Shown here: piece after piece, positions 1-64,000 of the stretch | How the letters are laid out: each line of letters opens with the position of its first letter | How positions within the stretch are numbered: position 1 is the first letter of the stretch | NCBI GenBank assembly: GCA_003635195.1 | Contig: PYIY01000075.1 | Location: forward strand, 27,608-91,607 | Direction of reading: 5' to 3' | DNA from: Candidatus Poribacteria bacterium | Lineage (GTDB): Bacteria; Poribacteria; WGA-4E; WGA-3G | Length of the DNA: 64,000 nt | Program-made: the position numbers and the translations under genes | The notes under the pieces: generated by a model | What the model saw: only the letters and a program-made list of their open reading frames with translations | Told to the model about the DNA's origin: nothing | Databases searched by the model: none

Positions 1-28
1 GTTTGCCAAAGGTGTTGGTGTCGTTAAA

Positions 29-1570
29 ATGCGCTATGAACGTTTCAACGGTGTCACCACGGAAGCAGAATTGCTTGACTACAATGTTCCGAGAGGTGAA
101 GAATATCTCCCTTTGCAATACGGTAATATGTGGACATACAAATTGCAAAACGAGCATCAAGAAAAACCAATTATTGAAAAGTGCGAGGTTGTCGAAAATA
201 GCGAGCAGCCCCTGGATCGTGACTTTTTACGTTCCAGTCGTCCGAAAGTGATAAGGACTATACCTGATTTATCTGAAAAAGTTTCAATCGTTATAGAGGA
301 CATACGGGTTGGTTTTAGTGAAGCGCTGATGGGTGTTGATATTGCGTATGCAAGTGTACCCATAGGCGACCTTAAATGGATAGACGGCGGTAGAACCCTT
401 GTTATCCCGTTTAGTCGACCCCTATTACCTTCAAAAACCTATAGGCTTATATTGGCGGAAGGCTATAGGAATATGGCAGGCGTTGCGTTCCCAGAATATA
501 CGCTCACTTTCACAACCGAAGGTCCCGAACCGGTTACACCTACTTTTGTAGACACCACGCCTGTTTATGTAGCAGATATTGAAAAATTGGACCTCTCAAA
601 TGAACTGCTCTGCCGCGTTACTGTGAATCCTTCAGAGGGTTTTAACTTCCCTTATTACCTGTTCATCCCCCAAGGGATAGACTTGAACAAACCGGTTCAC
701 CTGCTCGTGGAACCCTGCAACACAGGGGTAAGTCGGACTCGTAAAAGTCTTGATAGAAAGACAAAGGCATTGGCTGAGGCATCTCATGCGACTGTCATCG
801 CCAAAAGACTGAGGGGCCCGTTGCTCGTGCCTGTTTTTCCGAGGCCCGGTGGAGATCAATGGCTCGTGCCTGTTTCTCCGAAACCCGACGAAGATCAATG
901 GCAAGCCTACACGCATGCCTTGGATAGAGACACCCTCCTGATTAAGGATGGCGACCTCAAGAGAATCGACTTGCAGCTCATCAATATGATTGCACATGCC
1001 CAAAGACTTTTGCGGCATAATAACGTAAAAGTGAATGAAAAAGTCTTCATGAACGGGTTTTCGGCTTCCGGGACGTTTGCAAATCGGTTTGCGATTTTAC
1101 ATCCAACGGTTGTCCGTGCGGTCGCAACTGGCGGCATCAATAGCATTCCGACCTTTCCGACAGAGCGTTGGGATGATGTCACGATGCGTTATCCAGTCGG
1201 CATCGCGGATGTAAAAGGGATCGCTGATATAGCATTTGATGAAAAGGCATATAAACGCGTTTCGCAGTACATCTACATGGGAGCTTTGGATGACAATGAT
1301 ACTATTCCGTATCGAGATGCCTACGATGCGGTGGATGCCGAGTTGGTCAAAAGCCTCATTGGAGCGAAAATGATGCCGGATCGGTGGGACATGAGTCAGT
1401 TAATATACAAGGCACTTGAGATTTCTGCGCAATTTGTTACCTACGAAAATACTGGGCATCAAATCAAGAGTGAGATGATTGATGATATTGTCGCTTTTTT
1501 CGAGGCGAATTCTGGCGACGAAATTGTTAAGATTGTTCCGTATCAATATCCGTCCTCGTCTGGAGAGTGA
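29..1570 (+). CDS. Ig-like (SbsA/Big_5-type) domain plus alpha/beta-hydrolase-like protein, possibly truncated at the 5-prime end by the window edge
   Basis: 513-aa ORF. The frame stays open from base 2 to the ATG at 29. An Ig-like segment ends in TYRLILAEGYRNMAGVAFPEYTLTFTT. The C-terminal half looks esterase-like (FMNGFSASGTFANRF, YENTGHQI). Assignment is from motif recall only. Confidence 0.5.
   Translation: MRYERFNGVTTEAELLDYNVPRGEEYLPLQYGNMWTYKLQNEHQEKPIIEKCEVVENSEQPLDRDFLRSSRPKVIRTIPDLSEKVSIVIEDIRVGFSEALMGVDIAYASVPIGDLKWIDGGRTLVIPFSRPLLPSKTYRLILAEGYRNMAGVAFPEYTLTFTTEGPEPVTPTFVDTTPVYVADIEKLDLSNELLCRVTVNPSEGFNFPYYLFIPQGIDLNKPVHLLVEPCNTGVSRTRKSLDRKTKALAEASHATVIAKRLRGPLLVPVFPRPGGDQWLVPVSPKPDEDQWQAYTHALDRDTLLIKDGDLKRIDLQLINMIAHAQRLLRHNNVKVNEKVFMNGFSASGTFANRFAILHPTVVRAVATGGINSIPTFPTERWDDVTMRYPVGIADVKGIADIAFDEKAYKRVSQYIYMGALDDNDTIPYRDAYDAVDAELVKSLIGAKMMPDRWDMSQLIYKALEISAQFVTYENTGHQIKSEMIDDIVAFFEANSGDEIVKIVPYQYPSSSGE
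824..901 (+). repeat. 39-bp tandem duplication inside the CDS (2 units)
   Basis: Units at 824-862 and 863-901 differ at only a few bases. They encode LVPVFPRPGGDQW and LVPVSPKPDEDQW. Confidence 0.8.
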
Positions 1571-1580
1571 AATTTTGTCA

Positions 1581-1601
1581 GGGCGGTGCTAAATGCCGCC
1601 C
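1581..1601 (+). terminator. Weak hairpin downstream of the first CDS
   Basis: GGGCGG-tgctaaatg-CCGCCC lies 11 nt after the stop codon. The following T tract (attt) is poor. Confidence 0.3.
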
Positions 1602-1736
1602 ATTTCCAACCCTACCCTCTTCTCTTTCCTTCAAAGTCCACTCTTTTTTCAGAATTAAGCAACCGTTTTGCCCCTAAATTGCGTCACTATAGGTTGATAT
1701 GTCATGAATCAACTATCGCTTTCTGGGAGGTATCTG

Positions 1737-2930
1737 ATGAAAAACAACGATGTTGCACTTATTCAACGAGTTCTCGCTGGTGATGAAACCGCTTTTGCGG
1801 AACTGGTGAATAAATATCAAAAGCCGGTTCATACACTCGCTTGGCGAAAAATCGGGGATTTTCATATCGCCGAGGACATCACCCAGGAGGTCTTCCTGAA
1901 AGTGTATCAGAGACTCCATATCCTGAAAGATCCGAACCAGTTTTCTGGATGGCTTTATGTGATTACAGCGAACTTATGTGCCACATGGCTCCGCAAAAAA
2001 CGGATACAGACGCAACCGTTGAAGGACACAGAAACAACGATGATACAAGAAGATGCTTATTCTCGACACGTTGTAGAAGAGCGGATGAAAACCACAGCGG
2101 AATCACAACGCGAAGTCGTCAAAAAGCTGCTCGCGAAGCTAAAAGAGAGTGAACGCACAGTGATGGCACTCCACTACCTTGGCGAGATGACGGTTACGGA
2201 AATTAGCCGATTCTTAGGCGTGTCGGCGAGTACCATTAAAAGTCGTTTGAGACGTGCACGAAACCGTTTAAAAGAGGAGGAACCGATGATTAGAGAAGCA
2301 CTCGACCATTTTCAAATCACACCGAATCTTACAGAGAATATCATGTGCGAGATTTCGCGGTTGAAACCGGTTGCACCCTCTAACAGTAAGCCGTTAGTAC
2401 CGTGGGCAATCGGCGTTTCTACGGTAGCCGTCATCTTTTTGATGTTAGGCATAGGCAATCAGTATATGTCGCGTTTCCAAAAGCCGTATAGTTTCGACGC
2501 GCCATCAGAGATGACAGTCGAGTTGATTGAAGCACCCGTTGTGCTAAACCTTGAAGCCAAGCCGGATATTCGGACGCAATTTGGGAGTGTTCGGACACCG
2601 AGCGAGGGAAAGATCTCCAACCAACAGCCTAATGACGTTTCAGCTTCGGCTGCAGAAGCAGAAGCAGATGAGACAGTTAAAAACCACGCGCATTGGAAGT
2701 TGCCCAAAGCCGCAAAAGCGCGCTTCGGAAAAGGTGGGATTACTACAATTCAGTTTTCACCGGATGGCACCGTACTCGCAGTCGGTAGCAATATCGGGGT
2801 ATGGCTGTATGATGTGGAAACGGGTGAGGAGAAATCTTTGTTTGCCGGTGGAATGTGTCAAGCCCTCAGATTTTCGCCGGATGGCCGTTTCCTAACCAGC
2901 TCTTCTGCGGAGACGCTCATCCAATTGTAG
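1737..2930 (+). CDS. ECF-type RNA polymerase sigma-70 factor fused to a TM helix and the first WD40 repeats (N-terminal part of an interrupted fusion gene)
   Basis: GGGAGG at 1725-1730 lies 6 nt before ATG 1737. ECF region 2 and 4 motifs are present (DITQEVFLKVYQRL, ISRFLGVSASTIKSRLRRARNRL). A TM helix follows (LVPWAIGVSTVAVIFLMLGIG), then WD40 units (QFSPDGTVLAVGS..VWLYDVETG, RFSPDGRFLTSS). The ORF stops at TAG 2928-2930, in the same frame as the next ORF. Confidence 0.8.
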   Translation: MKNNDVALIQRVLAGDETAFAELVNKYQKPVHTLAWRKIGDFHIAEDITQEVFLKVYQRLHILKDPNQFSGWLYVITANLCATWLRKKRIQTQPLKDTETTMIQEDAYSRHVVEERMKTTAESQREVVKKLLAKLKESERTVMALHYLGEMTVTEISRFLGVSASTIKSRLRRARNRLKEEEPMIREALDHFQITPNLTENIMCEISRLKPVAPSNSKPLVPWAIGVSTVAVIFLMLGIGNQYMSRFQKPYSFDAPSEMTVELIEAPVVLNLEAKPDIRTQFGSVRTPSEGKISNQQPNDVSASAAEAEADETVKNHAHWKLPKAAKARFGKGGITTIQFSPDGTVLAVGSNIGVWLYDVETGEEKSLFAGGMCQALRFSPDGRFLTSSSAETLIQL

Positions 2931-2951
2931 GAGATCGCTACCGAGCGCGAA

Positions 2952-4769
2952 GTGCCGCTGATTGACTTGTACGGGGATGCTTCCGTATTGCGATTCTCTT
3001 CAGACGGGAAAACGCTGGTCGGTTTGAGTAGTTCGGGTGCAATTACGCGATTAAATATTGAGAACGGGAAAGGGAAAACAAAACACCTTAAAACTGGGTT
3101 GTTCGGGATCGGTCTCCTTAGTTCGGAGGATTTTAATGGTGTTTACGCGATGGCGAGCGATAAAATCGCGATCGGAAAACGGGACGGGATGATCCAGTTA
3201 TGGGACGCAGCAACCCGTAAAAAGTTATTGACGCTCAGAGGACACGTAGATTTGCCGCTTCAGCCATTAGATAAACCTGGGAATCCGCTGTTTAAAAAGA
3301 ATTGGGTCTTAGCTGTGGCGTTTTCGCCGGATGGCACCCGTCTCGCCAGTGGCAGCACAGATACGACAGTCCGATTGTCGGATACTACTGGTGACAGGGA
3401 TTCGATGACGCTGCAGAAACATACTGGACCGACAAATGTGCTGGCGTTTTCACCCGATGGAAAAATACTTGCCAGCGGCAGTACCGATAAAACAGTCCAA
3501 TTGTGGGATACCACTACCGGAGAACCCCTCACGACGCTCACCGGCCATATCAACGGTATTACGGCGTTAGCATTTTCACCCGATGGTCGTACACTCGTAA
3601 GCGGGAGTACGGATGGCACAATCCGATTCTGGCAGACAGCGACTGGGGTTCCAGCAGATACCCTTATCACTGGACACACACAATCCATAAAAGCGGCAAC
3701 CTTCCTTCAGGATCGTAGGGGCGAGGTCACCTCAAAGAAATCCGCAGAAACACCCAAGCAAAAACCCTCAAGCAAAAACCCCCTACTCGTCAGCGCGGCG
3801 TTTAACGGTGAAATTACCTTTTGGGATGTGGAAACAGCGCGGCGTAGGGACGAGGTGACCTCGCCCCTACGCCAAAATAGAGGACATCGGGATTGGTACT
3901 CAGCTTTAGCGTTTTCGCCGGATGGCACGAAACTCGTCAGTGCGGGGGCAGACGGTACGATAGTTTTCGGTGGGTTCCCTACTGGGTTCTCTGATACGAA
4001 GCCGGATAATCTAATTCGGTTGACGGATGTATCGACTGGAGACGAACTTGCGACGTTGCAGCGCGGGAGCAGCGAACTTATCTTTTCTCCTGACGATAGA
4101 ACTAAAACGGTGGCGACTCCTACGCGAGTTGGCAACATTCGCTTATGGAATACGGAAACAGGCGATGAATTGGTAATTCCTCTTAATGATGACCTGAAAC
4201 CCGGCTTCGGCGGCAATTTGCCAATGGTTTTGGCATTGGCGTTTTCGCCAGATGGTAGATGGCTTGTGAGTGGAACTACAGAAGGGGAAATCCGAATGTG
4301 GGACGTTGCGACCGGTGAAGCTTTGACCGTCTTTTCAGAACTGACAGAACCGATGGAACAAGAGCATCTGAGGCATATTTCGGCATTGGCGTTTTCACCA
4401 GACCGCGCCTTGCTCGCTGCGGGTACGCCGAGTCAACTCCATTTATGGAACGTGCGTACCGGTCATAAACTTTTTTCGGTTAGCACCGTGCATAAACGAG
4501 GCTGGCGGACATACCATGATTATCCAGGTCCGTTGGTGTTTTCACCAGATGGCGCAATTTTCGTCAGTGGACATGGCAGCGGTACAATCCAATTATGGGA
4601 TGCCAAGACTGGAGACAGAATCGCTGCGCTTGATGGGCATACGCAGCAAGTGAAGACGTTGAAATTTTCGCCTGACGGGGAAATGTTGGTTAGCACAGCG
4701 CAGGATGGCACAATCTTTTTGTGGGATTGGGATGAGGCTGTCACCGGTTCCGCCAACACCGACGAATAG
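2952..4769 (+). CDS. WD40-repeat beta-propeller protein (C-terminal part of the interrupted ECF-TM-WD40 gene)
   Basis: About 12 repeats of the type AFSPDG..L.SGS.D.T..LWD..TG. It is in frame with the ORF ending at 2930 (2931+21=2952). The GTG at 2952 is only the first possible start after the TAG. Confidence 0.8.
   Translation: MPLIDLYGDASVLRFSSDGKTLVGLSSSGAITRLNIENGKGKTKHLKTGLFGIGLLSSEDFNGVYAMASDKIAIGKRDGMIQLWDAATRKKLLTLRGHVDLPLQPLDKPGNPLFKKNWVLAVAFSPDGTRLASGSTDTTVRLSDTTGDRDSMTLQKHTGPTNVLAFSPDGKILASGSTDKTVQLWDTTTGEPLTTLTGHINGITALAFSPDGRTLVSGSTDGTIRFWQTATGVPADTLITGHTQSIKAATFLQDRRGEVTSKKSAETPKQKPSSKNPLLVSAAFNGEITFWDVETARRRDEVTSPLRQNRGHRDWYSALAFSPDGTKLVSAGADGTIVFGGFPTGFSDTKPDNLIRLTDVSTGDELATLQRGSSELIFSPDDRTKTVATPTRVGNIRLWNTETGDELVIPLNDDLKPGFGGNLPMVLALAFSPDGRWLVSGTTEGEIRMWDVATGEALTVFSELTEPMEQEHLRHISALAFSPDRALLAAGTPSQLHLWNVRTGHKLFSVSTVHKRGWRTYHDYPGPLVFSPDGAIFVSGHGSGTIQLWDAKTGDRIAALDGHTQQVKTLKFSPDGEMLVSTAQDGTIFLWDWDEAVTGSANTDE
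3714..3790 (+). repeat. Family C element copy C1, in frame inside the WD40 CDS
   Basis: Sequence cgtaggggcgaggtcacctcaaagaaatccgcagaaacacccaagcaaaaaccctcaagcaaaaaccccctac. The same GAAACACC.AGCAAAAAC..CCCTAC core occurs at 30216, 42798 and 59660. Confidence 0.7.
3843..3873 (+). repeat. GC-rich palindrome (GTAGGGACGAGG-tga-CCTCGCCCCTAC), in frame inside the WD40 CDS
   Basis: 3852-3871 is the exact reverse complement of 3714-3733 (20/20). The local hairpin has one mismatch. Confidence 0.8.
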
Positions 4770-4792
4770 CCCAATTAGGAGCGAGCATCATT

Positions 4793-5590
4793 GTGAGAAG
4801 TATATCCACCCTTTTGAAGGCAATTTATAATCTATTCGTTGTTTTGGGGCTATGTCCCATTTTGTTGTTTTTCAGTTGTTCTGGTGAAACGGATGTAACC
4901 TTAGAACCGGAGGACGCAGCTGAGGAGATAGCAGTTACGGGCGAAGATTTGTACGAGCAGACGTTCAAAGTGTTGCAGAAAGCGTACCCGCCCCCAATTT
5001 TAGATGATCGGTTTGAGACACTTCATCGAATGCGTTCGGATCCTATCTATTTTGCGTTTCTCAGAAGTGTTTATCCAGACGTGCTGCATCAAGATCTTAA
5101 AACGTTTATTGAAAATAGTCCGCCCGATGCTGAAGTATACGAAGTTGTTTTGCATAAACATTTCGGGAAACCTACAAGAACGGACATTGTTGTGGCGCAC
5201 CGTCTACACCAAAACTTCCAAAAGGGCAGGATTTTAGTCTATCATGGAACAGATAAAGACACAGTGATAGATGAAGTCCTTATCCCGGCTTTTAAGAAAG
5301 CCCCTATTTTCGGATGGTTTGTCGAACATGCGAAGGATAATGAAGAAGGTTTTGAGGCATTTGATGCGGATTTTCAACGATTGAGTCGAGACATTGAGTT
5401 GCGGAACATCATCAAGATAAACAAAATCCTTATGGGTCAAAGTAACGAACGGCAACGTGCCGATGAGTTCATCTGGCTTATGCTGCGGGAGCCGGTTTTG
5501 ATGGGAGAGGTACTTGATGGCTTTACTGATACTGAGATATTTCTTGAATGGCTCAAAGGGAAATTTCAGGAACCAGAGATAAAGTTCTAA
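4793..5590 (+). CDS. Hypothetical exported protein or lipoprotein
   Basis: 265-aa ORF with a GTG start. A hydrophobic N-terminus ends in LLFFSC. I recognised no family. Confidence 0.55.
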   Translation: MRSISTLLKAIYNLFVVLGLCPILLFFSCSGETDVTLEPEDAAEEIAVTGEDLYEQTFKVLQKAYPPPILDDRFETLHRMRSDPIYFAFLRSVYPDVLHQDLKTFIENSPPDAEVYEVVLHKHFGKPTRTDIVVAHRLHQNFQKGRILVYHGTDKDTVIDEVLIPAFKKAPIFGWFVEHAKDNEEGFEAFDADFQRLSRDIELRNIIKINKILMGQSNERQRADEFIWLMLREPVLMGEVLDGFTDTEIFLEWLKGKFQEPEIKF

Positions 5591-5610
5591 ACATCCCCAC
5601 CAATATCACG

Positions 5611-8600
5611 TTAAAGTTCCGCGCTGATTGTCATCTCTAAGCGGTGTTCAGGTTTGCGCTGCTTTGTGGAGAGCAGCCGGTAATTGAGGCGAAACAGTAG
5701 GTCTGTGAATTTTCGTAGCCTATAATCTGCTGTTGTGCGTACTTCGTGACTAATGCCCTCATAAAAAGTGTATTGCGCGAAGGGGATGCCACCGCTACTT
5801 TGACCGTAGCCGAGTTTATAGTTGAAAACGATGCGTCCTTTACCGATAAGCCTGTATGTGATTCGGTTTTCATAAGAGAAGGTGCGCGTTCTGGCTTCAG
5901 GTTCCTCGTCAAGTTGTTCCTCGTCGGTTGTCCGTTTATAGCCGCCAATACCGCTCCACTCCAGTGAGTTGTTCAGATCATATCGGAGGTTCAGTTCAGT
6001 TATCTGTTCAAGTTGACGGAGGTCTGATATAGGTGTAGCGGGAGGATCTCCCATCTTTTCGGTAGGATCGGTTCCCTGCGCGAGGTCCTCAAAATTGAAT
6101 TGGCTATACTTTTCATTTTCTCGACGTTGCTCCCAATTTGCTCTGACAGATAGGCGTTTCGTAGGGTTCACGGAGAAACTGACATCCCAGGTGTTGTGTT
6201 GTCTGTGGCGTTCTTGGTTATTAATTCGCTTGTTGAGCGTCTCTCCCATCCGGAAGTTAATTTCAAAACTGAATGCCGTTGAGGGGACAAATTCGAGTTG
6301 ATGATGTTGGTTCACCCGCCCAAAAAGTGTATCTGGCCCCTGTAGATTTTGGAGTAGATATAGAGAAACAGCGTCCTCTACCTCTTGTTCCTCTGTTAGC
6401 CAAAGTCGTGTTCGTCCTCTGAGTGCACTCAAAAACCACTCTAAACGGCTGTCAGCCATTGGCTCTCGGCTATCAGTAACAGGAGGTTTCTGGTTAACAG
6501 AAAACCCTCTTTGCTGATTGCTGACTGCTGACTGCTGATTGCTATCTTGCTGACTGCTGACTACTGAGGATTGACTGCTATTTCGTGTTGGACGCAAACT
6601 GTCGGGTTTCAGCATTGACTCACGTTGCTGCTGTTGCCGCGCTCTTGCACGCCGTGCGAAGTACTGACGCGGTTGAAAACGGATACGGAATTCCGCATCT
6701 ACCGCTGTTGTTGGCTTATCACCGACATTTTGGTAGATTTTGATGTAGGTGCCTTCCTCGGGATCTTCTACATAGTGCAGATCGTCCAATTTCACGTAAT
6801 AGCCTTCGCCAGGTTGAAGGAGAAGTCCGGTGTGTGGATGAATGTTGGTATAGATTTCGTGGCGTTGGCTTGTCAATTTTTTATCTAACTCGTAGGTGAG
6901 TTCTATGTCAATTGCCCGACTGAGTGGTGTCAATTGAAGGTTGATATCGGCGAGTTGCGTCGTCGTATCTGCGCCGATATCCGTGTGTGCCTTCAGCATT
7001 CGGCGAGCAAGGTTCGCACTCAGATTCACGCCGCCGCTGAGAAAAGATTTGTGTTGTGAAAAGAGACCGACTTTCCATGTTCGCGCTGTAGTGCTTCGCT
7101 GCCAATCGGATAGACCGATGGGTTGGTTGTCCACAGTGAGCAACGGCTCTTTCGCATAAGCCTCCTCAAGTTCGTAGCTGGTATTGACGGAGACCCAACT
7201 GAAATCAACGAGATTAATACGTCCAATCGCACGGTTCCGCTTTCGGTTGAGTGTCGCATTGCGTGCCTCGTTTGATTCCAATCTACCCAAAGTCCCAATA
7301 ATTCTGAACGGTCCGATCGGATAGGACAGGTTGCCCTCCTGTCGCGACTTTTGCTGCGATTCTGTCTGTGTTGAATCTTCACTCTCGACCCGTGAACTGC
7401 TCCGATAATCATCCCAACGGAAATTCGGCAACTTCCTTAGGAGCTGCGCGCCTTTAGAGGATGCCTTTTCTGACGCTATAGCTTCCTTCGGTCGTCCCGT
7501 TGTAAACCTGCTTTCTCGTGTGCGGGTAGCGATTACATTTCCACTGCCTGAACGCTGATTGAAGTTTACGCCCCAGTTGAAATTATCACGGATCGTTGCG
7601 TTGGTAGGAGTGGTTCTTTCAAATTGTTGGAAACCATCTGGTGAATCAGATCCTTCTGACTGACTGTTCTCACTGCGAAGCAGGCGTGCCGGCTGACGGC
7701 TGTTTTCCTCGCTCCTACCGACTCCGGCATTAACCGCGAACCAATCCGTCGGTATCACTCGGATGTCAAAGTTTGCGGTTCTTTCATCTCGGGCAATTTG
7801 TGAGTGTCGTGCAGTATCAAAGAGAAACGCATCATCAAAACCCTCTTTGGCGTATTGCGTTTCATAACGGGAACGGGAACGGTTACCACTTGATGCGCCG
7901 ACAGGTAGAAAATCGGCATCCATTGCGCGTATGTCAAAGTTTGTGTTCAATTTAGGTCGGAATTTCTCTGTCCATGTAGCGAAGTCCCAGTCCGCATAGC
8001 CGATCAGTTTCCACGCCTGACTCACCTCTTTACGGTCTACGGTGGAATAGGTGTTTTTATCAAGATTGCTGTAGGCGAGTTCACCTTCAATCCACGCTTT
8101 TTCGGTGATATTCACGCGACTTTCTACACCCCATACTGTATGTTTTTGCGGTGCCGTGAGGAGTGATCTGCCGTCTTCTTCAGGATCAAGGAGATTTTGA
8201 CGCAGTGCCTCCAGATCCGCGTCGCTGAGTTGGATTAAAGCCTGTTCAGGTTGGTTCAGGTCCGCCTCAACGGCATAAGAGGCACCGAGACTTATCCAGT
8301 CTCCGGGTAGTGTGAAGACGCTGCTGAGTCCGTAAAGATTCTGTTGATAGGCCCGTTCTTCAGGGATATATTCAAAGTCAATCCGAATTGTGTCGTTGCT
8401 TGTTATCAGGTGTTTGCTGTTGAATTCGACGATCGGATCCCCATATTCTCGGATGACGTAATCGTTGTTCTCACCGCGCCGCATCCGCTCGCCATTCAAC
8501 CAGACGATTTCACTCCCTGCTTTCACGATGACGTATTGCCCATCAACCGTAATCCGGTATTCGCTCCGTCCTTCTTCTCCACGAAGGACTAAACTTGTAG

Positions 8601-9486
8601 ACTGTCCTTTCGGGATAGCACTCGGAATGAGGTGAAATTTCGCCCACTTGAAATCGCCTTCGACTTGTACGCCTTCGAGCGCACGTGGGAAAAAGATAAA
8701 TTCCGAGGCACCGAGTGATCCCTCAAAGTCGCCTAATGTGCCTCTCATGTTCGGATGCGTGATACGAACCAATTTCTGATCAATGTCTTGGATATTCTCG
8801 GTTGTGCCTTCGGGTTGAATTGGTAAATCTTGGTCGGACAGCAGTGCAAGGACACTGATATTCTCGGAGACTTTACCCTCTACATTGACCCGGAGTTCCT
8901 GGTTCAGTGTCACGCCGCGCCCGCTGCCGACTGAGATACCGGATGTTTGACTTCCGGACACTTCTAATTGGCTATCGGGAGAATAGTTGTCAGTTGTCAG
9001 TTGTCGGTTGTCAGTTAAAAATCGGTTTGTCTCATCAGACTTCTCTTTCACTGATGACTCCTGCGCTGATGGAAACCGAAGGCTATCGGGGTTTTGCTCA
9101 CCGTAAAGGTCGCGTTTATAGACCTCTTTTATTGCGAAAGGCAGCGTGCGATAGGTTATCTTTAATCTATAGGGATCGGTAATGGAATCTTGCTTTACTA
9201 TAGTAATCTTTCCCGGATAGAAATCAATTTGATAGTCCACATTTCGGACAAGGGTTTTTCCGTTCGCCGCTACCAACTGTTCACTGTCAGGGAGAATCGG
9301 CGGGTACTTTACTGTAAATTCCAGTTCACTATCTTTCAGTTCAAAGGATTCTGTTTTCTGGAGAACGGAAAAGGTGGGAAGTTTGAGGACTTTAGTCTTG
9401 TCGTCAGCGGATTCTTGTGCCGGACTTTCGGGACAAGGTAGCAGGCACAAACAGAAGGAAACGAAAAAAAAGAGTCGGATAGGCAT
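5611..9486 (-). CDS. Very large secreted, outer-membrane beta-barrel-like protein (1291 aa), family unknown
   Basis: Signal peptide MPIRLFFFVSFCLCLLPCPESPAQ. The C-terminal two thirds are long, aromatic-rich and have an alternating pattern. Two low-complexity segments are encoded by family A repeat DNA. Confidence 0.6.
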   Translation of the reverse strand: MPIRLFFFVSFCLCLLPCPESPAQESADDKTKVLKLPTFSVLQKTESFELKDSELEFTVKYPPILPDSEQLVAANGKTLVRNVDYQIDFYPGKITIVKQDSITDPYRLKITYRTLPFAIKEVYKRDLYGEQNPDSLRFPSAQESSVKEKSDETNRFLTDNRQLTTDNYSPDSQLEVSGSQTSGISVGSGRGVTLNQELRVNVEGKVSENISVLALLSDQDLPIQPEGTTENIQDIDQKLVRITHPNMRGTLGDFEGSLGASEFIFFPRALEGVQVEGDFKWAKFHLIPSAIPKGQSTSLVLRGEEGRSEYRITVDGQYVIVKAGSEIVWLNGERMRRGENNDYVIREYGDPIVEFNSKHLITSNDTIRIDFEYIPEERAYQQNLYGLSSVFTLPGDWISLGASYAVEADLNQPEQALIQLSDADLEALRQNLLDPEEDGRSLLTAPQKHTVWGVESRVNITEKAWIEGELAYSNLDKNTYSTVDRKEVSQAWKLIGYADWDFATWTEKFRPKLNTNFDIRAMDADFLPVGASSGNRSRSRYETQYAKEGFDDAFLFDTARHSQIARDERTANFDIRVIPTDWFAVNAGVGRSEENSRQPARLLRSENSQSEGSDSPDGFQQFERTTPTNATIRDNFNWGVNFNQRSGSGNVIATRTRESRFTTGRPKEAIASEKASSKGAQLLRKLPNFRWDDYRSSSRVESEDSTQTESQQKSRQEGNLSYPIGPFRIIGTLGRLESNEARNATLNRKRNRAIGRINLVDFSWVSVNTSYELEEAYAKEPLLTVDNQPIGLSDWQRSTTARTWKVGLFSQHKSFLSGGVNLSANLARRMLKAHTDIGADTTTQLADINLQLTPLSRAIDIELTYELDKKLTSQRHEIYTNIHPHTGLLLQPGEGYYVKLDDLHYVEDPEEGTYIKIYQNVGDKPTTAVDAEFRIRFQPRQYFARRARARQQQQRESMLKPDSLRPTRNSSQSSVVSSQQDSNQQSAVSNQQRGFSVNQKPPVTDSREPMADSRLEWFLSALRGRTRLWLTEEQEVEDAVSLYLLQNLQGPDTLFGRVNQHHQLEFVPSTAFSFEINFRMGETLNKRINNQERHRQHNTWDVSFSVNPTKRLSVRANWEQRRENEKYSQFNFEDLAQGTDPTEKMGDPPATPISDLRQLEQITELNLRYDLNNSLEWSGIGGYKRTTDEEQLDEEPEARTRTFSYENRITYRLIGKGRIVFNYKLGYGQSSGGIPFAQYTFYEGISHEVRTTADYRLRKFTDLLFRLNYRLLSTKQRKPEHRLEMTISAEL
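6492..6583. repeat. Family A element, half copy (A1), inside the 1291-aa CDS
   Basis: aaaaccctcttt is followed by the 7-nt units gctgatt gctgact gctgact gctgatt gctat. This parallels aaacctcttt aactgat aactgat aactgat aactattt at 16317-16353. Confidence 0.65.
8983..9025. repeat. Family A arm (A2) inside the 1291-aa CDS
   Basis: The sequence atagttgtcagttgtcagttgtcggttgtcagttaaaaatcgg is the same arm seen at 22315 and 58652. Confidence 0.7.
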
Positions 9487-9502
9487 ATTGGCTGTCGGGG
9501 GA

Positions 9503-9632
9503 AATGGCTATCGGCTATCAGCAGTCAGCAAAGACGCAAGCGTTACAGAACGGCTTTTTTCTTTACCGGCAGCCGAAAGGTTTTTCATGCCTCGCAGTGA
9601 GAGAAAACCGCCCTGAGAGCCGATGGCTATTT
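9503..9632. repeat. Family A element (A3, subtype with AAAGACGCAAGC core)
   Basis: The arms atggctatcggctatcagcagtcagc and gagccgatggctat flank aaagacgcaagcgttacagaac..ccgaaaggtttttcatgcctcgcagtgagagaaaaccgccctga. It is near-identical in layout to 20908-21024 and overlaps the stop codon of the NHL gene. Confidence 0.8.
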
Positions 9633-10781
9633 TTGACGGAAGACTTGGAACACCTTTATATCGTTCGCTTCCGCGTCACTCACAAAGACACGTCCACTTT
9701 TCGAGACGGCGATGCCTATCGGTTCAAGGAGTGTAGAGGTGGTAAATTCTGTGATGCTCTTACCATCAGGAGCGAAGACTTGGATACGTCGATTACCGCT
9801 GTCCGTTACGTAAAGATAATTCCAGTCATCTAAGGCGATGCACTTCGGTTCTCGCAGCTGCCCGAGTCTGTCTCCTTCACTGCCCCAAGCACTGATAGGA
9901 TTGCCGCTAAAGTCGTATTTTTTGATGAGATGGTTGCCTGTATCGACGACGTAAACACTCCCGTGGGTATCAACACCGAGGTCTGTAGGATTCCAGAGTT
10001 GTTCTGTACCACTCCCGAAGCTGCCGCGTGCGACAACTGACACCCCCGCGACGTTGAATTCAATCCAGCGATGATTGCCGGTATCTACAATATACACCTC
10101 GCCATTGCGTCCGATACCGATGCCTTCGGGCTGGTCTAACAGGGTGCCTTCAATACTCTGGCTAAGCGGATAAAAAATTTGATCAATGAAATTGCAGTAT
10201 TGTACCCGATTGTTCCGCGTGTCTACGACATAGAGGTGGCGGTAACTCCGTTGGAAACTCAATGCTATATCTGATGGATGATCAAATTCGCCTGTCTGCC
10301 ACCCACGTCCTCCGAATTCGGTGATGTAATTTCCAGCGGCATCAATAACTTGTACCCGATTGTTCCCGGCATCGGCGATGTAGATTCTATCTGATTCATC
10401 TATTGCGAGTCCCAAGGGCATCTGAAATTCACCCGCGCCTTGTCCGGCAGTGCCGAGGGTTTTGACGTAGCGAATACCGACGATAGGGAGCGGTTCGCGT
10501 TCACGGTTCGATGGGAGAATTTCAATCTGACCCTTCCCTGTAACAGGTGGGGCTCCCGGCGGCGCAACTTCACCTTCGGGGACGGCACAACTCAAACAAA
10601 GGGAAACCAAGAGAAAAAAACAGAAGGAGTAGTTAACAGTGGCCAGTGGCCAGTAACCGGTAAAGAAGCTTCCCTTCTGGTAACTGGTAAGCGGGGTCCC
10701 GATATTAGCCGCGTTGCACCTTAAATTTGAAAACGAACGTCGTTTGTTGGTCATTGAACTCACTTGTGACTCCCGGCACAA
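9627..10781 (-). CDS. NHL-repeat beta-propeller lipoprotein (start codon uncertain)
   Basis: Six NHL-type units are present (IYIADAGNNRVQVID, LYVVDTRNNRVQY, VYIVDTGNHRWIEF, VYVVDTGNHLIKKYD, LYVTDSGNRRIQVF, VFVSDAEANDIKVF). There is a lipobox LCLSC. The only ATG starts (10781, 10754) overlap the upstream gene by 77 or 50 nt. Confidence 0.75.
   Translation of the reverse strand: MCRESQVSSMTNKRRSFSNLRCNAANIGTPLTSYQKGSFFTGYWPLATVNYSFCFFLLVSLCLSCAVPEGEVAPPGAPPVTGKGQIEILPSNREREPLPIVGIRYVKTLGTAGQGAGEFQMPLGLAIDESDRIYIADAGNNRVQVIDAAGNYITEFGGRGWQTGEFDHPSDIALSFQRSYRHLYVVDTRNNRVQYCNFIDQIFYPLSQSIEGTLLDQPEGIGIGRNGEVYIVDTGNHRWIEFNVAGVSVVARGSFGSGTEQLWNPTDLGVDTHGSVYVVDTGNHLIKKYDFSGNPISAWGSEGDRLGQLREPKCIALDDWNYLYVTDSGNRRIQVFAPDGKSITEFTTSTLLEPIGIAVSKSGRVFVSDAEANDIKVFQVFRQK
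10631..10692. repeat. Family A-like arm pair (A4) within the 5-prime end of the NHL ORF
   Basis: The sequence agttaacagtggccagtggccagtaaccggtaaagaagcttcccttctggtaactggtaagc has the same CCAGT-type units as 17077-17104. Confidence 0.55.
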
Positions 10782-11361
10782 CGATCCGTAAGTTGCTATA
10801 CTTAATACTCCGTTTACGGAAATAGAGGTAGAATCTCGCGTATTGCCTCGGCATCACGGTTGTTTTCTCAATGTCTTCTCTGGGGAGTACTGCTGGATCA
10901 CCTTGTATTCTGATGGACTTGTCCCATCGGAACACTTCTGCCGCAAATTCAGGAGGCAGAGGCGGTCTAAAATTCTTTTTTAGATAAAAGGATTCCTGCG
11001 ATTTGTCAATAGGTTTCGTAAAGTTCCCTGTCCCATCAAGCATCAGGCAATCCTTCTTTTTGAAGGAGATCCAGTGGTTGGTCCCGTTATAGATAAAGAC
11101 ACCGAACGCATCAACTGCTTTCACATCGTTGAGCGGGACCACCATTACCTTAATGCCGTTTTTGGCATAACCGACGGTGCCTGTCTGCCGCATAATATGC
11201 GCATCCGGATCAAAGACTGGGACAATCACTTCTGGTTGGAAGGTATCTTTTATGAAATCTGGCACCTTTGCACAACTTAAGGGAATGAATGCTAAACAGA
11301 GTGCCGCTAGAATTTGTAAGACAGACACCCGATAATGTATCTCATTTTTCATTTTTTTCAA
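10705..11361 (-). CDS. Hypothetical lipoprotein
   Basis: 218-aa ORF with signal peptide and lipobox (LAFIPLSCAK). I recognised no family. Confidence 0.6.
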   Translation of the reverse strand: MKKMKNEIHYRVSVLQILAALCLAFIPLSCAKVPDFIKDTFQPEVIVPVFDPDAHIMRQTGTVGYAKNGIKVMVVPLNDVKAVDAFGVFIYNGTNHWISFKKKDCLMLDGTGNFTKPIDKSQESFYLKKNFRPPLPPEFAAEVFRWDKSIRIQGDPAVLPREDIEKTTVMPRQYARFYLYFRKRSIKYSNLRIVVPGVTSEFNDQQTTFVFKFKVQRG

Positions 11362-11582
11362 GTTCCTTTATTGAAGTCATATTGAGTAAAACACGAGAAT
11401 TTAGTCCGATAGGGAACGAAAGGGAGCTCATTTGTGTCCTTTTCTCTCCGCCTCAGATCCCCATTTGATTTGAATTCTTACCTCCTACTCGCTATGGGTT
11501 CAATAAGAAAAGCACGCATGCTTTTTACCCAAGCTTGAGGGGCTTCTATTCTGAGCTGATCTAAGAGGCGAAGTTCTTCTTT

Positions 11583-12206
11583 TTAGAGCCAGCGTTCTTC
11601 TTGTTCTATTGTAGCCTGTAGCAGGTTTCTTGTTGTTTCAAATGCCTGTTGATTACCAGGACCCGGAAATAGAAAATACATTGCTGCCGACTTAGCGACT
11701 ACTTGTATAGCACGCTCAAGTGTTACAATTCCGCCTCGCCGCATTCGATTAGACTCTACGATGTAACGAACCTGTGGGATGTCTCCGAATTGTTGAAAGA
11801 ACTTAGCTTCGCGATGTTTTTTGCGTAACGCTTCGTCTGCTCCGTCAAAGGCCCAACCTGGGGGAACATTGAGGTTCATGAGTTCTTTAACTTCCGCGTC
11901 TGTTACCCTGATCCAATCTTTGTCTTTCAACTTTTCCCAATCTTCGTCTTTTAAATTTCCCCAGTCTTTGAGCGTTAAGTGTAGCCATTGTTCAGCGTCT
12001 TTCAAGTCTATGTCTGTCAATTGTGGTAATTGATCATCAGATTGTAGGGGGTATTCATCGAACGTATTATAGTTCGGTTTGATTACTTCTTGCTCGTCTT
12101 CTGTGTCTCCACAACCGAAACAGAGCAGGAGACTGAGGATAGCTGTCAGATAAAAAAAGTTGGAAAGGATAAATCCGTTTTTCATGGTGTGCCTCCATTG
12201 GTCCAA
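11583..12206 (-). CDS. Hypothetical lipoprotein
   Basis: 207-aa ORF with signal peptide and lipobox (LLCFGCGD). It contains a KDxDW-rich repeat segment. Confidence 0.55.
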   Translation of the reverse strand: MDQWRHTMKNGFILSNFFYLTAILSLLLCFGCGDTEDEQEVIKPNYNTFDEYPLQSDDQLPQLTDIDLKDAEQWLHLTLKDWGNLKDEDWEKLKDKDWIRVTDAEVKELMNLNVPPGWAFDGADEALRKKHREAKFFQQFGDIPQVRYIVESNRMRRGGIVTLERAIQVVAKSAAMYFLFPGPGNQQAFETTRNLLQATIEQEERWL

Positions 12207-12265
12207 ACAAGTTATGAAATTTGGCAGATTTTATTCCGACAATAGCCGAGAAACAAGATAACAGT

Positions 12266-13402
12266 TCATTTAAAAGATCCTTCAAGGGCAAGCATCGCAG
12301 CACCTACAATACCAGCATCGTTTCCGAGGTGTGCCTTCACAATTTTCATTTGCGCCGGTATATCCATTGCACGTTTAGAGAGTTCAGTGCGGATAGGTTC
12401 AAACAGCAGTTTTTCGCCAGCTTCAGCGATGCCACCACCGATAATCGCGATTTGCGGATTGAGAATATGTGCGATTGAGGTGAGGGCAATGCCTATATAC
12501 CGCCCCGTTTCGGCAAAAATCTCAATTGCGAGTTCGTCCCCTGCTTGTGCGGCTTCAGCTATCATCCGTGGTGTTAATGCTGTTCCGGCATTCGCTGCGG
12601 TGGCTAAAGTCGTTCTGCGTCCAGTCGCTATCTTTTCTTGGGTACGTTCAACAATATTTTTCGCACCCGCGTAAGCCTCAAGACATCCCTGATTACCGCA
12701 ACCACAATAACGTCCATTAGGTTCAACGACAGTATGCCCTAATTCTCCGGCAGTATTTTGGCTCCCGTGATAAACCTCACCATCAATTACCACACCGCCG
12801 CCTACACCTGTGCCGAGTGTCAATGCGACAAGGTTATTATATCCGACACCCGCACCGTGATGCAGTTCACCCAAAGTCATCGCATTCACATCGTTGTCCA
12901 TACCGCGCAGTATCGGCTTGTACTTCTTATGGGTATGGAGTTGTAAAGGCTGTAGTTTCACCAGTTCTGCGTTTACATAAGTAATAAGCGGAATATCACT
13001 CCACCCCGGAAAGTTCGGTGAAAAGTGGACGACCCCCGTTTCAGCGATGATGAGTCCGGGTGAACCGAGTCCAACTCCAATATGGATTTCAGATACCAGT
13101 GTCTCGCTTGATGTTGGCTGTGTGGCATCCGGCTTTGATGCGACATGGATGCCTTCAGTTTCTGCTTCCGAAAGGACTTGGCGAACGGCTTCTGCGATCC
13201 GTGATGCTACTACCTTCGGACCACCTGTTTCTACGTCTGTCGGGACTACGACGCGACAAGAAATATCACCTACCGATGAAACCAATCCAGCCTTGATATC
13301 CGTTCCGCCAAGGTCAACGCCGATACTATGTTCCATTTTTTCGATATTTTTAACTTTCCTTGTGGTTCGGTTAGGTGGGTTTTTAACCAAGAACGCTTGC
13401 AT
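12266..13402 (-). CDS. ROK-family sugar kinase (glucokinase-like)
   Basis: It has the ATP-binding motif IGVDLGGTDIKAGLV and the ROK zinc motif GHTVVEPNGRYCGCGNQGCLEAYAG. An alternative start at 13336 (MEHSIGVDLGG) is plausible. Confidence 0.85.
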   Translation of the reverse strand: MQAFLVKNPPNRTTRKVKNIEKMEHSIGVDLGGTDIKAGLVSSVGDISCRVVVPTDVETGGPKVVASRIAEAVRQVLSEAETEGIHVASKPDATQPTSSETLVSEIHIGVGLGSPGLIIAETGVVHFSPNFPGWSDIPLITYVNAELVKLQPLQLHTHKKYKPILRGMDNDVNAMTLGELHHGAGVGYNNLVALTLGTGVGGGVVIDGEVYHGSQNTAGELGHTVVEPNGRYCGCGNQGCLEAYAGAKNIVERTQEKIATGRRTTLATAANAGTALTPRMIAEAAQAGDELAIEIFAETGRYIGIALTSIAHILNPQIAIIGGGIAEAGEKLLFEPIRTELSKRAMDIPAQMKIVKAHLGNDAGIVGAAMLALEGSFK

Positions 13403-13450
13403 TATCTTCTAATATCGGATATTTAGACGCAAAAAGCGGTAATTTTCGTT

Positions 13451-13550
13451 CTTTAAACCCCCTAAAGAATCAACGGTATGAATGCCTTATGGGCATTCCC
13501 CGCCCCTTATCAGGGGGACTTTAAGAGGGAATGCGTAAGTCCTATAAATA
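13451..13550. repeat. Family B element, copy B1
   Basis: Pattern ctttaaaccccctaaag...ttatcagggggactttaagagggaatgcgtaagtcctataaata. It aligns with 30325-30393 and has an extra internal hairpin gaatgcc-ttat-gggcattc. Confidence 0.75.
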
Positions 13551-13619
13551 TCTGAAATCGTGTTCTTGGTTAAACTTGAAGTCTCATTCCGTAGACAAAT
13601 CGGAGCAGAAACCTAATAT

Positions 13620-14870
13620 TTAAAAAAGCCGAAAAACTTGTGCGCCGTCGCTGACGTTACAGAGGTAAATCTCAGGTTCAATGCCGGTCTGTTTGTGGTA
13701 TTCCATTGTTATACGGGTCTGGAACATCTCTAAAGCGTCTTGATGAACAATGCTGACTGTGCATCCCCCAAATCCCGCGCCTGTCATACGACTCCCAATG
13801 ACACCCGAAGTGCTACGTGCGATGTCTGTGAGTAGATCTAACTCCTTGCAGCTAACTTCGTAATCGTCGCGCAGCCCGTTATGTGAGGCGTTCATTAGAT
13901 TCCCAAATTGTGTAAGCGATTCATTTGTATTATCTGATGTACTTTGGCTGCGTCCTTTAAGGACAGAAACAGCATCTAACACGCGGGCGTTTTCCTCAAT
14001 TACATACCTGCATCTTTTTTGTGTTAATGCCGGTAATTCTTCTTCATGTTTTTTGAAATCCGTTAACGCGATGTCACGCAGTGAAGAGATGCCCGGTATC
14101 CACTGACTCAGAATATCTACACCCTTTTCACATTCCGCACGCCGTTTGTTGTATTCAGAGGCAGCGAGTTCCCGTTTTATCTTCGTGTTGCAAATCGCAA
14201 TAGCGTGCTCTGTCAAATTGAGCGGAACATGCTCATATTCAAGCGAACGACAATCAAGAAATAGGGCATGGTTTTCTTGCCCTAACAGCGAAATCGTCTG
14301 ATCCATGATACCACACTTAACACCAGCGAATTCATGTTCTACGCGTTGGCACAATGCTGCGAGGTCTTTTTTTTCAGCCTCCGATTCTCCTGTTTCAGGT
14401 TCAGAACCCGCGGTTAGAAAGGCAAAGGTCGCAGCGACTGAAAGCGCGGCTGAAGAACTTAACCCCGCACCAATTGGCACATCACCAGTGATGACCGCAT
14501 CTATCCCAGCGATTTCTCTCCCAGATGCTTGGAGAAGGGATGCAACACCGATGAGGTAATGACTCCAAGCGGGTGCTTGTGGTGGTATAGCACTCAACGT
14601 GTCAAGGCAAAACTCCCAAGAATCACCGACATCCAACGCGTATAGCGTGACATGGCGGTCAGATCGTTTACGCGCGGCGACGTTAAGATATTTATCGATC
14701 GCGACAGGAAACACATAACCGTCGTTGTAATCAGTATGTTCACCGATAAGGTTCACTCTACCGGGGGCGGATGCGACGAACGTGGGGGGACCCCCGAAGG
14801 TCTCTTCAAACTTCTGTGTGATGAAAGCGGTTCGATCGGATTTTTTGTCGAGAGTTCTGAACGTCCTCAT
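13620..14870 (-). CDS. galK: Galactokinase
   Basis: It carries the galactokinase signature GRVNLIGEHTDYNDGYVFP and the GHMP motif PIGAGLSSSAAL. Confidence 0.9.
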   Translation of the reverse strand: MRTFRTLDKKSDRTAFITQKFEETFGGPPTFVASAPGRVNLIGEHTDYNDGYVFPVAIDKYLNVAARKRSDRHVTLYALDVGDSWEFCLDTLSAIPPQAPAWSHYLIGVASLLQASGREIAGIDAVITGDVPIGAGLSSSAALSVAATFAFLTAGSEPETGESEAEKKDLAALCQRVEHEFAGVKCGIMDQTISLLGQENHALFLDCRSLEYEHVPLNLTEHAIAICNTKIKRELAASEYNKRRAECEKGVDILSQWIPGISSLRDIALTDFKKHEEELPALTQKRCRYVIEENARVLDAVSVLKGRSQSTSDNTNESLTQFGNLMNASHNGLRDDYEVSCKELDLLTDIARSTSGVIGSRMTGAGFGGCTVSIVHQDALEMFQTRITMEYHKQTGIEPEIYLCNVSDGAQVFRLF

Positions 14871-14961
14871 AGCGTTTTTTAAAGTTCCTCGCGGTTTGAT
14901 GAGGCAATTATTTAAAAATCCATTTTTATTTGTAAATTGTAGGTGACGCAGTGTCTATCCG

Positions 14962-15684
14962 CTACGCCGAAAAAAATTTTAAAAATAGCCCTAACACGTT
15001 AGGGAGCTCCTCGCGCGGGATATAACAATCGACGCTTATATCAGGTTCTATACCTGTTTTTAGTGTTGGTGCCTGTGTGATGAGTTGTTCTTCTGGGGCA
15101 TGTGGTGCGGGTTGTAGATTTGGTGGTGTCGATTTTTTGATGGCTACTGTCCCTTCCGCGATCACCAATTCGCCGATTGGGAGATGCGTGGCGAGTGGAT
15201 AAACCTCCGTTTCAGTCATAACTGTGATATGCGGTAGTGAAGCCTCGGCGAGTTGTTCCATTTGCATTGTCAAATAGGGGGTTTCCTTCAAAGTATCTTC
15301 ATATCCCTCCGGTTGGCAGGCGACGACGGTGATCAGTGGAATTCGTTTCTGTAAGGCGTTTTCAATAGCTGCCAGCAGCAAGGACACATCAATTTCTGTG
15401 GGAATCACATCTATATCAGCAATAAAGAGACAGGCGGGATACTCAGAGATCGTCCCTTCGGCGGTGAAGCCAGCAGCCTTGGTTGATCTGATTTTTGCAG
15501 CTGATGGATCGTCCAACAAGTATTCGAGCCGTTTCTCCGCAAGTAAAGGAAACAGCGCGCCACAGTGTGAACAAGTATAGAGGTTGCGTTCGAGTTCACC
15601 TCTGAAAACAACTTCCTTGCACTGTGTGCATTTATACCATAAATTAAGGCTCTGTTCCGTGTCAGTAGAAATGCTTGTTTCCAT
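14962..15684 (-). CDS. AccD-like protein: carboxyltransferase-beta-type N-terminal zinc ribbon with a degenerate, shortened CT domain
   Basis: WYKCTQCKEVVFRGELERNLYTCSHCGALFPLLAEKRLEYLLD matches the AccD Cys4 ribbon as I remember it from E. coli. The rest aligns only loosely and lacks the FMGGSMG-type glycine motif. The ORF-track start at 15750 runs through repeat DNA, so ATG 15684 is preferred. Confidence 0.55.
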   Translation of the reverse strand: METSISTDTEQSLNLWYKCTQCKEVVFRGELERNLYTCSHCGALFPLLAEKRLEYLLDDPSAAKIRSTKAAGFTAEGTISEYPACLFIADIDVIPTEIDVSLLLAAIENALQKRIPLITVVACQPEGYEDTLKETPYLTMQMEQLAEASLPHITVMTETEVYPLATHLPIGELVIAEGTVAIKKSTPPNLQPAPHAPEEQLITQAPTLKTGIEPDISVDCYIPREELPNVLGLFLKFFSA

Positions 15685-15694
15685 ATTTTTTGGG

Positions 15695-15827
15695 TAGTTT
15701 TTAGTTATCGGTTGTTGGTTATCAGTTAAGAGGATGATCTGATTCATCAAGTCTTTCTGTTAACTGAAAGCTGAAAGATTTTTCATGCCTCGCAGTGAGA
15801 GAAAATCGGACTGAAAACTGATAACTA
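15695..15827. repeat. Family A element(s) (A5)
   Basis: Pattern tagtttttagttatcggttgttggttatcagttaagagg...ctgttaactgaaagctgaaag, followed by tttttcatgcctcgcagtgagagaaaatcggactgaaaactgataacta. Confidence 0.8.
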
Positions 15828-15833
15828 TTAAAC

Positions 15834-16193
15834 CTATAAGAAATGACCGATGGCTTCTGCTTCTGTATTGTAGCAGTCAAAAATCGTCATCAGTTTAGCC
15901 ATAACAATAAGACTTCTGATATTGCCGCCCAGATTCAGCAGCACCACGCGTCCCTCATTCCGGCGGATAGTCGTATAAGCAGCGACGAGTATCCCTAAGC
16001 CGGTGCTATCCATCATCTGGACGCGCTCCATGTTGAAAATTAAATTAAGATTTTCTCCGTGTTCTGCCTCGCTACTGAGCGTTTGAATCTGTTGATCAAT
16101 GATGGATTTAAGTGCCAAGGCATCTGCCCCAATAATTTTTCCCTCAATATCTAAGATTGTAATACTGCCTTTGTTTCGAACATTGACTTGCAT
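15834..16193 (-). CDS. STAS-domain anti-sigma-factor antagonist (RsbV/SpoIIAA-like)
   Basis: 119 aa with the motifs ITILDIEGKI and MDSTGLGILVAAY and the typical length. Confidence 0.85.
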   Translation of the reverse strand: MQVNVRNKGSITILDIEGKIIGADALALKSIIDQQIQTLSSEAEHGENLNLIFNMERVQMMDSTGLGILVAAYTTIRRNEGRVVLLNLGGNIRSLIVMAKLMTIFDCYNTEAEAIGHFL

Positions 16194-16208
16194 GATAATT
16201 CCTTAGCG

Positions 16209-16350
16209 TAGTTGTCAGTTTGCCTTGCAGTGAGAGTCGTCAGTGGTCAGTTAAGAGAGGTCTTGGGGTGTCAAGCTCTCTGGTGGCATCTATAAGTTGA
16301 TGGAATACTACAGCAAACCTCTTTAACTGATAACTGATAACTGATAACTA
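16209..16350. repeat. Family A element (A6), full copy
   Basis: The left arm is tagttgtcagtt, followed by the box tgccttgcagtgagag. The inner stem is cagttaagagaggtctt...aaacctctttaactg, and the right arm is aactgataactgataactgataacta. Confidence 0.85.
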
Positions 16351-16351
16351 T

Positions 16352-17047
16352 TTATGTCTTATATTTAACCATTTTGATGATAGTGCCGTTGGCTTCGTAA
16401 GTAACAGAGTCCATACAGGCTTCCATCAAGAATAAACCTCTCCCACTGCTTTTGAGCAAATTCTCTGGGTCAAGTGGGTCCGCAACTTCTTTGCGTGTGA
16501 ATCCCTCGCCTTCATCCTCAACGATAATTGTGAGTTTATCTTCATCGAGAAGGAACTGCATAATCGCCTTTTTGCTTGGATTCTCTTTATTTCCGTGTTT
16601 GATCGCGTTTGTACCTGCCTCAATGGCAGCAAGGTTAATCTGCTCTTGGATCTCCTCAGCGAAATCCGAATCTTTCAAGACCTCAGTAACGACGACATCA
16701 AGGAGGTAAACATGTCGCATTGAGCTTGGGAGAGAAAGCGTAATAACTTGTTCAATTTCGGGCGCTTTGTGCGTGGATGCCTCACCCTCGTCGATAGTGT
16801 TGATGGTGAGTCCATCTTCATTAAGAATTAATTGAAAAATTGTTGATTTGCCCGGATCCTCTCTATCGCCGTGTTCTTCGATCGCGTTTGTACCCGCTTC
16901 AATGGCAGCAAGGTTAATCCGCTCTTGGGTGCCTTCATCAAAGTCCGCCTCTTTTAGGATTTCAGTGACAACAGCCCTGAGTAGATAAACATGTCGCATT
17001 GAGCTTGGGAGAGAAAGCGTAATAACCTGTTCAGTTCTCTCGCCCAC
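16352..17047 (-). CDS. RsbW/SpoIIAB-like anti-sigma serine kinase (HATPase_c) with an internal 93-aa tandem duplication
   Basis: It has a GTG start. EQVITLSLPSSMRHVYLL..INLAAIEAGTNAI occurs twice, 279 nt apart. Only the second copy continues into DEGEGF and SGRGLFLM (G boxes). Confidence 0.8.
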   Translation of the reverse strand: MGERTEQVITLSLPSSMRHVYLLRAVVTEILKEADFDEGTQERINLAAIEAGTNAIEEHGDREDPGKSTIFQLILNEDGLTINTIDEGEASTHKAPEIEQVITLSLPSSMRHVYLLDVVVTEVLKDSDFAEEIQEQINLAAIEAGTNAIKHGNKENPSKKAIMQFLLDEDKLTIIVEDEGEGFTRKEVADPLDPENLLKSSGRGLFLMEACMDSVTYEANGTIIKMVKYKT

Positions 17048-17076
17048 GTTTGAAGCTCCTTCTCTATGATCAAGAA

Positions 17077-17164
17077 GTTACCAGTAACCAGTGGCCAGTT
17101 ACCAGAAAGAGACTTTGGAACTATCCAAAACCTCTGAAAACTGGAAACTGGAAACTGGAAACTG
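17077..17164. repeat. Family A element (A7)
   Basis: The left arm is gttaccagtaaccagtggccagttaccag. The core is aaagagactttggaactatccaaaacctct, and the right arm is gaaaactggaaactggaaactggaaactg. Confidence 0.8.
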
Positions 17165-17215
17165 TTCTTTCATTGTTTGTTTTGCGGGCAAGCGATGTTG
17201 CTTGCCCGTTGTGAT

Positions 17216-18460
17216 TTAAACGTCGCGTTTTATAACAATTAAAGCCCTATCGTCACGGGTTTGTGTGCTTCCACTAAAGCGTGCTAAATCGCTAACAACG
17301 GCTTTGCATAACGCTGATGCTGACAGTGCTGCGTTTTTGGAAAGGCAGGCAGCAAGCCTATCACTGCCGTAAAATATATCGGTCAGTATAGCATCTTCGT
17401 GTATGTCATCTTGTTCTGAACGCATGGACTCGCTGTGATTTCCATCGGAAACCGGAGCGTCACCAGCCTCCGTTTCAGTGATACCATCTGTATAGAACAC
17501 GAGAACATCGCCGGGTGCCAGGAGACAGGTGCCAGTCGTGAAAGTTGCTTCCTCAAATGCCCCTATCAACATACCACCTACTTTTAAAACCTCTATACTT
17601 CGAGCATTGTTCCAATGAAGTGGATAGCAGTGCCCTCCATTTGCGTATGTAAAGGTTGAAGTCTCGGTGTCTAATATGCCGTAAATCATCGTTGCGAACA
17701 GGTCTGCCTCAGTATCACGCGCCACTAAGTCATTAATCCGTTTCAGGCTTGCAGCGGGCGTGTCTTCCTCATGACAGAGTAAGCGGAGTGCTGTCCGAAT
17801 CATCACCATCAGTAGTGCTGCCGGGATACCATTGCCCTTTACATCACCGAGAACAATCCCAATCTGTGTTTCGCTGAGTGGGATGAAATCGTAGAAATCG
17901 CCAGAAACAGATGTAGAACTTTGCAGCAGTGTTGCGATGTCAAACCCGTCGAGACGCGGAGCCTGTTCAGGTAGCAATTTTTTTTGAATTGCAGCGGCGG
18001 CTTGTAGATGCCCTGCGAGTTGTTCGAGTCCTTCCTCGCTAAACCCTTCCCCCATCGCGCGTATAAGTGGATTGATATATTTAATCGGTCGAGTTCTGCC
18101 GAGGACGGCTTCAACGCGGGCAGTTACCTCGCGTAAGTCAAACGGTTTGGTGATGTAATCGTCCGCCCCAGTATCCAAGCCACGGACTTTATCCTCCGTC
18201 TGTCCGCGCGCTGTAACTAAAATGACAGGAACACTTTTTGTTTCCTCTATATCTTTGAGTTCTTCAATGACCTGGAAACCGTCTTTATGTGGCATCATTA
18301 CATCGAGAAGGATAAGATCGGGTGGGTCTGTGCATGCGCTTTGCACTGCGCTCTCGCCATCGCTTGCAGTGCGTACATTGTACCCCTCCGGTTCTAAGTT
18401 CATCTTTAACAGTTCAAGTATATCCAGATCGTCGTCAACCACTAAAATCGTTTCAGCCAT
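17216..18460 (-). CDS. Response-regulator receiver fused to a PP2C/SpoIIE phosphatase (RsbU-like)
   Basis: The REC domain shows ILVVDDDLDILE and LILLDVMMPHKDG. The PP2C domain shows SGDFYDFIP and FYTDGITE. ATG 18460 overlaps the kinase stop as ATGGCTGA. The ORF-track start at 18553 lies inside the kinase gene. Confidence 0.85.
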   Translation of the reverse strand: MAETILVVDDDLDILELLKMNLEPEGYNVRTASDGESAVQSACTDPPDLILLDVMMPHKDGFQVIEELKDIEETKSVPVILVTARGQTEDKVRGLDTGADDYITKPFDLREVTARVEAVLGRTRPIKYINPLIRAMGEGFSEEGLEQLAGHLQAAAAIQKKLLPEQAPRLDGFDIATLLQSSTSVSGDFYDFIPLSETQIGIVLGDVKGNGIPAALLMVMIRTALRLLCHEEDTPAASLKRINDLVARDTEADLFATMIYGILDTETSTFTYANGGHCYPLHWNNARSIEVLKVGGMLIGAFEEATFTTGTCLLAPGDVLVFYTDGITETEAGDAPVSDGNHSESMRSEQDDIHEDAILTDIFYGSDRLAACLSKNAALSASALCKAVVSDLARFSGSTQTRDDRALIVIKRDV

Positions 18461-20867
18461 TTGTCCCCTTTTCCAACGGAATAAAAAACTGGAAGTTGGA
18501 TCCGTGTCCATTATCCCCGGCATCAACCCATAATTTTCCACCGTGCGCTTCAACGATTCCAGAAGCGATTGAAAGTCCTAAACCGGTCCCACCCTGTTGC
18601 CGTGTCTGTACACTTCCGAGTTGTCTGAATTTATCGAAGACTTTTTCTCGCTCCTCAGCGGCGATACCGGGGCCTGTGTCGATAACTTCGATGTGGAAGC
18701 CGTCGCTTTCGCTCCCGTTCTGTGAAGATTTTGATATTCTGACCGTCACCTTTCCGTTATCAGGTGTGAATTTAATGGCGTTTCCGATGAGATTAATAAA
18801 AATCTGTCCAATCCGGTCTGTATCGCCAATCATCACGGGTAGGTTCGCCGGTGCCTCCAAGAGCAGAGATATTGTCTTTTCATCTGCTTGTGGACGCAGT
18901 TCTTCGATTCTCCGTTTTGCTATCCAGTCTATCTGTATCTGTTCCTGCTTCATCTCAATCCGTCCGGCTTCAATTCGAGAGATGTCAAGCAGATCGTTGA
19001 TAAGTAGAGCGAGTCGTTTTGATTGGCGGAGGGCGCGACTTAAACTTTCATATTGTTTTTGATTAATTTCGCCGGTCTTTCCATCAAGTATGAGCGAAAT
19101 GAAACCGATGATGGATGTCAGTGGTGTCCGCAATTCATGGGATACGAGAGAGACGAATTCCGATTTCATCTGCTCTATTTCGTGTTCATTGGTAATATCA
19201 TCAAAAACATAAACTGTGCCCGCGATGTTGTTGCTCTCATCAGGAAATTGGCTTGCGATAATGCGTAGCACCCGAGTGCCGTCCCCGTTTGGCTGTTGCT
19301 CATTGACATCCACTTCTGCAATCATCGTTTGATGCTGTGTCACCTCACGCTGCGAAGAAGACAGGATTTTCATGCCAACGGTTCTTGTTCTCGTGTCTGA
19401 GGTCTGGGCTTCCTCGCTTGGTTCTAATACCTTTGTCCAGCGGATTGTCTCGGTTTCAGTATCAAGTGTGATAAAGTTTTCATAATCACCGGTTTCTCCA
19501 AGATTAAGGAGTTGTTCAGCTACAGGATTAACGTAGAGCACACGCCCTGAAGGTTCAACAACAATCAGTCCTTCACCGAGGTTATCAACGATGGCAGTAA
19601 GTTTTCTCTCCTCTTGCGTTAGTTTGTCAACTGCGGTTTTCAGATTCCGGCGCATTTCATTGAATTCTTCAGCGAGGACCCCGACTTCATCATCGCTATC
19701 AACGACGATTTCGCTGTCAAATTCGCCCTGTCCAATGCTACGCGCCCCTTCTGCTACTTTCAATATCGGTGTTGCTATCCGTTGTGCTGCCCACCATGCA
19801 ATAAGTACAACGATGCAACTTGACACAATGGTAACATAAAAAATATAGTTGTTTAATTTTTCAACCCCTGCATAAGCAAAGGAAGTCGGTCGAGAAATAA
19901 AAACGATCCAGTTGCTGAAGTTTTGTCGCTCTTTCCACTTTGCAGGTGAGGGTCGGGTTCGCGCCCAACCATAAACCCGCGGTTCGTTGAAACTATCTGT
20001 TTCCCCTTCGGCTTCATAATAGTAGTATTTTCCGTGTTTGCCTTTTTTTGCCTCAATAATCGCTTCTTCTGCTGCGTTGTTCATCTCTATGTCGGTATCT
20101 ACTCGATACCCGCTGTCTGGTGAAGCGGCAATGATTTTACCAGATTCGTTTGTTAAAAGCGTCTGCGTTTCTTCCAACTCGAGGCTGGATTCGACTATAT
20201 TTTTCAGTTCAGGAAGTAAAATCACAATTCTCAGTACCCCGACTGTATTTTTTTCACCTGGCGCAGCGGGGACTTTAGAAGCCGTACGTATAGGGAGTGC
20301 GATTGGGAGCAGATGTACTCTCCGTGATGCGTCATAGCGGATGTCTTCAGCGAACGGGTAACCGACACCGTGATTATAGGCTTTCTGCCACCAGACTGTG
20401 TTGTTCACTCGACGCGGTGCCCCTCTTTTTGTATAGTATTCGAGTTCCTGATTGTTTGATCGGAGCACTTGTCCGGATGCATTGGTAATAGTTACCTCAG
20501 TTTTGTCTCCCGCGTATGTCTCAAGTAGACGGATGCTATCCACGAGTTGTGTCCAAACATCGAAAAATACGGCTACCTCTCCGTTAGCAGTGTTAGAATA
20601 CACGACTGCTGCTCGGATGTTTGGGAGTTCAGCTTCAATCTTTGCGATTTTCTCGGAGATGGCATTGTCCGCACGTGCGAGTTTCTCTTGTGCAAGGAGC
20701 ACATGGTTTTCACCAACGGTGTCTTTTAACGCATTTTCACCTAACACCTTGATCGCCAATGAAATAGCGAACAACGGCATGAGTGCTACCAACAAAAAAA
20801 GCACGACCTGTTGACCACGTAGTCCAACCTTAAACCGAAAACGTTTTGTACGATTTTTGTCTTTCAT
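18453..20867 (-). CDS. Sensor histidine kinase (2 TM, large periplasmic sensor, HAMP, PAS, HisKA, HATPase_c)
   Basis: The H box is SHELRTPLTSIIGF, the HAMP region has DEVGVLAEEFNEMRRNL, and the G box is GTGLGLSIASGIVEAHGG. There are two hydrophobic helices. Confidence 0.9.
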   Translation of the reverse strand: MKDKNRTKRFRFKVGLRGQQVVLFLLVALMPLFAISLAIKVLGENALKDTVGENHVLLAQEKLARADNAISEKIAKIEAELPNIRAAVVYSNTANGEVAVFFDVWTQLVDSIRLLETYAGDKTEVTITNASGQVLRSNNQELEYYTKRGAPRRVNNTVWWQKAYNHGVGYPFAEDIRYDASRRVHLLPIALPIRTASKVPAAPGEKNTVGVLRIVILLPELKNIVESSLELEETQTLLTNESGKIIAASPDSGYRVDTDIEMNNAAEEAIIEAKKGKHGKYYYYEAEGETDSFNEPRVYGWARTRPSPAKWKERQNFSNWIVFISRPTSFAYAGVEKLNNYIFYVTIVSSCIVVLIAWWAAQRIATPILKVAEGARSIGQGEFDSEIVVDSDDEVGVLAEEFNEMRRNLKTAVDKLTQEERKLTAIVDNLGEGLIVVEPSGRVLYVNPVAEQLLNLGETGDYENFITLDTETETIRWTKVLEPSEEAQTSDTRTRTVGMKILSSSQREVTQHQTMIAEVDVNEQQPNGDGTRVLRIIASQFPDESNNIAGTVYVFDDITNEHEIEQMKSEFVSLVSHELRTPLTSIIGFISLILDGKTGEINQKQYESLSRALRQSKRLALLINDLLDISRIEAGRIEMKQEQIQIDWIAKRRIEELRPQADEKTISLLLEAPANLPVMIGDTDRIGQIFINLIGNAIKFTPDNGKVTVRISKSSQNGSESDGFHIEVIDTGPGIAAEEREKVFDKFRQLGSVQTRQQGGTGLGLSIASGIVEAHGGKLWVDAGDNGHGSNFQFFIPLEKGTNG

Positions 20868-20907
20868 GTTTCCAAGAATAGTGCCGGACAGCGCGCTTTC
20901 TGGGCGA

Positions 20908-21024
20908 ATAGTCGTCAGCCATCAGCTGTCAGCAAAGACGCAAGCTTTACAGAACACCTCTTTTCTTTACTGATAGCCGAAAGGTTTTTCGCAGAAAAAC
21001 CGCCCTGACAACCGACTGCTATTT
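20908..21024. repeat. Family A element (A8, AAAGACGCAAGC subtype)
   Basis: Pattern atagtcgtcagccatcagctgtcagc aaagacgcaagctttacagaac..ccgaaaggtttttcgcagaaaaaccgccctgacaaccgactgctattt. It is collinear with 9503-9632. Confidence 0.8.
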
Positions 21025-21035
21025 CCGTTTTTCCC

Positions 21036-21383
21036 TTACATGAAAGCGTCGCGCGCGGACTCCTCCGTATCATATATCTCAATAACGGTTGCGAGGTGTG
21101 TTACCTCCAAAACTTCTTGGACTGCTTTCTGAGGGTTGAGCAAAACGAGTTTGCCTCCCGATTCCTGACAGGACTTCAAGGTCGTCACTATTGCGCCCAA
21201 CGCACTACTATCGATTAGCGGGACGTTCGTTAAGTCAACGACTAATTTATCGTGTCCTGTTTGAAGCTGCAGCTCCATTTCCTTACGAAATGCATCTGAG
21301 GCATTTCCAAGAATCTTGCCCTCGATATGAAGCGTGGAGATGTTTTCCTCTCCGATTGTTGTATCAAGATTCATAGGACTCAC
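21036..21383 (-). CDS. STAS-domain anti-sigma-factor antagonist (second copy)
   Basis: 115 aa with the motifs LHIEGKILGNAS and IDSSALGAIVTTL. Confidence 0.85.
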   Translation of the reverse strand: MSPMNLDTTIGEENISTLHIEGKILGNASDAFRKEMELQLQTGHDKLVVDLTNVPLIDSSALGAIVTTLKSCQESGGKLVLLNPQKAVQEVLEVTHLATVIEIYDTEESARDAFM

Positions 21384-21621
21384 CCTTAGTATTCCCCTTT
21401 AGGATGTCGTGTTTTTTTTGCATCTTGTCCGAGTGTATCGTAGTTCAGCCACACCTCAAATAACATAGAGACGGGGGACGGGACCTCGCCTTGCATAAAT
21501 ACCTTTATGAAGTAGAAAACGCCATTATTTTAAGAAAGTCCGGTGTGGTTATAAACCTCCTGTACCGGGATCGTATTTATGAGATATGCTCTAAGCAGAC
21601 GAAATAATATCTTTTCCGTGC

Positions 21622-22314
21622 TCATGTATCAACGCGGTGCACCACAACATAACTTCGATTGAATTTTGGGTTTGTGAAAACGGTTTCAATGTTTCCACCC
21701 AGCGCCCTGAGGTGCGTCGCGCTGTCGTCAATTTCGGTATCTATTATTTCCGGTCCAAGTTTGTAAGCCACCCATCTTCCGGTCGGTTTCAGGAACGGCA
21801 GACAGTACACAGCAGAGTCTCGAATAGTTGCGACGTAACGGGTGAAAACCCAATCATAAGCACCAACACGATCGGGGTCTCGCGCACAAACCTCCGCACG
21901 TTCGGTAAGTACTTCAACGTCTACCTTTTGATAGACGTTCACCTTTTGGTGAAGGTTTAGTTGCGGGATTAGAAATTTTAGGAAACTCCCTTTCTTTTTT
22001 GATGCTTCAACGAGCGTTAATCGAATGTCAGGCACGTAAATTTTTAATACAATTCCTGGGAATCCGGCACCTGTCCCGATGTCAATCACGGTGTCCCCTT
22101 TTTTAAGTGTTATATGTTCCAAAACACTTAACGCATCAAGAAAATGCTTATGAACAATTTCATTGTTATCTGTGATTGCGGTCAGGTTCATACGCGCATT
22201 CCACCGAAGCAGTTCAGCACGATACTTGTCAAACTGTTCGGCTTGATACGTGCTTAATGGAAATCCATGTCGCTTGAACGTCTCTTTTAAGACGTGCGTA
22301 TCCTGTGCCAACAT
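21622..22314 (-). CDS. rsmG: 16S rRNA (guanine527-N7)-methyltransferase
   Basis: It has the SAM motif DIGTGAGFPGIVLK, an RsmG-like N-terminus, and lies downstream of mnmG. Confidence 0.9.
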   Translation of the reverse strand: MLAQDTHVLKETFKRHGFPLSTYQAEQFDKYRAELLRWNARMNLTAITDNNEIVHKHFLDALSVLEHITLKKGDTVIDIGTGAGFPGIVLKIYVPDIRLTLVEASKKKGSFLKFLIPQLNLHQKVNVYQKVDVEVLTERAEVCARDPDRVGAYDWVFTRYVATIRDSAVYCLPFLKPTGRWVAYKLGPEIIDTEIDDSATHLRALGGNIETVFTNPKFNRSYVVVHRVDT

Positions 22315-22414
22315 TAGTTGTCAGTTATCAGTTGTCAGTTTGCCTTGCAGTGAGAGTTAAGAGACCTCTTGTGGCAGGTAAATATGTTGTTACTGCCACA
22401 GCAGACTTCTTAAC
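22315..22414. repeat. Family A element (A9)
   Basis: Pattern tagttgtcagttatcagttgtcagtt tgccttgcagtgagag ttaagagacctctt gtggcag..ctgccac ..cttcttaac. It starts 1 nt after the rsmG start codon. Confidence 0.85.
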
Positions 22415-22423
22415 TTATATGAG

Positions 22424-24304
22424 TTACTTCCGCGCCCTCTGTTGATGAAGGATAACCGTCAAGATTGAAATATCAGCTGGCGAAACGCCGGGCAGTCGTG
22501 ACGCTTGCCCGATAGAGGCGGGACGAATCTTTGCGAGTTTCTCTCGCGCTTCCGTTTTCAGCCCCTGAACGTTTGCATAGTCCAATGTATCCGGGATTCG
22601 GAAATTTTCCAATCTCTTAAATTGGTGAATCTGTCGCTGCTGCCGTTGGATGTACCCATCGTATTTAATCTGAATTTCCACCTGTTCCTGCACAGCGGGT
22701 GGCAGCGTTTCACTGGGTGATGCGATTTGTGTTATATGTTCATAACGAAGTTCTGGACGTTTCAAAAGGTCTGCCAATGATGTCGGTTGCTTTAGTTCGC
22801 CTGTCTTGAGAATATTTTCTAAATTCTTGACAGTCGCTGTGGTTGGCTTAAGAAGCGTCTCCTGTAAGCGTTCCAATTCTGCCTGTATGTCTGCTGCCTT
22901 CTTTTGGAACTGGTGATATCTGTTGTCATCAATCAGCCCGATTTGCCTACCGATTTCAGTAAGCCGCAAATCGGCGTTGTCTTCTCGCAACGCTAATCTA
23001 TATTCAGCGCGCGAAGTGAACATCCGGTAAGGTTCACGGATGTCGAGCGTAACCAGATCATCAATAAGCACGGCTATATACGCCTGTGCTCTATCCAGAA
23101 GAAGCGGTTGTTCGCCGTTAACCTTTAGCGCAGCATTAATTCCGGCGATAAGTCCTTGTGCGGCGGCTTCCTCGTAACCCGTGGTGCCGTTGAGTTGTCC
23201 AGCGAAGTAGAGTCCTGGCACGTTTTTGGTCTCAAGTGTTGGTTGGAGTTGTGTTGCTGGCGCGAAATCGTATTCCACGGCGTATCCGAAGCGCATAATC
23301 TCAGCGTTCTCTAACCCTTTGATGCTATGCACCATTTCTACCTGTACATCTTCAGGAAGGCTCGCGGAGATACCGTTGAGATAAATCTCATCCGTGTCCC
23401 GTCCCTCCGGTTCTACGAAGACTTGGTGCTCGGTTTTTTCAGAAAAGCGAACAACCTTATCCTCAATTGATGGACAATAGCGGGGACCAATCCCTACGAT
23501 GCGACCGCTGTACATTGCCGAACGGTGAAGATTCTCGCGAATGACATCGTGTGTTTTTTCGTTTGTATAAGTAAGGTAACATGGGAGTTGTGGCTGCGTG
23601 ATCCGTTCGGTTGAAAATGAGAAGGGAAGAGGGTTTTCGTCACCGGGTTGGATCTCCATTACGCTGAAATCAACCGTCTGGGCATTGACCCGTGGCGGTG
23701 TGCCTGTTTTGAGTCGCCCAATTTCAAAGCCGAGGCTCAAAAAACTTTCTGAGAGTTTTTCTGCCGAAGATTCACCTGCCCTGCCTGCGCTATATGAAAC
23801 ATCACCGATATGAATGATGCCTTTTAAGAAAGTACCTGTCGTCAGAATTACAGTCTCTCCGAAGTAAGCAGTTTGTGTCTGACTCAGGATCCCGATGCAC
23901 CGCCCATTTTCAACGAGGAGTTCTTCGACCAATACCTGTTTGATGTCAAGCCTTTGTTGTGCTTCCAGGACGCGTTTCATTTCATCTTGATACGCCTTTT
24001 TATCGGCTTGCGCGCGACTTGAGCGAACCGCGGGTCCCTTTTTGGTATTCAAGCGTCGAAATTGAATCCCTGTCTTGTCGATGTTTTTTGCCATCTCCCC
24101 GCCGAGGGCATCTATCTCTTTAACGAGGTGTCCCTTGGCGAGTCCACCGATAGCCGGGTTGCAAGACATCTTGGCAATTGTATCGAGGTTGATTGTGACG
24201 ATCAGCGTTTCGCAACCCATTCGCGCGGCGGCGAGCGCGGCTTCGCACCCTGCGTGCCCCGCTCCGACAACGATAACGTCATAATGTTTGTGATAGGTAT
24301 TCAT
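22424..24304 (-). CDS. mnmG: tRNA uridine-5-carboxymethylaminomethyl modification enzyme
   Basis: It has the FAD motif YDVIVVGAGHAGCEAA and is collinear with GidA throughout its 626 aa. Confidence 0.95.
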   Translation of the reverse strand: MNTYHKHYDVIVVGAGHAGCEAALAAARMGCETLIVTINLDTIAKMSCNPAIGGLAKGHLVKEIDALGGEMAKNIDKTGIQFRRLNTKKGPAVRSSRAQADKKAYQDEMKRVLEAQQRLDIKQVLVEELLVENGRCIGILSQTQTAYFGETVILTTGTFLKGIIHIGDVSYSAGRAGESSAEKLSESFLSLGFEIGRLKTGTPPRVNAQTVDFSVMEIQPGDENPLPFSFSTERITQPQLPCYLTYTNEKTHDVIRENLHRSAMYSGRIVGIGPRYCPSIEDKVVRFSEKTEHQVFVEPEGRDTDEIYLNGISASLPEDVQVEMVHSIKGLENAEIMRFGYAVEYDFAPATQLQPTLETKNVPGLYFAGQLNGTTGYEEAAAQGLIAGINAALKVNGEQPLLLDRAQAYIAVLIDDLVTLDIREPYRMFTSRAEYRLALREDNADLRLTEIGRQIGLIDDNRYHQFQKKAADIQAELERLQETLLKPTTATVKNLENILKTGELKQPTSLADLLKRPELRYEHITQIASPSETLPPAVQEQVEIQIKYDGYIQRQQRQIHQFKRLENFRIPDTLDYANVQGLKTEAREKLAKIRPASIGQASRLPGVSPADISILTVILHQQRARK

Positions 24305-24371
24305 TTTAGTAGTTGTTGGTTGTTAGTCGCTAACGGGCGGGGAAACCCCGCCCCTACGGGGTTCGTGCCCG
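24305..24371. repeat. Family A-like arm fused to a GC-rich palindrome
   Basis: The arm tttagtagttgttggttgttagtcgctaac is followed by gggcgggg-aaa-ccccgccc ctacgggg, which is related to the palindrome at 3843. Confidence 0.5.
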
Positions 24372-24412
24372 ATAGAAAATCGGAATTTATTATTTAATGT
24401 TGCTGAACTATC

Positions 24413-25378
24413 TTACAATCCATCGTAAATAATGCTAATAACGAGTGTCGCGACGACTTCCAAACTTTTGGGACTACATTTATCAACAGTATCTTCAATT
24501 GTATGCCAATAAGGGTAAGTGAAGTCAATGATATCAACCATCGGAATACCGACTTTGATTAACGGCACGTGATCATCCATAATAGCATCCCCCAAGCGTT
24601 GTTGAAAGGGTCCCAAACCGAGGGTTGCTGCGCGATGCCATATAGCCTCAGTAAACTCACGATTGGCAGTCCAAGAGTAGCGTTCCATGGGGAGCATTAA
24701 ATCTTTGTCGCCTACCATATCTAACAGGATGCCATAGTCTGGCTTCCATTTTCCGAGGTTTTTAGCAAAAAACCGGGAACCGATAAACATATCGTTGGTA
24801 GACCTACCGTAATCCTCACCATCGAAAAGGACAATAACAACACGTCGCGGTGGTGGGTGCGCCTTCAAGACCCTGGCAATTTCGAGGAGGATGGCAACTC
24901 CTGAAGCCCCATCATTGGCACCGAGGATCGGTTTATCCCGATTTTCGGGTTTTGGATCGTGATCGGCGAAAGGTCGCGTATCCCAATGTGCCGCAAGTAG
25001 CAGTGTTTCCCCCGTGGGGGGGCCGAATTCTGCCAAGATATTGTTCAGATGCAACGTGGCAGTTTTTGCCTTGTACACGTGCGGCTGAAGTGCTGCACTG
25101 TTTGCGTATTTCTGAAGTTCTGTAAACAAATATTCCTGCGTTTTCCGATGCGCTGCTGAACCTGGGGGCCGTGGACCGAATTCGCACTGCTTTTCCAATA
25201 TTGCAAACGCACGTTGGGCATCAAAGGTTGCATTCGCTTGACGCGCAGTGCTCACACTGGACTCAGTGGTTTCTTTTACTTCCGTTTTTTGGCTATCTGA
25301 ATCTGGTGCCGCGCAAGCAACACTCAACAGACTACAATACAGATAAACAAAAAATAGTAGGGACCATCGTTTACTCAT
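24413..25378 (-). CDS. M28-family metallopeptidase / glutaminyl-cyclase-like protein, secreted
   Basis: It has a signal peptide and the motifs AAHWDTRPFADHD and GANDGASGVAILLEIARVL. Confidence 0.75.
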   Translation of the reverse strand: MSKRWSLLFFVYLYCSLLSVACAAPDSDSQKTEVKETTESSVSTARQANATFDAQRAFAILEKQCEFGPRPPGSAAHRKTQEYLFTELQKYANSAALQPHVYKAKTATLHLNNILAEFGPPTGETLLLAAHWDTRPFADHDPKPENRDKPILGANDGASGVAILLEIARVLKAHPPPRRVVIVLFDGEDYGRSTNDMFIGSRFFAKNLGKWKPDYGILLDMVGDKDLMLPMERYSWTANREFTEAIWHRAATLGLGPFQQRLGDAIMDDHVPLIKVGIPMVDIIDFTYPYWHTIEDTVDKCSPKSLEVVATLVISIIYDGL

Positions 25379-26011
25379 TTAAGCTTTCCGCCTGCCTTCA
25401 AGTGCTTTCGCAAGGGTTACTTCGTCAATGTACTCCAAATCCCCACCCACTGGGATACCGTAAGCGATACGCGTAACAGCGACTTCAAACGTTTCGAGAT
25501 GTTGTGTAAGATAGAGGGCGGTTGCTTGTCCTTCTGTTGTCCAATTCGTTGCAAGAATTACTTCTTGCACCGGTTCAGCGTTTACGGCGGAATCCTTGAT
25601 ACGTTGAAAGAGTGTATTAATTCCGAGTTCATCAGGTCCGGTTCCGTCTAACGGTGAGAGTACGCCGCCAAGTACATGATATAACCCTTTATACCCGTTA
25701 GTTCTTTCAATAGCCCAAAGGTCATCCGACTCTTCAACGACACAAATTATCCGTGGGTCTCGGCGTGGATTGGTACAGATATAACACGGATTTGTATCGG
25801 TAATCGTGCCACAAACATCGCAGTAGCAGAGTTGTTGTTTTACCTGTGCGATGGCTTCCGCGATTTGGGCGGTTTCAGTGTCAGGTAACTTTAGCATAAA
25901 AAACGCTAAACGTTGCGCTGTTTTCTGACCAATCGTCGGTAACTTTTGGAGTTCAGTGATAAGCTTCGCCAGCGGTTTCGGGTACTCTTGCATGGATTCT
26001 TTGTGCGGCAA
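25379..26011 (-). CDS. recR: Recombination protein RecR
   Basis: It has the zinc finger CYCDVCGTITDTNPCYIC and a Toprim segment, with a TTG start. Its stop abuts the next gene's start (TAAATG). Confidence 0.95.
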   Translation of the reverse strand: MPHKESMQEYPKPLAKLITELQKLPTIGQKTAQRLAFFMLKLPDTETAQIAEAIAQVKQQLCYCDVCGTITDTNPCYICTNPRRDPRIICVVEESDDLWAIERTNGYKGLYHVLGGVLSPLDGTGPDELGINTLFQRIKDSAVNAEPVQEVILATNWTTEGQATALYLTQHLETFEVAVTRIAYGIPVGGDLEYIDEVTLAKALEGRRKA

Positions 26012-26013
26012 GA

Positions 26014-26110
26014 GCCATCAGTCATCAGCCATCAGTCATCAGTAAAAGAGGTATTTGGTTATGCGAAAACCTGTTTGCTGATGGTCTCCGACGGCTGACA
26101 GCCGACAGCC
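26014..26110. repeat. Family A-like element (A11)
   Basis: Pattern gccatcagtcatcagccatcagtcatcagt aaaagaggtatttgg...aaaacctgtttgctgatgg..gctgacagccgacagcc. Confidence 0.65.
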
Positions 26111-26114
26111 ATTC

Positions 26115-26423
26115 TTATGGGAGTCCGGGAATTTTAAGACCGCCAGTCAATTTGCTCATTTCCGCGGACATCAATTCTTGCGATTGTTGCAGGGCTTCAT
26201 TGACTGCTGCAACAACGAGGTCCTCAAGCATTTCGGTATCTTCTGGGTCAACAACTTCGGGTGTAATCCGGAGAGAGATAACTTCCTGTTGTCCATTAAC
26301 AACAGCGGTGACCATTCCACCGCCGACAGTTGCTTCAACAGTTCGGTTTGCGAGTTCTTCTCGGATTTCAAGCATCCGTTTTTGCATTTGTTGCGCCTGT
26401 TTCATCAGGTCGTTCATCTTCAT
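26115..26423 (-). CDS. ybaB: YbaB/EbfC nucleoid-associated protein
   Basis: 102 aa with MQKRMLEIREELA..VEATVGGGMVTAVVNGQQEV. It sits between dnaX and recR. Confidence 0.9.
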   Translation of the reverse strand: MKMNDLMKQAQQMQKRMLEIREELANRTVEATVGGGMVTAVVNGQQEVISLRITPEVVDPEDTEMLEDLVVAAVNEALQQSQELMSAEMSKLTGGLKIPGLP

Positions 26424-26558
26424 AGTTTTCGTCCTATCACCAAGCGACTTTGGATTATGTGTACATCCGTGTTTCGTTCCTATTTGTTACAAAAATGCTT
26501 GGTGTTATAAAAGTTTCCTTACTTATAAAATAGGCTGTCCCAGTTTGGGAAGCAGCGA

Positions 26559-28334
26559 TTATTGGGTTTCTAAGACTGTGGCATCAAAAAGTTCAAGCGC
26601 AGTTTTGAGCTGCGGATCGTCTTGTGCTTCAGCTTTCCGTATCATTGGTGTCTTTCGTTCTACTTTCTCAGTCGCGTCTTGAGCAGATGCTGACTCCGAG
26701 ATAGTATCTAACGCAACCACCTCGACTGTCACGGGTCTTCCGACTTCCTGCGTTAGAAGGTTGGCTATGATTTTCTTGTCTTCCTCTGTAAATATTGAGA
26801 GGTTTGTCGGTGAACATGCAATTTGAACAGCGTCACTCCCGTTCACAGAGGGAACAGACCTGTCTAACAAGCCAGATCTGAGTTTGCCCGATGGTAATTT
26901 TAATTTTACCTCTTCCCAAAACAGGGGCAGATTTACAAGATCGCGGGTTCCTTGTGGCGTTGACGATGGGTTTGGGACATTTGAATCCGGTGCAGCAGTC
27001 GTAGATGAATCTGTATAATGTATTGCCGGATCAGGTTCGGTGGAGGTAAAAATATTCTTACTTGTGCGACGAGGTGTCTGCGGTGATGCAGTTTGCCGGT
27101 CTGACAGATTTACTTCTGAAGGCGGAAGTTGCTGTCGTGCGGGTGCAGAAATCCCAGCGGCATCAAACTTCTGCTCTAAGGCGGACAATTTGTCAACAAT
27201 TTCTTGAAGCGGGACACCCTCTTCAAGTGAGTTAAGTTGAATGAACGCAGCCTCTAATTGGAGTTGTGGGTAACCGTACTGTTTAATATCGCGGTCGGTA
27301 TGCATCAATATTCTAATGATCCGCGACAGTCGGCTGACCGACATCTGTTCTGCTTTTTGCTTGAGTTCTGATAAATCTGATTGGGGACTTTGAATTAGAT
27401 CACTTAAGTTGTCATCAATTGCTAAAAGGCGTAGGTCTCGAAAATAGCCGATGAGTTGATCCAAACACTGCGACGGATCTGTCCCTTGCTTCGTTAAGTC
27501 GTTTAGCGTTTTCAGGCTTTTTGAAATATCTCTTTCCGCAATTGCTGTTGTAAGTTTTTGGAGGAGCGCACTCGAACCGAGTCCGATAATTTGTTCAACG
27601 GCATCCGTTGTCAAATCCTTGCCAGCAGATGAGACGAGACGTTCCAACAAGTTTTCAGCATCGCGTAGACAACCTTCGGATTGACGGGTGATGAGCGTGA
27701 GGACCTCCAGGTCCGCTGAAATTTCTTCTTCTTTGGCAATTAACTGTAAGCGCGCAATTATTTTTTCATCTTCCAAGTGTCGGAAATCAAAATCTTGACA
27801 GCGGGAGCTAATCGTCTTCGGGATTTTGGCATGCTCGGTCGTTGCCATGATGAATATGACGTGTGGGGGAGGTTCCTCGAGTGTCTTAAGCAGCGCGTTG
27901 AATGCTTCTGGTGAGAGCATGTGCGCTTCATCTATAATATAAATTTTGTAGGTGCAGGTGGCAGGAGAGAGTTTAACGTTTTCACGAAGGTCCCGAATTG
28001 TATCGATCCCGCGATTGGAGGCGGCATCCATTTCGAGGACATCAAGGGAGCGATCCTGTGAGATGTCGTTACAGAATACGCATTGATTGCAAGGTTCTGC
28101 GGTTTGGACGGCATCAAATTCGGTTTCTTGGACACGGTTAGGGCAGTTAACAGCTTTGGCAAAGATACGTGCGACAGTGGTTTTACCGGTACCGCGGGGT
28201 CCCCAAAAAAGATAAGCATGCCCGACGCGTTCAGACAGAATCTGATTTTTTAACGTTGTGGTAACGTGTTCCTGTCCGACAACGTCACTGAAGTTTTGCG
28301 GACGCCATCTTTGGGCGAGAACCTCGTAAGACAT
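26559..28334 (-). CDS. dnaX: DNA polymerase III subunit gamma/tau
   Basis: It has the Walker A motif GPRGTGKTT, a zinc module CNQCVFC, and the motifs IIDEAHML and SRC. Confidence 0.95.
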   Translation of the reverse strand: MSYEVLAQRWRPQNFSDVVGQEHVTTTLKNQILSERVGHAYLFWGPRGTGKTTVARIFAKAVNCPNRVQETEFDAVQTAEPCNQCVFCNDISQDRSLDVLEMDAASNRGIDTIRDLRENVKLSPATCTYKIYIIDEAHMLSPEAFNALLKTLEEPPPHVIFIMATTEHAKIPKTISSRCQDFDFRHLEDEKIIARLQLIAKEEEISADLEVLTLITRQSEGCLRDAENLLERLVSSAGKDLTTDAVEQIIGLGSSALLQKLTTAIAERDISKSLKTLNDLTKQGTDPSQCLDQLIGYFRDLRLLAIDDNLSDLIQSPQSDLSELKQKAEQMSVSRLSRIIRILMHTDRDIKQYGYPQLQLEAAFIQLNSLEEGVPLQEIVDKLSALEQKFDAAGISAPARQQLPPSEVNLSDRQTASPQTPRRTSKNIFTSTEPDPAIHYTDSSTTAAPDSNVPNPSSTPQGTRDLVNLPLFWEEVKLKLPSGKLRSGLLDRSVPSVNGSDAVQIACSPTNLSIFTEEDKKIIANLLTQEVGRPVTVEVVALDTISESASAQDATEKVERKTPMIRKAEAQDDPQLKTALELFDATVLETQ

Positions 28335-28407
28335 GGCGCAATCCTTTCCTCTACGGCTTGGTTTCGGGGATGAGACGTGGTCTGTCCAGTTAATATACCG
28401 AAAAACT

Positions 28408-28676
28408 GGCTATGCACCCAGAGTTGACAAGCTTCTCCAGGCGTTGCCCGCGCCGTTAGCTCAGGTCAGGCACCCTTGCGTCACACGAACAACTCATCTA
28501 CCGCTGCTTCCTTCCGGACCTGACGGGGTTCAACAAGCATTCGTTGCTCAAGACCCAACCCTCAACACTACGTACGTGGGACAGGCCCCACAGAAACAGG
28601 CCGCATCCTGGGGATTCAGTCCTGCTATAGCGGATTGCAGATACAGGGCACCGCTACCTCCCCACTTAGCATAGCC
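28408..28676 (-). ncRNA. ffs: Signal recognition particle RNA, long (Alu-domain-containing, Bacillus-type) form
   Basis: The minus strand reads GUCAGGUCCGGAAGGAAGCAGC (28503-28524), which is the conserved domain IV motif. The 5-prime part GGUAGCGGUGCCCUGUAUCUGCAAUCCGCUAUAGCAGG resembles the B. subtilis scRNA Alu domain. The terminal helix pairs GGCUAUGC with GCAUAGCC. It lies upstream of dnaX, as in the Bacillus-type arrangement. Confidence 0.85.
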
Positions 28677-28697
28677 AAGGTATTAGATATAAGAAAC

Positions 28698-28789
28698 TGG
28701 CGGAGAGAGTGGGATTCGAACCCACGGTACTGCAAAACAGCACACATGATTTCCAGTCATGCCAGTTCAACCAACTCCTGCATCTCTCC
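28698..28789 (-). tRNA. tRNA-Ser(GGA), CCA encoded
   Basis: The acceptor stem is GGAGAGA/UCUCUCC. The anticodon loop is CUGGAAA between CAUGA/UCAUG. It has a long variable arm and the T loop GGUUCGAAUCC. Confidence 0.9.
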
Positions 28790-28795
28790 GTTTTA

Positions 28796-28920
28796 TAGTT
28801 GTCAGTTAGAGGAAGTTAACAGTTGTCAGTACGATTTTTTCTGCAAAAAAAATCTTTCAGTTCTCAGTTAAGAGACTTTGGAACTATCGAAAACCTCTTG
28901 TAACTGATAACTGTTAACTA
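28796..28920. repeat. Family A element (A12) between two tRNA genes
   Basis: Pattern tagttgtcagtt..cagttgtcagt..ttttttctgcaaaaaaaatctttcagttctcagttaagagactttggaactatcgaaaacctcttgtaactgataactgttaacta. Confidence 0.8.
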
Positions 28921-28927
28921 TCATGTA

Positions 28928-29000
28928 TGGAGCAGACGGGATTTGAACCCGTGACCTCATCCGTGCGAGGGATGCACTCTCCCAACTGAGCTACTGCCCC
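28928..29000 (-). tRNA. tRNA-Ala(CGC)
   Basis: It starts GGGGCAGUAGCUCAG and has G3:U70. The anticodon loop is CUCGCAC, and no CCA is encoded. Confidence 0.9.
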
Positions 29001-29088
29001 AGAGTTTATAAAATTTATCGGGTTTACAAAACCCTCCTACAGCATCTTGCGATGACTGATTATCGTTCACCTTGAAAATATCAAAAAA

Positions 29089-29173
29089 CGGAGAGAGTGG
29101 GATTCGAACCCACGGTGACTTGCGCCACAACAGTTTTCGAGACTGTCCAGTTCAACCACTCCTGCATCTCTCC
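29089..29173 (-). tRNA. tRNA-Ser(CGA)
   Basis: The acceptor stem is GGAGAGA, the anticodon loop is CUCGAAA, and it has a long variable arm. Confidence 0.9.
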
Positions 29174-29251
29174 TTATGATGCGTCATAACGATAGCGTCG
29201 TATACCAGAGCCATTCAATTTGAAGTCGCGATTCGGAGATCGCTCCTACTT

Positions 29252-29710
29252 TTACAGTTTATGGCGGCGTCCCTGAAAAAAGGATTTGAGCAGCGCACTG
29301 CTCTCATCTGCTAACACACCACTTACCAATTCAACCCGATGGTTTAGCCGTTCATCTTGGAGAATATTATAGAGTGTGCCGGCTGCCCCAGATTTCGGGT
29401 CTGCCGTGCCGTAAACCACCTTCGGGATGCGTGCTAAGACGATAGCCCCTGCACACATTGGGCACGGTTCTAACGTCACATAAAGCGTTGTGTCTGTAAA
29501 TCGCCAGTTCCCAATTTTTTCGGATGCCGCTTGTATAACAAGCATTTCTGCATGAGCGATAGGGCTACCAGACTGTTCACGCAGGTTGGAGGCTTCCGCG
29601 ATGCGGACCTCGTTGCTAACGAGTACTGCCCCAACGGGTACTTCACCGTTCTCGGCGGCTTGCTTCGCTAGCTCAAGTGCGTGTCGCATCCAGAAAAGAT
29701 CGCTATCCAA
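29252..29710 (-). CDS. tadA: tRNA adenosine(34) deaminase
   Basis: It has the deaminase motifs HAEMLVI and LEPCPMCAGAI. The TTG at 29710 or the ATG at 29689 could be the start. Confidence 0.9.
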   Translation of the reverse strand: MDSDLFWMRHALELAKQAAENGEVPVGAVLVSNEVRIAEASNLREQSGSPIAHAEMLVIQAASEKIGNWRFTDTTLYVTLEPCPMCAGAIVLARIPKVVYGTADPKSGAAGTLYNILQDERLNHRVELVSGVLADESSALLKSFFQGRRHKL

Positions 29711-29735
29711 GTTATGTCCAACAAATGGCTTATGA

Positions 29736-29809
29736 AGCGCCTGAGAGGATTCGAACCCCTGGCCTTCTGATCCGTAGTCAGATGCTCTAATCCACTGAGC
29801 TACAGGCGC
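29736..29809 (-). tRNA. tRNA-Arg(ACG)
   Basis: It starts GCGCCUGUAGCUCAGUGGAUUAGAGC and the anticodon loop is CUACGGA. It ends 26 nt upstream of the tadA ORF. The 3-prime boundary is accurate to about 1 nt. Confidence 0.85.
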
Positions 29810-29885
29810 GTATTGTACGGTATTGAAGCGTTAGGCAGCTACGCCTTGCCTATACGTTTTTGTGTCTGATTTGTTGCTTTAAAGA

Positions 29886-29970
29886 CGGAGAGGGTGGGAT
29901 TCGAACCCACGATGGCTTGCGCCATAACTGCTTAGCAGGCAGTCCAGTTCAACCACTCCTGCACCTCTCC
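29886..29970 (-). tRNA. tRNA-Ser(GCU)
   Basis: The acceptor stem is GGAGAGG, the anticodon loop is CUGCUAA, and it has a long variable arm. Confidence 0.9.
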
Positions 29971-29974
29971 ATAA

Positions 29975-30062
29975 TGGCGGTGGGAGTAGGATTCGAACCC
30001 ACGATGGCTTGCGCCATAACGGTTTTCAAGACCGCCGCTTTCGTCCACTCAGCCATCCCACC
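29975..30062 (-). tRNA. tRNA-Ser(UGA), CCA encoded
   Basis: The acceptor stem is GGUGGGA/UCCCACC and the anticodon loop is CUUGAAA. The variable arm and T arm are almost identical to those of Ser(GCU). It lies 4 nt from the neighbouring tRNA. Confidence 0.85.
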
Positions 30063-30096
30063 TATGTTTCGTTCTTCGTATCACCTAAACGTATAT

Positions 30097-30125
30097 ATTA
30101 TACAATATCTGGGGTATTTTGTCAA
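30097..30125 (-). promoter_or_regulatory. Consensus sigma-70 promoter for the tRNA-tadA cluster
   Basis: The minus strand reads TTGACA-aaataccccagatattg-TATAAT (17-nt spacer). The -10 box ends about 35 nt upstream of the tRNA-Ser(UGA) 5-prime end. Confidence 0.7.
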
Positions 30126-30215
30126 GTTATATATTCAATTAATCCAGAGCCATTCAATTCTCGGTTTTCTGAGAGCATTATCGGGCATAGGTCCGCGCTG
30201 CTATCTACAAGAATC

Positions 30216-30281
30216 GGGGTTCCTTAAAGAAATAAGGAAACACCCAAGCACAAACACCCTCCCACAAGAGTGATTTGTAAC
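30216..30281. repeat. Family C element, copy C2
   Basis: Sequence ggggttccttaaagaaataaggaaacacccaagcacaaacaccctcccacaagagtgatttgtaac. Confidence 0.65.
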
Positions 30282-30324
30282 AATTCAAGAATTAAGCGAA
30301 TTTAGCACGCGGCAGTAGATTTTT

Positions 30325-30393
30325 GCTTTTTAAACCCCCTAAATTTTTCTTATCAGCGGGACTTTAAGCGGAAGTGCGTAAGTCCTAAAAATG
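30325..30393. repeat. Family B element, copy B2
   Basis: Sequence gctttttaaaccccctaaatttttcttatcagcgggactttaagcggaagtgcgtaagtcctaaaaatg. It aligns with 13451-13550. Confidence 0.75.
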
Positions 30394-30561
30394 TTACACC
30401 AGTGTAACATTGGGTATAGATAGGTTATCGGCATAAGCCCAGTTGTTGTAAGGGCTTAGAGACAATTGTGTTGTTGCTCTCCGTTGCAAAAAAAAAAATA
30501 ATTTGGTGGAAAGTTCGGATATTAGTGCTCTGAACGCTTGCTCGGTATACGGATTCTGGTT

Positions 30562-31233
30562 CTACCGAATTTCTTGGTTCCACTCGAGTGGTTCATTTCG
30601 CAAGTATGGGAGCAGCATACCCTGAAGCTGCCGGTGTGCATGGTGCAAGTGTGCTTTAACCGTGCCCTCCGACCTGTTTAGCAGGGCTGCGATCTCTTTG
30701 ATCGCGAGTTCACGTCGGTGCCGCAAATTAAAGACCCGACGCTGACCGGGTGGGAGTTTCCTCACTGCCTTTCGGATGATAAGCCCAAGTTCCTTCTCAT
30801 CAAGAAGTCTCTCAGGAGACGGATAGGAGTCGGTCATTTTTAGCATCTCGTCCGCTTCAAGGGGTAATTCTTCAAACGTAAGCACCTTATCGCGGTTACG
30901 TTGACGCTGAAAATCGATGCTGCAGTTGATAGCGATCCGGTAGATCCAACTATAAAATGCGGAGCCGCCTTTGAAGTTGGGTAGGGCATTGAACGCTTTC
31001 AGGAAAACCTCTTGGCAGAGATCTTTTGCTGTTTCTTGATCGCGAACCCGTTGGTACATGAGATTGTAAATTTTCTTTTGATATTTAAGCATAAGAGGAT
31101 TAAAAGCCTCTGTGTCACCGTTCTGGAACTGATTGACAAGTGCTTTCTCATCAATCTGTTCAAGTTCGACATCTGTGTAAAAAGTGGTGTTTTTTGGAGT
31201 AAAGGTCATGTCTATTTTCTCCGTAGAGCGCAA
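30562..31233 (-). CDS. ECF-type RNA polymerase sigma-70 factor
   Basis: Region 2 shows DLCQEVFLKAFNALPNF and YSWIYRIAINCSIDFQRQR. Region 4 shows IKEIAALLNRSEGTVKAHLHHAHRQL. No anti-sigma gene lies downstream. Confidence 0.9.
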   Translation of the reverse strand: MRSTEKIDMTFTPKNTTFYTDVELEQIDEKALVNQFQNGDTEAFNPLMLKYQKKIYNLMYQRVRDQETAKDLCQEVFLKAFNALPNFKGGSAFYSWIYRIAINCSIDFQRQRNRDKVLTFEELPLEADEMLKMTDSYPSPERLLDEKELGLIIRKAVRKLPPGQRRVFNLRHRRELAIKEIAALLNRSEGTVKAHLHHAHRQLQGMLLPYLRNEPLEWNQEIR

Positions 31234-31876
31234 AGTTAATTTTCAAGTGCCTCAGTTGACCGTGTCATCAAATTCTTCGGGCAGGAGATCCCTGTCTTTA
31301 GGCAGGGGAGGAATGCCCTCTCCTTTTTTTCTTGTAGATTCCCCGAAGTGAGGTGCGGGTTGTTTTTTCGCCACAGACCCGTAGGCGATTCTCTCCGATG
31401 GGCTGCTTCTTTTCGGAAGTGCTGTCACCATCTCCAATCCGACCTGACCCAGTGTCTTTGAGAAAACAGGTAAAATCCCTTGTGGGTGTATATTGCCCCT
31501 TAGAGATCACAATGTCCGCATTTACCTGAGACTTGGGGAGCATCTTTAAGTATATTTACTACCACTTCAATATACCGTTTTAACAGATACGTTGGTGTCG
31601 GCACACACCGACATTGTGATATTTTACTCTAGTCAATGAGTTACCCTCGTTCAACCTATAGGCTTGGCTGCCGTATTGAACAAGCTCCCATGCTTTAGCA
31701 GGGGGTCACTGACCGTTATAGAATTATTTAATACACACCGTACGTGCCAAAAAGTTCCTAAATTCCAGTACATTAGACGTATTTGATCGGATTTTGTTCG
31801 ATTTAAATATCACTCACGCGGACAAGTTGCTCCAATTATTTTCAATATAGGAGGACCTGTAACGAAATAATCATGG

Positions 31877-31905
31877 TTGACATATCAACTGCTTTGGATT
31901 ATACT
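31877..31905 (+). promoter_or_regulatory. Near-consensus sigma-70 promoter facing the histidine kinase gene
   Basis: TTGACA (31877-31882), a 17-nt spacer, then TATACT (31900-31905). It would give a leader of about 240 nt before ATG 32154. Confidence 0.55.
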
Positions 31906-32153
31906 AACAACGACCTCAATGAATCACCTGATAGGACTTGCGCCAACATATTCTCCTTGAAATTGAATTGAAGAGAGCCTTCAATTGTTAGTGACGCGAT
32001 TTGTAGGCAAAAAGGGTGCATAATTTCAGAAAAACCGAGATTTTGTGTGCTCCAAAAAGAACCTATCGCGCGAGTATCAGATGATCGGCGGGAATCGACG
32101 TGCGAAATTTTTACAATCGGCTGATAGTGGCAATCTAAGAAAAGAGGGTTCCA

Positions 32154-33563
32154 ATGCGTCGGTATAGCATTCAAACCAAAATTGTTCTTCCGTTTTTGCT
32201 CCTTTTTGCTTTGGTTGCTGTTGTGCTATCTTTGGTTGCTATTGAGATCTTTGCTTGGAAGTACAGTGAACAGTTTACACGTGAAACGGAAGCATGGCTC
32301 AATACCATCAGGGAAACAGGGTATTTTCAGATGTATTTTGACGAGAACAAAGAAAAAATAAAACGCACCTATAGCGTTGAGATTATGATTTTTGGTTCTG
32401 ATTATACGCTTAATGGTACTACGCTCGACCACCTCTCCGATGTAGAACAAGATTGGACGAATTTAGCGGATAAAATGCGGCTGCGTGAAGTCAGACCGCA
32501 CTTAGAGAACCCTGATGGAAAATCTGTTATACGAGACGTTACACTTGATGGGAAACCGTATAAAGTTTTTTACTTGCCCCTTGAACTCGGACGGTTTCAT
32601 TGTATATTGCGTCCGATGGAAGCTATTGCTGAAGCGAAACGGACGCTTACATGGTACATGCTCAGCATCGCTGTTCTTGTTATAGGACTGGTTGCTCTTA
32701 TTAGTCACCTGATCGGAAAAAATTTGACGAACCCGATCAAGGTTTTGGTTGATTCGACGGCGCGCGTCGCGACGGGAGACTTGGACGAGCAGTGCGAACT
32801 TAAAACACACGACGAGATCGGGGATCTCGCTGCAGCGTTCAATCAGATGACCAGAGATCTCAAACAGTCGAGGGATCAGCTGATTCAAGCGGAACGCTTG
32901 GCGACAGCTGGCAAGATGTCCGCCTCCTTTGCCCACGAGATCCGGAATCCATTGTCATCTATGCGGATGTTGGCACAGATGCTGATGCAGAAACCGGAGA
33001 TGACCGTCGAGAAGCATCAACAATCGTTGCGTTATATCCTCGAAGAGATTGAGCAAATCGATACGATTGTCAAAGGCTTGATGGATTTTGCTCGTCCGAC
33101 GGCACTTAACCTTATGCAACAACCCCTCTCACCTGTCCTGCAAGCCGTCTTAGCCTTGATGGAAGCCAATTTAGCACACCACCAAATTCACTTAGAATTA
33201 GACGTGTTACCTGAAACTCCAGAAATTCAATTTGATTCAGATAAATTGAAGCAAGCGTTTATGAATGTCGTCTTGAATGCGATGGAAGCGATGCCGCAAG
33301 GCGGTATATTGAAAGTTTCTACAATTGTGAATGAAGATCGGGTCGGCATCAAGGTTGTTGATAACGGTGTTGGCATATCAGCGGAAGATTTAGCACATCT
33401 GTTTGAACCGTTTTTTACCAAAAAGACGCGAGGCACAGGTCTCGGTTTGGCAAATGTGAAACGGATTCTTGAGGAGCATGGCGGTAACGTTGAGATTGAA
33501 AGCACGCTCGGTGCAGGAACAACGGTTTTGATGTGGTTGCCGGTGGAGGTCTCTGCGCTTTGA
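32154..33563 (+). CDS. Sensor histidine kinase (2 TM, HAMP, HisKA, HATPase_c)
   Basis: The H box is FAHEIRNPLSSM, the HAMP region has DEIGDLAAAFNQMTRDL, and the G box is GTGLGLANVKRILEEHGG. Confidence 0.9.
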   Translation: MRRYSIQTKIVLPFLLLFALVAVVLSLVAIEIFAWKYSEQFTRETEAWLNTIRETGYFQMYFDENKEKIKRTYSVEIMIFGSDYTLNGTTLDHLSDVEQDWTNLADKMRLREVRPHLENPDGKSVIRDVTLDGKPYKVFYLPLELGRFHCILRPMEAIAEAKRTLTWYMLSIAVLVIGLVALISHLIGKNLTNPIKVLVDSTARVATGDLDEQCELKTHDEIGDLAAAFNQMTRDLKQSRDQLIQAERLATAGKMSASFAHEIRNPLSSMRMLAQMLMQKPEMTVEKHQQSLRYILEEIEQIDTIVKGLMDFARPTALNLMQQPLSPVLQAVLALMEANLAHHQIHLELDVLPETPEIQFDSDKLKQAFMNVVLNAMEAMPQGGILKVSTIVNEDRVGIKVVDNGVGISAEDLAHLFEPFFTKKTRGTGLGLANVKRILEEHGGNVEIESTLGAGTTVLMWLPVEVSAL

Positions 33564-33664
33564 AACAAAAAAAAATGGCTTGACCCCTCCGGTAAAAATC
33601 GGCTATATTATATACACTGATTTATGGACTTGGATACTTTTTCTATAGTGCCGAGGCTAAAGAT

Positions 33665-34243
33665 ATGAATTTATTAGAATATCACCACTTTGATCAAGAA
33701 GGAGTTCTCCCTGAAAACGTTACGATGACGTTGGAGGAATTTCTTGAAAATGGATTAGAAGGATATGAATACGTTCAAGGAGAATTGATCCAGATGCCAG
33801 CGACTTCAGTGGAACACGGTTTGGTTGGTGCCAATGTTTTTCTACGTTTAGGTCCGTATGTGTATGAGCATCAACTCGGGGCGGTGTTTTTCGCAGAGAC
33901 GGGCTTTCTGGTAGGAGATCGGGTGCTCAAACCGGATATCGCCTTTCTCTCTACTGAGCGTATTCCGGAAGAACGGCGCAAGGCTTCGCCGGTCGCCCCA
34001 GATCTGGCGGTTGAAGTTATCTCGCCAACCGATATGTTTGATCGTGTTGAGGAAAAAGCGTTTGCGTATCTGGAAGCCGGCACACAGATGGTATGGGTGA
34101 TTGCTCCGCGATCGAAGATTGTGATGGTGTATCGTTCTGAAACTGACATCAAGCTGCTGACCTGTAATGACACACTCAGTGGTGAAGATGTGGTCGAAGG
34201 TTTTTCGTGTGAGGTGGCGAAATTGTTTGAATTGCCCAAATAG
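33665..34243 (+). CDS. Uma2-family (DUF820) putative endonuclease
   Basis: It has the PD-(D/E)xK-like pattern KPDIAFL ... PDLAVEVISPTD that is typical of Uma2 proteins. Confidence 0.75.
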   Translation: MNLLEYHHFDQEGVLPENVTMTLEEFLENGLEGYEYVQGELIQMPATSVEHGLVGANVFLRLGPYVYEHQLGAVFFAETGFLVGDRVLKPDIAFLSTERIPEERRKASPVAPDLAVEVISPTDMFDRVEEKAFAYLEAGTQMVWVIAPRSKIVMVYRSETDIKLLTCNDTLSGEDVVEGFSCEVAKLFELPK

Positions 34244-34328
34244 GTAGGGGAGGACAGAAATCTTGCCTACAGACGGCTTTTACAAGAAAACGTCCGCTTT
34301 CGAGATTTAAAAATCAGAGGCACGGGGC

Positions 34329-35717
34329 TCACTTCATCATTAACATTTTGCGTGTGGTAGTAAAGTTGCGTGCTGTAACGGAGTCGCGTGTGGACTCCGT
34401 GGACAATGTATAGAAATAGATGCCGCTTGCGACAGGTTCGCCCTGCCTGTTTTTACCGTCCCAATAGGCAGCGCGGGATTTGTCGTGGTAGATGCCTGCC
34501 TGTTTAGGTCCTAACGCAAGGGTCCTGACCAACTTTCCATCTGCGGAATAAATGGATACGCTGACATCCGCCGGTTTTGCCAACTGATACGGTATCCACG
34601 TCTCTGGGTTGAACGGGTTCGGATAATTCGGCAAGAGCGCTGTTTCTGCGGGTAGTACAGGTGGTGCCTTAGCAGCATTTATGTCTGCAGTGGTATCAAC
34701 ATCATTAAAGTAGAAGGTTTGAACGATGACCCACATTCTGCCACGCAAAAACCACCCGTCTTCAATCTCACCCCAGAGTTTAATTGAGCGGTCATTCGTC
34801 CGCGTCCATCCGTCTACGCTTGCTGTACCTGTGGAGGTTAGCAGTTCAATATCCGAGACCTGTACAATACTAAACGGATTTTGAAATGTGAGCGTCTCTT
34901 CCCATTCGCGCCTACCGCCTCGGAATTTGATTTCACCGTAGACTTCAATCGCCTGCATGTCCGACCAGTAATCACGGTAACTCGTTTGAAAAGAAGGGGC
35001 TTCTGACGGGACGACCACCGTATTCGGATTAAGGTGGAGGCTATTGATTAGACCTACATCGATTTGGAATTCGTACCATTCCTCGCCTGTTGTCTCATAT
35101 TCCGGTTGCCATTCCAGGGTCCAATGCGCGTTGAGTTGATCAGCATTCCACCATTTGAAGTGTCCGTTAGGATCGGCAATCAAGATTTCGTCCCACCGGG
35201 TATCGTAGCCTACAGCGACCACCCAGTGATACCCTCTATTTGAAAGCCTCAGGAGCATAATAGGCGGACGATTATTTCTAATGTAGCGGCGTATGTCATC
35301 AAGTGTCTGTTTGCTGTACCAGCGTGCGGAAACGCCTGATTCATTGAGTGCCTTTCGGAGTTGGCTCGGTGATGTTCCGAATGTGACAGTTCGGATGCCG
35401 CCTGCCTTCCAGATATCCTTGAGTCGCCGATGCTTTCTGTGATAGTAGAGCAGCATCTGGACGCTATTGGGACCACAGTTTTTATCGAACTGCTCCATCA
35501 TGATGAAATCGTTTCCACCTTTATGTGGGATATACCCGTTGCCCATCAGGTCATACCGTGTTAGATCAAGTGGGAGCCCTTTGAGGGTGACTATTTCGTT
35601 ACCTTTGCCGTAAGGATACGGATAGACTTCTGCCTCGCTGCATATTGGGGTAGCAGCAAGCATGAGTAGGACAAGCGCGATGTAGAACGTGTTGTGTGAA
35701 TAGCGGAGATGTTTCAT
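34329..35717 (-). CDS. Secreted papain-like/C39-like cysteine peptidase with a C-terminal T9SS-type (FlgD-Ig-like) sorting domain
   Basis: It has a signal peptide. NCGPNSVQMLLYY (Cys) and GYHWVVAVGYD (His) are the candidate catalytic motifs. The C-terminus is LLPNYPNPFNPETWIPYQL...SGIYFYTL. Confidence 0.65.
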   Translation of the reverse strand: MKHLRYSHNTFYIALVLLMLAATPICSEAEVYPYPYGKGNEIVTLKGLPLDLTRYDLMGNGYIPHKGGNDFIMMEQFDKNCGPNSVQMLLYYHRKHRRLKDIWKAGGIRTVTFGTSPSQLRKALNESGVSARWYSKQTLDDIRRYIRNNRPPIMLLRLSNRGYHWVVAVGYDTRWDEILIADPNGHFKWWNADQLNAHWTLEWQPEYETTGEEWYEFQIDVGLINSLHLNPNTVVVPSEAPSFQTSYRDYWSDMQAIEVYGEIKFRGGRREWEETLTFQNPFSIVQVSDIELLTSTGTASVDGWTRTNDRSIKLWGEIEDGWFLRGRMWVIVQTFYFNDVDTTADINAAKAPPVLPAETALLPNYPNPFNPETWIPYQLAKPADVSVSIYSADGKLVRTLALGPKQAGIYHDKSRAAYWDGKNRQGEPVASGIYFYTLSTESTRDSVTARNFTTTRKMLMMK

Positions 35718-35849
35718 ATCCTTTCCTTTTGATGCAGTTTACCAAAACTTTCGTTTTTAGTCAAATCGAAAACGGAAAATCTTCTATGGAAAAAAAGATG
35801 ATTGTGATATAGTATGCAGCAAGGTTAGGAGAATTTACGGAACTCTATT

Positions 35850-37781
35850 TTGAAAGGCAATCACTTGATTCAACAACAAGTCAGAGATAGCCTCACATGG
35901 CGTGCAGTATTGATAGGCTTAGCGTGTGCGACTACCGAATGTCTTCTCGCGCCTTACAACGATTACGTCATCCGTAACATCTTCCTTGCAGGTGGACACT
36001 TCCCAGTCGCCCCCTTCTTTGTCCTGACGATTTTTGTGTTGGGCATCAACGTCTTCTTGAAACGATTTTATCCTGCCTCAGCGTTTTCACCCGGAGAACT
36101 TGTCACGATTTGGTGCATCATGCTTGCCCCGGCAGGTATCCCGTCTTCAGGGATGATGCGTTACGCGCTCAGCCCGATGGTGGCTTATAAGTATCTTGCT
36201 ACGCCGGAAAACGACTGGGAATCGCTATTTCACCACTATATCCCGCATTGGCGCGTGGTACAAGACCATACTGCAGCCCAGTCATTCTTTGAAGGGTTGT
36301 TTGCAGGTGAATCGGTGCCCTGGGGCGCATGGATAACCCCGATCTTGACGTGGAGCGCGTACGTGTTGGTTGTCTATTTCGTGATGATCTGTCTCTCTGT
36401 GCTACTCCGCAAGCAGTGGGTGGAGCACGAGCGTTGTGCATTTCCGCTCGTTAAGTTACCAGCGGAAATGGCGGGGCAAGGTCGCGGCAGCCTTGGTCCG
36501 CTTTTTAAGAACAGTGCGCTCTGGTTCGGCTTTGCGTTTCCTGTGTTCCTACATACAATGAACGGTCTGCATACGTTTTTTCCGAACACACCACATATCC
36601 CACGCGATTTTTGGCTCAACCAGTACCTCGTTGAGCGTCCTTGGAGTGCCTTACGTCCATTTCAAATTGTTATCTTCTGGTCGATGGTCGGATTTAGTTA
36701 TCTGCTCACCTTAGAGGTATCGTTTAGTATATGGTTTTTCTTTGTCTTTTACAAACTGCAATGCCTCTTGGGTGTAATGCTCGGTTTTCAACTCACTTCA
36801 GGCCCGGGAGTACAGTGGACAGGTAAGTCATTTAGTGCAGCACAAGAGGCGGGGGCGTGTCTGGCATTCGTCGCTATTGCGCTCTGGAAGGCGAGACACC
36901 ACATTAAAAACATGCTCCAGTTTCGACCCTCCGATGAAGCACTTCCACATAGTGTCACAATCTTCGGACTTCTCGGCGGTATCTGTGTGCTTATATTTTT
37001 CAACCATCTGATGGGGATGTCCCTCTTATTTGCGGTCGGTTTCGTGCTATTTCTGCTGGCGATGTATATTGTGCTGACGTGGCAGGTAATCAACGGCGGA
37101 ATCCCGTTTATCAATCCTTCGTTTTCACCGCAGAGTTTTTACCTGACAACCCTCGGTACCTCAAAAATCCACCCCTCTACGTTGACTTCGATAATGATGC
37201 ATCCGGTGTGCCTCACATTAGACCTTCGCGAATTTATGATGCCGAATATTATGAACGGGTTAAAAGCAGCAGACGAGGTTCGCGTCAAACGTCGGCAACT
37301 TCTGATCGCGATGGGGGTTGCGATGGTTATCGGACTCGCTGTTTCTTATTACTCTGCAATCAAAATTAGTTATGCACATGGCGCGCCTTATACCGGTGGC
37401 AGTTGGTTTATGCGGCAACTTGAAGGACTCCTCACCAGCCCGAAGACAAGTACAAATTGGACGAACACCGGGTTTATGGTCTTTGGCAGTGGTTTCACGG
37501 TCTTTTTAATGTGGATGCGTCAAACCTTTGTGTGGTGGCCCCTGCATCCGCTCGGTTATACGATGCTGAGTTCCTGGGCGACGTTTAAGCTCTGGTTCTC
37601 CATATTCTTGGGTTGGGGACTGAAGTTTAGTATCGTGAAATATGGTGGATTGAAGGCGTATCGGAGCGCGAGACCGATATTCCTTGGACTGGTCCTTGGG
37701 GAGATGACATGTGCTGGACTCTGGGCAATTATCGGGATGGTTACTGGGATTAGCACGGGGTATCGGATTTTACCAGATTAG
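35850..37781 (+). CDS. Polytopic inner-membrane protein of unknown function (at least 12 predicted TM helices)
   Basis: 643-aa ORF with a TTG start. It is hydrophobic throughout, and I recognised no transporter signature. Confidence 0.6.
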   Translation: MKGNHLIQQQVRDSLTWRAVLIGLACATTECLLAPYNDYVIRNIFLAGGHFPVAPFFVLTIFVLGINVFLKRFYPASAFSPGELVTIWCIMLAPAGIPSSGMMRYALSPMVAYKYLATPENDWESLFHHYIPHWRVVQDHTAAQSFFEGLFAGESVPWGAWITPILTWSAYVLVVYFVMICLSVLLRKQWVEHERCAFPLVKLPAEMAGQGRGSLGPLFKNSALWFGFAFPVFLHTMNGLHTFFPNTPHIPRDFWLNQYLVERPWSALRPFQIVIFWSMVGFSYLLTLEVSFSIWFFFVFYKLQCLLGVMLGFQLTSGPGVQWTGKSFSAAQEAGACLAFVAIALWKARHHIKNMLQFRPSDEALPHSVTIFGLLGGICVLIFFNHLMGMSLLFAVGFVLFLLAMYIVLTWQVINGGIPFINPSFSPQSFYLTTLGTSKIHPSTLTSIMMHPVCLTLDLREFMMPNIMNGLKAADEVRVKRRQLLIAMGVAMVIGLAVSYYSAIKISYAHGAPYTGGSWFMRQLEGLLTSPKTSTNWTNTGFMVFGSGFTVFLMWMRQTFVWWPLHPLGYTMLSSWATFKLWFSIFLGWGLKFSIVKYGGLKAYRSARPIFLGLVLGEMTCAGLWAIIGMVTGISTGYRILPD

Positions 37782-37885
37782 GCATCCGTCTGGAGAGTTT
37801 TGCCTTGACATTCGGATGAATACCGCGTATCATTAAAAAAGAATCCCACGGTTAAAAGATTAAAGTAAAAACTCTATAGGAACCT

Positions 37886-39901
37886 ATGAAAAAACACCCT
37901 GTTATCTTACTCTTTCTATCCGTTTTCTGCTCGCTATGCGTCGGATTACCGTCCGCATTTTCAGTCGATTTTATCCAATTAGAGCGTGAATTCGCTGGCA
38001 AAGGTTCAACCCAAGGACGGTTTAGCAAGGATATACACCTCGCCTTTGATAAACAACACATCTATGTTAGCGACACCGAGAACCGGCTCATCCAGAAGTT
38101 GTCAGCGACCGGAGAATTTCTACTTCAATTTCCAGAAGTCCCCGAATCCCCAGATAATATCCTACGGAAACCTGGGCATCTCGCCGTGGATAGCACCGGG
38201 AACATTTACGTTGCTGATGTAACAGTGCAGCATATCGCTGAAACCGCTGACCCAAAAGTTTATATGTTCGCACCGTGTGTCCACAAATTCGGTCCAATCG
38301 GTGAATTGTTAGACACCTACTTTGTTGACACAATAGATGTCTATCCAAAGGTTGTGTTGCCAGGAAATATCATCATTGACGAAGCGGGAAAAAGTGCTTT
38401 TGCCATTCAACCGAGAGGACATGATAGAGCTCTCCGCGTTGCGCTCAATGCCCAAGATGAACTCTATGTCTTGGACGCGGAGCGGGGACGTATTCACAAG
38501 TTCGGTGCCGATGGGAAAAAGATGACCATTTTCGGTAGATACGGTGCGGGCGATGGTGAATTTGATACGGATGCCTCCGACATTGCTATTGATGCGCGCG
38601 GAAATATTCTCATCGCGGATACTGGTAATCACCGAGTTGTGAGGTTTGATGCAGCAGGGAAATCGCTCGGCAGCTTCGGACGAAAAGGCCGTGGGAACGG
38701 CGAATTCATGAAGCCGATGGCACTTGTTGCGCTGCCGACTGGCGAAATTCTCGTTAAAGATGCCAGCCGATTTCGGAGAAAAGTCGGTGGGCTGCCAGAG
38801 GTTGTCGTCCTTTCACCGACCTTGACGCAGTTGACGGAGAGCGCACCCGGTCAAACAGAACTCGCCGATACGATCACGAGTGCGACGCGGGCTCAATACG
38901 GTCCGTTTGCACAGAATCCTGCAGTGGCTGCCGATACCGCTGCCCTGAATAGACGCGTCCGCTTGTTGGAAGAAGCAGAATACAGTCGCTACTACGCCGA
39001 TGAAACCGACGCAGAATACACAGAAGAACTTGCTGAAGAACTGAAACGCAAAGACATCCGGCTGACACTCTTTCATAATGTCATCTCACGTATCCAAAAG
39101 TTTGATGGCAGGGGACGGTATATCGGACGGATTGTTTATGAGACAGACCAACTCAGCGAAGAGAAGCACGATCAGACTTTCTTGGATCTTGATGCCGCGG
39201 GCTATCTCTATCTACGGGATGATAGTGATTTTACCATCGCGCAGTATTCTGTCACAGGGTTTACTGTGAAGCCTTCTCACATGAACGGTTTTTATAGCCT
39301 GCGTGCTGCCAATCTCCATAATCACTACTTGGAAGATTATGAAGACATCGATTTTTCAACGGATGTTGACGATAAACTCAGCCAATTGGAACTTAAAAAT
39401 CTATTTGGATGGACGTATAGTCTCTCTGAACGGTGGCACTTGACATTCCTTGACGAATTAACGTATGGCGAGCAGGATGAACGTTATATCACGCCTGCAA
39501 AGAGAGAGGACAGTTACGATTTTGGGACACAGGCGTTAGAGAACGCTTTCGCCGCGAATCTGAAATTTATCACCAATCCGAACCCATATCGGTATAAAGA
39601 GTTGAATTTTTCTATTGGACGGGTCGATGGTACGTCTGATTTGACGCAGGATGCCCTCTACCCGGACCTTAACAAACAGCGTAGAATTGACACTGGCGAT
39701 GCAAGTTCCACAGTTATCGAATTGAATTGGGATATCTGGTCCCGGACAAACCTATGGCTCCGTTATGCTGATCTCAATCCCGCAGAAACGAGCCGTAATT
39801 TTATCCGGCGATTTTACGATGTTTCCGGCGATCTCTATGAAGTGTTTGGGAGCCGTAATCAGGCGCGCCAGTTCCTTGGCGAGTTGACTATAAAGTTTTA
39901 A
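37886..39901 (+). CDS. Secreted NHL-repeat protein with a C-terminal beta-rich domain
   Basis: It has a signal peptide and NHL units (IYVSDTENRLIQKL, IYVADV, LYVLDAERGRIHKF, ILIADTGNHRVVRFD). The C-terminal 250 aa are aromatic-rich and end in LTIKF. Confidence 0.7.
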   Translation: MKKHPVILLFLSVFCSLCVGLPSAFSVDFIQLEREFAGKGSTQGRFSKDIHLAFDKQHIYVSDTENRLIQKLSATGEFLLQFPEVPESPDNILRKPGHLAVDSTGNIYVADVTVQHIAETADPKVYMFAPCVHKFGPIGELLDTYFVDTIDVYPKVVLPGNIIIDEAGKSAFAIQPRGHDRALRVALNAQDELYVLDAERGRIHKFGADGKKMTIFGRYGAGDGEFDTDASDIAIDARGNILIADTGNHRVVRFDAAGKSLGSFGRKGRGNGEFMKPMALVALPTGEILVKDASRFRRKVGGLPEVVVLSPTLTQLTESAPGQTELADTITSATRAQYGPFAQNPAVAADTAALNRRVRLLEEAEYSRYYADETDAEYTEELAEELKRKDIRLTLFHNVISRIQKFDGRGRYIGRIVYETDQLSEEKHDQTFLDLDAAGYLYLRDDSDFTIAQYSVTGFTVKPSHMNGFYSLRAANLHNHYLEDYEDIDFSTDVDDKLSQLELKNLFGWTYSLSERWHLTFLDELTYGEQDERYITPAKREDSYDFGTQALENAFAANLKFITNPNPYRYKELNFSIGRVDGTSDLTQDALYPDLNKQRRIDTGDASSTVIELNWDIWSRTNLWLRYADLNPAETSRNFIRRFYDVSGDLYEVFGSRNQARQFLGELTIKF

Positions 39902-39955
39902 AAGTAGTAGGCACAGTCCCTGTGCCGTCCACCAAAAGTGAGAGTATCTATAAAT

Positions 39956-40918
39956 ATGGAGTTTCGCGCCCTTTATCCTGATGAGTTAGAGAAGTGGCTG
40001 GACCATGTCACGCACGTCTTTACGGGCGGTCGCCAATACTTTTCTAACCATTGGCATAACGACCCGTGGCGGGACCCAGAGGGTATCCGAATTGCGGTTG
40101 ACGAGGGTAAAATCGTCAGCACGGTTCGTGTTTTTATTCGTAAGATGTTTCTGCACGGTGAACTGGTAACTGTTGGTGGCATCGGCGAAGTCAGCACACG
40201 CCCAGAATACCAGCGGCGTGGACTTGCGACGCAGCTTCTCAAGGATTCAATTCAGTTCATGGAATCCCGCGATATAGTTATGTCTTCGCTGCACGGCAGC
40301 CAACGTATCTACTCGGTTGAGGGATGGGAGAGAGTGCCGCGTTACTATGCGAGACAACCTCTCGCGGCGAAAAAACAGGTGGCGTGGGAGGTGCGTCCTG
40401 CTAATTTTGATGATGGAGCCGAAGTCAAGCGGATTGCCACTATCTACGACGCATACGCACGTAAATTCAACGGCACTTTTGTTAGAGACGATATGGCGTA
40501 TTGGCGGGAGTGGGTGCGGACGGAGTCGCCGAGTGCTTGGGTGGCTGAACGCGACGGCAGTATTGAAGGTTATGTTTCTGTCATTCGCCGAGAAGACCAA
40601 CTGAATGTTGAGGAATTCGTCGCTTCGGAAGCAGCTTTCGCGCAGGAGAGAGGTAAGCAACTTTTTGAAGATATGCTATCTAATGTAATCGCACAGATAG
40701 ATGAGGTATCGCTTGAAGTCGTCTATCCAGCACCTATCGCAGACGGTTTCAATGCACCTGTGATTGACGAACACGGCAGTACGATGTATCGCATCAATCA
40801 GCCCGATGCGCTTTCCAATTCATTTGATTCAATCCCGAATCTGTTACACAACCAACCGCAACCTCTATCACAAGGCATCAAATCGCATCACGTCTTTTGG
40901 TATACTGATGGATATTAA
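39956..40918 (+). CDS. GNAT-family N-acetyltransferase (Eis-like architecture)
   Basis: The acetyl-CoA motif is VGGIGEVSTRPEYQRRGLATQLL. The ATG at 39956 is preferred over the GTG at 39938. Confidence 0.75.
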   Translation: MEFRALYPDELEKWLDHVTHVFTGGRQYFSNHWHNDPWRDPEGIRIAVDEGKIVSTVRVFIRKMFLHGELVTVGGIGEVSTRPEYQRRGLATQLLKDSIQFMESRDIVMSSLHGSQRIYSVEGWERVPRYYARQPLAAKKQVAWEVRPANFDDGAEVKRIATIYDAYARKFNGTFVRDDMAYWREWVRTESPSAWVAERDGSIEGYVSVIRREDQLNVEEFVASEAAFAQERGKQLFEDMLSNVIAQIDEVSLEVVYPAPIADGFNAPVIDEHGSTMYRINQPDALSNSFDSIPNLLHNQPQPLSQGIKSHHVFWYTDGY

Positions 40919-40958
40919 GGCATTTTCTGGCATTTTTTCGATAAGTTAATTTTGAAAT

Positions 40959-41222
40959 ATGGCAATCTCAAGTCGCGAGGTTATAAAAAGATTAAGAAAA
41001 GAAAAGTGGATGTTAGTTCATGTTGTTGGAAGTCATCACCACTACAAACACCCTAACAAGCCTGGTAGAGTAACTGTTCCTCACCCCAACAAAGACCTAC
41101 GGAGACAGACTTTGCTAAGTATTTGTAGGCAAGCAGGATGGGATGGTTGGGATCCAGATTGGAAAAAACAAAAGAAGCAAAGTACACGAGGTGTTCTATG
41201 TATAGGCATTACGCTATTGTGA
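40959..41222 (+). CDS. hicA: HicA-family mRNA-interferase toxin
   Basis: The motif is VIKRLRKEKWMLVHVVGSHHHYKHPNKPGRVTVPHP. The 3-prime end overlaps hicB. Confidence 0.8.
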   Translation: MAISSREVIKRLRKEKWMLVHVVGSHHHYKHPNKPGRVTVPHPNKDLRRQTLLSICRQAGWDGWDPDWKKQKKQSTRGVLCIGITLL

Positions 41223-41545
41223 TTCACAAAGACTCAGATAGTGACTACTGTGTAACCGTTCCAGATCTACCCGGTTGCATAACGGCTGGGGATACATTGG
41301 AGGACGCACAAAATCAAGCGGTCGAAGCTATCCAATGTCACGTTGAAGGCATGCTACTTGATGGTGAACCAATTCCTGAAACGAAAGAGATTGCATTCCA
41401 CCAAGATAATCCAGACTATGCTGATGGGGTGTGGAAATCCATAACAATAGTTCTGCCCGACATTTCCGAAATTCGGGTCTCTCGCCCTGGTCGGATTCGG
41501 AAATTTTTCCAGTGGTTCAGCCAAACGACGCAAATTTTGCGTTAA
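41198..41545 (+). CDS. hicB: HicB-family antitoxin (N-terminal HicB fold; no recognisable RHH/HTH tail)
   Basis: GAGGTG lies 5 nt before ATG 41198. The motif is YAIVIHKDSDSDYCVTVPDLPGCITAGDTLEDAQNQAVEAIQCHVE. Confidence 0.75.
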   Translation: MYRHYAIVIHKDSDSDYCVTVPDLPGCITAGDTLEDAQNQAVEAIQCHVEGMLLDGEPIPETKEIAFHQDNPDYADGVWKSITIVLPDISEIRVSRPGRIRKFFQWFSQTTQILR

Positions 41546-41602
41546 AATTAATTTGGGCTACGAAATTATGGGAGTGAAACTTAACACAAGAAAGACTACA
41601 TA

Positions 41603-42418
41603 ATGGAATATAACAAAAAGCCGTTCCTATATTTCATAGGTTTAATGTTTCTCCTTCTTTGTGGAATGACTGTAGCAAATGCCCAAAGTCCACAGCAAAT
41701 TGCGAAAAAAGCGTTGGCTTCTACGGTACTTTTGGTCATGGAAGATGCTAACGGTCAACCGCTTTCACTTGGTAGTGGATTCTTTGTCCGTGATGGTCAG
41801 GTTGCTACAAATCTTCATGTTGTTAAGGGTGCTTCGCGAGGTTACGTCAGACTGGTAGATCAAAAGACGAAATACGACATTGAAGGCATCACAGCGGTTA
41901 ACGCGGAGCGCGATCTGGTCATCCTGAAAATTTCAGTTCCCGGAGTGCAGGTAATTTCGCTTGGTGATAGCGATATGGTTCAAGTTGGTTCACCTATTTA
42001 TGCCGTGGGCAACCCACGGGGATTGGAAGGCACGTTCTCACAAGGCATCATCAGTAGTATCCGAAAAGTTGGAACGGATAAAATTCTGCAGCTCACTGCG
42101 CCGATCCCTCCAGGGAGCAGCGGTGGACCCGTGTTAAGTGACAAAGGACAAGTTATCGGTGTTTCTGTGGCAACCTTCCGCGGTGGACAAAATCTCAACT
42201 TCGCGATTCCATCAAATTACCTTAAGAAATTGATGGAACAGATAGGACCCGCGAAACCGTTTCCAAAAGCAACCCTTGTTGAACCTAAACAATCTATCTT
42301 GGATGGCGTTGGTGATAAAATCACTGAAGGAATAGTCGTCGGCAAGAAAATTGTTGATGGTAGTATAGTTTCTTTTTCTATACGTTCCCATCTGCGTCAA
42401 GATGTGCAGCATTGTTAA
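41603..42418 (+). CDS. Secreted trypsin-like serine protease (S1C/HtrA-like core, no PDZ)
   Basis: It has a signal peptide and the motifs GSGFFV..ATNLHVV, ERDLVILK and PPGSSGGPVL. Confidence 0.8.
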   Translation: MEYNKKPFLYFIGLMFLLLCGMTVANAQSPQQIAKKALASTVLLVMEDANGQPLSLGSGFFVRDGQVATNLHVVKGASRGYVRLVDQKTKYDIEGITAVNAERDLVILKISVPGVQVISLGDSDMVQVGSPIYAVGNPRGLEGTFSQGIISSIRKVGTDKILQLTAPIPPGSSGGPVLSDKGQVIGVSVATFRGGQNLNFAIPSNYLKKLMEQIGPAKPFPKATLVEPKQSILDGVGDKITEGIVVGKKIVDGSIVSFSIRSHLRQDVQHC

Positions 42419-42654
42419 GAAGCTCCATCACGGGAAGAGACAACATCAATGATTATTTCGTTCTCGAGTGCACGTGCAGCATAGGCGAGGACCGCCCGGA
42501 TGCTTTCTTCACTTAGTTCTGGATAGTCCGCGATGATCTCTTCATGTGACATACCGCTCGCCAATAATCCTAATATATGCTCCACGCTCAAACGTGTGCC
42601 ATCAACAATCGGTTTTCCGCCAAGGATTCCCGGATTAGCAACTATTCTGGCCAT
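42415..42654 (-). CDS. DUF433-domain protein (antitoxin-like HTH)
   Basis: The motif is ILGGKPIVDGTRLSVEHILGLLASGMSHEEIIADYPELSEESIRAVLAYA. Confidence 0.8.
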   Translation of the reverse strand: MARIVANPGILGGKPIVDGTRLSVEHILGLLASGMSHEEIIADYPELSEESIRAVLAYAARALENEIIIDVVSSRDGAS

Positions 42655-42797
42655 AATTTTTACCTCCGTATTGAAAAATCGTTAATCTCACTTGTATATA
42701 GTTTACCAGAATTTGTGGTTTGTATCAAATCGTTTTGCTGAATTCCGCAAGGCTATTTATACTAAACTTTGGACAATTTTTAGTGGGATAGACATGC

Positions 42798-42890
42798 CGA
42801 AGAAACACCCCAGCAAAAACCCCCTACGGGGCTTGGCCGCGGGGGTCCGCCTTTTCTATAGACATTTCGTCCCTACGGGACTGGCCCTCG
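42798..42890. repeat. Family C element, copy C3
   Basis: Sequence cgaagaaacaccccagcaaaaaccccctacggggcttggccgcgggggtccgcc...cgtccctacgggactggccctcg. Confidence 0.65.
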
Positions 42891-43042
42891 GTGCAGTCGA
42901 GTTTATTTTTCTGTGAGTTACGTTGTGTGATAAACTTTCAGAAAAATCAGAGATGCTTTGAAAACAGGTTATTGAACTCGACAGAAACTGTCCAAACTAT
43001 AGTATTTATACTAAAACCTATAATTAATTGGGCACTCTCAAA

Positions 43043-43075
43043 CAGTCTGAATGCCTATAACAGGCATTCAGACTG
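43043..43075. other. Perfect 14-bp stem hairpin
   Basis: cagtctgaatgcct-ataac-aggcattcagactg, with no U tract on either side. Confidence 0.8.
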
Positions 43076-43167
43076 GCACAAACTAAAAGTTTATGCTACC
43101 AAGGGGTCAGGTGAGTACGCCGCAAATCAAGTATTTTCTCGGATTTCACGGATTGAGAAATGCGTGC

Positions 43168-43274
43168 CACAGGCTAACGGTTTCCTATGCTACAAGTGAT
43201 ACTTTGCCTAGACTAACGGTCTCCTATGCTACAAGTGATACTTTGCACAGGCTAACGGTTTCCTATGCTACAGG
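43168..43274. repeat. 39-bp direct tandem repeat, 2.7 units
   Basis: Units start at 43168, 43207 and 43246. The unit is cacaggctaacggtttcctatgctacaagtgatactttg with a few substitutions. It lies about 185 nt upstream of the oxidoreductase gene. Confidence 0.85.
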
Positions 43275-43459
43275 ACAGCATTTTTATCTATCGCGCGTCA
43301 AAAACTTTACATGCCCTGCTGAATTATCTCCGATTTCCTACAAAAAGTTTGACTTCTATTTCGGCACGGTATATAATCGTTGCTATGATAAAATTGTGAA
43401 TCTCATAGCCATCTTGTTTTTAGTTTTTCGTCGTTTGAAGTTACAGGGAGGATATGGAC

Positions 43460-44458
43460 ATGGCAAATTTACGCGTTGGGGTTATTGGGTGTAGCGGTAT
43501 CGGCACGACACATGCATCGGGGATCGTCGGTCTGCCGAATGTTGAGTTAGCCGCGGGCTGCGATTTTGTTCAGAGTACGTTAGATGCTTTCAAAGAGAAA
43601 TATCAGGACAATTGGGACAACATTTCTCTATATACTAACCATCAGGAGATGCTTGCTGCTGAGAATTTAGATGTCGTGACGGTGGCAACGTCTGATCATC
43701 GGCACGCCGACCTCGTCGTTGACGCGGCGAATGCCGGTGTAAAGGGTATCTTCTGTGAAAAGCCGATGGCAACGAGTGTTGAAGATGCGGACAGGATGAT
43801 GGAGGCAACAGAGCGAAACGGTACCATTCTGTCAATCGATCACACCCGTCGGTGGCAACCGTTGTGGCGGCATACGCACGATGTGATTGTCGGTGGTGGA
43901 CGTATCGGCGATGTCCAGTATGTCATCGGCACGTTGAGCGGCGGACGCGCAATGCTTTTCCGTAACGGAACGCACCTCGTTGATGCGATCTGCTATTTCG
44001 CTGACTCAGAACCCGAATGGGTCTCTGCCGAATTAGAGGACGGCTACGAGGATTATAACGAGTATAAAGGCGATGGTGGACATGTACCAGCAACCGAACC
44101 GTCGGCACACGGATATATCCACTTTGCGAACGGTGTGCGCGGCTATTATGCGGGTGGACCGAAGACGACCCTCTCTGGGTTCCGTGTAGAGATTGTCGGC
44201 ACCAACGGTTATATTCTCATCAGTGACAAGGGAGCAACGCTCCACCAAGACGATGCCGTTGAGACGATTGAGGCACCATCATGGGATATGACGGGTATCC
44301 CCGCAGGTGTTCGAGAGTTAGTAGGTCTTGTTGCAGAGGGTGGTCAACCTGTTTCGCCTGGGAGTGAGGGTTACAAAGTCGTCCAGATTATCATCGGCTT
44401 CTTAACCTCGCAGCAGCGTGATAACGGGAAAGTCAAACTGCCGTTGTCGGGTGGTTAG
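43460..44458 (+). CDS. Gfo/Idh/MocA-family NAD(P)-dependent oxidoreductase
   Basis: The Rossmann motif is LRVGVIGCSGIGTTH, and the EKP motif is GIFCEKPMA. GGGAGG lies 8 nt before ATG 43460. Confidence 0.85.
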   Translation: MANLRVGVIGCSGIGTTHASGIVGLPNVELAAGCDFVQSTLDAFKEKYQDNWDNISLYTNHQEMLAAENLDVVTVATSDHRHADLVVDAANAGVKGIFCEKPMATSVEDADRMMEATERNGTILSIDHTRRWQPLWRHTHDVIVGGGRIGDVQYVIGTLSGGRAMLFRNGTHLVDAICYFADSEPEWVSAELEDGYEDYNEYKGDGGHVPATEPSAHGYIHFANGVRGYYAGGPKTTLSGFRVEIVGTNGYILISDKGATLHQDDAVETIEAPSWDMTGIPAGVRELVGLVAEGGQPVSPGSEGYKVVQIIIGFLTSQQRDNGKVKLPLSGG

Positions 44459-44498
44459 TATTACTCTTTCATCCGAGTATTCTAATAGGGAAAACACT

Positions 44499-44993
44499 AT
44501 GAAAGGAACTTTCAACTCTGAAACGTTCAAAAAGACGTTTCTGTCCTATTTGATAGTGTTAAGTGTGACTTGGGGCGTTTTAGTCCTCTCAGGATTTGGA
44601 TTCCCGTTAGTATTAAAGGCGATACCACATTCCCGTCTGGCTATTGGCGAAATTGTATCAGGTATTACCGCAATCGGTTTCGTTGCAATCGGTTCGCTGT
44701 CTATAGGTATTGTTTCTATCGGGATTATCTCAGTGGGTGTTTTTGCTTGCGGTGCTACGGCTTGTGGCATTATCGCTTTCGGGACAGGAGCAGTCGGTGT
44801 TATCGCGATTGGCATGAATGCTGTGGGAGTTGTTGCGATTGGATACAACGCTATGGGTATCTATACGTTATCTTATAGAGTCAAAAACAGGGGCAGATAT
44901 ATATTTTCGCCAGAACGCCAAGATGCTAAAGCCGTAGTATTGTTTACACGCTGGATGCCAAAATTGAAGAATGCGTTTATAACAGAAAGTTAA
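44499..44993 (+). CDS. Small membrane protein with reiterated (A/V)(I/V)G glycine-zipper-like repeats
   Basis: ATG 44499 lies downstream of the upstream gene's stop. The repeat run reads AIGFVAIGSLSIGIVSIGIISVGVFACGATACGIIAFGTGAVGVIAIGMNAVGVVAIGYNAMG. Confidence 0.55.
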   Translation: MKGTFNSETFKKTFLSYLIVLSVTWGVLVLSGFGFPLVLKAIPHSRLAIGEIVSGITAIGFVAIGSLSIGIVSIGIISVGVFACGATACGIIAFGTGAVGVIAIGMNAVGVVAIGYNAMGIYTLSYRVKNRGRYIFSPERQDAKAVVLFTRWMPKLKNAFITES

Positions 44994-46075
44994 TCGGTTT
45001 TCAAAACGATTGCGTTTTCTGGTGTCCATTGTAGATAGACTTTGTCGCCGCGTTGAAAGCGGTGTGTGTCTCTCGCGCCTGTGTTCTGTTGGTGTGCGAT
45101 GAGTGGGGTCGGGTAGCCTGTTTGCACGGTGTATTGCAGCGTCGTACCGAGGTAACTTTCATCTTGGATCACGCCGCGTAAGAAATTAGGGGCATTGGAG
45201 GTAAGGGTTGTCCGCAAGTCAAAACGTTCTGGACGAATCGCTATGGTGACAGGTGTGTTCAATGGCACGTCACTATTCGGCACGCAGACAACCTTAAGCG
45301 GTGGTTCTGTCGTCAAGGCGATTTCATTCTCGCTGATGAGTGTGCCTTCAAGGAAGTTGGAGGTGCCGATAAAGTCTGCGACGAAGCGGCTCTGGGGTGA
45401 ATCGTAGATTTCGGACGGTGTTCCGACCTGAAGGATTTTTCCATCGTTCATCACTGCCATGCGATCTGACAGCGCTAACGCCTCGCCTTGATCGTGTGTA
45501 ACGTAGACAAATGTGATGCCGACTTTGCGTTGCAACGCCTTGAGTTCCAATTGCATCTGTTTTCGGAGTTTCAGATCAAGTGCGGAGAGCGGTTCGTCTA
45601 ACAGCAGGATGGTCGGTTCATTAATGAGCGCGCGTGCGAGTGCGACGCGCTGCCTCTCGCCACCGGAGAGTTCGCTCGGTTTCCGATCATCGTATCCCGG
45701 CAACTGAATTAAATCCAATGAACGTTCAACGGCATCTGAAGTTTCTGCTTTCGATGCCTTTTTCATTTGTAGTCCGAATGCGATGTTTTGTGCGACTGTT
45801 TTATGTGGGAACAAGGCGTAGTTTTGGAAAACCGTGTTGACTGGGCGGCGGTAGGGTGGTGTTTCTGCCATCATTTCGTCGTCAATATAGATCTCCCCAG
45901 CAGTAGGATATTCAAACCCGCCGATGATGCGCAGCGTTGTCGTTTTTCCGCACCCGCTCGGTCCGAGTAGCGAAAAGAATTCACCACCCTCTATCTGTAG
46001 TGATACATCATCAACTGCGATTGTGTCGCCGAACCGTTTTGTTACAGATGTGAGGGTAATCTGTCCTATTGACAT
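44990..46075 (-). CDS. ABC transporter ATP-binding protein (PotA/FbpC/MalK-type with TOBE-like C-terminus), no cognate permease in the window
   Basis: It has Walker A GPSGCGKTT, the signature LSGGERQRVALARAL, and Walker B ILLLDEPLSALD. Confidence 0.85.
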   Translation of the reverse strand: MSIGQITLTSVTKRFGDTIAVDDVSLQIEGGEFFSLLGPSGCGKTTTLRIIGGFEYPTAGEIYIDDEMMAETPPYRRPVNTVFQNYALFPHKTVAQNIAFGLQMKKASKAETSDAVERSLDLIQLPGYDDRKPSELSGGERQRVALARALINEPTILLLDEPLSALDLKLRKQMQLELKALQRKVGITFVYVTHDQGEALALSDRMAVMNDGKILQVGTPSEIYDSPQSRFVADFIGTSNFLEGTLISENEIALTTEPPLKVVCVPNSDVPLNTPVTIAIRPERFDLRTTLTSNAPNFLRGVIQDESYLGTTLQYTVQTGYPTPLIAHQQNTGARDTHRFQRGDKVYLQWTPENAIVLKTD

Positions 46076-46113
46076 TTTTTTAAATATTGGGTTTTCGCTC
46101 CGATTTCAGCATC

Positions 46114-47379
46114 TTAAAAATTGCGATTATGCGTCCTCTGACAAACAACGATGTTTTCTTCGTGCATCGTTGTGGAGGTTTCACCTGCAACGTTGGAAGG
46201 GCTGTTCTTCTTCGGCATCCGCTTGTTTGGTATGTTTCTGACGATGGTCGCCTTATGCGTAAAACCGTGCTGACGAAAGGCATCAACGATAAATTCGTCG
46301 GTCGGCAGCATAACCTCTTTGACTCGGCGATTGCCTACGACATAACAGATTGTAGCATGTCGTGAAAGTACTTGAACTATTGAATTGATGCTACACCTAA
46401 GGTCAATGTAAAATGCTGACACCTCCCGCGCTCGCTTTTCATCGACTAAACGGATTTTGTCAATAGCGGGTGATATTGGAGAATCCTTCAATATTTTTTT
46501 TGAATGCTGTCCGCCCATTGCGAGTTTGTCAATTTTGCGAGCATTCGGCAAACCTATCCATTCCGCTGCCAGCCGCGAATATTGTCCGTACGCCACCGTG
46601 GTCTGTGAATCTCCATACGGCGGAGATGTAATCACGACATCATAGCCTCCGAGAGGTCGAGGCATTGGGAGTTCACCTTGGACTGTGTTTGCTTCGGATA
46701 CCAATACCTCAACGTTTTTCCGTTTTTCGAGGAACGCTGCTAAGCCGTGCCGATTTCTGCTGAGTTTCTTGCTAAAGATACCGAACACGTCAGGTTTGAA
46801 GCCTTCAAGTTTTTCGACAGGCATGCGATATAATTTAAACTCTCCGTTCCGCGTATACGATACCTCTCGAACCGTCTCTGAAAACGCGACCAGTATGAAG
46901 TTTCGGACGGCTTCATCTTCTACCTTGTTAATCCAAGCGCGTAGATACGCGAGATATCTAATAACTTCTTCGGAGAACCAATACGCAAGGTTCGGAATCT
47001 CAGGAATCGGAGCGTCAGGGACCCTGCCTTCTTGGAATTCAACCTGAAAGAGATCATCATTTAACTTGCCGAGTGTTTCATCTAAAGTCGATGGACAAAT
47101 CTGTGTTGACTTAGCAGTTGCTATCAGGCGTACGAGAGGGTTAATATCACATCCAACACTGTGCATGCCGCATAGGGATGCTTCAACCAGCGAGGTGCCG
47201 GTGCCACAATAGGGGTCAAGCAGCCATCCACCGTCTGCGCCATACGTTTTAAGAAGTTTCCGCGCAATTTGCGGAATCATCATTGCCGGGTACGTGTGGA
47301 AGCAGTGCGTGTATTCTTTGGTATCAGATTCTCGAAAGTCCCACGATTCGTCTTTATATTTTAGATTGTCGGTGCTCAT
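46114..47379 (-). CDS. Type II DNA methyltransferase (exocyclic amino MTase, N4-C or N6-A; SPPY motif)
   Basis: Motif I is LLDPYCGTGTSLVEA and motif IV is VVITSPPYGD. Its start overlaps the upstream REase stop as ATGA. Confidence 0.8.
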   Translation of the reverse strand: MSTDNLKYKDESWDFRESDTKEYTHCFHTYPAMMIPQIARKLLKTYGADGGWLLDPYCGTGTSLVEASLCGMHSVGCDINPLVRLIATAKSTQICPSTLDETLGKLNDDLFQVEFQEGRVPDAPIPEIPNLAYWFSEEVIRYLAYLRAWINKVEDEAVRNFILVAFSETVREVSYTRNGEFKLYRMPVEKLEGFKPDVFGIFSKKLSRNRHGLAAFLEKRKNVEVLVSEANTVQGELPMPRPLGGYDVVITSPPYGDSQTTVAYGQYSRLAAEWIGLPNARKIDKLAMGGQHSKKILKDSPISPAIDKIRLVDEKRAREVSAFYIDLRCSINSIVQVLSRHATICYVVGNRRVKEVMLPTDEFIVDAFRQHGFTHKATIVRNIPNKRMPKKNSPSNVAGETSTTMHEENIVVCQRTHNRNF

Positions 47380-48065
47380 ATCAGTTTTTCTCGTTTACCA
47401 AAGCATAGATTCCAAAATCTTTCGTCAATTCTGAAACCCGTTCCGTGATTTCTGACGACCCTATTTTCTCGCAGATGCATTCTAACATCAACGATTATGA
47501 TGTCTTTCTTAATGAGATCCAAAAAATTATCCTCGTCTGGTTCGGTTAATAGATATGCCTCCTTGAACCAAAATTCTTCCTTTTGATCTGAATTAATACG
47601 AGTGTCTGCATTCACAATAATCAGGGAAGGCATCTTACTTCTGAATCTATCAATCAAACGTTCTCCCGACCACTCAGCAACAAGGGTTCCATCTACATGA
47701 TAAAGCCGGACGATTTCATGCTCAACTGTTACGAAAAGTCCCTGGTTATTCGGTTTGCTGTTGGCAGTGCAGTATAGGGATGGTCGACCATTTGTATCTA
47801 TATAGCCATATTTCTCAATCAATTCCTTCGTTTTTATTTTCCAAACCCCACGATTGAAGGTAAACATGGTTACCCGATTGTTGACTCCAATTCTCTGAGA
47901 TTTCAGTTCTATATCTCCAAAATCAGGAGTTTTAAGGTTATTTTCCTCCAATCCAAGTAAAGTTTCCAATGTATAGCCTATGCCAGTGTTGTTTTTTCGT
48001 AGTGAAACAACATAGCCCATCTGGTTAATTTCAGATAGTTTGTCTTTTAATTGGGCTATATTCAT
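47376..48065 (-). CDS. MvaI/BcnI-family type IIP restriction endonuclease
   Basis: TGIGYTLETLLGLEENNLKTPDFGDIELKSQR and FWFKEAYLLTE ... IIIVDVRMH ... RNHGTGFRI are collinear with BcnI as I recall its sequence. Confidence 0.7.
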   Translation of the reverse strand: MNIAQLKDKLSEINQMGYVVSLRKNNTGIGYTLETLLGLEENNLKTPDFGDIELKSQRIGVNNRVTMFTFNRGVWKIKTKELIEKYGYIDTNGRPSLYCTANSKPNNQGLFVTVEHEIVRLYHVDGTLVAEWSGERLIDRFRSKMPSLIIVNADTRINSDQKEEFWFKEAYLLTEPDEDNFLDLIKKDIIIVDVRMHLRENRVVRNHGTGFRIDERFWNLCFGKREKLI

Positions 48066-48074
48066 AGAAGTGCC

Positions 48075-49520
48075 TTAATCCGTTGACAAAACTCGGGCGA
48101 GGATCTGATTTACGAGTTGTGGATTCGCCTTTCCGCGAGTGGCGCGCATCACCTGTCCCACGAGGAATCCGATCGCTTTCTTCGTGCCGTCACGATAATC
48201 TTGGGCGGGACCAGGGTTCTCCTCAACAACCTGTAAGACAATGGCTTCTATCTCTGAGGTATCCGTAATTTGTGCTAAGCCCTTTTCAGCGACAATCTCT
48301 TTTGGCATTTTGCCTGTCTCAAAGGCATCATCAAGCACAGATTTGGCAATCTTGCCGCTGATGGTCGCGTTGTCAATCAATTGGATGAGTTGACTGAGAT
48401 GTGTTGGCGTGATTTTTGAATCTTGGATCTCAATTTCTTCCGTGTTGAGAAGTCGGGTGAGGTCCCCCATAATCCAGTTCGCACAGGTTGTCGGTTCGCT
48501 GCTGAGTTGTGCGGCTTCGTCAAAAAATTCAGCGAGGGCTCGGGTAGTCGTCAGGAACTCGGCGTTTTCGGCGGAGATGCCGTAATCTGCAATAAAACGT
48601 TTGCGCCGCGCTGCGGGGAGTTCGGGGAGCGTCGGTTGAACCTCCTGAATCCATTCATCACTTATCTCAACGTGAACGAGATCAGGTTCAGGGAAGTAGC
48701 GATAGTCGTCTGCTTCTTCCTTGCCGCGCATCGCTACGGTTTTACCTGTACTTGGATCAAACAAGAGCGTTTCTTGGACGACCTCTTCGCCGGCATCCAA
48801 AATCCGCGCCTGGCGTTTCACTTCGTACTCCATCGCATCTATCAGTTCTTGGAACGAGTTTTTGTTCTTGATCTCTGTGCGCGTGCCCAGTTCTTTACTG
48901 CCCTTGGGTCGTAGAGAAAGGTTCGGTTCGCATCGTAGACTGCCCTCTTCCATGTTACAATCGCTGACCTCAATATATTCTAAGATTTCTTTAACGGCGC
49001 GACAGTAGGCAATCGCCTCTTCAGGGGAGTGGAGTTCAGGTTCGCTTACGATTTCAAGGAGTGGGACACCTGCGCGATTGAAGTCCATGAAACTACGGGT
49101 CGGATCGCCTGTAACTTCGGCGTGGATAGATTTACCTGCATCCTCTTCTAAGTGGATTCTGCGGAGCGCAATGGTGCGAGGCTCTCCTTCAAATTCAAAT
49201 GTTACTTGTCCATTTTGGCACACTGGAATGTCGTATTGCGAAATCTGGTAGTTCTTCGGCAGGTCTGGGTAGAAATAGTTCTTCCGATCAAATTTGCTGG
49301 CGGTGGTAATTTCACATGCCATCGCCAAACCGGCGCGAACCGCAAACTCGACGGCGCGTCTATTGACGACCGGTAATGTTCCGGGCATCCCTAAGCAGAT
49401 GGGGCAGGTGCAGTCGTTCGCCGCTGCACCGAAGGTATAGGCGCAATTACAGAAGAGTTTACTTTCTGTGCATAACTCGGCGTGGATTTCCAAACCGATA
49501 ACGATTTCATATTTTTCCAT
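48075..49520 (-). CDS. gatB: Asp-tRNA(Asn)/Glu-tRNA(Gln) amidotransferase subunit B
   Basis: The N-terminus is YEIVIGLEIHAEL. It is collinear with GatB over its full length and has a YqeY-like tail. Confidence 0.95.
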   Translation of the reverse strand: MEKYEIVIGLEIHAELCTESKLFCNCAYTFGAAANDCTCPICLGMPGTLPVVNRRAVEFAVRAGLAMACEITTASKFDRKNYFYPDLPKNYQISQYDIPVCQNGQVTFEFEGEPRTIALRRIHLEEDAGKSIHAEVTGDPTRSFMDFNRAGVPLLEIVSEPELHSPEEAIAYCRAVKEILEYIEVSDCNMEEGSLRCEPNLSLRPKGSKELGTRTEIKNKNSFQELIDAMEYEVKRQARILDAGEEVVQETLLFDPSTGKTVAMRGKEEADDYRYFPEPDLVHVEISDEWIQEVQPTLPELPAARRKRFIADYGISAENAEFLTTTRALAEFFDEAAQLSSEPTTCANWIMGDLTRLLNTEEIEIQDSKITPTHLSQLIQLIDNATISGKIAKSVLDDAFETGKMPKEIVAEKGLAQITDTSEIEAIVLQVVEENPGPAQDYRDGTKKAIGFLVGQVMRATRGKANPQLVNQILARVLSTD

Positions 49521-49620
49521 GGATTTACTCTCGTTTTAGATGGCTACTACGATAAACAGCGCGAGCACCCACCTTGAGATGCAAAGCAGGACATCTCGCG
49601 CCATAATAAAATAAAACTTC

Positions 49621-50394
49621 CTATAAACCCTTCTCCGACAATTCGTTGACCACAGCGACATTCGCTTCCACTTCACTCTCCGAGGTCATGCCAATCGTCA
49701 TTGCGTGGACACACGGTAGTCCCATCACGAATTCGATTGCTTCGCGTTGGCTCTCAGCGTCTGTAGCCAATTTACCCATGCCTAAGACTTTCATACCGTA
49801 AATACCCTTGCCTGCAAATGCCATCTGTTCCATCGTTCGGATCACGTCCGCGGGGGATGCGTCCATGCTAACGCCGGCGTGGTTAATCCGAGCCAGGACA
49901 ACGTCAACCCATTCCGTCATTGCGGATGTTTGAAATGCCCCGTAGTCGTGGCAAGAGACACCGTGTGCACGGATCAATCCCTGCTCTTTACAACGGACGA
50001 GTGCTTCCATTGCATCTGGATAGCGTTGTGGCCAGTCTACTTGTGTGAGGCAGTGGAGCAGCACAATATCCACATAATCGGAGCCGATTTCTTTAAGAAA
50101 CCGTTTCACGTCTGCTTCTACTGTTTCCCGTGTGCGGGATGTTGTCTTTGTGGTGATAGTGACACTTTCTCGCGGTAATGCTTCAAGTGCCGCTTTGACA
50201 TGTGGATGGCTACCATATTGGTCGGCGGAATCCCAAAATGTTACGCCTTTTTCGTGTGAAAATAGCAGTAGGTCCCGGAACGTTTCAAATCCTAAATCTG
50301 TCTGATTTGAACGACCATTCCAGCCATTCGATCCGGTACCTATCGAAAGTCGTGAGACATTTAAACCTGTTTTCCCAAGTGCTACAATTTCCAT
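49621..50394 (-). CDS. Aldo/keto reductase-family oxidoreductase
   Basis: It shows an AKR-like pattern (FWDSADQYG, DIVLLHC, HGVSCH) over 257 aa. Confidence 0.7.
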   Translation of the reverse strand: MEIVALGKTGLNVSRLSIGTGSNGWNGRSNQTDLGFETFRDLLLFSHEKGVTFWDSADQYGSHPHVKAALEALPRESVTITTKTTSRTRETVEADVKRFLKEIGSDYVDIVLLHCLTQVDWPQRYPDAMEALVRCKEQGLIRAHGVSCHDYGAFQTSAMTEWVDVVLARINHAGVSMDASPADVIRTMEQMAFAGKGIYGMKVLGMGKLATDAESQREAIEFVMGLPCVHAMTIGMTSESEVEANVAVVNELSEKGL

Positions 50395-50516
50395 TAAATT
50401 TCTGTTCTTAAAAACCTATGTTTTTCTGAAGAAACCCATAGAATTCTTAAAGGGTCCTTAATCCCCTGTTACGACACCCGTCAGTGTCTTAGCCTACCTA
50501 CACCCAATGCAACCTG

Positions 50517-50720
50517 CTACGTGGCAGAAGGTATAAGCGACTTGCTTGCACCAAGGTTCGCGGTGCAAGGACGAACTGTCAAAGCACGCGCGACATAACG
50601 CCTTTGTCCACCCGGCGTTCTAATCGTAGAGATTGTGCCATTCTCTGCCAAGCGTCGGAGTCTGCCTATAGAAATACCGAGAATCTCCGATGTTTCTCGT
50701 GGTGTTTTATAGTGTTTCAT
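50517..50720 (-). CDS. Excisionase/MerR-type helix-turn-helix DNA-binding protein
   Basis: The motif is YKTPRETSEILGISIGRLRRLAENGTISTIRTPGGQRRY. ATG 50720 is preferred over 50744. Confidence 0.6.
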   Translation of the reverse strand: MKHYKTPRETSEILGISIGRLRRLAENGTISTIRTPGGQRRYVARALTVRPCTANLGASKSLIPSAT

Positions 50721-51471
50721 ACGATAATTAGGCCACAAAAACACAGAAAAAACAAGAAACCCATAGAAAAAGAACTATTTAGGAACTGCTCCTTACTGCT
50801 GAAAATGTGCTTTCAATCTGAATCGGACAGTCGGTTAAGTCTGAGTTAATAGTGTAACATAACGCCCTGAAATTTAGCAAGCGATTTCTATTATTCATGA
50901 ATGTGCCTACCCTCATTTACTTTTTTGTTGCTTTTTGCCAGTGATAAACGTTACAATTGAAAGTAAGAAGGTAAAACGCATCATCGGTCTATTGAATCTG
51001 TCCAAAACAATATCAGGAAGGTTCAAAGAAGGAGTGAAATGAAACATGTGATAGACCCCGCCCTAAAGGGCGAGGCTTCCGCAAAGTTATGCGAAAGCAC
51101 TTGTGGCTTCAAACAACATTGCGATTGATTTGAGAATGCCAAAAACAACCGGCTTACTATGCCTAAGCACAAAGGACGCTAACCCGCCCTCGCACCGAAG
51201 TGCCTTATGAACATTTTGATGTGTTGTCAAAGGTTATTAACCTTTGGACATTCTCTTGGGATTCGCCATGACGCGTCTTTCCCGAACACATGTCAAGCAT
51301 ATTTTAGATATTTATGAGGTGTATAGGCTTTTACGTAGTTGTCTCAATATCAAGCAATATACCAGTGCATCAACTCACAACCCATGCCGAATACAATAGA
51401 TATTATAGCAAATTCAGCAACTTATATCAAGGAGAAATAGCGTCTACATCTCCAAGCTGAAGCATGGAGTT

Positions 51472-53745
51472 TTGACGCTGAAGAATATGATAAATTTCTT
51501 TAGCAGAAATCGAAGTCAGTCCAGCGAAAGAGCAAACCCAAACATTATAATCCATAAGTTTTTTTGGGGTTTGCTTCTATTGGCTTTTAGCTGCTTTGCC
51601 GAAGGAACGCTGGCTTTCGCAGAAGAAGCGCGTAGTGATGCGTGGCGCGAAGCCTTTGCGCTCATTGATAAAGGGGAACGCAGACGCGCCGTTTTAAAAC
51701 TCGAAAGCTTATTGCAATCAGGTCTGTCCGAGTCGGATAAACTTAAAATCCATCATGCGCTCGGTTATAACTATGAGAAACTTCGGAATCGCCCAAAAGC
51801 CGTTGGCCACTACGCGCGGGTCGCCTCACTGAGGTATCCATTGGCAGATTGCGCTGTCTACCGTCTCGCGCAACTTTACGAAAGTATGAATAATAGAGAA
51901 CGGGCAATAAAATGGTATACGCAACTTGTCGAGGATTATCCGACAAGTTTCTATAGCGCAGCGGCAAAGTGGGCTTTAGGGCAGCTACACCTTGAGCAGA
52001 AGAAATACAAAACTGCGAAGTCGTACTTAGTAGACATCGTTAAACATTCGCAATACGCGAGAGAGGCGACTTTCGCTTTTGCACGCTGTGATGAAGGGTT
52101 GGGTAATGTTTCTGATGCGTTTAATACGTATCGTGAACTTATTAAAGAAAAGCAATCGTATAGCGTTGCCGAAGAGTCGCTCGGTCGGTTGAAACTGCTT
52201 GCCAGAAGACATAAATCCCTAAAGCTTACGGCAACGGATCGACTTAATTGTGGTATGGTGTTTTTCGCCAATAGGCAATGGCGGTCTGCCGTGAATGAAT
52301 TGGCACTGATACCCAAAACCGTCGATTTGGAGATGCGTGCCCACGCGCTTTATTTGACTGGCCGGAGTAATCAGGGACGCAAGTGGCCGAATGCATCAAT
52401 TAAGAACTTTGACGCTGTGATCGCACTCGGTGGCAAAAACAGTTATATTCCACGTGCGACCTATCAAATTGCGCAAAGTTATCGCCAGAAAGGGCACCTG
52501 AAGACTGCCACCAGCAGACTTGAGAACTTTGTAAAAACCTTCCCTGAGGACGAGTTGGTTGATGATGCGCTGTACGATATTGCCCAAATCCGCGAGAAAC
52601 GGGACCAATTGGAGTTAGCACTGGATGCGTATTCACGTTTAATTAAGGTCGCACCCAAGAGCCCATACGCGGATGTGGCGGCATGGCGAACAGGTTGGCA
52701 GCGTTTTGATCAGCGTCGCTATGAAGAGAGTTACAATGCTTTCAAAGGCTTGAAGGAACACTTCCCCGGCAATCGCTATGCAATGGGTGCGCATTTTTGG
52801 ATGGCAAAGATACGTGAACGCCAAAACAAGCCCGCGCTTGCACGGAAACTGTACAAGGAAGTAGCAGAGGCGCGATATTGGTACTACTCCGCAAGGGCGA
52901 AGGCGATTTTGGGAGTGGATGGCTCCGAATTGGAACCGAAAGCTGTCCAGGATGCGGAATTGCCGGAGCGTCAGGCGTGTCCAGCACAGGTGCCGATGTT
53001 GATGGAACTGAGACTTTATGAAGACGCTATTCCGCAATTGGATTACCACATTAACACAGTTTCACTTCCTGAACAGGAATGTTTTCATGATTTGATTGCG
53101 TGTTATGAAGGTCTCGCGATGTACGATAAAGCGCGGAAGGTAACCGAAAAATCGCTTGAAAGTTCCGCTTTCGCAAATGCGACACGCGCGGATTTGGAAA
53201 AACTTCAACACAAGCTCTACCCGCGCTACTATGCCGATACTGTTGAGAAGTATGCCAAGATGTATAACGTTGATACTTTCTTGATTGCCGCTATGATTTT
53301 GGAAGAGAGCCGATACAATGCTGAGGCAGTGAGTTGGGCAGGTGCGATTGGGTTAATGCAGATCATGCCTGCTACTGGGCGAGAACTCGCCCAGAAACTT
53401 AAGATTCGACGGTTCCGGACTTCAATGCTTAAGCAACCTGATGTTAATATTAGAATGGGCACGAAATATATTGGCGAACTCAACTCATGGTTTGATGGGA
53501 ATATAATGCACGTCATCGGCGCGTATAATGGCGGTCCCGGACGCATGGAGCGATGGGTGTCAACGAAAAATATTAAGGATATCGACTTATTCGTTGAGAA
53601 GATTACGATTCGGGAAACTCGGCTTCATATCAAGAAAGTGATTGACAGTTACGATAATTATGTCGAAATCTATGGGAAAAAGGACGAACCGCCCGCGGTG
53701 AACTCGGCGACGGAGATAGGAGCAAAGCGATTAGAAGGTTTTTGA
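51472..53745 (+). CDS. slt: Soluble lytic murein transglycosylase (Slt70-like: TPR/superhelical N-domain plus SLT domain)
   Basis: The SLT catalytic region is AAMILEESRYNAEAVSWAGAIGLMQIMPATG ... AYNGGPG. It has a signal-anchor-like N-terminus. The start is uncertain (TTG 51472 or ATG 51487). Confidence 0.85.
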   Translation: MTLKNMINFFSRNRSQSSERANPNIIIHKFFWGLLLLAFSCFAEGTLAFAEEARSDAWREAFALIDKGERRRAVLKLESLLQSGLSESDKLKIHHALGYNYEKLRNRPKAVGHYARVASLRYPLADCAVYRLAQLYESMNNRERAIKWYTQLVEDYPTSFYSAAAKWALGQLHLEQKKYKTAKSYLVDIVKHSQYAREATFAFARCDEGLGNVSDAFNTYRELIKEKQSYSVAEESLGRLKLLARRHKSLKLTATDRLNCGMVFFANRQWRSAVNELALIPKTVDLEMRAHALYLTGRSNQGRKWPNASIKNFDAVIALGGKNSYIPRATYQIAQSYRQKGHLKTATSRLENFVKTFPEDELVDDALYDIAQIREKRDQLELALDAYSRLIKVAPKSPYADVAAWRTGWQRFDQRRYEESYNAFKGLKEHFPGNRYAMGAHFWMAKIRERQNKPALARKLYKEVAEARYWYYSARAKAILGVDGSELEPKAVQDAELPERQACPAQVPMLMELRLYEDAIPQLDYHINTVSLPEQECFHDLIACYEGLAMYDKARKVTEKSLESSAFANATRADLEKLQHKLYPRYYADTVEKYAKMYNVDTFLIAAMILEESRYNAEAVSWAGAIGLMQIMPATGRELAQKLKIRRFRTSMLKQPDVNIRMGTKYIGELNSWFDGNIMHVIGAYNGGPGRMERWVSTKNIKDIDLFVEKITIRETRLHIKKVIDSYDNYVEIYGKKDEPPAVNSATEIGAKRLEGF

Positions 53746-53764
53746 TCGCTGATAGTTTACGGTC

Positions 53765-55447
53765 CTATAAGGAAATCGTTTCTGGTGGGTTGTCGCGTGT
53801 AATGAGGAGGCGTCGCTGCCATTCGGTATCATCCTGTGCCGGAAAATCGGCGCGATAGTGTGCACCGCGACTCTCTGTCCGAACAAGAGCAGATTGTGTT
53901 ATCATCAAAGCGACGTTGAGCATATTAACTGTTTCAATCGTTGCGACATCTGCGACTTCTGGACGCGTTAGCACGTTCCCTAAACTTTCCATTAAGTCTT
54001 GCAATTCGGCGAAGGTTTCTTGTAAACCTTCGCCGTTTCGTTCGATGCTAACGTTCTCCCAGAGTGCCTCTCGAATGACCTTTTTGATCGGTTCTATAGA
54101 ATAGTTTTCGGTTTTCAGTTTTCGGTTTTCAGTTAAAGCGTCTCTCGTGGCAGTCCCAGACCCCTCTTGTAACTGACTACTGATAACCGATGGCTGATAA
54201 CTCTTTGCGAATGTTGCAGCATTTGTGCCAGCGCGGGCCCCATAGACGAGGCATTCAAGCAGCGAGTTGCTTGCTAAACGATTCGCCCCGTGGACCCCTG
54301 TACATGCCACTTCTCCACAAGCATAAAGCCCTTTGAGGTTGGTTTGTGTATCTGTATTTGTGCGGATGCCGCCCATCATGAAGTGTGCGCCAGGACGGAC
54401 GGGGATTAAGTCCACGTTAATATTGAGACCATAGTGTTTTGTGGTCTCGGAGATGGTCGGAAATCGTTCAAGGATGAAGTCTTCGGATTTATGGGTAATA
54501 TCGAGGAAAACGCAGGGGAATTCGGTCAAGTCCATCTCGTTTTGAATCGCACGGCTCACGACATCCCGTGGGGCAAGTTCACCTTTCTCGTGGTATTTCT
54601 CCATAAAGCGTTCACCACGAATGCTCAAAAGTTTGCCGCCTTCGCCTCTAACGGCTTCTGAGATCAAGAAATTAGGTGCCCCATCCAAGAAGAGCGTTGT
54701 TGGGTGGAACTGGACGAATTCCATATCTATCATTTCGCATCCGGCGCGCCAGGCCGCAGCGAATCCGTCGCCGGTTGCTACTTTTGGATTAGAAGTACAT
54801 GGGTAAATCCGCCCAAGCCCGCCGGTCGCGAGAATTGTGGCTTTGGCGCGAAGACAGACGACTTGTTCCTCTACAATTGCCGTGACCCCGTAGCATGTGG
54901 GCGTATTTTCTCTTTCCAAATTGACATCCGCGTCAGTCAGTAAATCAATGGCGAAAGTGTTTTGCAGGACGTGAATCCGTTCCGTATTTAGCACGCGCTG
55001 GATAAGGACATCTGTCGTTTCACGCCCTGTTGCGTCCCCTTTGTGTACAATTCGACGGCGGCTGTGGGCAGCTTCTCGTGTAAAGCGGGGCAGCGTTCCT
55101 TCCCAATCAAAGTTCGCGCCCCAGTCTAACAGTTCTGCAACGCGTGGAATGCCTTCAGATACCATCATCTCAACCGCTTCCACATTACAAAGACCGGCAC
55201 CCGCGACACAGGTATCCTTTATGTGCAAGGCAATTGTGTCATCAAGGTTCATAGCAACAGCGATTCCACCTTGGGCGTAGTGGGTATTGCTCTCTGTCAA
55301 TGTAGTTTTGGTAATTAAGGTTACATCGGCGTGTTCACTCGCAGCGAGGGCAGCGCGCAACCCAGCAGCACCACTCCCGATAATGAGGACATCGGTGTCC
55401 CAAGTGAAATGCCGTTCTGGATTCATCGCAGATATTGGATTTTCCAT
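53765..55447 (-). CDS. nadB: L-aspartate oxidase carrying an in-frame repeat-derived insertion
   Basis: It has the FAD motif DVLIIGSGAAGLRAAL, the motifs HYAQGGIA and RGEGG, and a C-terminal ESRGAHYR. Confidence 0.9.
   Translation of the reverse strand: MENPISAMNPERHFTWDTDVLIIGSGAAGLRAALAASEHADVTLITKTTLTESNTHYAQGGIAVAMNLDDTIALHIKDTCVAGAGLCNVEAVEMMVSEGIPRVAELLDWGANFDWEGTLPRFTREAAHSRRRIVHKGDATGRETTDVLIQRVLNTERIHVLQNTFAIDLLTDADVNLERENTPTCYGVTAIVEEQVVCLRAKATILATGGLGRIYPCTSNPKVATGDGFAAAWRAGCEMIDMEFVQFHPTTLFLDGAPNFLISEAVRGEGGKLLSIRGERFMEKYHEKGELAPRDVVSRAIQNEMDLTEFPCVFLDITHKSEDFILERFPTISETTKHYGLNINVDLIPVRPGAHFMMGGIRTNTDTQTNLKGLYACGEVACTGVHGANRLASNSLLECLVYGARAGTNAATFAKSYQPSVISSQLQEGSGTATRDALTENRKLKTENYSIEPIKKVIREALWENVSIERNGEGLQETFAELQDLMESLGNVLTRPEVADVATIETVNMLNVALMITQSALVRTESRGAHYRADFPAQDDTEWQRRLLITRDNPPETISL
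54102..54202. repeat. Family A element (A13), complete copy inside the nadB CDS
   Basis: Pattern tagttttcggttttcagttttcggttttcagtt aaagcgtctctcgtggcagtcccagacccctctt gtaactgactactgataaccgatggctgataact. Confidence 0.8.
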
Positions 55448-55556
55448 GTTTTTAAGTTACCTTGCGGTGGGTCAAGGGCTTTGATGTATCCAAAGTTTGT
55501 GTACAAATGCCGTCCCTCCATTTCATTACGGGCTTTTATCAGAATTCCCAGAAAGT

Positions 55557-55997
55557 TCAGAACTGCGCTGGCACTTTCGGCGCGAAGTTCTCACCGACCG
55601 GGACGACTTTACCTGTACCCGTAGCAATGAGGGTGCCATCACTGAGCGTAACCTCTGCCTTTGCTTCCACTAACCTTTTGGAAACCTTAATACGCTCTGC
55701 GGAGACATGAAGTTTCACAGCGGTTGGTGCAGGATTACGAAAGCGGACTTCAAGCTGTGCTGTTACTGCGGGCTGATCAAAAGTGCTTATTCCGACGTAG
55801 GTAATCGCTTCATCTAACAGGGTACTGAGGATGCCACCGTGTAGAATGTTTGCCCAACCTTGCAAGTGTTCGGCGGGTGTGCATTCAATGCGAACGGATG
55901 CCCCATTACCTATAATTTCAGGTTTTACCTGAAAACCGAATGGGTTTTTCATACCGCAAACAAAGCAGTTATCATTGTTTTCAATCGCCATTTTCAC
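55557..55997 (-). CDS. PaaI-family hotdog-fold thioesterase
   Basis: It has HGGILSTLLDEA and an N-terminal CFVCG motif. Its start overlaps the valS stop by 17 nt. Confidence 0.8.
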   Translation of the reverse strand: MKMAIENNDNCFVCGMKNPFGFQVKPEIIGNGASVRIECTPAEHLQGWANILHGGILSTLLDEAITYVGISTFDQPAVTAQLEVRFRNPAPTAVKLHVSAERIKVSKRLVEAKAEVTLSDGTLIATGTGKVVPVGENFAPKVPAQF

Positions 55998-58647
55998 TTC
56001 CTGATTCGGTAAGCATTGCGAGACTCCGTGCCAATTTTTCCTGCTCTATGAGCAGCCGTTGAAGCTGTGCCCGCTTTTGGGCAACGACGTTTTCTGGGGC
56101 ACGCTCGACGAAGTTCGGGTTATCCAATGTCTTTTGTGCTGCTGCTACATCCTTCACTGCCTGTTGATGTCGTTTGCTAAGCCTTGCCTGTTCCGCTTCC
56201 AGATCAATTACATCAGCAAGTGGGATATAAATGGCAAGTTCCCCAATAACCGCTTCAGCTGAAGCAGGTGGTTTCTGCAGAGATTCAGCGATAGTGATGT
56301 CAGCTACCCGTGTGAAAGCCGGTAAGTACTGTGATAGATACGTTTCGAGTCGCTCGCGCACCGCACTGTTTGGCGATTGGATATGGACTTCGACAGACGC
56401 GCCAATCGGGACGTTCAACTCACCTCGGATGCTGCGAATACTCTCAATGACTTCCGTGAGCGTTGCCATCGTGGTTTCTGCAGTTGAATTTTCACCTGTT
56501 GGCTCCGGCCAAGGGGCGATTGTTACTGAATTATCGCTCTGAGTTCTATTGCGTGGGAGTTGTTGCCAAATTTCCTCGGTTAAGAAGGGCATAAGCGGGT
56601 GGAGGAGCCGCATTGTCTGTTCCAAAATGTCTGCAGCGACCCAGAGTGCCGCGGGTTCATCTTGCGCAATTCGTTGTTTAGTGAATTCGAGATACCAATC
56701 ACAGAATTCATGCCAAAGGAAAGCATAAAGTGTTTGTGCCGCTTCGTAGAAACGAAAGTTTTCGAGGGCTTCGGTTGTTGTTTTAATGGTATGGCTGAGG
56801 CGACTCCGTATCCACGTTATTTCAAGCGTTTCCTGTTCGGTATCCACAACATCCATCTCGGCGGGAATCGGGTGTTTTTCTAAATTCATGAGGATGAACC
56901 GAGCAGCATTCCAAATTTTATTGGCGAAGCGTCTGCCTGACTCAATTTGCGATTCCAGGAGTGTGACATAAGGGTTTGGCATGCTTGCATTTACGAGCGC
57001 GAAGCGGAATGCATCTGTCCCGTAAGTGTTAATTGTCTCTACTGGGTCGATGGTGTTTCCTTTCGATTTGCTCATTTTTTGTCCCTTTTCATCGGCGACA
57101 AGTCCGTGCAAATAGACGGTTCGGAATGGCACCTTATCCATACATCCGAGTCCTAACATTATCATTCTTGATACCCAGAAGAAGAGTATGTCCCAACCCG
57201 ACACAAGAACAGAGGTCGGATAAAAAGTTTTCAGTTCTTCGGTTTCTTCTGGCCAGCCCATAGTGGAGAAGGGCCACAACCCTGAACTGAACCATGTGTC
57301 AAGGACATCTTCGTCTTGACGGAAATCCGAGGCACCACACTCGCATCGCTGTGGCGTTTCCATTGCAGCGGTAACTGCGTCGCATGCGTTGCAGTACCAT
57401 ATCGGGAGTTGATGCCCCCACCAACGTTGCCGTGAGATGGGCCAAGGTTCGATAATCTCCATCCAGTGGTAGAAACGATCTGTTTCGCGTTCGGGAATGA
57501 ACCGGACTTCGCCTTTTTGGGTCGCTTCTATGGCGCGTTGCGCGAGGGGTCGGACATTCATGAACCATTGCAATGAGATAGCAGGCTCAACAATCGTATC
57601 ACATCGGTCATGATGCCCAACAGCGTGCCGATGGGGTACAATCTTGACGAGGTAATCCAAGTTCTTCAAATCTTCCACGACCCGTTTGCGACACTCCCAT
57701 CGGGATAAACCGACATATTTTTTGGGTGCCGCTTCGCTGATATGCGCGTCTTGTGTGAAGATCGTCCGTTGTTCGAGGTCGTGCCGCGAACCGATTTCAT
57801 AATCGTTAGGATCGTGTGCGGGTGTTACTTTCAAGGCCCCGGTGCCAAATTCTCTATCCACGTAAGGGTCGGCGATTATCGGGATTTCCCTGTCACAGAG
57901 CGGTAGATGTGCTGTTTTTCCGATGACGTGTTGATAGCGTTCGTCGTCGGGATGCACAGCAACAGCCGTGTCGCCTAACATTGTCTCTGGGCGCGTCGTG
58001 GCGATTTCAAGGACGATATCACTGTCTTTCACAGGATAGCGAATGTGGTAAAAGTTGCCGTCTACCTCAACCGGTTCCACTTCAAGGTTACTGATAGCAG
58101 TGTTACATTCTGGACACCAATTGACCATGTAGGTGTCGCGATAGATGAGTCCCTGATTATAGAGTTTGACGAATGCGGTGCGAACGGCTTTCGAGAGTCC
58201 TTCATCGAGTGTAAAACGCTCACGTTCCCAATCACAAGAGCATCCGAGCTGTTGAAGTTGTGAGACGATATAGCCAGCAGATTCTGCTTTCCATTGCCAC
58301 ATCCGCTCGGTGAATTTTTCCCTACCGAGTTCAGTGCGACTCGTCCCTTCCTCGGCGAGTTTTCGCTCCATGATGAGTTCGGTAACAATACCGGCGTGAT
58401 CGGTCCCAGGCATCCAGAGCGCGTTATACCCTTGCATGCGCCGCCATCGGATGAGACAATCTTGGAGTGTATTATCAAGGGCGTGTCCGATGTGGAGACT
58501 ACCTGTGATATTCGGTGGCGGAATCACAATGGCATAAGGCGATTTGTCGGAAGTTGCCGCCGCGTGGAAGTAGTCATTTTTTTCCCAAAATTGATACCAT
58601 TTCCCCTCAATTTCTTGAGGGGCATAGATTTTTGGAAGATTCGTCAT
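55981..58647 (-). CDS. valS: Valine-tRNA ligase
   Basis: The HIGH motif is PPPNITGSLHIGHAL and the KMSKS motif is KMSKSKGN. It has a C-terminal coiled coil. Confidence 0.95.
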   Translation of the reverse strand: MTNLPKIYAPQEIEGKWYQFWEKNDYFHAAATSDKSPYAIVIPPPNITGSLHIGHALDNTLQDCLIRWRRMQGYNALWMPGTDHAGIVTELIMERKLAEEGTSRTELGREKFTERMWQWKAESAGYIVSQLQQLGCSCDWERERFTLDEGLSKAVRTAFVKLYNQGLIYRDTYMVNWCPECNTAISNLEVEPVEVDGNFYHIRYPVKDSDIVLEIATTRPETMLGDTAVAVHPDDERYQHVIGKTAHLPLCDREIPIIADPYVDREFGTGALKVTPAHDPNDYEIGSRHDLEQRTIFTQDAHISEAAPKKYVGLSRWECRKRVVEDLKNLDYLVKIVPHRHAVGHHDRCDTIVEPAISLQWFMNVRPLAQRAIEATQKGEVRFIPERETDRFYHWMEIIEPWPISRQRWWGHQLPIWYCNACDAVTAAMETPQRCECGASDFRQDEDVLDTWFSSGLWPFSTMGWPEETEELKTFYPTSVLVSGWDILFFWVSRMIMLGLGCMDKVPFRTVYLHGLVADEKGQKMSKSKGNTIDPVETINTYGTDAFRFALVNASMPNPYVTLLESQIESGRRFANKIWNAARFILMNLEKHPIPAEMDVVDTEQETLEITWIRSRLSHTIKTTTEALENFRFYEAAQTLYAFLWHEFCDWYLEFTKQRIAQDEPAALWVAADILEQTMRLLHPLMPFLTEEIWQQLPRNRTQSDNSVTIAPWPEPTGENSTAETTMATLTEVIESIRSIRGELNVPIGASVEVHIQSPNSAVRERLETYLSQYLPAFTRVADITIAESLQKPPASAEAVIGELAIYIPLADVIDLEAEQARLSKRHQQAVKDVAAAQKTLDNPNFVERAPENVVAQKRAQLQRLLIEQEKLARSLAMLTESGSENGD

Positions 58648-58651
58648 TTTT

Positions 58652-58736
58652 TAGTTGTCAGTTATCAGTTGTCAGTTATCGGTTAAGAGATTTTCGTTTA
58701 AGCACAGTTTCCTCTTGTAACTGATAATTGATAACC
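58652..58736. repeat. Family A element (A14)
   Basis: Pattern tagttgtcagttatcagttgtcagttatcggttaagagattttcg..tttcctcttgtaactgataattgataacc. It starts 5 nt after the valS start codon. Confidence 0.85.
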
Positions 58737-58744
58737 ATTCCTCA

Positions 58745-58914
58745 TAGTTGTTAGTTGCCCGTTTTGACCAAGAACTCGCGCCTTAGCAAAAGTATCTGTA
58801 GACGAGTTGTTGGTCAAGGTTAAGAGTGGTCTGTAACAATTGATTGATGCCCTGAAATATTCCACGTGGGCGGAGATCGTTACAAAGAGACCTCTTAACT
58901 GAAAACTGATAGCT
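58745..58914. repeat. Family A element (A15), longer variant
   Basis: Pattern tagttgttagttgccc...gttgttggtcaaggttaagagtggtc...aaagagacctcttaactgaaaactgatagct. It ends at the hpf stop codon. Confidence 0.7.
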
Positions 58915-58915
58915 C

Positions 58916-59473
58916 TTAGGCAAAGAGAGGCTCTACCCACCCGTAGGTCCCCTGCTCCATTTCATAAAGTAAATTGACTTGCCGGGTTTCCGCGTTTAAA
59001 AACAGCAGAAATACGGTATTTGAAGCTTGAAGTTCCGTTGCGGCTTCCGCGACTGTCAGCGGTTTCGATGCGAATTTCTCTTGTGCTGCTACGATGACAG
59101 GTGCATCAGTACCATCAAGTTCGATTGCGGTTTCCACGTCGTCCGGGTTGAGTTGTGCGACGACTTCGCGATGTGGCGCATTATGCCGTCGGTCTTTGAC
59201 TCTGTCCTTGTAACGACGGATCTGACTGATAATCTTATCTGTTACAGCGTCTAATGCGGACAGAATCTCATACGTTTCACTTTTCGCATAAAACGACACG
59301 CGTGGTGCTGTCACTATCATCTCCGCGTCAAATCGATGTTTCTCGGATTTGAGGACGACGTTGAGTTCCTGCATATCTCCGAAACGGGTTTCAATTTTGT
59401 CAGCACGTTTTAGGATGTATGCATGAATATCATCCGTAATTTTTAGGTTATGTCCGGAATACGTTACTTTCAT
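58916..59473 (-). CDS. hpf: Ribosome hibernation promoting factor, long form
   Basis: It has an S30AE N-domain (MKVTYSGHNLKITDDI) plus a C-terminal dimerisation domain (VFLLFLNAETRQVNLLYE). It lies downstream of rpoN. Confidence 0.9.
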   Translation of the reverse strand: MKVTYSGHNLKITDDIHAYILKRADKIETRFGDMQELNVVLKSEKHRFDAEMIVTAPRVSFYAKSETYEILSALDAVTDKIISQIRRYKDRVKDRRHNAPHREVVAQLNPDDVETAIELDGTDAPVIVAAQEKFASKPLTVAEAATELQASNTVFLLFLNAETRQVNLLYEMEQGTYGWVEPLFA

Positions 59474-59530
59474 CGCGATACTCCTTCTTTTCTAATTATG
59501 ACAGAACAAGGCTCAAGGCAAAAGAGTCGT

Positions 59531-59626
59531 TTCAGCTTTCAACTCGGATTTTTCCTGCGAAAAAAATCCTTTCAGTTTTCAACAAGGGACTTTGGACTTA
59601 TCAAAACCTCTTAACTGATAATTAAT
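59531..59626. repeat. Family A element (A16)
   Basis: Pattern ttcagctttcaactcggatttttcctgcgaaaaaaatcctttcagttttcaacaagggactttggacttatcaaaacctcttaactgataattaat. It is collinear with 28840-28920. Confidence 0.75.
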
Positions 59627-59659
59627 ATTATAGTAGAGCCCGTAATTATTTGCACACAT

Positions 59660-59733
59660 GGGGAACCGTAGGGATTGGGTAACCTCGAAGAAACACCTCA
59701 GCAAAAACAGCCCTACGAGTGACAAGTGTAAAC
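59660..59733. repeat. Family C element, copy C4
   Basis: Sequence ggggaaccgtagggattgggtaacctcgaagaaacacctcagcaaaaacagccctacgagtgacaagtgtaaac. Confidence 0.65.
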
Positions 59734-59789
59734 TTATTTTCGGATTTTACTATAATAGTCCTGAAAACGCATCCACTCTCGTCGGAAGT

Positions 59790-61661
59790 TCAACCAGCGC
59801 GATTCCCTGCATGGACAGCGGATCTTTCACGTGATGTCGGAATACCTAATTCGTCCCGATATTTCTGAACAGTTCGCCTCGCTAATAGGATACCTTTTGT
59901 TTTTAAGGCATTACTGATGGCTTGATCACTCAGCGGTTTTTTCGGTGTCTCAGCATCGACCATCTCTTGAATAAGGTTTTTCACTTGCTTGGCAGAAATT
60001 GCTTCGCCTTGCGTTGTTGCCAATTCATTACTAAAGAAAAACCGTAGCGGATACATGCCGTGTGGCGTTTGCACGTATTTATTGCTTGTCACTCGACTGA
60101 CGGTTGATTCGTGGACCCCTATTCTTTCAGCGATTGTTCTGAGTGTTAAAGGTTTGATACTTTTAGTGCCTTCTGTCAGAAATTCTGTTTGTACCTCAAA
60201 AATCGCCTCGGTGACTCGGGCGATTGTGCTACCGCGCTGGGCAAGGCTGCTGAGCAAATTCGATGCATCGCGATAGCGTTTTTCTATCCATTCTTTTGCC
60301 TCAGTATCAAGTGTGTCTTGCCGATTCCGCATTAGATTGAGATAGTAAGGATTCATCTGTAAACGGGGGATATAACTGTCTACAGAAATAGCCTGATACT
60401 TGCCGTTGAGGTACTGTATCTCTACATCTGGGGTAACGGTATCCACATGAGAATTTTTTTTCAGCGATCGCGTCATTGGATCGGTGAAGTAGCGACCTGG
60501 ATAAGGCGACAGTCTTCGTATCCACTTGACGACTGTATCAATAACTAAGATGTCAACTTTTAATGCCTCTGCGATGCAGTGCCATTGCTGATTGAGAAAA
60601 GCGTCGTAGTAGTTTTCGATAATCTCTTGTGCGAAAGATTGTACAGGCGTTTTTTTATTTCCGAAACCTTCACACTGCCACGGTTCACCGTTCAGACTTT
60701 CCGCGACTACCTGTATCTCTTCTGGTTTCTGATTGCGGATCTGGATGAGCAACGCCTCCCTTGTATCTCGGTGTGCGATGCCTATGGGTTCAAAGTTGTC
60801 TTGTATCTCGCGAAGCACTGTTTCAACGAGTGTTGTTTCACATCCAACGGTTTCGGCGATATCTTCCAACGTGAGTTGATAGAAATTCAGAGCGGGTTTG
60901 CGATTTCCCAATGTACGTTCATATATGATGGTATAAGTCCTGTTGTTGTCTGGATCGTTAACTTGCCATGTACAGTTTATAGGTGCCCCCTCGTTTTCGG
61001 CGGGCGTATGTGTTGTCTTTTTCCGTGAAATTGTAGCGTTTTTTGAGAATTTAACATTACTATTACCGATTGCGGCTTGTAACCCTTTTTGAATAATCGT
61101 GTGTAATTCTGCTGAGATCTCCCCTAAATTCAATGCGGTTAAACATTCGCACGGCATTTGAAACAGTTTGAGTTCCAGTTTTCCATCGTCGTTGAGATTC
61201 CCGAGAATATACTCTGCAATAGCGCGTTCCGTCTCTGTACTGATAATGTCGGCAAAAGCGAGGTCGAGCTGCTCAACAAGATGATCGTGCAGGGAACACT
61301 CGTATATGACATCCGGGGGAGGTTCATCAGGATCTGCGTGTTTGGTACTCATTCGGTCGCTGAGTGACACGCGGTCTTCAAAAGCCATATCCCAATCAAT
61401 ATCAACAGCCGTATCTTCCTGATCAAGATTACCTTCAGGTTCGTTCCATTCCAATGCGGGGTCTAATTCTTCAAGGGTGGGTCCGAGTTCATCAGCATCG
61501 TCTTCAAGTTCAAGAAATGGATTCTGCTCAAGTTCCTGACGAATGAAATGTGTTAGCTCTTGCAGCGGCATATTCAGCACTTTAAGTGCTTGCTGTAATC
61601 TGGGCGTGATAGACGTTTTTTGCGTCAGCTGAGGGGTCTGGGTAAGTTGCGCTTTATACAT
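59790..61661 (-). CDS. rpoN: RNA polymerase sigma-54 factor, unusually long (623 aa)
   Basis: Region I is ITPRLQQALKVLNMP. The HTH is HESTVSRVTSNKYV and the RpoN box is ARRTVQKYRDELGI. Confidence 0.9.
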   Translation of the reverse strand: MYKAQLTQTPQLTQKTSITPRLQQALKVLNMPLQELTHFIRQELEQNPFLELEDDADELGPTLEELDPALEWNEPEGNLDQEDTAVDIDWDMAFEDRVSLSDRMSTKHADPDEPPPDVIYECSLHDHLVEQLDLAFADIISTETERAIAEYILGNLNDDGKLELKLFQMPCECLTALNLGEISAELHTIIQKGLQAAIGNSNVKFSKNATISRKKTTHTPAENEGAPINCTWQVNDPDNNRTYTIIYERTLGNRKPALNFYQLTLEDIAETVGCETTLVETVLREIQDNFEPIGIAHRDTREALLIQIRNQKPEEIQVVAESLNGEPWQCEGFGNKKTPVQSFAQEIIENYYDAFLNQQWHCIAEALKVDILVIDTVVKWIRRLSPYPGRYFTDPMTRSLKKNSHVDTVTPDVEIQYLNGKYQAISVDSYIPRLQMNPYYLNLMRNRQDTLDTEAKEWIEKRYRDASNLLSSLAQRGSTIARVTEAIFEVQTEFLTEGTKSIKPLTLRTIAERIGVHESTVSRVTSNKYVQTPHGMYPLRFFFSNELATTQGEAISAKQVKNLIQEMVDAETPKKPLSDQAISNALKTKGILLARRTVQKYRDELGIPTSRERSAVHAGNRAG

Positions 61662-61695
61662 TTCATGCGTCTCCTTCGGTGTTACTGCAGCGTTT

Positions 61696-62436
61696 CTACT
61701 CTACCCGATAGGAGAAATTGTGTCCAAAATAGAGGTCTCTCGCTGTTGGGTCGTTAACGAGTTCTGTAGGTGTTCCAGCGAGGGTAATCTTTCCATCGAC
61801 GATGATGTATGCTCTGTCAACGATGTCAAGCGTTTCGGCAGCGTTGTGGTCGGTAATGAGTACCCCTAAGTTGCGGTCGCGCAAATGCAAGATGAGTTGC
61901 TTAATGTCTGCGACAGCAATGGGGTCTATTCCAGAAAGCGGTTCATCAAGGAGAATAAAATCCGGTTGCGCCGCGAGGGCTCGTGCTATCTCCGCCCGGC
62001 GACACTCACCCCCAGATAGTGTGTATGCCTTGCGCTGTAACAGGTTTGAGATGCCGAGCTCATCTGTCAGTTCATAGATACGAGAACTGCGTTCAGATTT
62101 GGGCATCCGTTGTGCCTCAAGGATGGCCTCAATGTTCTGTTGAACCGTCAGTTTACGGAAAATTGATGTCTCTTGTGCGAGATAACCGATACCGAGCCGC
62201 GCCCGCTTATACATCGGGTAGAAGGTGATGTCTTTTTCGGCATACGTGATTTTACCCGAATTGGGGCGAATCAATCCGACTACCATGTAGAACGTTGTCG
62301 ATTTGCCGGCACCATTGGGACCGAGCAGCCCGACAACTTCACCTTGCTGTACCGATAGACTCACCTCATTAACAACAATAGGACCGTTCCTTGTATACCG
62401 TTTTACGAGTCTGTGTGCTTGTAATTCTGTTGTCAT
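61696..62436 (-). CDS. lptB: LPS export ABC transporter ATP-binding protein
   Basis: It has Walker A GPNGAGKST, the signature LSGGECRRAEIARAL, is 246 aa long, and sits between lptA and rpoN. Confidence 0.9.
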   Translation of the reverse strand: MTTELQAHRLVKRYTRNGPIVVNEVSLSVQQGEVVGLLGPNGAGKSTTFYMVVGLIRPNSGKITYAEKDITFYPMYKRARLGIGYLAQETSIFRKLTVQQNIEAILEAQRMPKSERSSRIYELTDELGISNLLQRKAYTLSGGECRRAEIARALAAQPDFILLDEPLSGIDPIAVADIKQLILHLRDRNLGVLITDHNAAETLDIVDRAYIIVDGKITLAGTPTELVNDPTARDLYFGHNFSYRVE

Positions 62437-62480
62437 GATCTCTAACTATGATGTTCTACGCTTATGATTAACTGAGCTGT

Positions 62481-63437
62481 TTAATCGTTTTCGGATTCAT
62501 CCGCTTCAGGGTCTGCATCTGCGTCATCGGAGTTTTCAGTATCTGTATCAGTCGCTTCTTGGGAATCCGCATCTGCAGTGTTTCCAGTGTCTGTATCAGA
62601 TTTATCTTCCCCATCGGCATCCGCATCATCTGTCTCAGCATCTGTGTCTTTTTTTTCTTCTTCAGCCTTAGTTTCAGTTTTCTCAGGCGCAGCTTCAGCA
62701 GTTTTTTCTTCCTCAGTCCCCTCACCGCTTTCGGAATTCTCATCCGTTTCTGTGGTGACAGGTGCTGCTTGTGTAACGCTCACTTTGAATTTAACGCCAC
62801 CTTCGCCAGTCTGTTTACCTGTCGTCCGATTGAAAGTGAAAAGCTTGGTTTCCAGTCTATCCTTGTTTTGTAAGACAACGACGTTTTCCTTGAGCGTAAT
62901 GATATTCGTCAGGTTGTTCATGATAGCATGGTCACAGGTAGCGAAGATATCTTGGTCTCGAATTTCTACGTTGCCTTCAGCGATAATTTCTGTTGTTGTT
63001 CCAGTTTCAGGATCGCTGTTCATGGTAATTTTATCGGCGTTAAGGAACCCGATCTCAACATCTTGCGCGTTATAACGGACCGTCTTGGCATTGCCGATAA
63101 GGATCGTTATACCGTCCTTATCATATCTCTCCATTCTATCTGCGGTGCCGGTGATCTTTTCTTTCGGCATTTCTGACGTGGTATCGGTATTTCCAGGGGT
63201 GTCTGCCTTTTGCCCAGCGTTTTCCGTCATTTGTGTCTCTACTGCATTGGTCGCTGGAGGTTTCGCATCTTCTTCAGCAACAACAGTTACGGAAATAAGA
63301 AAGACCAGAAGCGCGAGAAATCCAACGGAGGCACAAAATTGACAGCGTTGAGATCCGCGTTTAGGGCTACTCTGATTCAATGGAGGCATTATGGTGTTCA
63401 TGTGTTTTCTCGTCTTTTGGGTAAAGTGTGAATTCAT
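62481..63437 (-). CDS. lptA: LptA/OstA-like periplasmic LPS transport protein with a roughly 95-aa acidic low-complexity tail (start uncertain)
   Basis: An OstA_N-like beta-jellyroll segment runs ITGTADRMERYDKDGITILIGNAKT...ATCDHAIMNNLTNIITLKENVVVLQ. The tail is D/E/T-rich. The ATGs at 63437, 63401 and 63389 all overlap lptC. Confidence 0.7.
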   Translation of the reverse strand: MNSHFTQKTRKHMNTIMPPLNQSSPKRGSQRCQFCASVGFLALLVFLISVTVVAEEDAKPPATNAVETQMTENAGQKADTPGNTDTTSEMPKEKITGTADRMERYDKDGITILIGNAKTVRYNAQDVEIGFLNADKITMNSDPETGTTTEIIAEGNVEIRDQDIFATCDHAIMNNLTNIITLKENVVVLQNKDRLETKLFTFNRTTGKQTGEGGVKFKVSVTQAAPVTTETDENSESGEGTEEEKTAEAAPEKTETKAEEEKKDTDAETDDADADGEDKSDTDTGNTADADSQEATDTDTENSDDADADPEADESEND

Positions 63438-64000
63438 TATTTTTCATTGTTACAGTTTCAAGTGTCGGATTTGCTAACATTTCTGTTCCGAGCCAGGTGG
63501 AATCTCCACGCACGACTGTGGCTTCATCGGGAGCATACAATTTACCTGCGAGGTTCCGCCAATAGAGTGTTTCAGTAAAGAGTTTGCCGTCTTTACTGAC
63601 CCCTACGACATTCCCTGTCAGGTGCAAACTGTCCTTTTTCCTGCCACTCAGGAATTGTTTGCCTTTTTCACCATTCAAAGTGATAGAAACAACACCATTT
63701 TCAAAAATCTGAACAGTCGGATTTTCCACTTCAACGTAACTACCGTGAAATGTTGAAGTATCCCCGACAAGCGTCCATTTAAGTACGCCTGCCTCGGTGT
63801 GTTGTGTAGAAAACCTGCCGAGTTTCTGCGTTGGGGCAGCTTCTACAGACTCATCGGGTGCACTGACTGGGGTTTCTGTGCTTTTACAGGACGTTACACA
63901 GAGCAGCAAGGGTACAAAAACCCCTATGAAAATGCAGCTAATTCTGTGTTTTCCACCGTCGATGCATCCAAATCCATTGCGCTGGATATTGTCGGATATA
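63367..64000 (-). CDS. lptC: LptC-like protein, 5-prime end probably beyond or near the window edge
   Basis: An LptC-like beta-jellyroll is present (LKWTLVGDTSTFHGSYVEVENPTVQIF ... LHLTGNVVGVSKDGKLFTETLYW). The frame is open from 63909 (TTG) to base 63999. The upstream frame encodes KHRISCIFIGVFVPLLLCVTSC, a signal peptide/lipobox that the TTG start would cut off. Confidence 0.65.
   Translation of the reverse strand, partial: ISDNIQRNGFGCIDGGKHRISCIFIGVFVPLLLCVTSCKSTETPVSAPDESVEAAPTQKLGRFSTQHTEAGVLKWTLVGDTSTFHGSYVEVENPTVQIFENGVVSITLNGEKGKQFLSGRKKDSLHLTGNVVGVSKDGKLFTETLYWRNLAGKLYAPDEATVVRGDSTWLGTEMLANPTLETVTMKNNEFTLYPKDEKTHEHHNASIESE

Follow-up and report, generated by a model that had tools for sequence, protein, structure and literature searches.

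A sigma-TM-WD40 gene of Candidatus Poribacteria interrupted by a single in-frame TAG codon

The interrupted gene and its surroundings

The window, i.e. the whole 64-kb stretch of poribacterial DNA analysed here, contains near its beginning two open reading frames, 1704-2930 and 2952-4769 (Table 1). An earlier note on this DNA, made from the sequence, had described them as lying in one frame with a single TAG codon in between, and both their ORFs and the sequence bear this out: TAG 2928-2930 is the sole stop codon separating them, and reading through it yields the junction ..SAETLIQL(TAG)EIATEREVPLI.. given there. Translation begins at ATG 1737 and not at ATG 1704, because the former is preceded at 6 nt by the Shine-Dalgarno motif GGGAGG and orthologues begin with MKN(D/N)D at this place. 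The read-through product from ATG 1737 has 1010 amino acids. Its natural stop codon is TAG 4767-4769, where orthologues end. As the chance that a random frame of 612 codons with the same composition stays open is about 1.6e-14, the open frame behind the premature stop is no chance arrangement.

Table 1. Features of the interrupted gene and its neighbourhood (window coordinates)
Feature	Position	Strand	Remarks
Upstream tandem paralogue, sigma-TM-Big_5-type fusion	2..1570	+	3' part, about 520 codons; cut by the window start
Promoter-like block	1651..1689	+	conserved upstream of the gene and its paralogues
Shine-Dalgarno motif GGGAGG	1725..1730	+	6 nt upstream of ATG 1737; GAGG kept in 12/12 aligned upstream regions
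Translated part of the interrupted gene	1737..2927	+	397 codons: sigma2, sigma4, linker, TM helix, juxtamembrane segment, WD repeats 1-2
sigma2	1803-2003	+	Pfam Sigma70_r2, 51.8 bits, above cutoff
sigma4	2115-2270	+	Pfam Sigma70_r4_2, 50.7 bits, above cutoff
TM helix	2397-2456	+	single hydrophobic helix, aa 221-240 with ATG 1737 as codon 1
Juxtamembrane segment	2463-2585	+	highly conserved; followed by a low-complexity spacer, then by WD repeats
WD repeats 1-2	2733-2927	+	WD40 part starts before the stop
Premature TAG	2928..2930	+	A at 2929 in place of G in the invariant Trp398 codon TGG
Untranslated remainder	2931..4769	+	612 intact codons, WD repeats 3-14, and stop; WD40 Pfam 242 bits; collinear with orthologues to the last residue
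GTG, only candidate restart codon	2952..2954	+	21 nt after the stop
27-nt palindrome GTAGGGACGAGGTGACCTCGCCCCTAC	3844..3870	.	in-frame insert in a propeller loop
Downstream neighbour	4793..5590	+	265 aa, hydrophobic N-terminus, no Pfam match; also in loci L001 and L019

The N-terminal part of the protein also matches the Pfam model Sigma70_ECF (32.3 bits, above cutoff) and the NCBIfam model TIGR02937 (104.6 bits against a cutoff of 42.9). With sigma2 and sigma4 as its only sigma regions and a family-wide HMM match above the curated cutoff, it belongs to the ECF (group 4) sigma-70 factors; none of the subfamily-level NCBIfam models exceeds its own cutoff for this sigma. A conserved linker of 40 amino acids joins sigma4 to the TM helix, whose hydropathy reaches its maximum, 2.18, at aa 221-239. 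The adjoining juxtamembrane segment is so strongly conserved that it hints at a candidate functional site. WD40 repeats (PF00400) form six stretches in the C-terminal half alone, and 14 repeats can be counted in the read-through protein, which makes two seven-bladed propellers. In the AlphaFold model of the closest orthologue (P0001), aa 335-987 fold into about 54 beta-strands, with pLDDT mostly 70-90 over aa 335-990 and low confidence in the sigma/TM part; PF00400 repeats and propeller strands together identify a WD40 beta-propeller. We infer that the WD40 domain lies outside the membrane and the sigma in the cytoplasm. Sigma, single TM helix and C-terminal domain within one polypeptide, the last presumably on the external side, present an IutY-like architecture, and conservation of the module extends over 323 representative clusters. 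The earlier description of the intact gene, about 1010 amino acids with an ECF sigma, one TM helix and WD40 repeats, thus agrees with Pfam, hydropathy, repeat count and homologues of 970-1026 amino acids.

The 27-nt palindrome in the propeller loop is not alone in the gene: half of it recurs at 3716-3727, with extra codons after it. The palindrome is present in some orthologues and absent from others, and more copies occur in other poribacterial loci.

Alignment of 12 upstream regions, taken from WD40-, Big_5- and BNR-type paralogues at seven loci, revealed a block of invariant columns in front of the gene. Its elements are AGAATT (1651-1656), a -35-like GCAACC (1659-1664) and a -10-like GCGTCAC (1681-1687). 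The spacer between the latter two is 16 nt, or 17 nt if the -10 element is CGTC (1682-1685). Judged by sequence conservation, the block may be an ECF-type autoregulated promoter. The upstream paralogue is 88% identical to aa 456-975 of a 978-aa sigma fusion at 2899-5835 of locus L001, and the downstream neighbour, which starts 23 nt past the gene, is probably co-transcribed with it. The tandem array of sigma fusions and the genes downstream of it are conserved in synteny. Poribacteria have such arrays, in which an ECF sigma is joined via a strongly conserved TM/juxtamembrane module to interchangeable external WD40, Big_5-type or BNR/sortilin-like domains; the members form a large modular family with a similar promoter-like motif in front of each gene, and the sigma-TM-WD40 architecture is very common in the phylum. 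Literature on Poribacteria mentions abundant WD40 domains but not the sigma fusion.

A unique nonsense change without downstream decay

Trp398 is the "WD" position at the end of WD repeat 2. The column occupied by the stop codon is Trp in 29/29 homologues and, in a second alignment, in 35/35. The comparison of orthologues for TGG, set beforehand as a check, was run on 19 loci of relatives (two TARA scaffolds, 16 loci of poribacterial GTDB species representatives and one JGI contig): all 19 have TGG at this codon and none has TAG. Because TGG is found in every one of them, the A at 2929 of the window is the result of a G-to-A transition, the one-base TGG to TAG change that the earlier note had suspected. 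Its supporting argument, that every other repeat of the protein has Trp at the equivalent position, stands for about 10 of the 14 repeats; the rest have S, T, L or Y. Evidence from orthologues is much stronger than that from repeats within the protein.

More than 100 full-length homologues from Candidatus Poribacteria (970-1026 amino acids, 64-89% identical) cover 98-99% of the read-through product, and those with a name are entered as Candidatus Poribacteria sigma-70 family sigma factors. Frames are open throughout in the relatives' loci wherever the locus spans the gene. Even the relative that shares a 90%-identity cluster with the 408-aa truncated product is full length, with 987 amino acids. 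The 408-aa product is recorded on one contig only, the 605-aa product has no record in the contig index, and scans of species-representative genomes and JGI metagenomes with degenerate patterns for other truncated alleles gave TGG only. The locus thus has a premature stop where all orthologues have a sense codon, as expected of a nonsense pseudogene.

Several candidates were discarded. L018, a 1.5-kb JGI contig, at first resembled a truncated allele; its apparent stop lies 55 codons past the Trp and repeat 3 is joined out of frame to repeat 11, so that it is most likely a repeat misassembly of a short contig. Family members of 405-481 amino acids are not WD40 stubs, as their C-terminal sequences are other than WD40. 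A methylation-linked deamination hotspot was considered in view of a gene for an MvaI/BcnI-family endonuclease in the window, but the mutated site is outside CCWGG/CCSGG.

The 612 codons after TAG 2928-2930 contain no second lesion, be it frameshift or stop. In this part dN/dS is 0.37 between the window gene and its relatives and 0.34 between two intact relatives. Branch-specific synonymous and non-synonymous changes number 27/22 for the window gene, 26/18 and 29/20 for the intact relatives, and unique changes at otherwise invariant columns (2 and 5) are inside the range of the orthologues. Neither relaxed constraint nor further lesions, by which pseudogenes are recognised, are thus found downstream, and the three constraint tests (unique changes, dN/dS and branch counts) exclude a long-standing pseudogene. 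Since the downstream codons are intact and constrained as in orthologues, the change either happened very recently, or it is a variant in the population or an error of the consensus. An intact and constrained downstream half is equally compatible with its continued use.

The consensus-error reading, under which TAG is an error of consensus or assembly, or a minority single-nucleotide variant picked by the assembler, and the real gene is intact, seems to us unlikely, though worth keeping in mind. The 93-kb contig that holds the window belongs, judged by its closest relatives, to an uncultured poribacterium; both truncated products (408 and 605 aa) are limited to that one contig, and a single difference with no second lesion and normal downstream constraint is the picture to be expected of an error or a very rare variant. 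However, consensus substitution errors are rare in assemblies, real mutations are most commonly G-to-A (C-to-T), a stop codon can be reached from TGG by two different single changes, the gene has 20 TGG codons, and multi-copy families tolerate such losses.

The perfectly preserved downstream frame could also be explained if TAG 2928-2930 were decoded, by a suppressor tRNA, pyrrolysine-type recoding or programmed read-through, and the full-length protein were made. We give this hardly any credence. TAG terminates 10 of the 38 long ORFs in the window, including the gene itself at the orthologous C-terminus; no other gene of the window is interrupted by an in-frame TAG; a tRNA with CUA anticodon is absent among the six tRNAs in the window; and relatives encode the Trp by TGG, none of them having TAG. 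Other neighbouring pairs of ORFs in the same frame are separate genes (RecR and an M28 peptidase, GatB and the MvaI/BcnI endonuclease). The frames, terminators and tRNAs of the 64-kb window give no sign of stop-codon reassignment or read-through, and genome-wide TAG recoding was rejected on the grounds of the sole interrupted frame, TAG as a common terminator and no suppressor tRNA in the window.

Possible consequences of the truncation

Reinitiation of translation within a short distance of a stop codon is an established form of translational coupling in bacteria. The earlier note had listed, as one of three options, two functional halves: a membrane-anchored sigma with a stub, and a WD40 protein with its restart at GTG 2952. 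In a fuller form of this reading, the stop created two working genes or is kept as such, the sensor-less sigma would be constitutively processed and active, and the WD40 protein would arise by termination-reinitiation. The downstream frame is indeed intact and constrained, a GTG 21 nt past the stop is in the range of ribosome reinitiation, and the mutation itself creates AGGAG (2929-2933), the only Shine-Dalgarno-like motif; truncated IutY, moreover, is active without signal (PMC8999054). Nevertheless, the distance of 18 nt from AGGAG to GTG 2952 is too long for use, and no promoter-like or terminator signal above chance was found inside the gene; on these grounds an independent second gene was rejected. 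The restarted product would have neither TM helix nor signal peptide and would thus remain in the cytoplasm, though its domain is normally outside, and it would miss blades 1-2 of the first propeller. Split forms are found in 0 of the 19 relatives' loci and 0 of the more than 100 homologues, and such shorter members of the family as were found have other domains instead of WD40 stubs. Two working genes are therefore very improbable.

The other two options of the earlier note, a recent pseudogene and a sequencing or population variant, fit the single lesion and the lack of decay better. In our opinion, it is quite probable that a poribacterial sigma-TM-WD40 gene has been interrupted by a recent nonsense G-to-A change at 2929, or by a variant within the population, with loss of the sensor. 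We regard it as a young pseudogene or strain variant of the ordinary kind, no new coding trick.

In the course of events that we propose, the transition at 2929 turned TGG of the invariant Trp398, with which WD repeat 2 ends, into TAG. As TAG is a normal terminator in this genome, translation would end after residue 397 and leave a membrane-anchored sigma with an external stub of 157 amino acids, the sensor being gone. The event is presumably very young, or a variant inside the population, since none of the 612 codons downstream is damaged and they still bear the signature of purifying selection. The truncated sigma may be either inert or deregulated, by analogy; deregulation is conceivable because comparable sigma/anti-sigma fusions turn active on losing their external part. 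The systems used for this analogy are IutY (ECF243) and SCO4117 (ECF52), both described in PMC8999054. The other paralogues of the array probably make up for the loss. That the truncation is a selected functional allele, its membrane-anchored sigma being processed and active without signal like truncated IutY, is an improbable extension of this analogy; if true, a sponge-symbiont lineage would have hard-wired one branch of a large tandem family of sigma factors with TM helix and variable sensor that share a promoter. In a related and likewise improbable reading at the level of the family, many so-called eukaryote-like WD40 proteins of Poribacteria would be external sensors of such one-polypeptide ECF devices.

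The stop codon alone is of little weight: it marks a young nonsense allele of one gene in a family with many copies. The main practical lesson is that the annotated 408-aa and 605-aa proteins are best read as one interrupted gene. More useful is the array context, which links to transmembrane signalling a part of the much-discussed load of WD40 "eukaryote-like proteins" in sponge symbionts. Besides this, the locus offers a natural sensor-less allele usable to test how fused sigma factors are switched on.

Relationship to known sigma factors

Among solved structures, that of Bacillus subtilis SigW (PDB 5wuq; E=1e-24 over aa 9-180) is closest to the sigma core. The match spans both sigma2 and sigma4, and SigW is the best NCBIfam match too, yet below the equivalog cutoff. 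SigW, however, is a stand-alone protein of 187 amino acids with a separate anti-sigma, RsiW, and has neither TM helix nor WD40 extension.

The earlier note had linked the architecture mainly to planctomycetes, in agreement with literature on the group ECF57, formerly ECF01-Gob (PMC8999054, PMC7826278, PMC5766207), although the present gene is poribacterial. Planctomycetes have several ECF57 members each, 5.3 per genome, and these consist of an ECF core and a long C-terminal WD40-like extension, with no separate anti-sigma (PMC8999054, PMC7826278, PMC5766207). A C-terminal WD40-like extension is present here as well (242 bits, 14 repeats, propeller strands), and at the level of sequence the architecture appears to resemble ECF57. 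A signature of ECF57 is a pair of conserved cysteines, of which sigma2 and sigma4 hold one each (PMC8999054). Cys81 in sigma2 is invariant in the wider family (48/48) and in close homologues (35/35). Position 153 in sigma4 is Cys in 25/48 members of the wider family and in 3/35 close homologues, and Val in the window gene. The window gene hence differs from planctomycete ECF57 in its poribacterial origin, in Val for Cys in sigma4 and in the interrupting stop.

ECF sigma factors tethered by TM helices to an external domain are also known from actinobacteria. In SCO4117 of Streptomyces coelicolor (ECF52) the sigma is joined via TM helices to an external domain, and proteolytic activation has been proposed (PMC8999054). 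SCO4117 and the groups ECF48 and ECF53 share this tethered layout with the poribacterial protein. In these actinobacterial proteins there is a carbohydrate-binding domain as well as an anti-sigma-like segment of the zinc-finger type, whereas the linker of the window protein has only about 40 amino acids and no recognisable anti-sigma domain.

IutY of Pseudomonas putida (ECF243) is a sigma/anti-sigma fusion freed by regulated intramembrane proteolysis, and loss of most of its external part leads to signal-independent activity (PMC8999054). As in the poribacterial protein, a single chain combines an ECF sigma on the cytoplasmic side, one TM helix and a C-terminal part outside that serves for sensing. 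This external part is, however, FecR-like and not WD40, with no detectable similarity past the ECF core, and IutY is released by Prc/RseP, while proteolysis in the poribacterial family is only putative. Of the systems compared, IutY is the best model for the possible effect of truncation at codon 398.

A nonsense codon at an invariant tryptophan

Two open reading frames, 1704-2930 (408 aa) and 2952-4769 (605 aa), lie in one frame and are separated by a sole stop codon, TAG 2928-2930, just as the earlier note had described. No other pair of long same-frame, same-family segments in the 64-kb window is split by a single stop; the remaining same-frame neighbour pairs (RecR/M28 peptidase and GatB/MvaI/BcnI endonuclease) are unrelated adjacent genes. 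ATG 1737 is the true start, as GGGAGG is found 6 nt 5' of it and all homologues begin with MKN(D/N)D at that start; ATG 1704 shows no conservation. Pfam domains Sigma70_r2, Sigma70_r4_2 and Sigma70_ECF are matched within residues 1-200, followed by a single hydrophobic helix (aa 221-240, numbered from ATG 1737) and by WD repeats, 14 of which can be laid out. WD40 matches begin upstream of the stop, and a strong one (242 bits) is located downstream. The N-terminus belongs to the ECF superfamily (NCBIfam TIGR02937, 104.6 bits versus a cutoff of 42.9), with no NCBIfam equivalog above its own cutoff; its nearest solved structure is B. subtilis SigW.

With the read-through product as query, the search retrieved over 100 proteins, 970-1026 aa long and sharing 64-89% identity across 98-99% of the query, the named ones being annotated sigma-70 family sigma factors of Candidatus Poribacteria. 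The column of the stop is tryptophan in 29/29 and 35/35 homologues in two alignments. The closest DNA relative found, a TARA metagenome scaffold with ~92% identity, reads TTG TGG GAG versus TTG TAG GAG in the window, and a second TARA scaffold, also with TGG, encodes a 987-aa protein from the same 90%-identity cluster as the 408-aa product. A degenerate pattern accepting TGG or TAG was scanned against the species-representative genome collection and JGI metagenomes, yielding 16 poribacterial loci from the former and one JGI contig, all with TGG. In fetched loci that span the gene, the reading frame stays open for ~990-1020 codons. Tryptophan in all aligned homologues and TGG in all relatives' loci examined establish a G-to-A transition at 2929 that is unique to the window's contig; the proposed TGG-to-TAG change at a conserved repeat tryptophan is confirmed, including by the suggested comparison of orthologues.

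In the AlphaFold model of P0001, the closest orthologue, propeller strands cover aa 335-987 (pLDDT mostly 70-90), and Trp398 lies in strand 394-399 of the second blade; the sigma/TM part of the model, of low confidence, was set aside. In WD repeat 5 the equivalent residue is serine (TCG, 3378-3380), as in about half of close orthologues (VRLSD vs VRLWD), so that the repeat tryptophan is dispensable in some blades, yet it is invariant at the stop position. In a related gene on a 1509-bp JGI contig (L018), WD repeat 3 is joined out of frame to repeat 11, which most likely reflects an assembly error by collapse of repeats near the end of the contig.

Recoding, restart and age of the stop

Recoding of TAG is ruled out by its use as terminator of 10 of the 38 long ORFs in the window and by the absence of a CUA anticodon among the window's six tRNA genes. 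The natural stop of the interrupted gene is itself TAG (4767-4769), the same endpoint as in two aligned orthologues. The six tRNA genes form a cluster at 28698-30062 (-): tRNA-Ser x4 (GGA, CGA, GCT, TGA), tRNA-Ala (CGC) and tRNA-Arg (ACG).

An independent second half would have to be translated from GTG 2952, 21 nt past the stop. Its sole Shine-Dalgarno-like motif, AGGAG 2929-2933, was created by the lesion itself (TGGGAG to TAGGAG) and precedes the GTG by 18 nt; the gene body shows no conspicuous sigma-70-type promoter or terminator. The restarted product (MPLIDLYGDAS..) would lack a signal peptide, the TM helix and repeats 1-2, although the WD40 domain normally sits beyond the TM helix. The gene represents neither recoding nor a new gene arrangement.

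Three tests show that constraint past the stop is not relaxed. Window-unique substitutions at columns invariant among the 15 closest homologues (two before the stop, five after) fall inside the range of intact orthologues. Past the stop, pairwise dN/dS is 0.37 for the window compared with each of the TARA relatives and 0.34 for these two intact relatives compared with one another; ahead of the stop it is 0.09-0.15 in all pairs. Single-nucleotide changes in the downstream half number 27 synonymous and 22 non-synonymous on the window branch, compared to 26/18 and 29/20 in the intact relatives. About 3.7% of possible substitutions there would create a stop and none occurred; for a random frame as long as this one, the probability of being open is 1.6e-14. 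Divergence from the nearest sampled relative amounts to dS ~0.2-0.25. Therefore the stop is much younger than this divergence, or unfixed in the population, or a consensus error. The interrupted ECF sigma/WD40 gene is real and was correctly interpreted. It belongs to a gene family that is large, redundant and already annotated, and the TAG in this one member is a nonsense allele of an ordinary, recent kind, or else a variant or error.

The sigma-TM family and its surroundings

The family context is a more useful by-product than the stop codon. Its members stand in tandem arrays and share a module of the first ~290 residues (1737-2606 in the window; also in proteins P0123-P0272), composed of the sigma core, a 40-aa linker (EEPMIREAL..FQITPNLTENIM.EISRLKPVAPS), the TM helix and a juxtamembrane segment (SRFQKPYSFDA.SEMTVELIEAP.VLNLE.KPD.RTQ), the last conserved more strongly than the sensors. 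The module is highly identical among neighbouring paralogues, while the external parts vary (WD40 propellers, a Big_5-containing domain, BNR/sortilin-like repeats). When 1.84 billion representative proteins were searched with the module, 323 clusters matched at E<=1e-30; the matches listed are mostly 400-1377 aa long, with a few shorter fragments, and the module is N-terminal in nearly all. Sigma2 and sigma4 are present in 48/48 scanned members and WD40 in 21/48, the remainder having other domains (Sortilin/BNR, DUF6242, Big_5) or none recognised. The C-terminal domains of the family are interchangeable. At 30562-31233 (-) lies a 223-aa sigma factor of ECF type that stands alone and is only distantly related to the fused proteins, scoring 67 bits against their N-terminal module.

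Upstream of all paralogues examined (in the window and at loci L001, L003, L007, L009, L015, L017 and L019), regardless of external domain, lies a block of AGAATT, a -35-like G(C/A)(A/G)A(C/T)(C/T), a -10-like GCGTCA and a GAGG Shine-Dalgarno sequence. The -35-like to -10-like gap is ~16 nt, or 17 nt with the -10 element read as CGTC. Such ubiquity suggests a common ECF-type promoter, possibly autoregulated.

Features of the window around the interrupted gene
Feature	Position	Strand	Remarks
Upstream paralogue, C-terminal ~520 aa (3' part)	2-1570	+	Big_5-type sigma-TM fusion, 88% identical to 978-aa L001 protein; cut by window start
Promoter-like block	1651-1689	+	AGAATT, GCAACC-type -35, GCGTCAC-type -10; conserved upstream of paralogues
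Palindrome, half copy	3716-3727		extra codons then run to ~3783
Palindrome, full copy	3844-3870		in frame in gene 1737-4769
265-aa neighbour	4793-5590	+	23 nt 3' of sigma gene; hydrophobic lipoprotein-like N-terminus; no Pfam match; syntenic in relatives
1291-aa neighbour	5611-9486	-	no Pfam match; syntenic in relatives
NHL-repeat propeller protein	9627-10781	-	next after 1291-aa neighbour
MvaI/BcnI-family restriction endonuclease	47376-48065	-	immediately downstream of gatB

The coding sequence also contains, in frame, a 27-nt palindrome, GTAGGGGCGAGGTNACCTCGCCCCTAC, encoding RRGEVTSPLRQ-like loops. Further copies occur at L001 (7991, 8075, 10818 and 11754) and at L006, L014 and L016 (three each). 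Its presence varies among otherwise collinear orthologues, it is found in other genes of poribacterial loci as well, and in the proteins P0012 and P0045 another insert (..VRLGNRTYE..) occupies its site. The palindrome has the look of a small mobile element that propeller loops tolerate, and it recalls the Rickettsia palindromic elements.

Possible mode of action and relation to described ECF groups

As the sigma factor must be cytoplasmic and a single TM helix follows, the WD40 propellers would face outward. Judging from the analogues IutY (ECF243), a fused sigma/anti-sigma protein, and SCO4117 (ECF52), activation would probably proceed via cleavage freeing sigma from the membrane (PMC8999054). 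With the TAG allele, sigma and the TM helix would remain, followed by a stub of 157 aa ending inside blade 2. Sigma may then stay tethered and silent, or it may turn signal-independent, as C-terminally truncated IutY does (PMC8999054). The stop may also have a polar effect on the conserved 265-aa gene that follows.

Abundant WD40 "eukaryote-like" domains are described in Poribacteria (PMC3909097), and their fusion to sigma factors is unreported in the Poribacteria literature searched, that paper included. The nearest described kind is planctomycete ECF57 (formerly ECF01-Gob), in which an ECF core carries WD40-like extensions at the C-terminus, a genome has several copies, and sigma2 and sigma4 each contain a conserved cysteine (PMC8999054, PMC7826278, PMC5766207). 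Here the sigma2 position is an invariant cysteine; the sigma4 position is cysteine in only 25/48 members of the wider family and valine in the interrupted gene. The planctomycete link drawn in the earlier note agrees with the literature on ECF57. The gene would be a candidate member of ECF57, which it clearly resembles.

Follow-up and report, generated by a model that had tools for sequence, protein, structure and literature searches.

Probable in-frame insertions of a REP-type hairpin family in a sigma factor/WD40 fusion gene of Candidatus Poribacteria

Two GC-rich palindromic segments in a WD40 gene of Candidatus Poribacteria are very probably independent in-frame insertions of a single family of REP-type mobile hairpins, both situated at the periphery of one WD40 blade. 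They were encountered in a stretch of DNA of 64 kb, referred to here as the window, and the data support their classification as double-foot GTAG REPs of TnpA_REP subclass 2.4. Comparison of about 120 orthologues, in which the two sites are filled or empty in various combinations, carries most of the argument, together with the occurrence of the same hairpin at many unrelated loci and within the genes for putative RAYT (TnpA_REP) enzymes.

The segments 3714-3733 (cgtaggggcgaggtcacctc) and 3852-3871 (gaggtgacctcgcccctacg) are, as stated in an earlier note made from the sequence, exact reverse complements over 20 of 20 positions, with 118 nt between them, and both lie in frame within the WD40 open reading frame, where they encode RRGEVTSKKSAETPKQKPSSKNP and RRRDEVTSPLRQN, respectively. 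The 19-mer core, with up to three mismatches allowed, is confined to these places within the 64-kb window and was matched in 0 of 100 dinucleotide-preserving shuffles; chance does not explain the 20/20 inverted repeat. The reading of the second segment as a self-contained hairpin also stood: 3844-3870 constitute a 27-nt palindrome, GTAGGGACGAGG-tga-CCTCGCCCCTAC, in which 11 of the 12 arm pairs are complementary, and which folds as single-stranded DNA at -15.8 kcal/mol (z = -5.9). Normal WD40 strands (LLVSAAFNGEITFWDVETA) are encoded between the insertions, as had been proposed, by a host stretch common to all orthologues.

The basic 27-nt element is bounded by two feet, GTAG and CTAC, between which a 9-bp G+C stem that begins with GGG encloses a centre of one base; its consensus is GTAG-GGGCGAGGT-S-ACCTCGCCC-CTAC. 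Element 2 is a complete copy and, judged from its central base, is oriented opposite to element 1, which consists of a left foot and left arm (GTAGGGGCGAGGTCACCTC), an A/C-rich interior and a right foot, CCCCTAC; the interior contains two internal duplications that make the element 24 nt longer than the 49-nt consensus of the repeat designated family C, and the 3' foot (3780-3786) is parted from its arm by the family C insert. Family C, to which the earlier note had assigned the first segment, proved to be a real repeat, with two relatives elsewhere in the window (Table 1) and a clean 49-nt consensus at two other loci (L112, L125); the consensus translates to RRGEVTLKKHPSKNPL, as in orthologue P0023. 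In total, the window holds two copies of the double-foot family and three related elements. It is also rich in heptamer tandem repeats. A REP is defined by a palindromic stretch, 20-50 nt long, that follows a GT[AG]G tetranucleotide (PMC8266576), and both 3844-3870 and 3715-3733 begin with GTAG at the base of the stem. In a double-foot REP, the three lowest pairs of the stem are all G-C and the 3' end carries C[TC]AC (PMC6006769); the arrangement GTAG-GGG...CCC-CTAC is present in both elements.

Table 1. Features of the host gene, the two elements and related repeats in the window
Feature	Position	Strand	Basis or remark
ECF sigma-70 regions, hydrophobic segment and first WD40 blades (N-terminal part of host gene)	1704..2930	+	Translation; closed by in-frame TAG
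TAG in place of Trp codon TGG, splitting the gene in this genome	2928..2930	+	DNA read
WD40 beta-propeller open reading frame, 605 aa, C-terminal part of sigma/WD40 fusion gene	2952..4769	+	
Element 1, family C REP derivative, encodes RRGEVTSKKSAETPKQKPSSKNPL	3715..3786	+	Sequence; absent from 91 orthologues
Host sequence between the elements, blade strands B and C (LVSAAFNGEITFWDVETA)	3787..3842	+	Conserved in all orthologues
Element 2, complete 27-nt double-foot REP, GTAG-GGACGAGGT-G-ACCTCGCCC-CTAC	3844..3870	+	Encodes R(R)DEVTSPL
Hairpin of sister REP family, intergenic, GGGCGGGGAAACCCCGCCC-CTAC	24335..24357	+	Same hairpin at Poribacteria loci L043, L052, L056
Partial family C copy, non-coding, GAAGAAACACCCCAGCAAAAACCCCCTAC	42797..42827	+	Repeat comparison
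Family-C-like element, intergenic, with both feet, GTAGGGATTGGGTAACCTCGAAGAAACACCTCAGCAAAAACAGCCCTAC	59668..59716	+	Repeat comparison

Orthologue comparison identified the host gene, 1704-4769, as a Candidatus Poribacteria fusion of ECF-sigma70, transmembrane and WD40 parts. At full length, the orthologues measure 971-1026 aa; they bear the name 'sigma-70 family RNA polymerase sigma factor' and have Pfam matches to Sigma70_r2/r4 and WD40. Several of the sigma/WD40 paralogues adjoin one another. A look-up for a protein identical to the product of the window's reading frame gave no record. The column of the in-frame TAG is occupied by Trp in 116 of 116 aligned orthologues and, as the window's copy of the gene bears this premature stop, the insertions in this genome may be housed in a decaying gene.

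The segments are not conserved in homologues, an outcome that the earlier note had made a condition of its reading: site 1 is without an insertion in 91 of 120 orthologues and site 2 in about 109 of 120, the empty loops being short (DSST, in the context ...FFQDSST|LVS..., at site 1 and QKSTVQN at site 2). In the alignment of about 120 orthologues, site 1 is empty or carries a short, medium or long insertion, and site 2 is empty or carries either the REP, in only about seven orthologues, or a second type of hairpin (GGTTCGGTT...AACCGAACC), in four others; the inserts are thus the 27-nt palindrome (RRGEVTSPL), the 49-nt family C element or, at site 2, this other hairpin. Some orthologues are filled at site 2 only (P0028, P0030) and some at site 1 only (P0003, P0017, P0111). 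REP-bearing orthologues such as P0002-P0005 and P0023 retain intact reading frames of about 1,000 aa, and across this family of roughly 1,000-aa proteins the REP peptides are confined to these two sites. This alignment shows both segments to be insertions relative to the presumed ancestral gene. At the DNA level, AGT TCC ACR in the empty site 1 corresponds to CGT AGG GGC GAG GTC ACC TCG CCC CTA in the filled site, and AAG TCC ACT GTC in the empty site 2 to CGT AGG GRC GAG GTG ACC TCG CCC CTA CGC, so that the 27-mer entails a net gain of 18 nt at both. Comparison of empty and filled DNA revealed neither a target-site duplication nor a clean junction at either site; the host sequence is not simply interrupted, as the insert takes the place of about 9-12 nt of it. 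Such replacement is not predicted by canonical IS200/IS605 integration. A MITE, with terminal inverted repeats and a target-site duplication, was considered and rejected, there being no duplication and about 9-12 nt of host sequence having been replaced. Likeness of the empty-site 9-mer to the centre of the palindrome was dismissed, with only five of nine positions matching in our own comparison.

An AlphaFold model of the open reading frame (mb56fb1ddea1d) consists mostly of short beta-strands, as for a beta-propeller. The structural prediction that the earlier note had called for places insertion 1 (residues 255-277) between strands 246-252 and 278-283, and insertion 2 (residues 298-307) after strand 288-292; the segments of lowest confidence, 254-275 and 301-314, contain or overlap both insertions, and pLDDT falls below 50 in the region of element 1. 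This placement fits the proposal that both insertions occupy loops, with both peripheral in one blade; as a refinement, the insertion at site 2 takes over a portion of the would-be outer D strand and is in no pure loop.

The palindrome also occurs elsewhere, the other outcome on which the earlier note had staked its reading, at no fewer than 120 loci in public genomes, many of them with perfect 27-mers; the chance expectation for the 19-mer in the whole collection is about 17, an estimate that presumes equal base frequencies. Among the at least 120 loci listed, 56 belong to Poribacteria and the others are scattered over many further phyla; several may share a genome, with seven in MAG Plut_88864 and five in OZ242029.1 among the matches listed. 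The location is mainly extragenic, with 35 of 142 copies (25%) in open frames of at least 200 codons, whereas for positions drawn at random from these loci the share is 71%. Identical 19-27-mers are found on both strands and in unrelated phyla, and the RRGEVTSPL frame is the one used at both WD40 sites and in most intragenic copies elsewhere. A literature search with the hairpin sequence itself yielded no relevant match and one unrelated human match.

The hairpin is associated with genes for RAYT enzymes. It lies within Y1_Tnp/REP_Tyr_transpos genes at five loci (L013, L021, L077, L040, L070), and VGARSPRP and/or RRGEVxSP is present in the loop after the HuH motif in 113 of 120 Poribacteria RAYT homologues; one such loop contains the REP read in two frames, as VGARSPRP and RRGEVTSP, and the family C peptides VGGFCLGVSS and RRGFLLGCFF also appear in the post-HuH loop. 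Hairpins of the form GTAG-GGGC...GCCC are found nearby in 77 of 80 metagenomic RAYT relatives. A REPtron, in which a RAYT gene has copies of its REP at its flanks or within it, exists in related genomes (L128, L013, L021, L077); in L128 the RAYT gene P0197 has four REPs upstream and two inside, and shares a single 6.65-Mb contig with the WD40 orthologue P0044 (L129), which carries the site-2 REP. The RAYT proteins have the Y1_Tnp core of subclass 2.4, with matches to PF01797 and NF047646 (E = 3e-20) that fall below the curated cut-off because the loop splits the match, and the motifs NHFH, NHIH or NHVH (NHLH in P0121), WQRNYHDH and YIQNNP or YMQNNP; the loop between HuH and Y extends over 14-160 residues and is made of REP peptides. 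Such a RAYT would be the probable mover of the double-foot REP, as judged from these associations. At three loci (L021, L077, L128), the RAYT gene lies within a cas operon. A phmmer search for the Cas proteins of those operons in the 80 metagenomic RAYT loci found none; a general RAYT/CRISPR-Cas link was rejected accordingly, which leaves an association peculiar to a single lineage.

The perfect 20-bp inverted repeats 118 nt apart might be taken for the termini of one composite REPIN- or MITE-like element of 158 nt, 3714-3871, that carried a blade fragment along, particularly as a REP with an inverted REP is the normal REPIN or BIME form (PMC3116915, PMC8266576). This is scarcely credible: orthologues with site 1 only or site 2 only exist, and all 120 orthologues, even where both sites are empty, conserve the host sequence of the interior, LVSAAFNGEITFWD. 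Because either insertion is carried alone (P0028, P0003), 3714-3871 is not one unit, and the 20/20 inverted repeat is simply a by-product of two copies of the same REP family in opposite orientation. We also rejected a REPIN identity, given a spacer of conserved host coding sequence and orthologues with either REP alone. It is very improbable that the segments are native features selected as peptides (for example, as a binding motif, RRGEVTSPL), the palindromy of the DNA being incidental. The use of one frame for the two sites and for the majority of intragenic copies, and the retention of insertions in intact reading frames of orthologues with 60-89% identity, would agree with such selection; the predominantly intergenic location of the identical DNA, its presence on both strands and in unrelated phyla, its translation in two frames in one RAYT loop and its absence from most orthologues would not, nor would the palindrome in L130, where the DNA is nearly intact despite amino-acid changes. 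The earlier note had further suggested that the mRNA could fold into a long-range 20-bp helix, and this helix is present in the minimum-free-energy fold of 3690-3900 (-73.3 kcal/mol, z = -3.0), and may conceivably have a function; an Rfam search of 3300-4300 returned no family at E <= 1. Effects of REPs exerted through RNA are reported from other bacteria (PMC3733652, PMC8266576). Nevertheless, retention of the pair for RNA structure, whether to control the stability of the mRNA, pauses in translation or the folding of the blade during its synthesis, is quite unlikely: most orthologues function with neither element and several with one, the gene in the window is interrupted by an upstream stop codon, and the arms of the helix are copies of one repeat and hence allow no covariation test.

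Within the interpretation of independent REP insertions, repeated insertion need not be the only source of the patchy pattern among orthologues, to which recombination of alleles could have contributed in part. On a further reading, one or two ancient insertions per site were spread or removed by homologous recombination, gene conversion and precise loss, with no target preference, and we regard this as a real if lesser possibility. A neighbour-joining tree gives little resolution among the closest orthologues (77-89% identity), which have near-identical filled alleles, and the adjoining sigma/WD40 paralogues are possible conversion partners; against this, three element types (the 27-mer, family C and the second site-2 hairpin) occupy the same sites, filled alleles with their own variants occur in deep clades at 60-65% identity (P0079/81, P0111/115/117, P0116/118, P0120), and Fitch parsimony calls for no fewer than 15 changes at the first site and 8 at the second, counts that derive from a crude tree with a few misclassified states (P0045/55/56, P0030) and indicate an order of magnitude only. 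The targets replaced at two non-homologous positions of the blade also share the pattern A-R-K-TCCAC-K, which speaks against the absence of target preference. A more specific proposal is that subclass 2.4 REPs choose foot-like targets, CCAC/GTGG mimicking C[TC]AC/GT[AG]G, and integrate by replacing a short segment; three REP types would have replaced a 9-12-nt target at the two sites, and we put the proposal forward as rather doubtful. Under this model, the TCCAC-containing targets would be AGTTCCACG and AAGTCCACT.

The mechanism of REP dissemination is still counted as unresolved, even in E. coli (PMC8266576). By analogy with REP/TnpA_REP and IS200/IS605 systems, we suggest that the RAYT would recognize the folded single-stranded hairpin together with its GTAG foot and would then cut and rejoin it at new sites with no duplication of the target. 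An intragenic copy would presumably survive only where the net change in length is a multiple of three, where the foot's TAG is kept out of frame, with RRGEVTSPL as the outcome in the present case, and where the peptide falls in a surface segment.

The orthologue series documents how a tiny mobile hairpin lengthens the surface segments of a repeat protein by 6-30 residues while the frame is kept, and the approximately 120 orthologues may provide a natural before-and-after series for REP integration, whose filled and empty alleles could help to define the choice of REP targets. Foot-mimic replacement, if true, would offer a concrete, testable model of REP dissemination. The range of RAYT subclass 2.4 and double-foot REPs is extended to Candidatus Poribacteria, a sponge-associated candidate phylum, and the presence of an identical 27-mer in genomes assigned to many other bacterial phyla fits horizontal spread of REP and RAYT. 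For annotation, RRGEVTSPL, VGARSPRPY and the family C consensus peptide in environmental proteins should be read as signatures of REP DNA, not as protein motifs.

Palindromes in frame within genes and tolerated at the protein surface have reportedly been seen before, in the Rickettsia palindromic elements of Ogata et al. 2000, of which RPE-1 is about 100-150 bp long and, to our knowledge, is restricted to Rickettsia and without an identified transposase. The likeness is one of behaviour only, in frame and surface placement, as the elements described here are shorter (27-72 nt), belong to another host phylum and are presumably unrelated in sequence to RPE-1. The Nostoc SDRs of Elhai et al. 2008 are said to be mobile palindromes of 21-27 nt that are nested in repeats and occasionally lie in genes, in genomes reportedly rich in heptamer tandem repeats; we know of no enzyme assigned to them in that work. 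They resemble our elements, in a comparison by description and not by sequence, in their very small size and heptamer-rich genome, and differ in phylum. REPINs and BIMEs (Bertels and Rainey 2011, PMC3116915) likewise contain two inverted REPs able to pair over a distance; in the present case, conserved host coding sequence fills the 118 nt between two REPs that arrived independently, so the pair is not a REPIN. Closer are the GTAG-tagged palindromes of 20-40 bp described by Di Nocera et al. (2013, PMC3733652) as mostly intergenic, with a minority wholly within reading frames, where they add 10-30 residues, and with some genes hit twice. The GTAG palindrome, the mostly intergenic location and a gene with two copies are features in common; the genes in that study, from Proteobacteria and Opitutus, mostly serve the repair and replication of DNA, and likeness to its 24 GTAG families was judged from descriptions (PMC3733652). 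Closest is TnpA_REP subclass 2.4, which equals Bertels group 4 and is characterized, in Quentin et al. (2018, PMC6006769), by NH[IFV]H, WQ and YIxNNP, by a variable insertion between HuH and Y, by in-frame REPs inside tnpA_REP and by double-foot REPs with three G-C pairs at the stem base. Our elements share the GT[AG]G foot with complementary C[TC]AC ends, the three basal G-C pairs and a long perfect stem, and the associated enzymes share the NHxH, WQ and YIxNNP signature and a patchy spread over many phyla (PMC6006769). Poribacteria are apparently outside that survey (PMC6006769); here, in addition, there are copies in an unrelated host gene (WD40), a 49-nt family C derivative and two fixed sites whose occupancy varies across about 120 orthologues. 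As publications already describe double-foot REPs, as well as REPs situated within tnpA_REP or within other genes, the present case adds a member to a described class.

The two GC-rich segments at 3714-3733 (cgtaggggcgaggtcacctc) and 3852-3871 (gaggtgacctcgcccctacg) are exact reverse complements spaced by 118 nt (pair I20), agreeing in coordinates and sequence with the earlier note, and they lie in frame in the downstream of two ORFs, where they encode RRGEVTSKKSAETPKQKPSSKNP and RRRDEVTSPLRQN, with LLVSAAFNGEITFWDVETA in between. Both belong to one family of REPs (small mobile GC-rich DNA hairpins with a GTAG foot). The second is, as had been proposed, a self-contained hairpin; 3844-3870 forms a 27-nt palindrome, GTAGGGACGAGG-tga-CCTCGCCCCTAC, which pairs at 11 of 12 arm positions and folds as single-stranded DNA at -15.8 kcal/mol (z = -5.9). 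The first is, as predicted, the head of a family C element, family C being a discrete 49-nt derivative in loci L112 and L125 (CGTAGGGGCGAGGTCACCTTGAAGAAACACCCAAGCAAAAACCCCCTAC; translated as RRGEVTLKKHPSKNPL) to which two internal duplications have added 24 nt in the window. The 19-mer core, with up to three mismatches allowed, does not recur elsewhere in the 64-kb window and gave 0 matches in 100 dinucleotide-preserving shuffles.

Features, alleles and loci (P-numbers, protein relatives; L-numbers, DNA loci from other genomes)
Feature	Position, locus or orthologues	Details
N-terminal ORF	1704-2930	ECF-type sigma-70 domain, hydrophobic segment and first WD40 repeats; ends at TAG
TAG stop	2928-2930	exactly at position of expected WD40 Trp
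Downstream ORF	2952-4769	both insertions in frame
Other REP-type element	24335-24357	noncoding
Other REP-type element	42797-42827	noncoding
Other REP-type element	59668-59716	noncoding
Heptamer arrays	8984-9018, 15695-15729, 16323-16353, 22315-22349, 54102-54136, 58638-58700, others	
Site 1, empty	91/120 (e.g., P0006, P0009)	(D/N)SST
Site 1, short	P0017	DRRGEVTSPL
Site 1, medium	P0023	DRRGEVTLKKHPSKNPL
Site 1, long	window, P0002; P0003, P0120	as in window and longer
Site 2, empty	~109/120 (most orthologues)	QKSTVQN
Site 2, REP	window, P0002, P0004, P0005, P0028, P0030, P0044 (n = 7)	QRRGEVTSPLRQN
Site 2, other hairpin	P0023, P0025, P0037, P0047 (n = 4)	QKVRLGNRTYEN
Hairpin-containing MPNHxH genes	L013, L021, L077; L040; L070	Poribacteria; Zixibacteria; Chlorobiaceae
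CRISPR-Cas/RAYT loci	L077 258-7600; L021; L128 1-6597	L021, same locus as L077, reversed

With the downstream ORF as query, a protein search recovered about 120 orthologues (60-89% identity; 971-1026 aa), those named being sigma-70 family RNA polymerase sigma factors of Candidatus Poribacteria, and Trp was conserved at the column of the window's TAG in 116/116 aligned orthologues. Since the stop falls at a conserved Trp and the orthologues are full-length, 1704-4769 is one sigma/WD40 fusion gene, interrupted in the window by a nonsense codon. An 82% identical orthologue (L129) has a separate TGA for an Arg codon (approximately 2465-2470), 15 codons downstream of the TAG site; the two stops could mark pseudogenisation in parallel, a split gene that is tolerated, or read-through. 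The fusion gene adjoins at least one paralogous sigma-70/WD40 gene of similar length (L121, L123, L124, L125 and L129; upstream of the orthologue), indicative of a tandemly expanded family.

Relative to these homologues both segments are insertions, as the earlier note had claimed, and neither is conserved at the protein level; most orthologues in the alignment are short at both sites: at site 1 they read ATFFQ(D/N)SST followed by LVSAAFNG, and at site 2 WDVETSQKSTVQNSGH. A single composite element spanning both sites is ruled out by orthologues occupied at one site only (P0028 at site 2 and P0003 at site 1), and the two are therefore independent insertion events. REP-type peptides are confined to these sites along the approximately 1,000-residue family, and on a crude neighbor-joining tree parsimony requires no fewer than 15 and 8 changes of state at sites 1 and 2, respectively; such patchy occupancy is the product of recurrent insertion at hot spots, recurrent loss or an exchange of alleles. 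In the DNA of nine orthologues, filled site 1 has CGT AGG GGC GAG GTC ACC TCG CCC CTA in place of AGT TCC ACR and filled site 2 has CGT AGG GRC GAG GTG ACC TCG CCC CTA CGC in place of AAG TCC ACT GTC, a net gain of 18 nt in each case with no target duplication at either site. The replaced targets share a TCCAC core, the CCAC of which matches the degenerate 3' foot C[TC]AC, a resemblance in sequence that is suggestive.

In a collection of one genome per species, GTAGGGRCGAGGTSACCTC was present at no fewer than 120 loci, with about 17 matches expected by chance for a 19-mer in the whole collection (estimated with equal base frequencies). Among the matches listed, 56 loci were from Candidatus Poribacteria, the remainder including Anaerolineae and other Chloroflexi, Nitrospirota, Zixibacteria, Ignavibacteria/Chlorobi, Acetothermia, Omnitrophota, Armatimonadota and Cyanobacteria; perfect 27-mers were frequent among the non-Poribacteria matches listed and cannot have arisen by chance. 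The copies listed were under-represented in long open frames (25%, versus 71% of random positions), and copies within ORFs used mostly the RRGEVTSPL frame, the frame in which the foot reads TAG being excluded. Candidate intragenic copies were seen in long Poribacteria ORFs (L111, 6331-6350; L112, 4320-4339; L049, 3999-4018; L001, 1286-1305), one of them in a beta-propeller-like protein (…FSPDGQQIAFESRRGEVTSPAENNDTLEIYV…). The hairpin also forms the centre of a MITE-like Poribacteria repeat of approximately 150 nt with long inverted ends (TATAGTAAAGTGAATAATTAATGAGACATTTCAC … GTGAAG…CATTAATTCTAAAGTTCACTATA), found in several copies per genome (L010, L011, L013, L020, L025, L026, L047, L056, L095, L106 and L116).

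In related genomes the family is associated with subclass 2.4-like genes for RAYT (TnpA_REP), a Y1 HUH transposase. Five of the matches listed place the hairpin within a gene for an MPNHxH-motif product; all four products scanned matched Pfam Y1_Tnp (PF01797), three above the curated cut-off and that of L070 just below, and both scanned against NCBIfam matched the REP-associated tyrosine transposase NF047646 (E = 3e-20 and 1e-14). The L013 protein has more than 6,000 relatives, and among the best 120 of these (about 170-320 aa) the post-HuH loop is made up in 113 of VGARSPRP and/or RRGEVxSP peptides, which number from one to nine and represent two reading frames of one hairpin; family C peptides likewise occur in this loop. 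The RAYT gene for P0197, with four REPs immediately upstream and two inside, shares a 6.65-Mb contig with P0044, a WD40 orthologue that has the REP at site 2. GTAG-GGGC…GCCC hairpins, with lineage-specific stems, accompany 77 of 80 loci of more distant metagenomic RAYT relatives. In three Poribacteria genomes a RAYT-like gene, together with tandem arrays of REPs (periods of 27-28, 48 and 53 nt), lies within a type I CRISPR-Cas operon (cas7, cas5, REPs, RAYT, cas3, cas4, REPs, cas1, REPs, cas2); no similar cas genes occurred in the 80 metagenomic loci, so this arrangement looks specific to one lineage.

We suggest that a RAYT would recognize the hairpin, folded as single-stranded DNA and bearing its GTAG foot, and move it without target duplication, and that copies in genes would persist only where their net length is divisible by three, they are read in a frame free of TAG and the peptide lies on the surface; replacement of 9-12 host nt does not fit simply with this mechanism. 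In an AlphaFold2 model based on 60 orthologues (mean pLDDT, 70.9), mainly short beta-strands as expected of a beta-propeller, strands 246-252 and 278-283 flank insertion 1 (residues 255-277), at a place where neighboring blades have loops of about 5 residues, and its assignment to a loop is well supported by the model; insertion 2 (residues 298-307) follows strand 288-292, stands where the outer D strand and its loop would otherwise be and, as modeled, is better described as lying at the blade periphery. The lowest-confidence stretches of the region, 254-275 and 301-314, match insertion 1 and overlap insertion 2, respectively. The anticipated long-range 20-bp helix is present in the minimum-free-energy fold predicted for the mRNA segment, as follows automatically when one palindrome occurs twice in opposite orientations; one or both copies are absent in most orthologues, and no known RNA family matches the insertion region. 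A function for the helix is possible but unsupported. The earlier observation and its interpretation are both supported.

The window also contains numerous intergenic tandem heptamers (AGTTGTC/AGTTATC and the complement ACTGATA), which resemble the short tandemly repeated heptamers of cyanobacteria; intergenic segments of approximately 100-140 nt with a common TTTTTCATGCCTCGCAGTGAGAGAAAA (9491-9632, 15754-15830 and 20895-21024), which could represent a shared leader or promoter; six tRNA genes at 28698-30062 on the minus strand (four tRNA-Ser [gga, cga, gct and tga], tRNA-Ala and tRNA-Arg); and three head-to-tail copies of the 39-nt unit AGGCTAACGGTTTCCTATGCTACAAGTGATACTTTGCCT at 43171-43287, overlapped by ORF-finder ORFs of 102 and 133 aa.

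The motifs NH[IFV]H, WQ and YIxNNP define TnpA_REP subclass 2.4 in Quentin et al. (2018; PMC6006769), who also describe three G-C pairs at the stem base of its REPs, "double-foot" REPs that begin or end with GT[AG]G and have C[TC]AC at the opposite end, in-frame REPs within the tnpA_REP gene between HuH and Y, and a patchy spread over many phyla. The Poribacteria proteins share the signature as given there, with NHFH, NHIH or NHVH (NHLH in P0121), WQRNYHDH and YIQNNP. GTAG REPs wholly within ORFs, at times two per gene, are documented by Di Nocera et al. (2013; PMC3733652). Corneloup et al. (2021; PMC8266576) state that TnpA_REP acts in vitro on single-stranded REPs, which it cleaves and rejoins, but that how REPs disseminate is still unknown. 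Thus, elements of this kind, their tie to this subclass of transposases and their occasional presence in frame within genes are already published; new here are the host phylum and host gene, the family C derivative and, at two fixed sites, the series of alleles, and this natural series of filled and empty sites, which could inform REP target choice, is the main interest of the finding.

Follow-up and report, generated by a model that had tools for sequence, protein, structure and literature searches.

The cassette analysed here lies on the minus strand of a metagenome-assembled genome of Candidatus Poribacteria, a phylum of sponge symbionts, within a stretch of 64,000 nucleotides that is referred to in its full length as the window. 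Matches to Pfam and NCBIfam models bear out the six-gene order that had been proposed from the letters of the DNA alone (the sequence-only reading), namely a STAS protein (STAS-A), a dCache/HAMP/PAS histidine kinase, a REC-PP2C phosphatase, an RsbW-like kinase, a second STAS protein (STAS-B) and an AccD-like protein, hereafter pseudo-AccD (Table 1). The genes rsmG and mnmG lie upstream of the cassette, and galK and a ROK kinase gene lie downstream. The AccD-like gene, which had been taken for the last cistron, closes the signalling set; beyond it, galK and the ROK kinase gene continue on the same strand. In the window, the gap between STAS-B and pseudo-AccD measures 149 nt and contains a repeat element, that between pseudo-AccD and galK is 91 nt long and free of repeats, and in relatives galK overlaps the stop of the AccD-like gene; pseudo-AccD may therefore be transcribed together with the sugar kinases in the family of this genome (f1). 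A scan for promoters and terminators returned counts equal to those of shuffled sequence and thus carried no information.

Table 1. Coordinates of the cassette genes and intergenic repeats within the window, with the supporting matches.
Feature	Coordinates	Strand	Evidence
STAS-A, single-domain STAS protein of anti-sigma-antagonist type	21036..21383	-	Pfam STAS 2e-22; TIGR00377 1e-20
Membrane sensor histidine kinase, 804 aa	18453..20867	-	dCache_1 (weak), HAMP, PAS, HisKA, HATPase_c (Pfam)
REC-PP2C (SpoIIE-family) phosphatase, RsbY-like response regulator, 414 aa	17216..18460	-	Response_reg 3e-31; SpoIIE 3e-48
RsbW/SpoIIAB-like GHKL serine kinase, 231 aa	16352..17047	-	HATPase_c_2 1e-37; RsbW model NF003144 3e-28 (sub-cut-off)
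STAS-B, second single-domain STAS protein	15834..16193	-	Pfam STAS 3e-17
Pseudo-AccD, 240 aa	14962..15684	-	Zn_ribbon_ACC, sole Pfam match
Tandem heptamer arrays in three gaps	15685..17215		Tandem Repeats Finder and gap listing

Gene starts were assigned individually. The overlap of the REC-PP2C start with the kinase stop, noted earlier, was found on reading the sequence (ATGGCTGA) and amounts to 8 nt in the window; the TTG at 18553 given as the REC-PP2C start in the open reading frame list was rejected as lying too far upstream, ATG 18460 being the real start. The likely start of STAS-A is ATG 21374. For the AccD-like gene, TTG 15750 was rejected in favour of ATG 15684, which yields the 240-residue form shared by ~150 relatives.

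A repeat element had been described in every intergenic gap, and this stood only in part. Clear heptamer arrays, with units such as (CAGTTTC)n, (CAGTTAT)n and (CTGGTAA)n, occupy the gaps between PP2C and RsbW (17048-17215), RsbW and STAS-B (16194-16351) and STAS-B and the AccD-like gene (15685-15833), with Tandem Repeats Finder rows at 16324-16349, 17076-17105 and 17134-17164. The gap between STAS-A and the histidine kinase carries a degenerate heptamer array, but the gap listing gave none between rsmG and STAS-A or between the AccD-like gene and galK. The repeats belong to a genome-wide family and are not specific to the cassette.

The domain content supports the assignment of the cassette to RsbU/V/W-type logic with a two-component input. 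The sensor kinase combines a periplasmic dCache-like domain with HAMP, PAS, HisKA and HATPase_c domains, and in 14 of 20 deep loci an orthologue stands in the corresponding place, with the adjacency to REC-PP2C kept. In the latter protein a SpoIIE-family PP2C domain is fused to REC, and action on the phosphorylated STAS proteins is predicted from its family. The kinase and REC-PP2C form a candidate pair for an RsbK/RsbY-type two-component input, in which the former would phosphorylate the latter. Both STAS proteins match PF01740, and the phosphorylatable serine sought in each was present (in LIDSSALG of STAS-A and in MMDSTGLG of STAS-B), aligning with Ser58 of SpoIIAA and kept in 28/28 orthologues checked. 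STAS-A is the first cassette gene in families f1-f4 and f6, and in most families STAS-B separates RsbW from the AccD-like gene.

At its N terminus the RsbW-like kinase has 93 aa that partially duplicate its own first half; a complete domain follows, in which the N, G1 and G2 boxes are present. Its ATP-binding boxes (EAGTNAIKHGN, DEGEGF and SGRGLFLM) are conserved in 23 RsbW orthologues, and the model of one orthologue superposes on B. subtilis RsbW (6m36) and SpoIIAB (1th8) with TMt values of 0.85-0.96. The window kinase scores below the cut-offs of the RsbW and SpoIIAB equivalog models and is therefore termed RsbW-like rather than an RsbW orthologue. The possibility that the duplicated 231-aa form was an assembly artefact or unique to this genome was rejected, as many forms of 229-235 aa exist and such forms are characteristic of the genus; the duplicated form is missing from deeper lineages. 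Overall the switch components look competent, and kinase activity is predicted.

The identity of pseudo-AccD was established from profile, structure and motif comparisons. A profile of its family aligns over the full length with E. coli AccD (2f9y_B, E 6e-44, residues 10-274; 8uxz_D, 5e-44), and the model of an orthologue from a basal lineage (contig L062) matched the AccD fold with TMt values of 0.60-0.69, the Foldseek hits 2f9i_B and 2f9y_B having a probability of 1.0 and TMt values of 0.65-0.67. Structural-core residues of AccD are kept in the alignment, and the zinc ribbon (PF17848, 2.8e-07) retains C19, C22, C38 and C41 invariant in 31 family members. TIGR00515 is matched at 55.8 bits against a cut-off of 317.45 and over the N-terminal 63 residues only, and PF01039 matched neither the AccD-like protein nor any protein of its own assembly. 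The four catalytic and oxyanion motifs (FxGGSMG, SGGARMQE, TDPTxGG and GFAGPR) are all replaced in every family member (alignment A1), whereas genuine poribacterial AccDs retain all four. The protein thus resembles AccD (TIGR00515; 2f9y_B, 2f9i_B) in full-length homology, fold and Cys4 zinc ribbon and differs in the loss of the glycine-rich motifs and, as judged from its residues, is a catalytically dead AccD paralogue.

Pseudo-AccD was found in 60/61 sampled genomes and in 13/13 genera of the phylum. Its reading frame contains no internal stops, and dN/dS values of 0.07-0.14 denote strong purifying selection; it is a real protein under selection. It is also an extra paralogue, with genuine AccD and AccA encoded at other loci in 60/60 related genomes. 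The missing PF01039 match in the assembly had raised the alternative that the AccD-like protein was the genome's sole, divergent and functional AccD; this was rejected on the genuine AccDs with intact motifs in those 60 relatives. The accA gene of this genome is truncated by the end of a 4-kb contig, and the assembly is therefore incomplete there. In the tree, genuine AccDs form a well-supported clade to which the AccD-like proteins do not belong, and the branching of the latter matches the family structure. When GTDB genomes were scanned with the basal alignment A6, the hits were 3 pseudo-AccDs from Poribacteria and 77 genuine AccDs with intact motifs from other phyla; outside Poribacteria the scan thus yielded genuine AccDs only, none with RsbW or STAS neighbours.

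Conservation of the neighbourhood, which had been suggested as a check on whether the AccD-like gene regularly follows the RsbW and STAS genes, gave a strongly positive result. Pseudo-AccD lies directly downstream of RsbW on the same strand, with or without an intervening STAS gene, in 20/20 loci from 8 families, and the same linkage to RsbW and STAS was found in 29/29 further loci of f1 (49/49 genomes in total) and on further metagenome contigs. The surroundings of this unit change between families: the upstream flank consists of rsmG, parAB or minCDE, and downstream galK and the ROK kinase gene are found only in f1, the ROK gene alone in f4 and other genes in f2, f3 and f5-f8. Within the cassette the histidine kinase or PP2C can be lost and STAS-B lost or replaced. 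STAS-B is missing from two genomes (G001 and G053), and RsbW is directly upstream of pseudo-AccD in basal lineages and in the first of these (locus L046). In f5 the stop of the STAS gene runs into the start of pseudo-AccD; at one locus (L054) the two reading frames abut in frame. The basal lineages have the order parB-STAS-RsbW-pseudoAccD, with a 4-nt overlap of STAS and RsbW on 2/3 contigs and gaps of 5-50 nt between RsbW and pseudo-AccD, and an adjacent PP2C gene is absent from the basal families f7 and f8. The sole genome without pseudo-AccD (G012) is also without an orthologue of the cassette RsbW.

From these comparisons a functional link of pseudo-AccD to partner switching appears well supported. 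The conserved core would comprise a STAS protein, the RsbW-like kinase and pseudo-AccD, the latter in the operon position of sigB or sigF, and to this core the sponge-associated families, including that of the present genome, gained the HK/REC-PP2C input and a second STAS protein; on balance we favour this view of the core jointly with the sigma-less reading given below. Poribacterial gene order is generally conservative, and mnmG-rsmG is likewise retained beside the cassette in many families. Inherited synteny rather than functional coupling could therefore account for part of the adjacency.

Searches for sigma factors agreed with the earlier statement that no sigma-B- or sigma-F-type gene lies in or beside the cassette. 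Pfam and NCBIfam models identified no sigma gene in or next to it in the window, and none of the SigB/F/G type was present in the whole assembly, in which only three RpoD-like sigma factors carry region 3. A sigB-like target just outside the cassette in relatives, which would have spoken against the proposal, was likewise absent, with no sigma gene within ~10 kb of the cassette in 25 related loci. The assembly encodes three paralogous RsbW-like kinases, with no sigma gene near any of them.

Physical contacts were modelled using AlphaFold2 on natural in-frame read-through fusions, in which stops were read as Gly, alignments were block-diagonal and pTM was used as the score. The RsbW-pseudoAccD fusion reached a pTM of 0.60, about that of two undocked domains, with both halves well folded (pLDDT 85), and the RsbW-STAS control was weak too (pTM 0.66), which leaves the comparison little power in either direction.

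The arrangement can be read as a partner-switching system, found throughout Poribacteria and lacking a dedicated sigma factor, that is read out via pseudo-AccD, a reading we hold to be somewhat more probable than its negation. For the present genome, domain content and gene order indicate that sigma-less partner switching is driven by the two-component pair and that pseudo-AccD is the probable effector. The kinase would sense an extracytoplasmic ligand and set the phosphorylation state of REC, which by analogy with its protein family would gate the PP2C domain and hence dephosphorylation of the phosphorylated STAS proteins. Unphosphorylated STAS would capture the RsbW-like kinase, which, given the residues and ATP boxes present, is expected to re-phosphorylate STAS at the conserved serine. 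Gene order and conservation suggest that the switch would be read out through pseudo-AccD, most likely held and released by RsbW or STAS, and that the released protein may act on the carboxyltransferase of acetyl-CoA carboxylase, for instance as an inactive beta subunit in complex with AccA, or through its zinc ribbon. In its fullest form the proposal is that a dead acetyl-CoA carboxylase (ACCase) subunit replaced the sigma factor, is sequestered by RsbW (or STAS), is freed by the Cache kinase and REC-PP2C, and caps AccA or binds acc mRNA via the zinc ribbon, thereby throttling malonyl-CoA and fatty-acid synthesis post-translationally; this complete chain is tentative and, as it stands, unlikely.

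Two candidate outputs had been named at the outset, a distant sigma factor and the AccD-like protein, and the reduction of the basal module to STAS, RsbW and the AccD-like protein, together with the 49/49 linkage, favours the second; an RpoD-like target encoded elsewhere remains its rival. An RsbW-type kinase can target a housekeeping-type sigma factor encoded elsewhere, as in Chlamydia (PMC8256260), and the cassette kinase could likewise control one of the three RpoD-like group-1/2 sigma factors, in the manner of Chlamydia RsbW and sigma-66, with pseudo-AccD a mere syntenic neighbour of unrelated role. Such an arrangement would accord with the partner-switching loci of Chlamydia, Bordetella, Vibrio fischeri and Shewanella, which are known to have no sigma gene beside them (PMC8256260), with the three RpoD-like sigma factors and three RsbW-like kinases of this genome, with the conservative gene order of the phylum and with the lack of confident AlphaFold2 docking between RsbW and pseudo-AccD, for which the control was weak. 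However, a mere neighbour would hardly be expected to stay behind RsbW/STAS in 8 families despite changing flanks and composition, to take the exact sigma position in the tight basal three-gene unit and to be absent jointly with RsbW from G012, and the assembly holds no sigma factor of the SigB/F/G type; control of a distant sigma factor is accordingly judged somewhat unlikely.

Pseudo-AccD could also be an output read by STAS rather than by RsbW, the phosphorylation state of STAS-B (or of the single basal STAS protein) deciding whether it is bound. Parallels are found in HsbA of Pseudomonas, whose partner alternates between FlgM and the cyclase HsbD, and in the STAS domain of E. coli YchM, which binds acyl carrier protein. 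The position of STAS-B directly upstream of pseudo-AccD in most families and the overlapping or abutting reading frames in f5 and L054 point this way, and the undocked-like fusion model of RsbW and pseudo-AccD is compatible with it, but the immediate upstream neighbour in the basal lineages and G001 is RsbW, and STAS-B is wholly missing from G001 and G053, so that a readout by STAS seems quite improbable. The downstream genes offer a further explanation, in which pseudo-AccD serves the galK-ROK unit, for example by regulating galactose or glucose phosphorylation, and is unconnected to partner switching. The overlap or proximity of its stop to the galK start in f1 and the short repeat-free gap in the window are in keeping with such a role; yet these sugar kinase genes follow it together only in f1, and the linkage to RsbW/STAS persists where the downstream genes differ, which makes this explanation very improbable.

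The favoured reading, with pseudo-AccD as the output, was compared with known partner-switching systems. The operons of B. subtilis have the orders spoIIAA-spoIIAB-sigF and rsbV-rsbW-sigB, and the basal poribacterial module is similarly a tightly packed set of a STAS gene, a GHKL serine kinase gene and a third gene, the last encoding a group-3 sigma factor in B. subtilis and a predicted pseudo-carboxyltransferase in Poribacteria. The Pseudomonas HsbR/HsbA system and the Synechocystis IcfG cluster are partner-switching systems of the sigma-less kind, for which it is established that the output need not be an alternative sigma factor. Systems without a sigma gene or with a non-sigma output further include Chlamydia RsbU/V1/V2/W, Bordetella BtrU/V/W, Vibrio fischeri SypE/SypA and Shewanella CrsR/CrsA (PMC8256260). 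The poribacterial cassette shares with all of these the STAS, RsbW-like kinase and PP2C components without a neighbouring sigma gene, and with Chlamydia and Synechocystis the presence of two STAS proteins, whereas an AccD-derived pseudoenzyme as conserved operon partner is not known from any of the six. Two-component-driven partner switching is represented by the RsbK-RsbY-RsbV-RsbW-SigB system of Bacillus cereus (PMC9912610), in which a sensor kinase, a REC-PP2C protein and a STAS antagonist paired with RsbW are clustered in the same way. However, the B. cereus cluster contains sigB and one antagonist, while the poribacterial cassette has no sigma gene, two STAS proteins, a periplasmic Cache/HAMP/PAS kinase and the putatively dead AccD in the sigma position.

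A conceptual parallel for an inactive subunit paralogue retained as a regulator is provided by the BADC proteins of plants, which are inactive paralogues of BCCP and act as inhibitors of heteromeric ACCase (10.1101/634550, PMC12706156), contact of pseudo-AccD with ACCase being hypothetical. BADC mimics the biotin carrier, is a plant protein and is not tied to partner switching, whereas pseudo-AccD mimics the carboxyltransferase and is linked to a partner-switching system. A full-text literature search returned no paper linking partner switching to acetyl-CoA carboxylase and none on anti-sigma-type systems in Poribacteria.

Few bacterial signalling devices are as widespread as partner-switching modules and, to our knowledge, the output is unknown for most of them outside the Firmicutes. 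The phylum-wide arrangement described here suggests an undescribed type of output, and comparative genomics narrows it to one specific candidate, a pseudoenzyme derived from the enzyme of the committed step of fatty-acid synthesis. If this is true, the RsbW/STAS switch would have been redirected, away from transcription and towards controlling a metabolic complex directly, and the cassette would be the first partner-switching system with a metabolic enzyme complex as its direct output, as well as the first counterpart in bacteria of the pseudo-subunit inhibitors known from plants as BADC. Poribacteria live as symbionts of sponges and are uncultivated, and a pathway leading from a periplasmic Cache sensor to lipid metabolism would bear on their adaptation to the host.

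Annotation with Pfam and NCBIfam bore out the six-gene minus-strand order proposed by the sequence-only reading, running from STAS-A through a sensor histidine kinase (HK), a REC-PP2C phosphatase, an RsbW-like kinase and STAS-B to the AccD-like gene, and the phosphatase start was likewise confirmed to overlap the HK stop in ATGGCTGA. Pfam placed mnmG and rsmG upstream of this cassette and galK and a ROK kinase gene downstream. The serine aligned with Ser58 of SpoIIAA, located with a SpoIIAA sequence as marker, was kept in STAS-A, STAS-B and all 28 orthologues checked. The N, G1 and G2 boxes of the RsbW-like kinase were retained in 23 orthologues, and for the model of one orthologue, superposition on RsbW and SpoIIAB of B. 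subtilis gave TMt values of 0.85-0.96. Input from HK to REC-PP2C mirrors the RsbK-RsbY pair of B. cereus (PMC9912610). In most members of the genus, the window's own genome included, the RsbW-like kinase also carries a 93-aa N-terminal tandem partial duplicate of its own first half; the N box of this copy is changed to NAIEEHG, and it has neither a G1 nor a G2 box. Many poribacterial homologues are 229-235 aa long, a length typical of the genus, and deeper lineages have single-domain proteins of 135-159 aa. The duplicate seems to be a fixed domain addition, perhaps a functional one, rather than an artefact.

Coordinates of the cassette genes and associated features in the window, in related loci (L) and in contigs of the same genome (C)
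Feature	Location	Position	Strand	Support or remark
STAS-A	window	21383/21374-21036	minus	Pfam, NCBIfam
Sensor histidine kinase, 804 aa	window	20867-18453	minus	HAMP, PAS, HisKA, HATPase_c; weak dCache_1 match
REC-PP2C(SpoIIE) phosphatase	window	real start ATG 18460	minus	Pfam, NCBIfam
RsbW-like HATPase_c_2 kinase	window	17047-16352	minus	Pfam, NCBIfam; includes N-terminal duplicate
STAS-B	window	16193-15834	minus	Pfam, NCBIfam
AccD-like protein, 240 aa	window	real start ATG 15684	minus	length common to ~150 relatives
AccD-like gene to galK gap	window	14871-14961		91 nt
Heptamer arrays (examples)	window	15685-17215; 6512-6567, 8985-9016, 22316-22340, 26016-26043, 54103-54134, 58653-58685		
ECF-sigma-like protein	window	1698-2930	plus	Sigma70_ECF, r2, r4
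ECF-sigma-like protein	L002	19128-20474		
ECF-sigma-like protein	L060	18824-19900		
AccD-like stop/galK start overlap	L002	10741-10744		4 nt
FAD-dependent oxidoreductase, 371 aa	L051 (G053, f4)	10291-11406		DAO/sarcosine-oxidase-like
Four tandem STAS-only genes	C142	44314-46893	one strand	outside the window
Cut accA	C42	3698-4089		end of 4-kb contig

The claim that every intergenic gap carries a repeat element stood only in part: three gaps have clear arrays and one a degenerate array, and the outer gaps have none. Paired CAGTNNN-type tandem heptamer arrays were found in many intergenic gaps and some lie within ORFs; they form a family of short repeats spread over the whole genome and recall the STRR heptamers of cyanobacteria.

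Approximately 20 kb around the AccD-like gene was taken from 20 genomes of eight families (coded f1, that of the window, to f8) and the window's proteins were mapped onto these loci; taxon sampling comprised 61 genomes out of the larger number in the phylum. Neighbourhood conservation, the check that the sequence-only reading had proposed, held throughout, the AccD-like gene being directly downstream of the RsbW-like gene and co-oriented with it at 20/20 loci in all eight families, with a STAS gene between the two at some loci and absent at others. RsbW, STAS-B and the AccD-like gene followed in order at all 29 further f1 loci, and a 59 %-identical Tara Oceans contig had the same arrangement. 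The upstream flank differs among relatives (rsmG, parA-parB or minCDE), HK is absent in f5 and both HK and PP2C in f7 and f8, STAS-B is absent in one f2 genome, and an FAD oxidoreductase takes its place in f4; the linkage of RsbW to the AccD-like gene thus survives changes in flanks and cassette content. The oxidoreductase lies between the RsbW and AccD-like genes at L051, and the STAS-B position is empty in G001 (L046). The sole sampled genome without the AccD-like gene likewise had no orthologue of the cassette's RsbW. In GTDB genomes outside the phylum, every hit of a pattern scan was a genuine AccD that had its motifs intact and neither RsbW nor STAS beside it.

In a profile search, the AccD-like family matched E. 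coli AccD (2f9y_B, 8uxz_D) over its full length (E 5e-44), and superposing the model of a basal-lineage member (contig L062) on AccD of S. aureus and of E. coli gave TMt values of 0.60-0.69. The whole-phylum alignment showed core residues and the Cys4 zinc ribbon, where the protein is most conserved, to be invariant, and AccD's four glycine-rich motifs to be replaced in every member; all four are kept in genuine poribacterial AccDs. The protein scored 55.8 bits against TIGR00515 (cut-off 317) and had no match to PF01039. This pseudo-AccD gene is not decaying: stops are absent from it in 60 genomes, and the within-genus dN/dS is 0.07-0.14. The AccD-like protein is an additional paralogue, since genuine AccD and AccA were encoded at other loci in 60/60 sampled relatives. 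In the tree the genuine AccDs formed one well-supported clade with the AccD-like proteins outside it, branching along family lines. Wherever a homologue has a named source, the name given is Candidatus Poribacteria. In the window's own 6.45-Mb, 93 % complete MAG, no genuine accD was found and accA is cut at a contig end, probably an assembly gap since every sampled relative has both; the face-value reading of the pseudo-AccD as the genome's sole AccD was rejected on the same comparison.

The switch might act instead on a distant sigma factor, leaving the pseudo-AccD a bystander, and a housekeeping-type sigma is an RsbW target in Chlamydia (PMC8256260). Only three sigma factors with region 3 were found in the own assembly, the shortest being RpoD/RpoS-like by NCBIfam and under the SigB/F/G cut-off and the other two long and RpoD-like by sequence; none lies near any RsbW paralogue of that assembly. 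No RpoD- or SigB-type gene was present within ~10 kb of the cassette at 25 related loci, where only a distant ECF-like gene was seen; together, census and neighbourhoods therefore reveal no evident SigB-like target of the canonical kind. The nearest sigma-like gene in f1, encoding an ECF-sigma-like protein of ~410-450 aa 8-12 kb from the cassette, is non-adjacent and not of the RsbW-regulated type. Because the assembly has 16 STAS, 3 RsbW-like and 9 SpoIIE-type PP2C genes vs three RpoD-like region-3 sigmas, its gene content suggests an extensive partner-switching network for which few sigma targets are obvious. Four STAS-only genes stand in tandem on contig C142.

Alternatively, the pseudo-AccD could belong to a galK-ROK unit. 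In relatives its gene runs 4 nt into galK, which in turn overlaps that of the ROK kinase, so in f1 the pseudo-AccD may be co-translated with two sugar kinases; the window has a gap at this junction, and only in f1 does the galK-ROK pair lie downstream. The output might also be read through STAS; a STAS-B gene stands between RsbW and the pseudo-AccD in most families.

The most telling evidence is the basal arrangement. Classical operons have the layouts spoIIAA-spoIIAB-sigF and rsbV-rsbW-sigB. Contigs of deep-branching families, three from metagenomes and three from MAGs, have the order mnmG-rsmG-parA-parB-STAS-RsbW-pseudoAccD, matching these layouts with a dead AccD at the sigma gene's place; on the three metagenome contigs RsbW and the pseudo-AccD are 5-50 nt apart, and two of these contigs show a 4-nt STAS/RsbW overlap. 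In the sponge-associated families, the window included, HK and REC-PP2C input and a second STAS appear to have been inserted into this three-gene core.

Direct binding was approached by folding natural same-frame gene pairs, with intervening stops read as Gly and block-diagonal alignments, a proxy for complex prediction that was read through pLDDT and pTM. The RsbW-linker-pseudoAccD fusion (412 aa) folded well, with a pLDDT of 85, but gave a pTM of 0.60, by our estimate about the level of two independently placed domains. Since the positive control, RsbW-linker-STAS-B (277 aa; pLDDT 88, pTM 0.66 against an undocked estimate of ~0.5), was also far from a confident complex, the proxy is weak, neither supporting nor refuting RsbW-pseudoAccD binding.

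As partner-switching systems without sigma factors or with non-sigma outputs are already known (PMC8256260), the kind of system is not new; the literature searched did not yield a case with a pseudo-carboxyltransferase as its conserved operon partner. The present analysis adds the phylum-wide tally, the basal three-gene operon in which the pseudo-AccD takes the sigma position, the estimate of purifying selection, the genome-wide sigma census, the out-of-phylum control and the fusion-fold test with its control. The pseudo-AccD is quite probably tied functionally to the STAS/RsbW switch, and with moderate confidence is the module's effector. It could be sequestered and released by RsbW, or might bind STAS in a phospho-dependent manner; thereafter it might join AccA in the role of a non-catalytic beta subunit, for which the BADC pseudo-BCCPs of plants offer an analogue (10.1101/634550, PMC12706156), or may act via its zinc ribbon.
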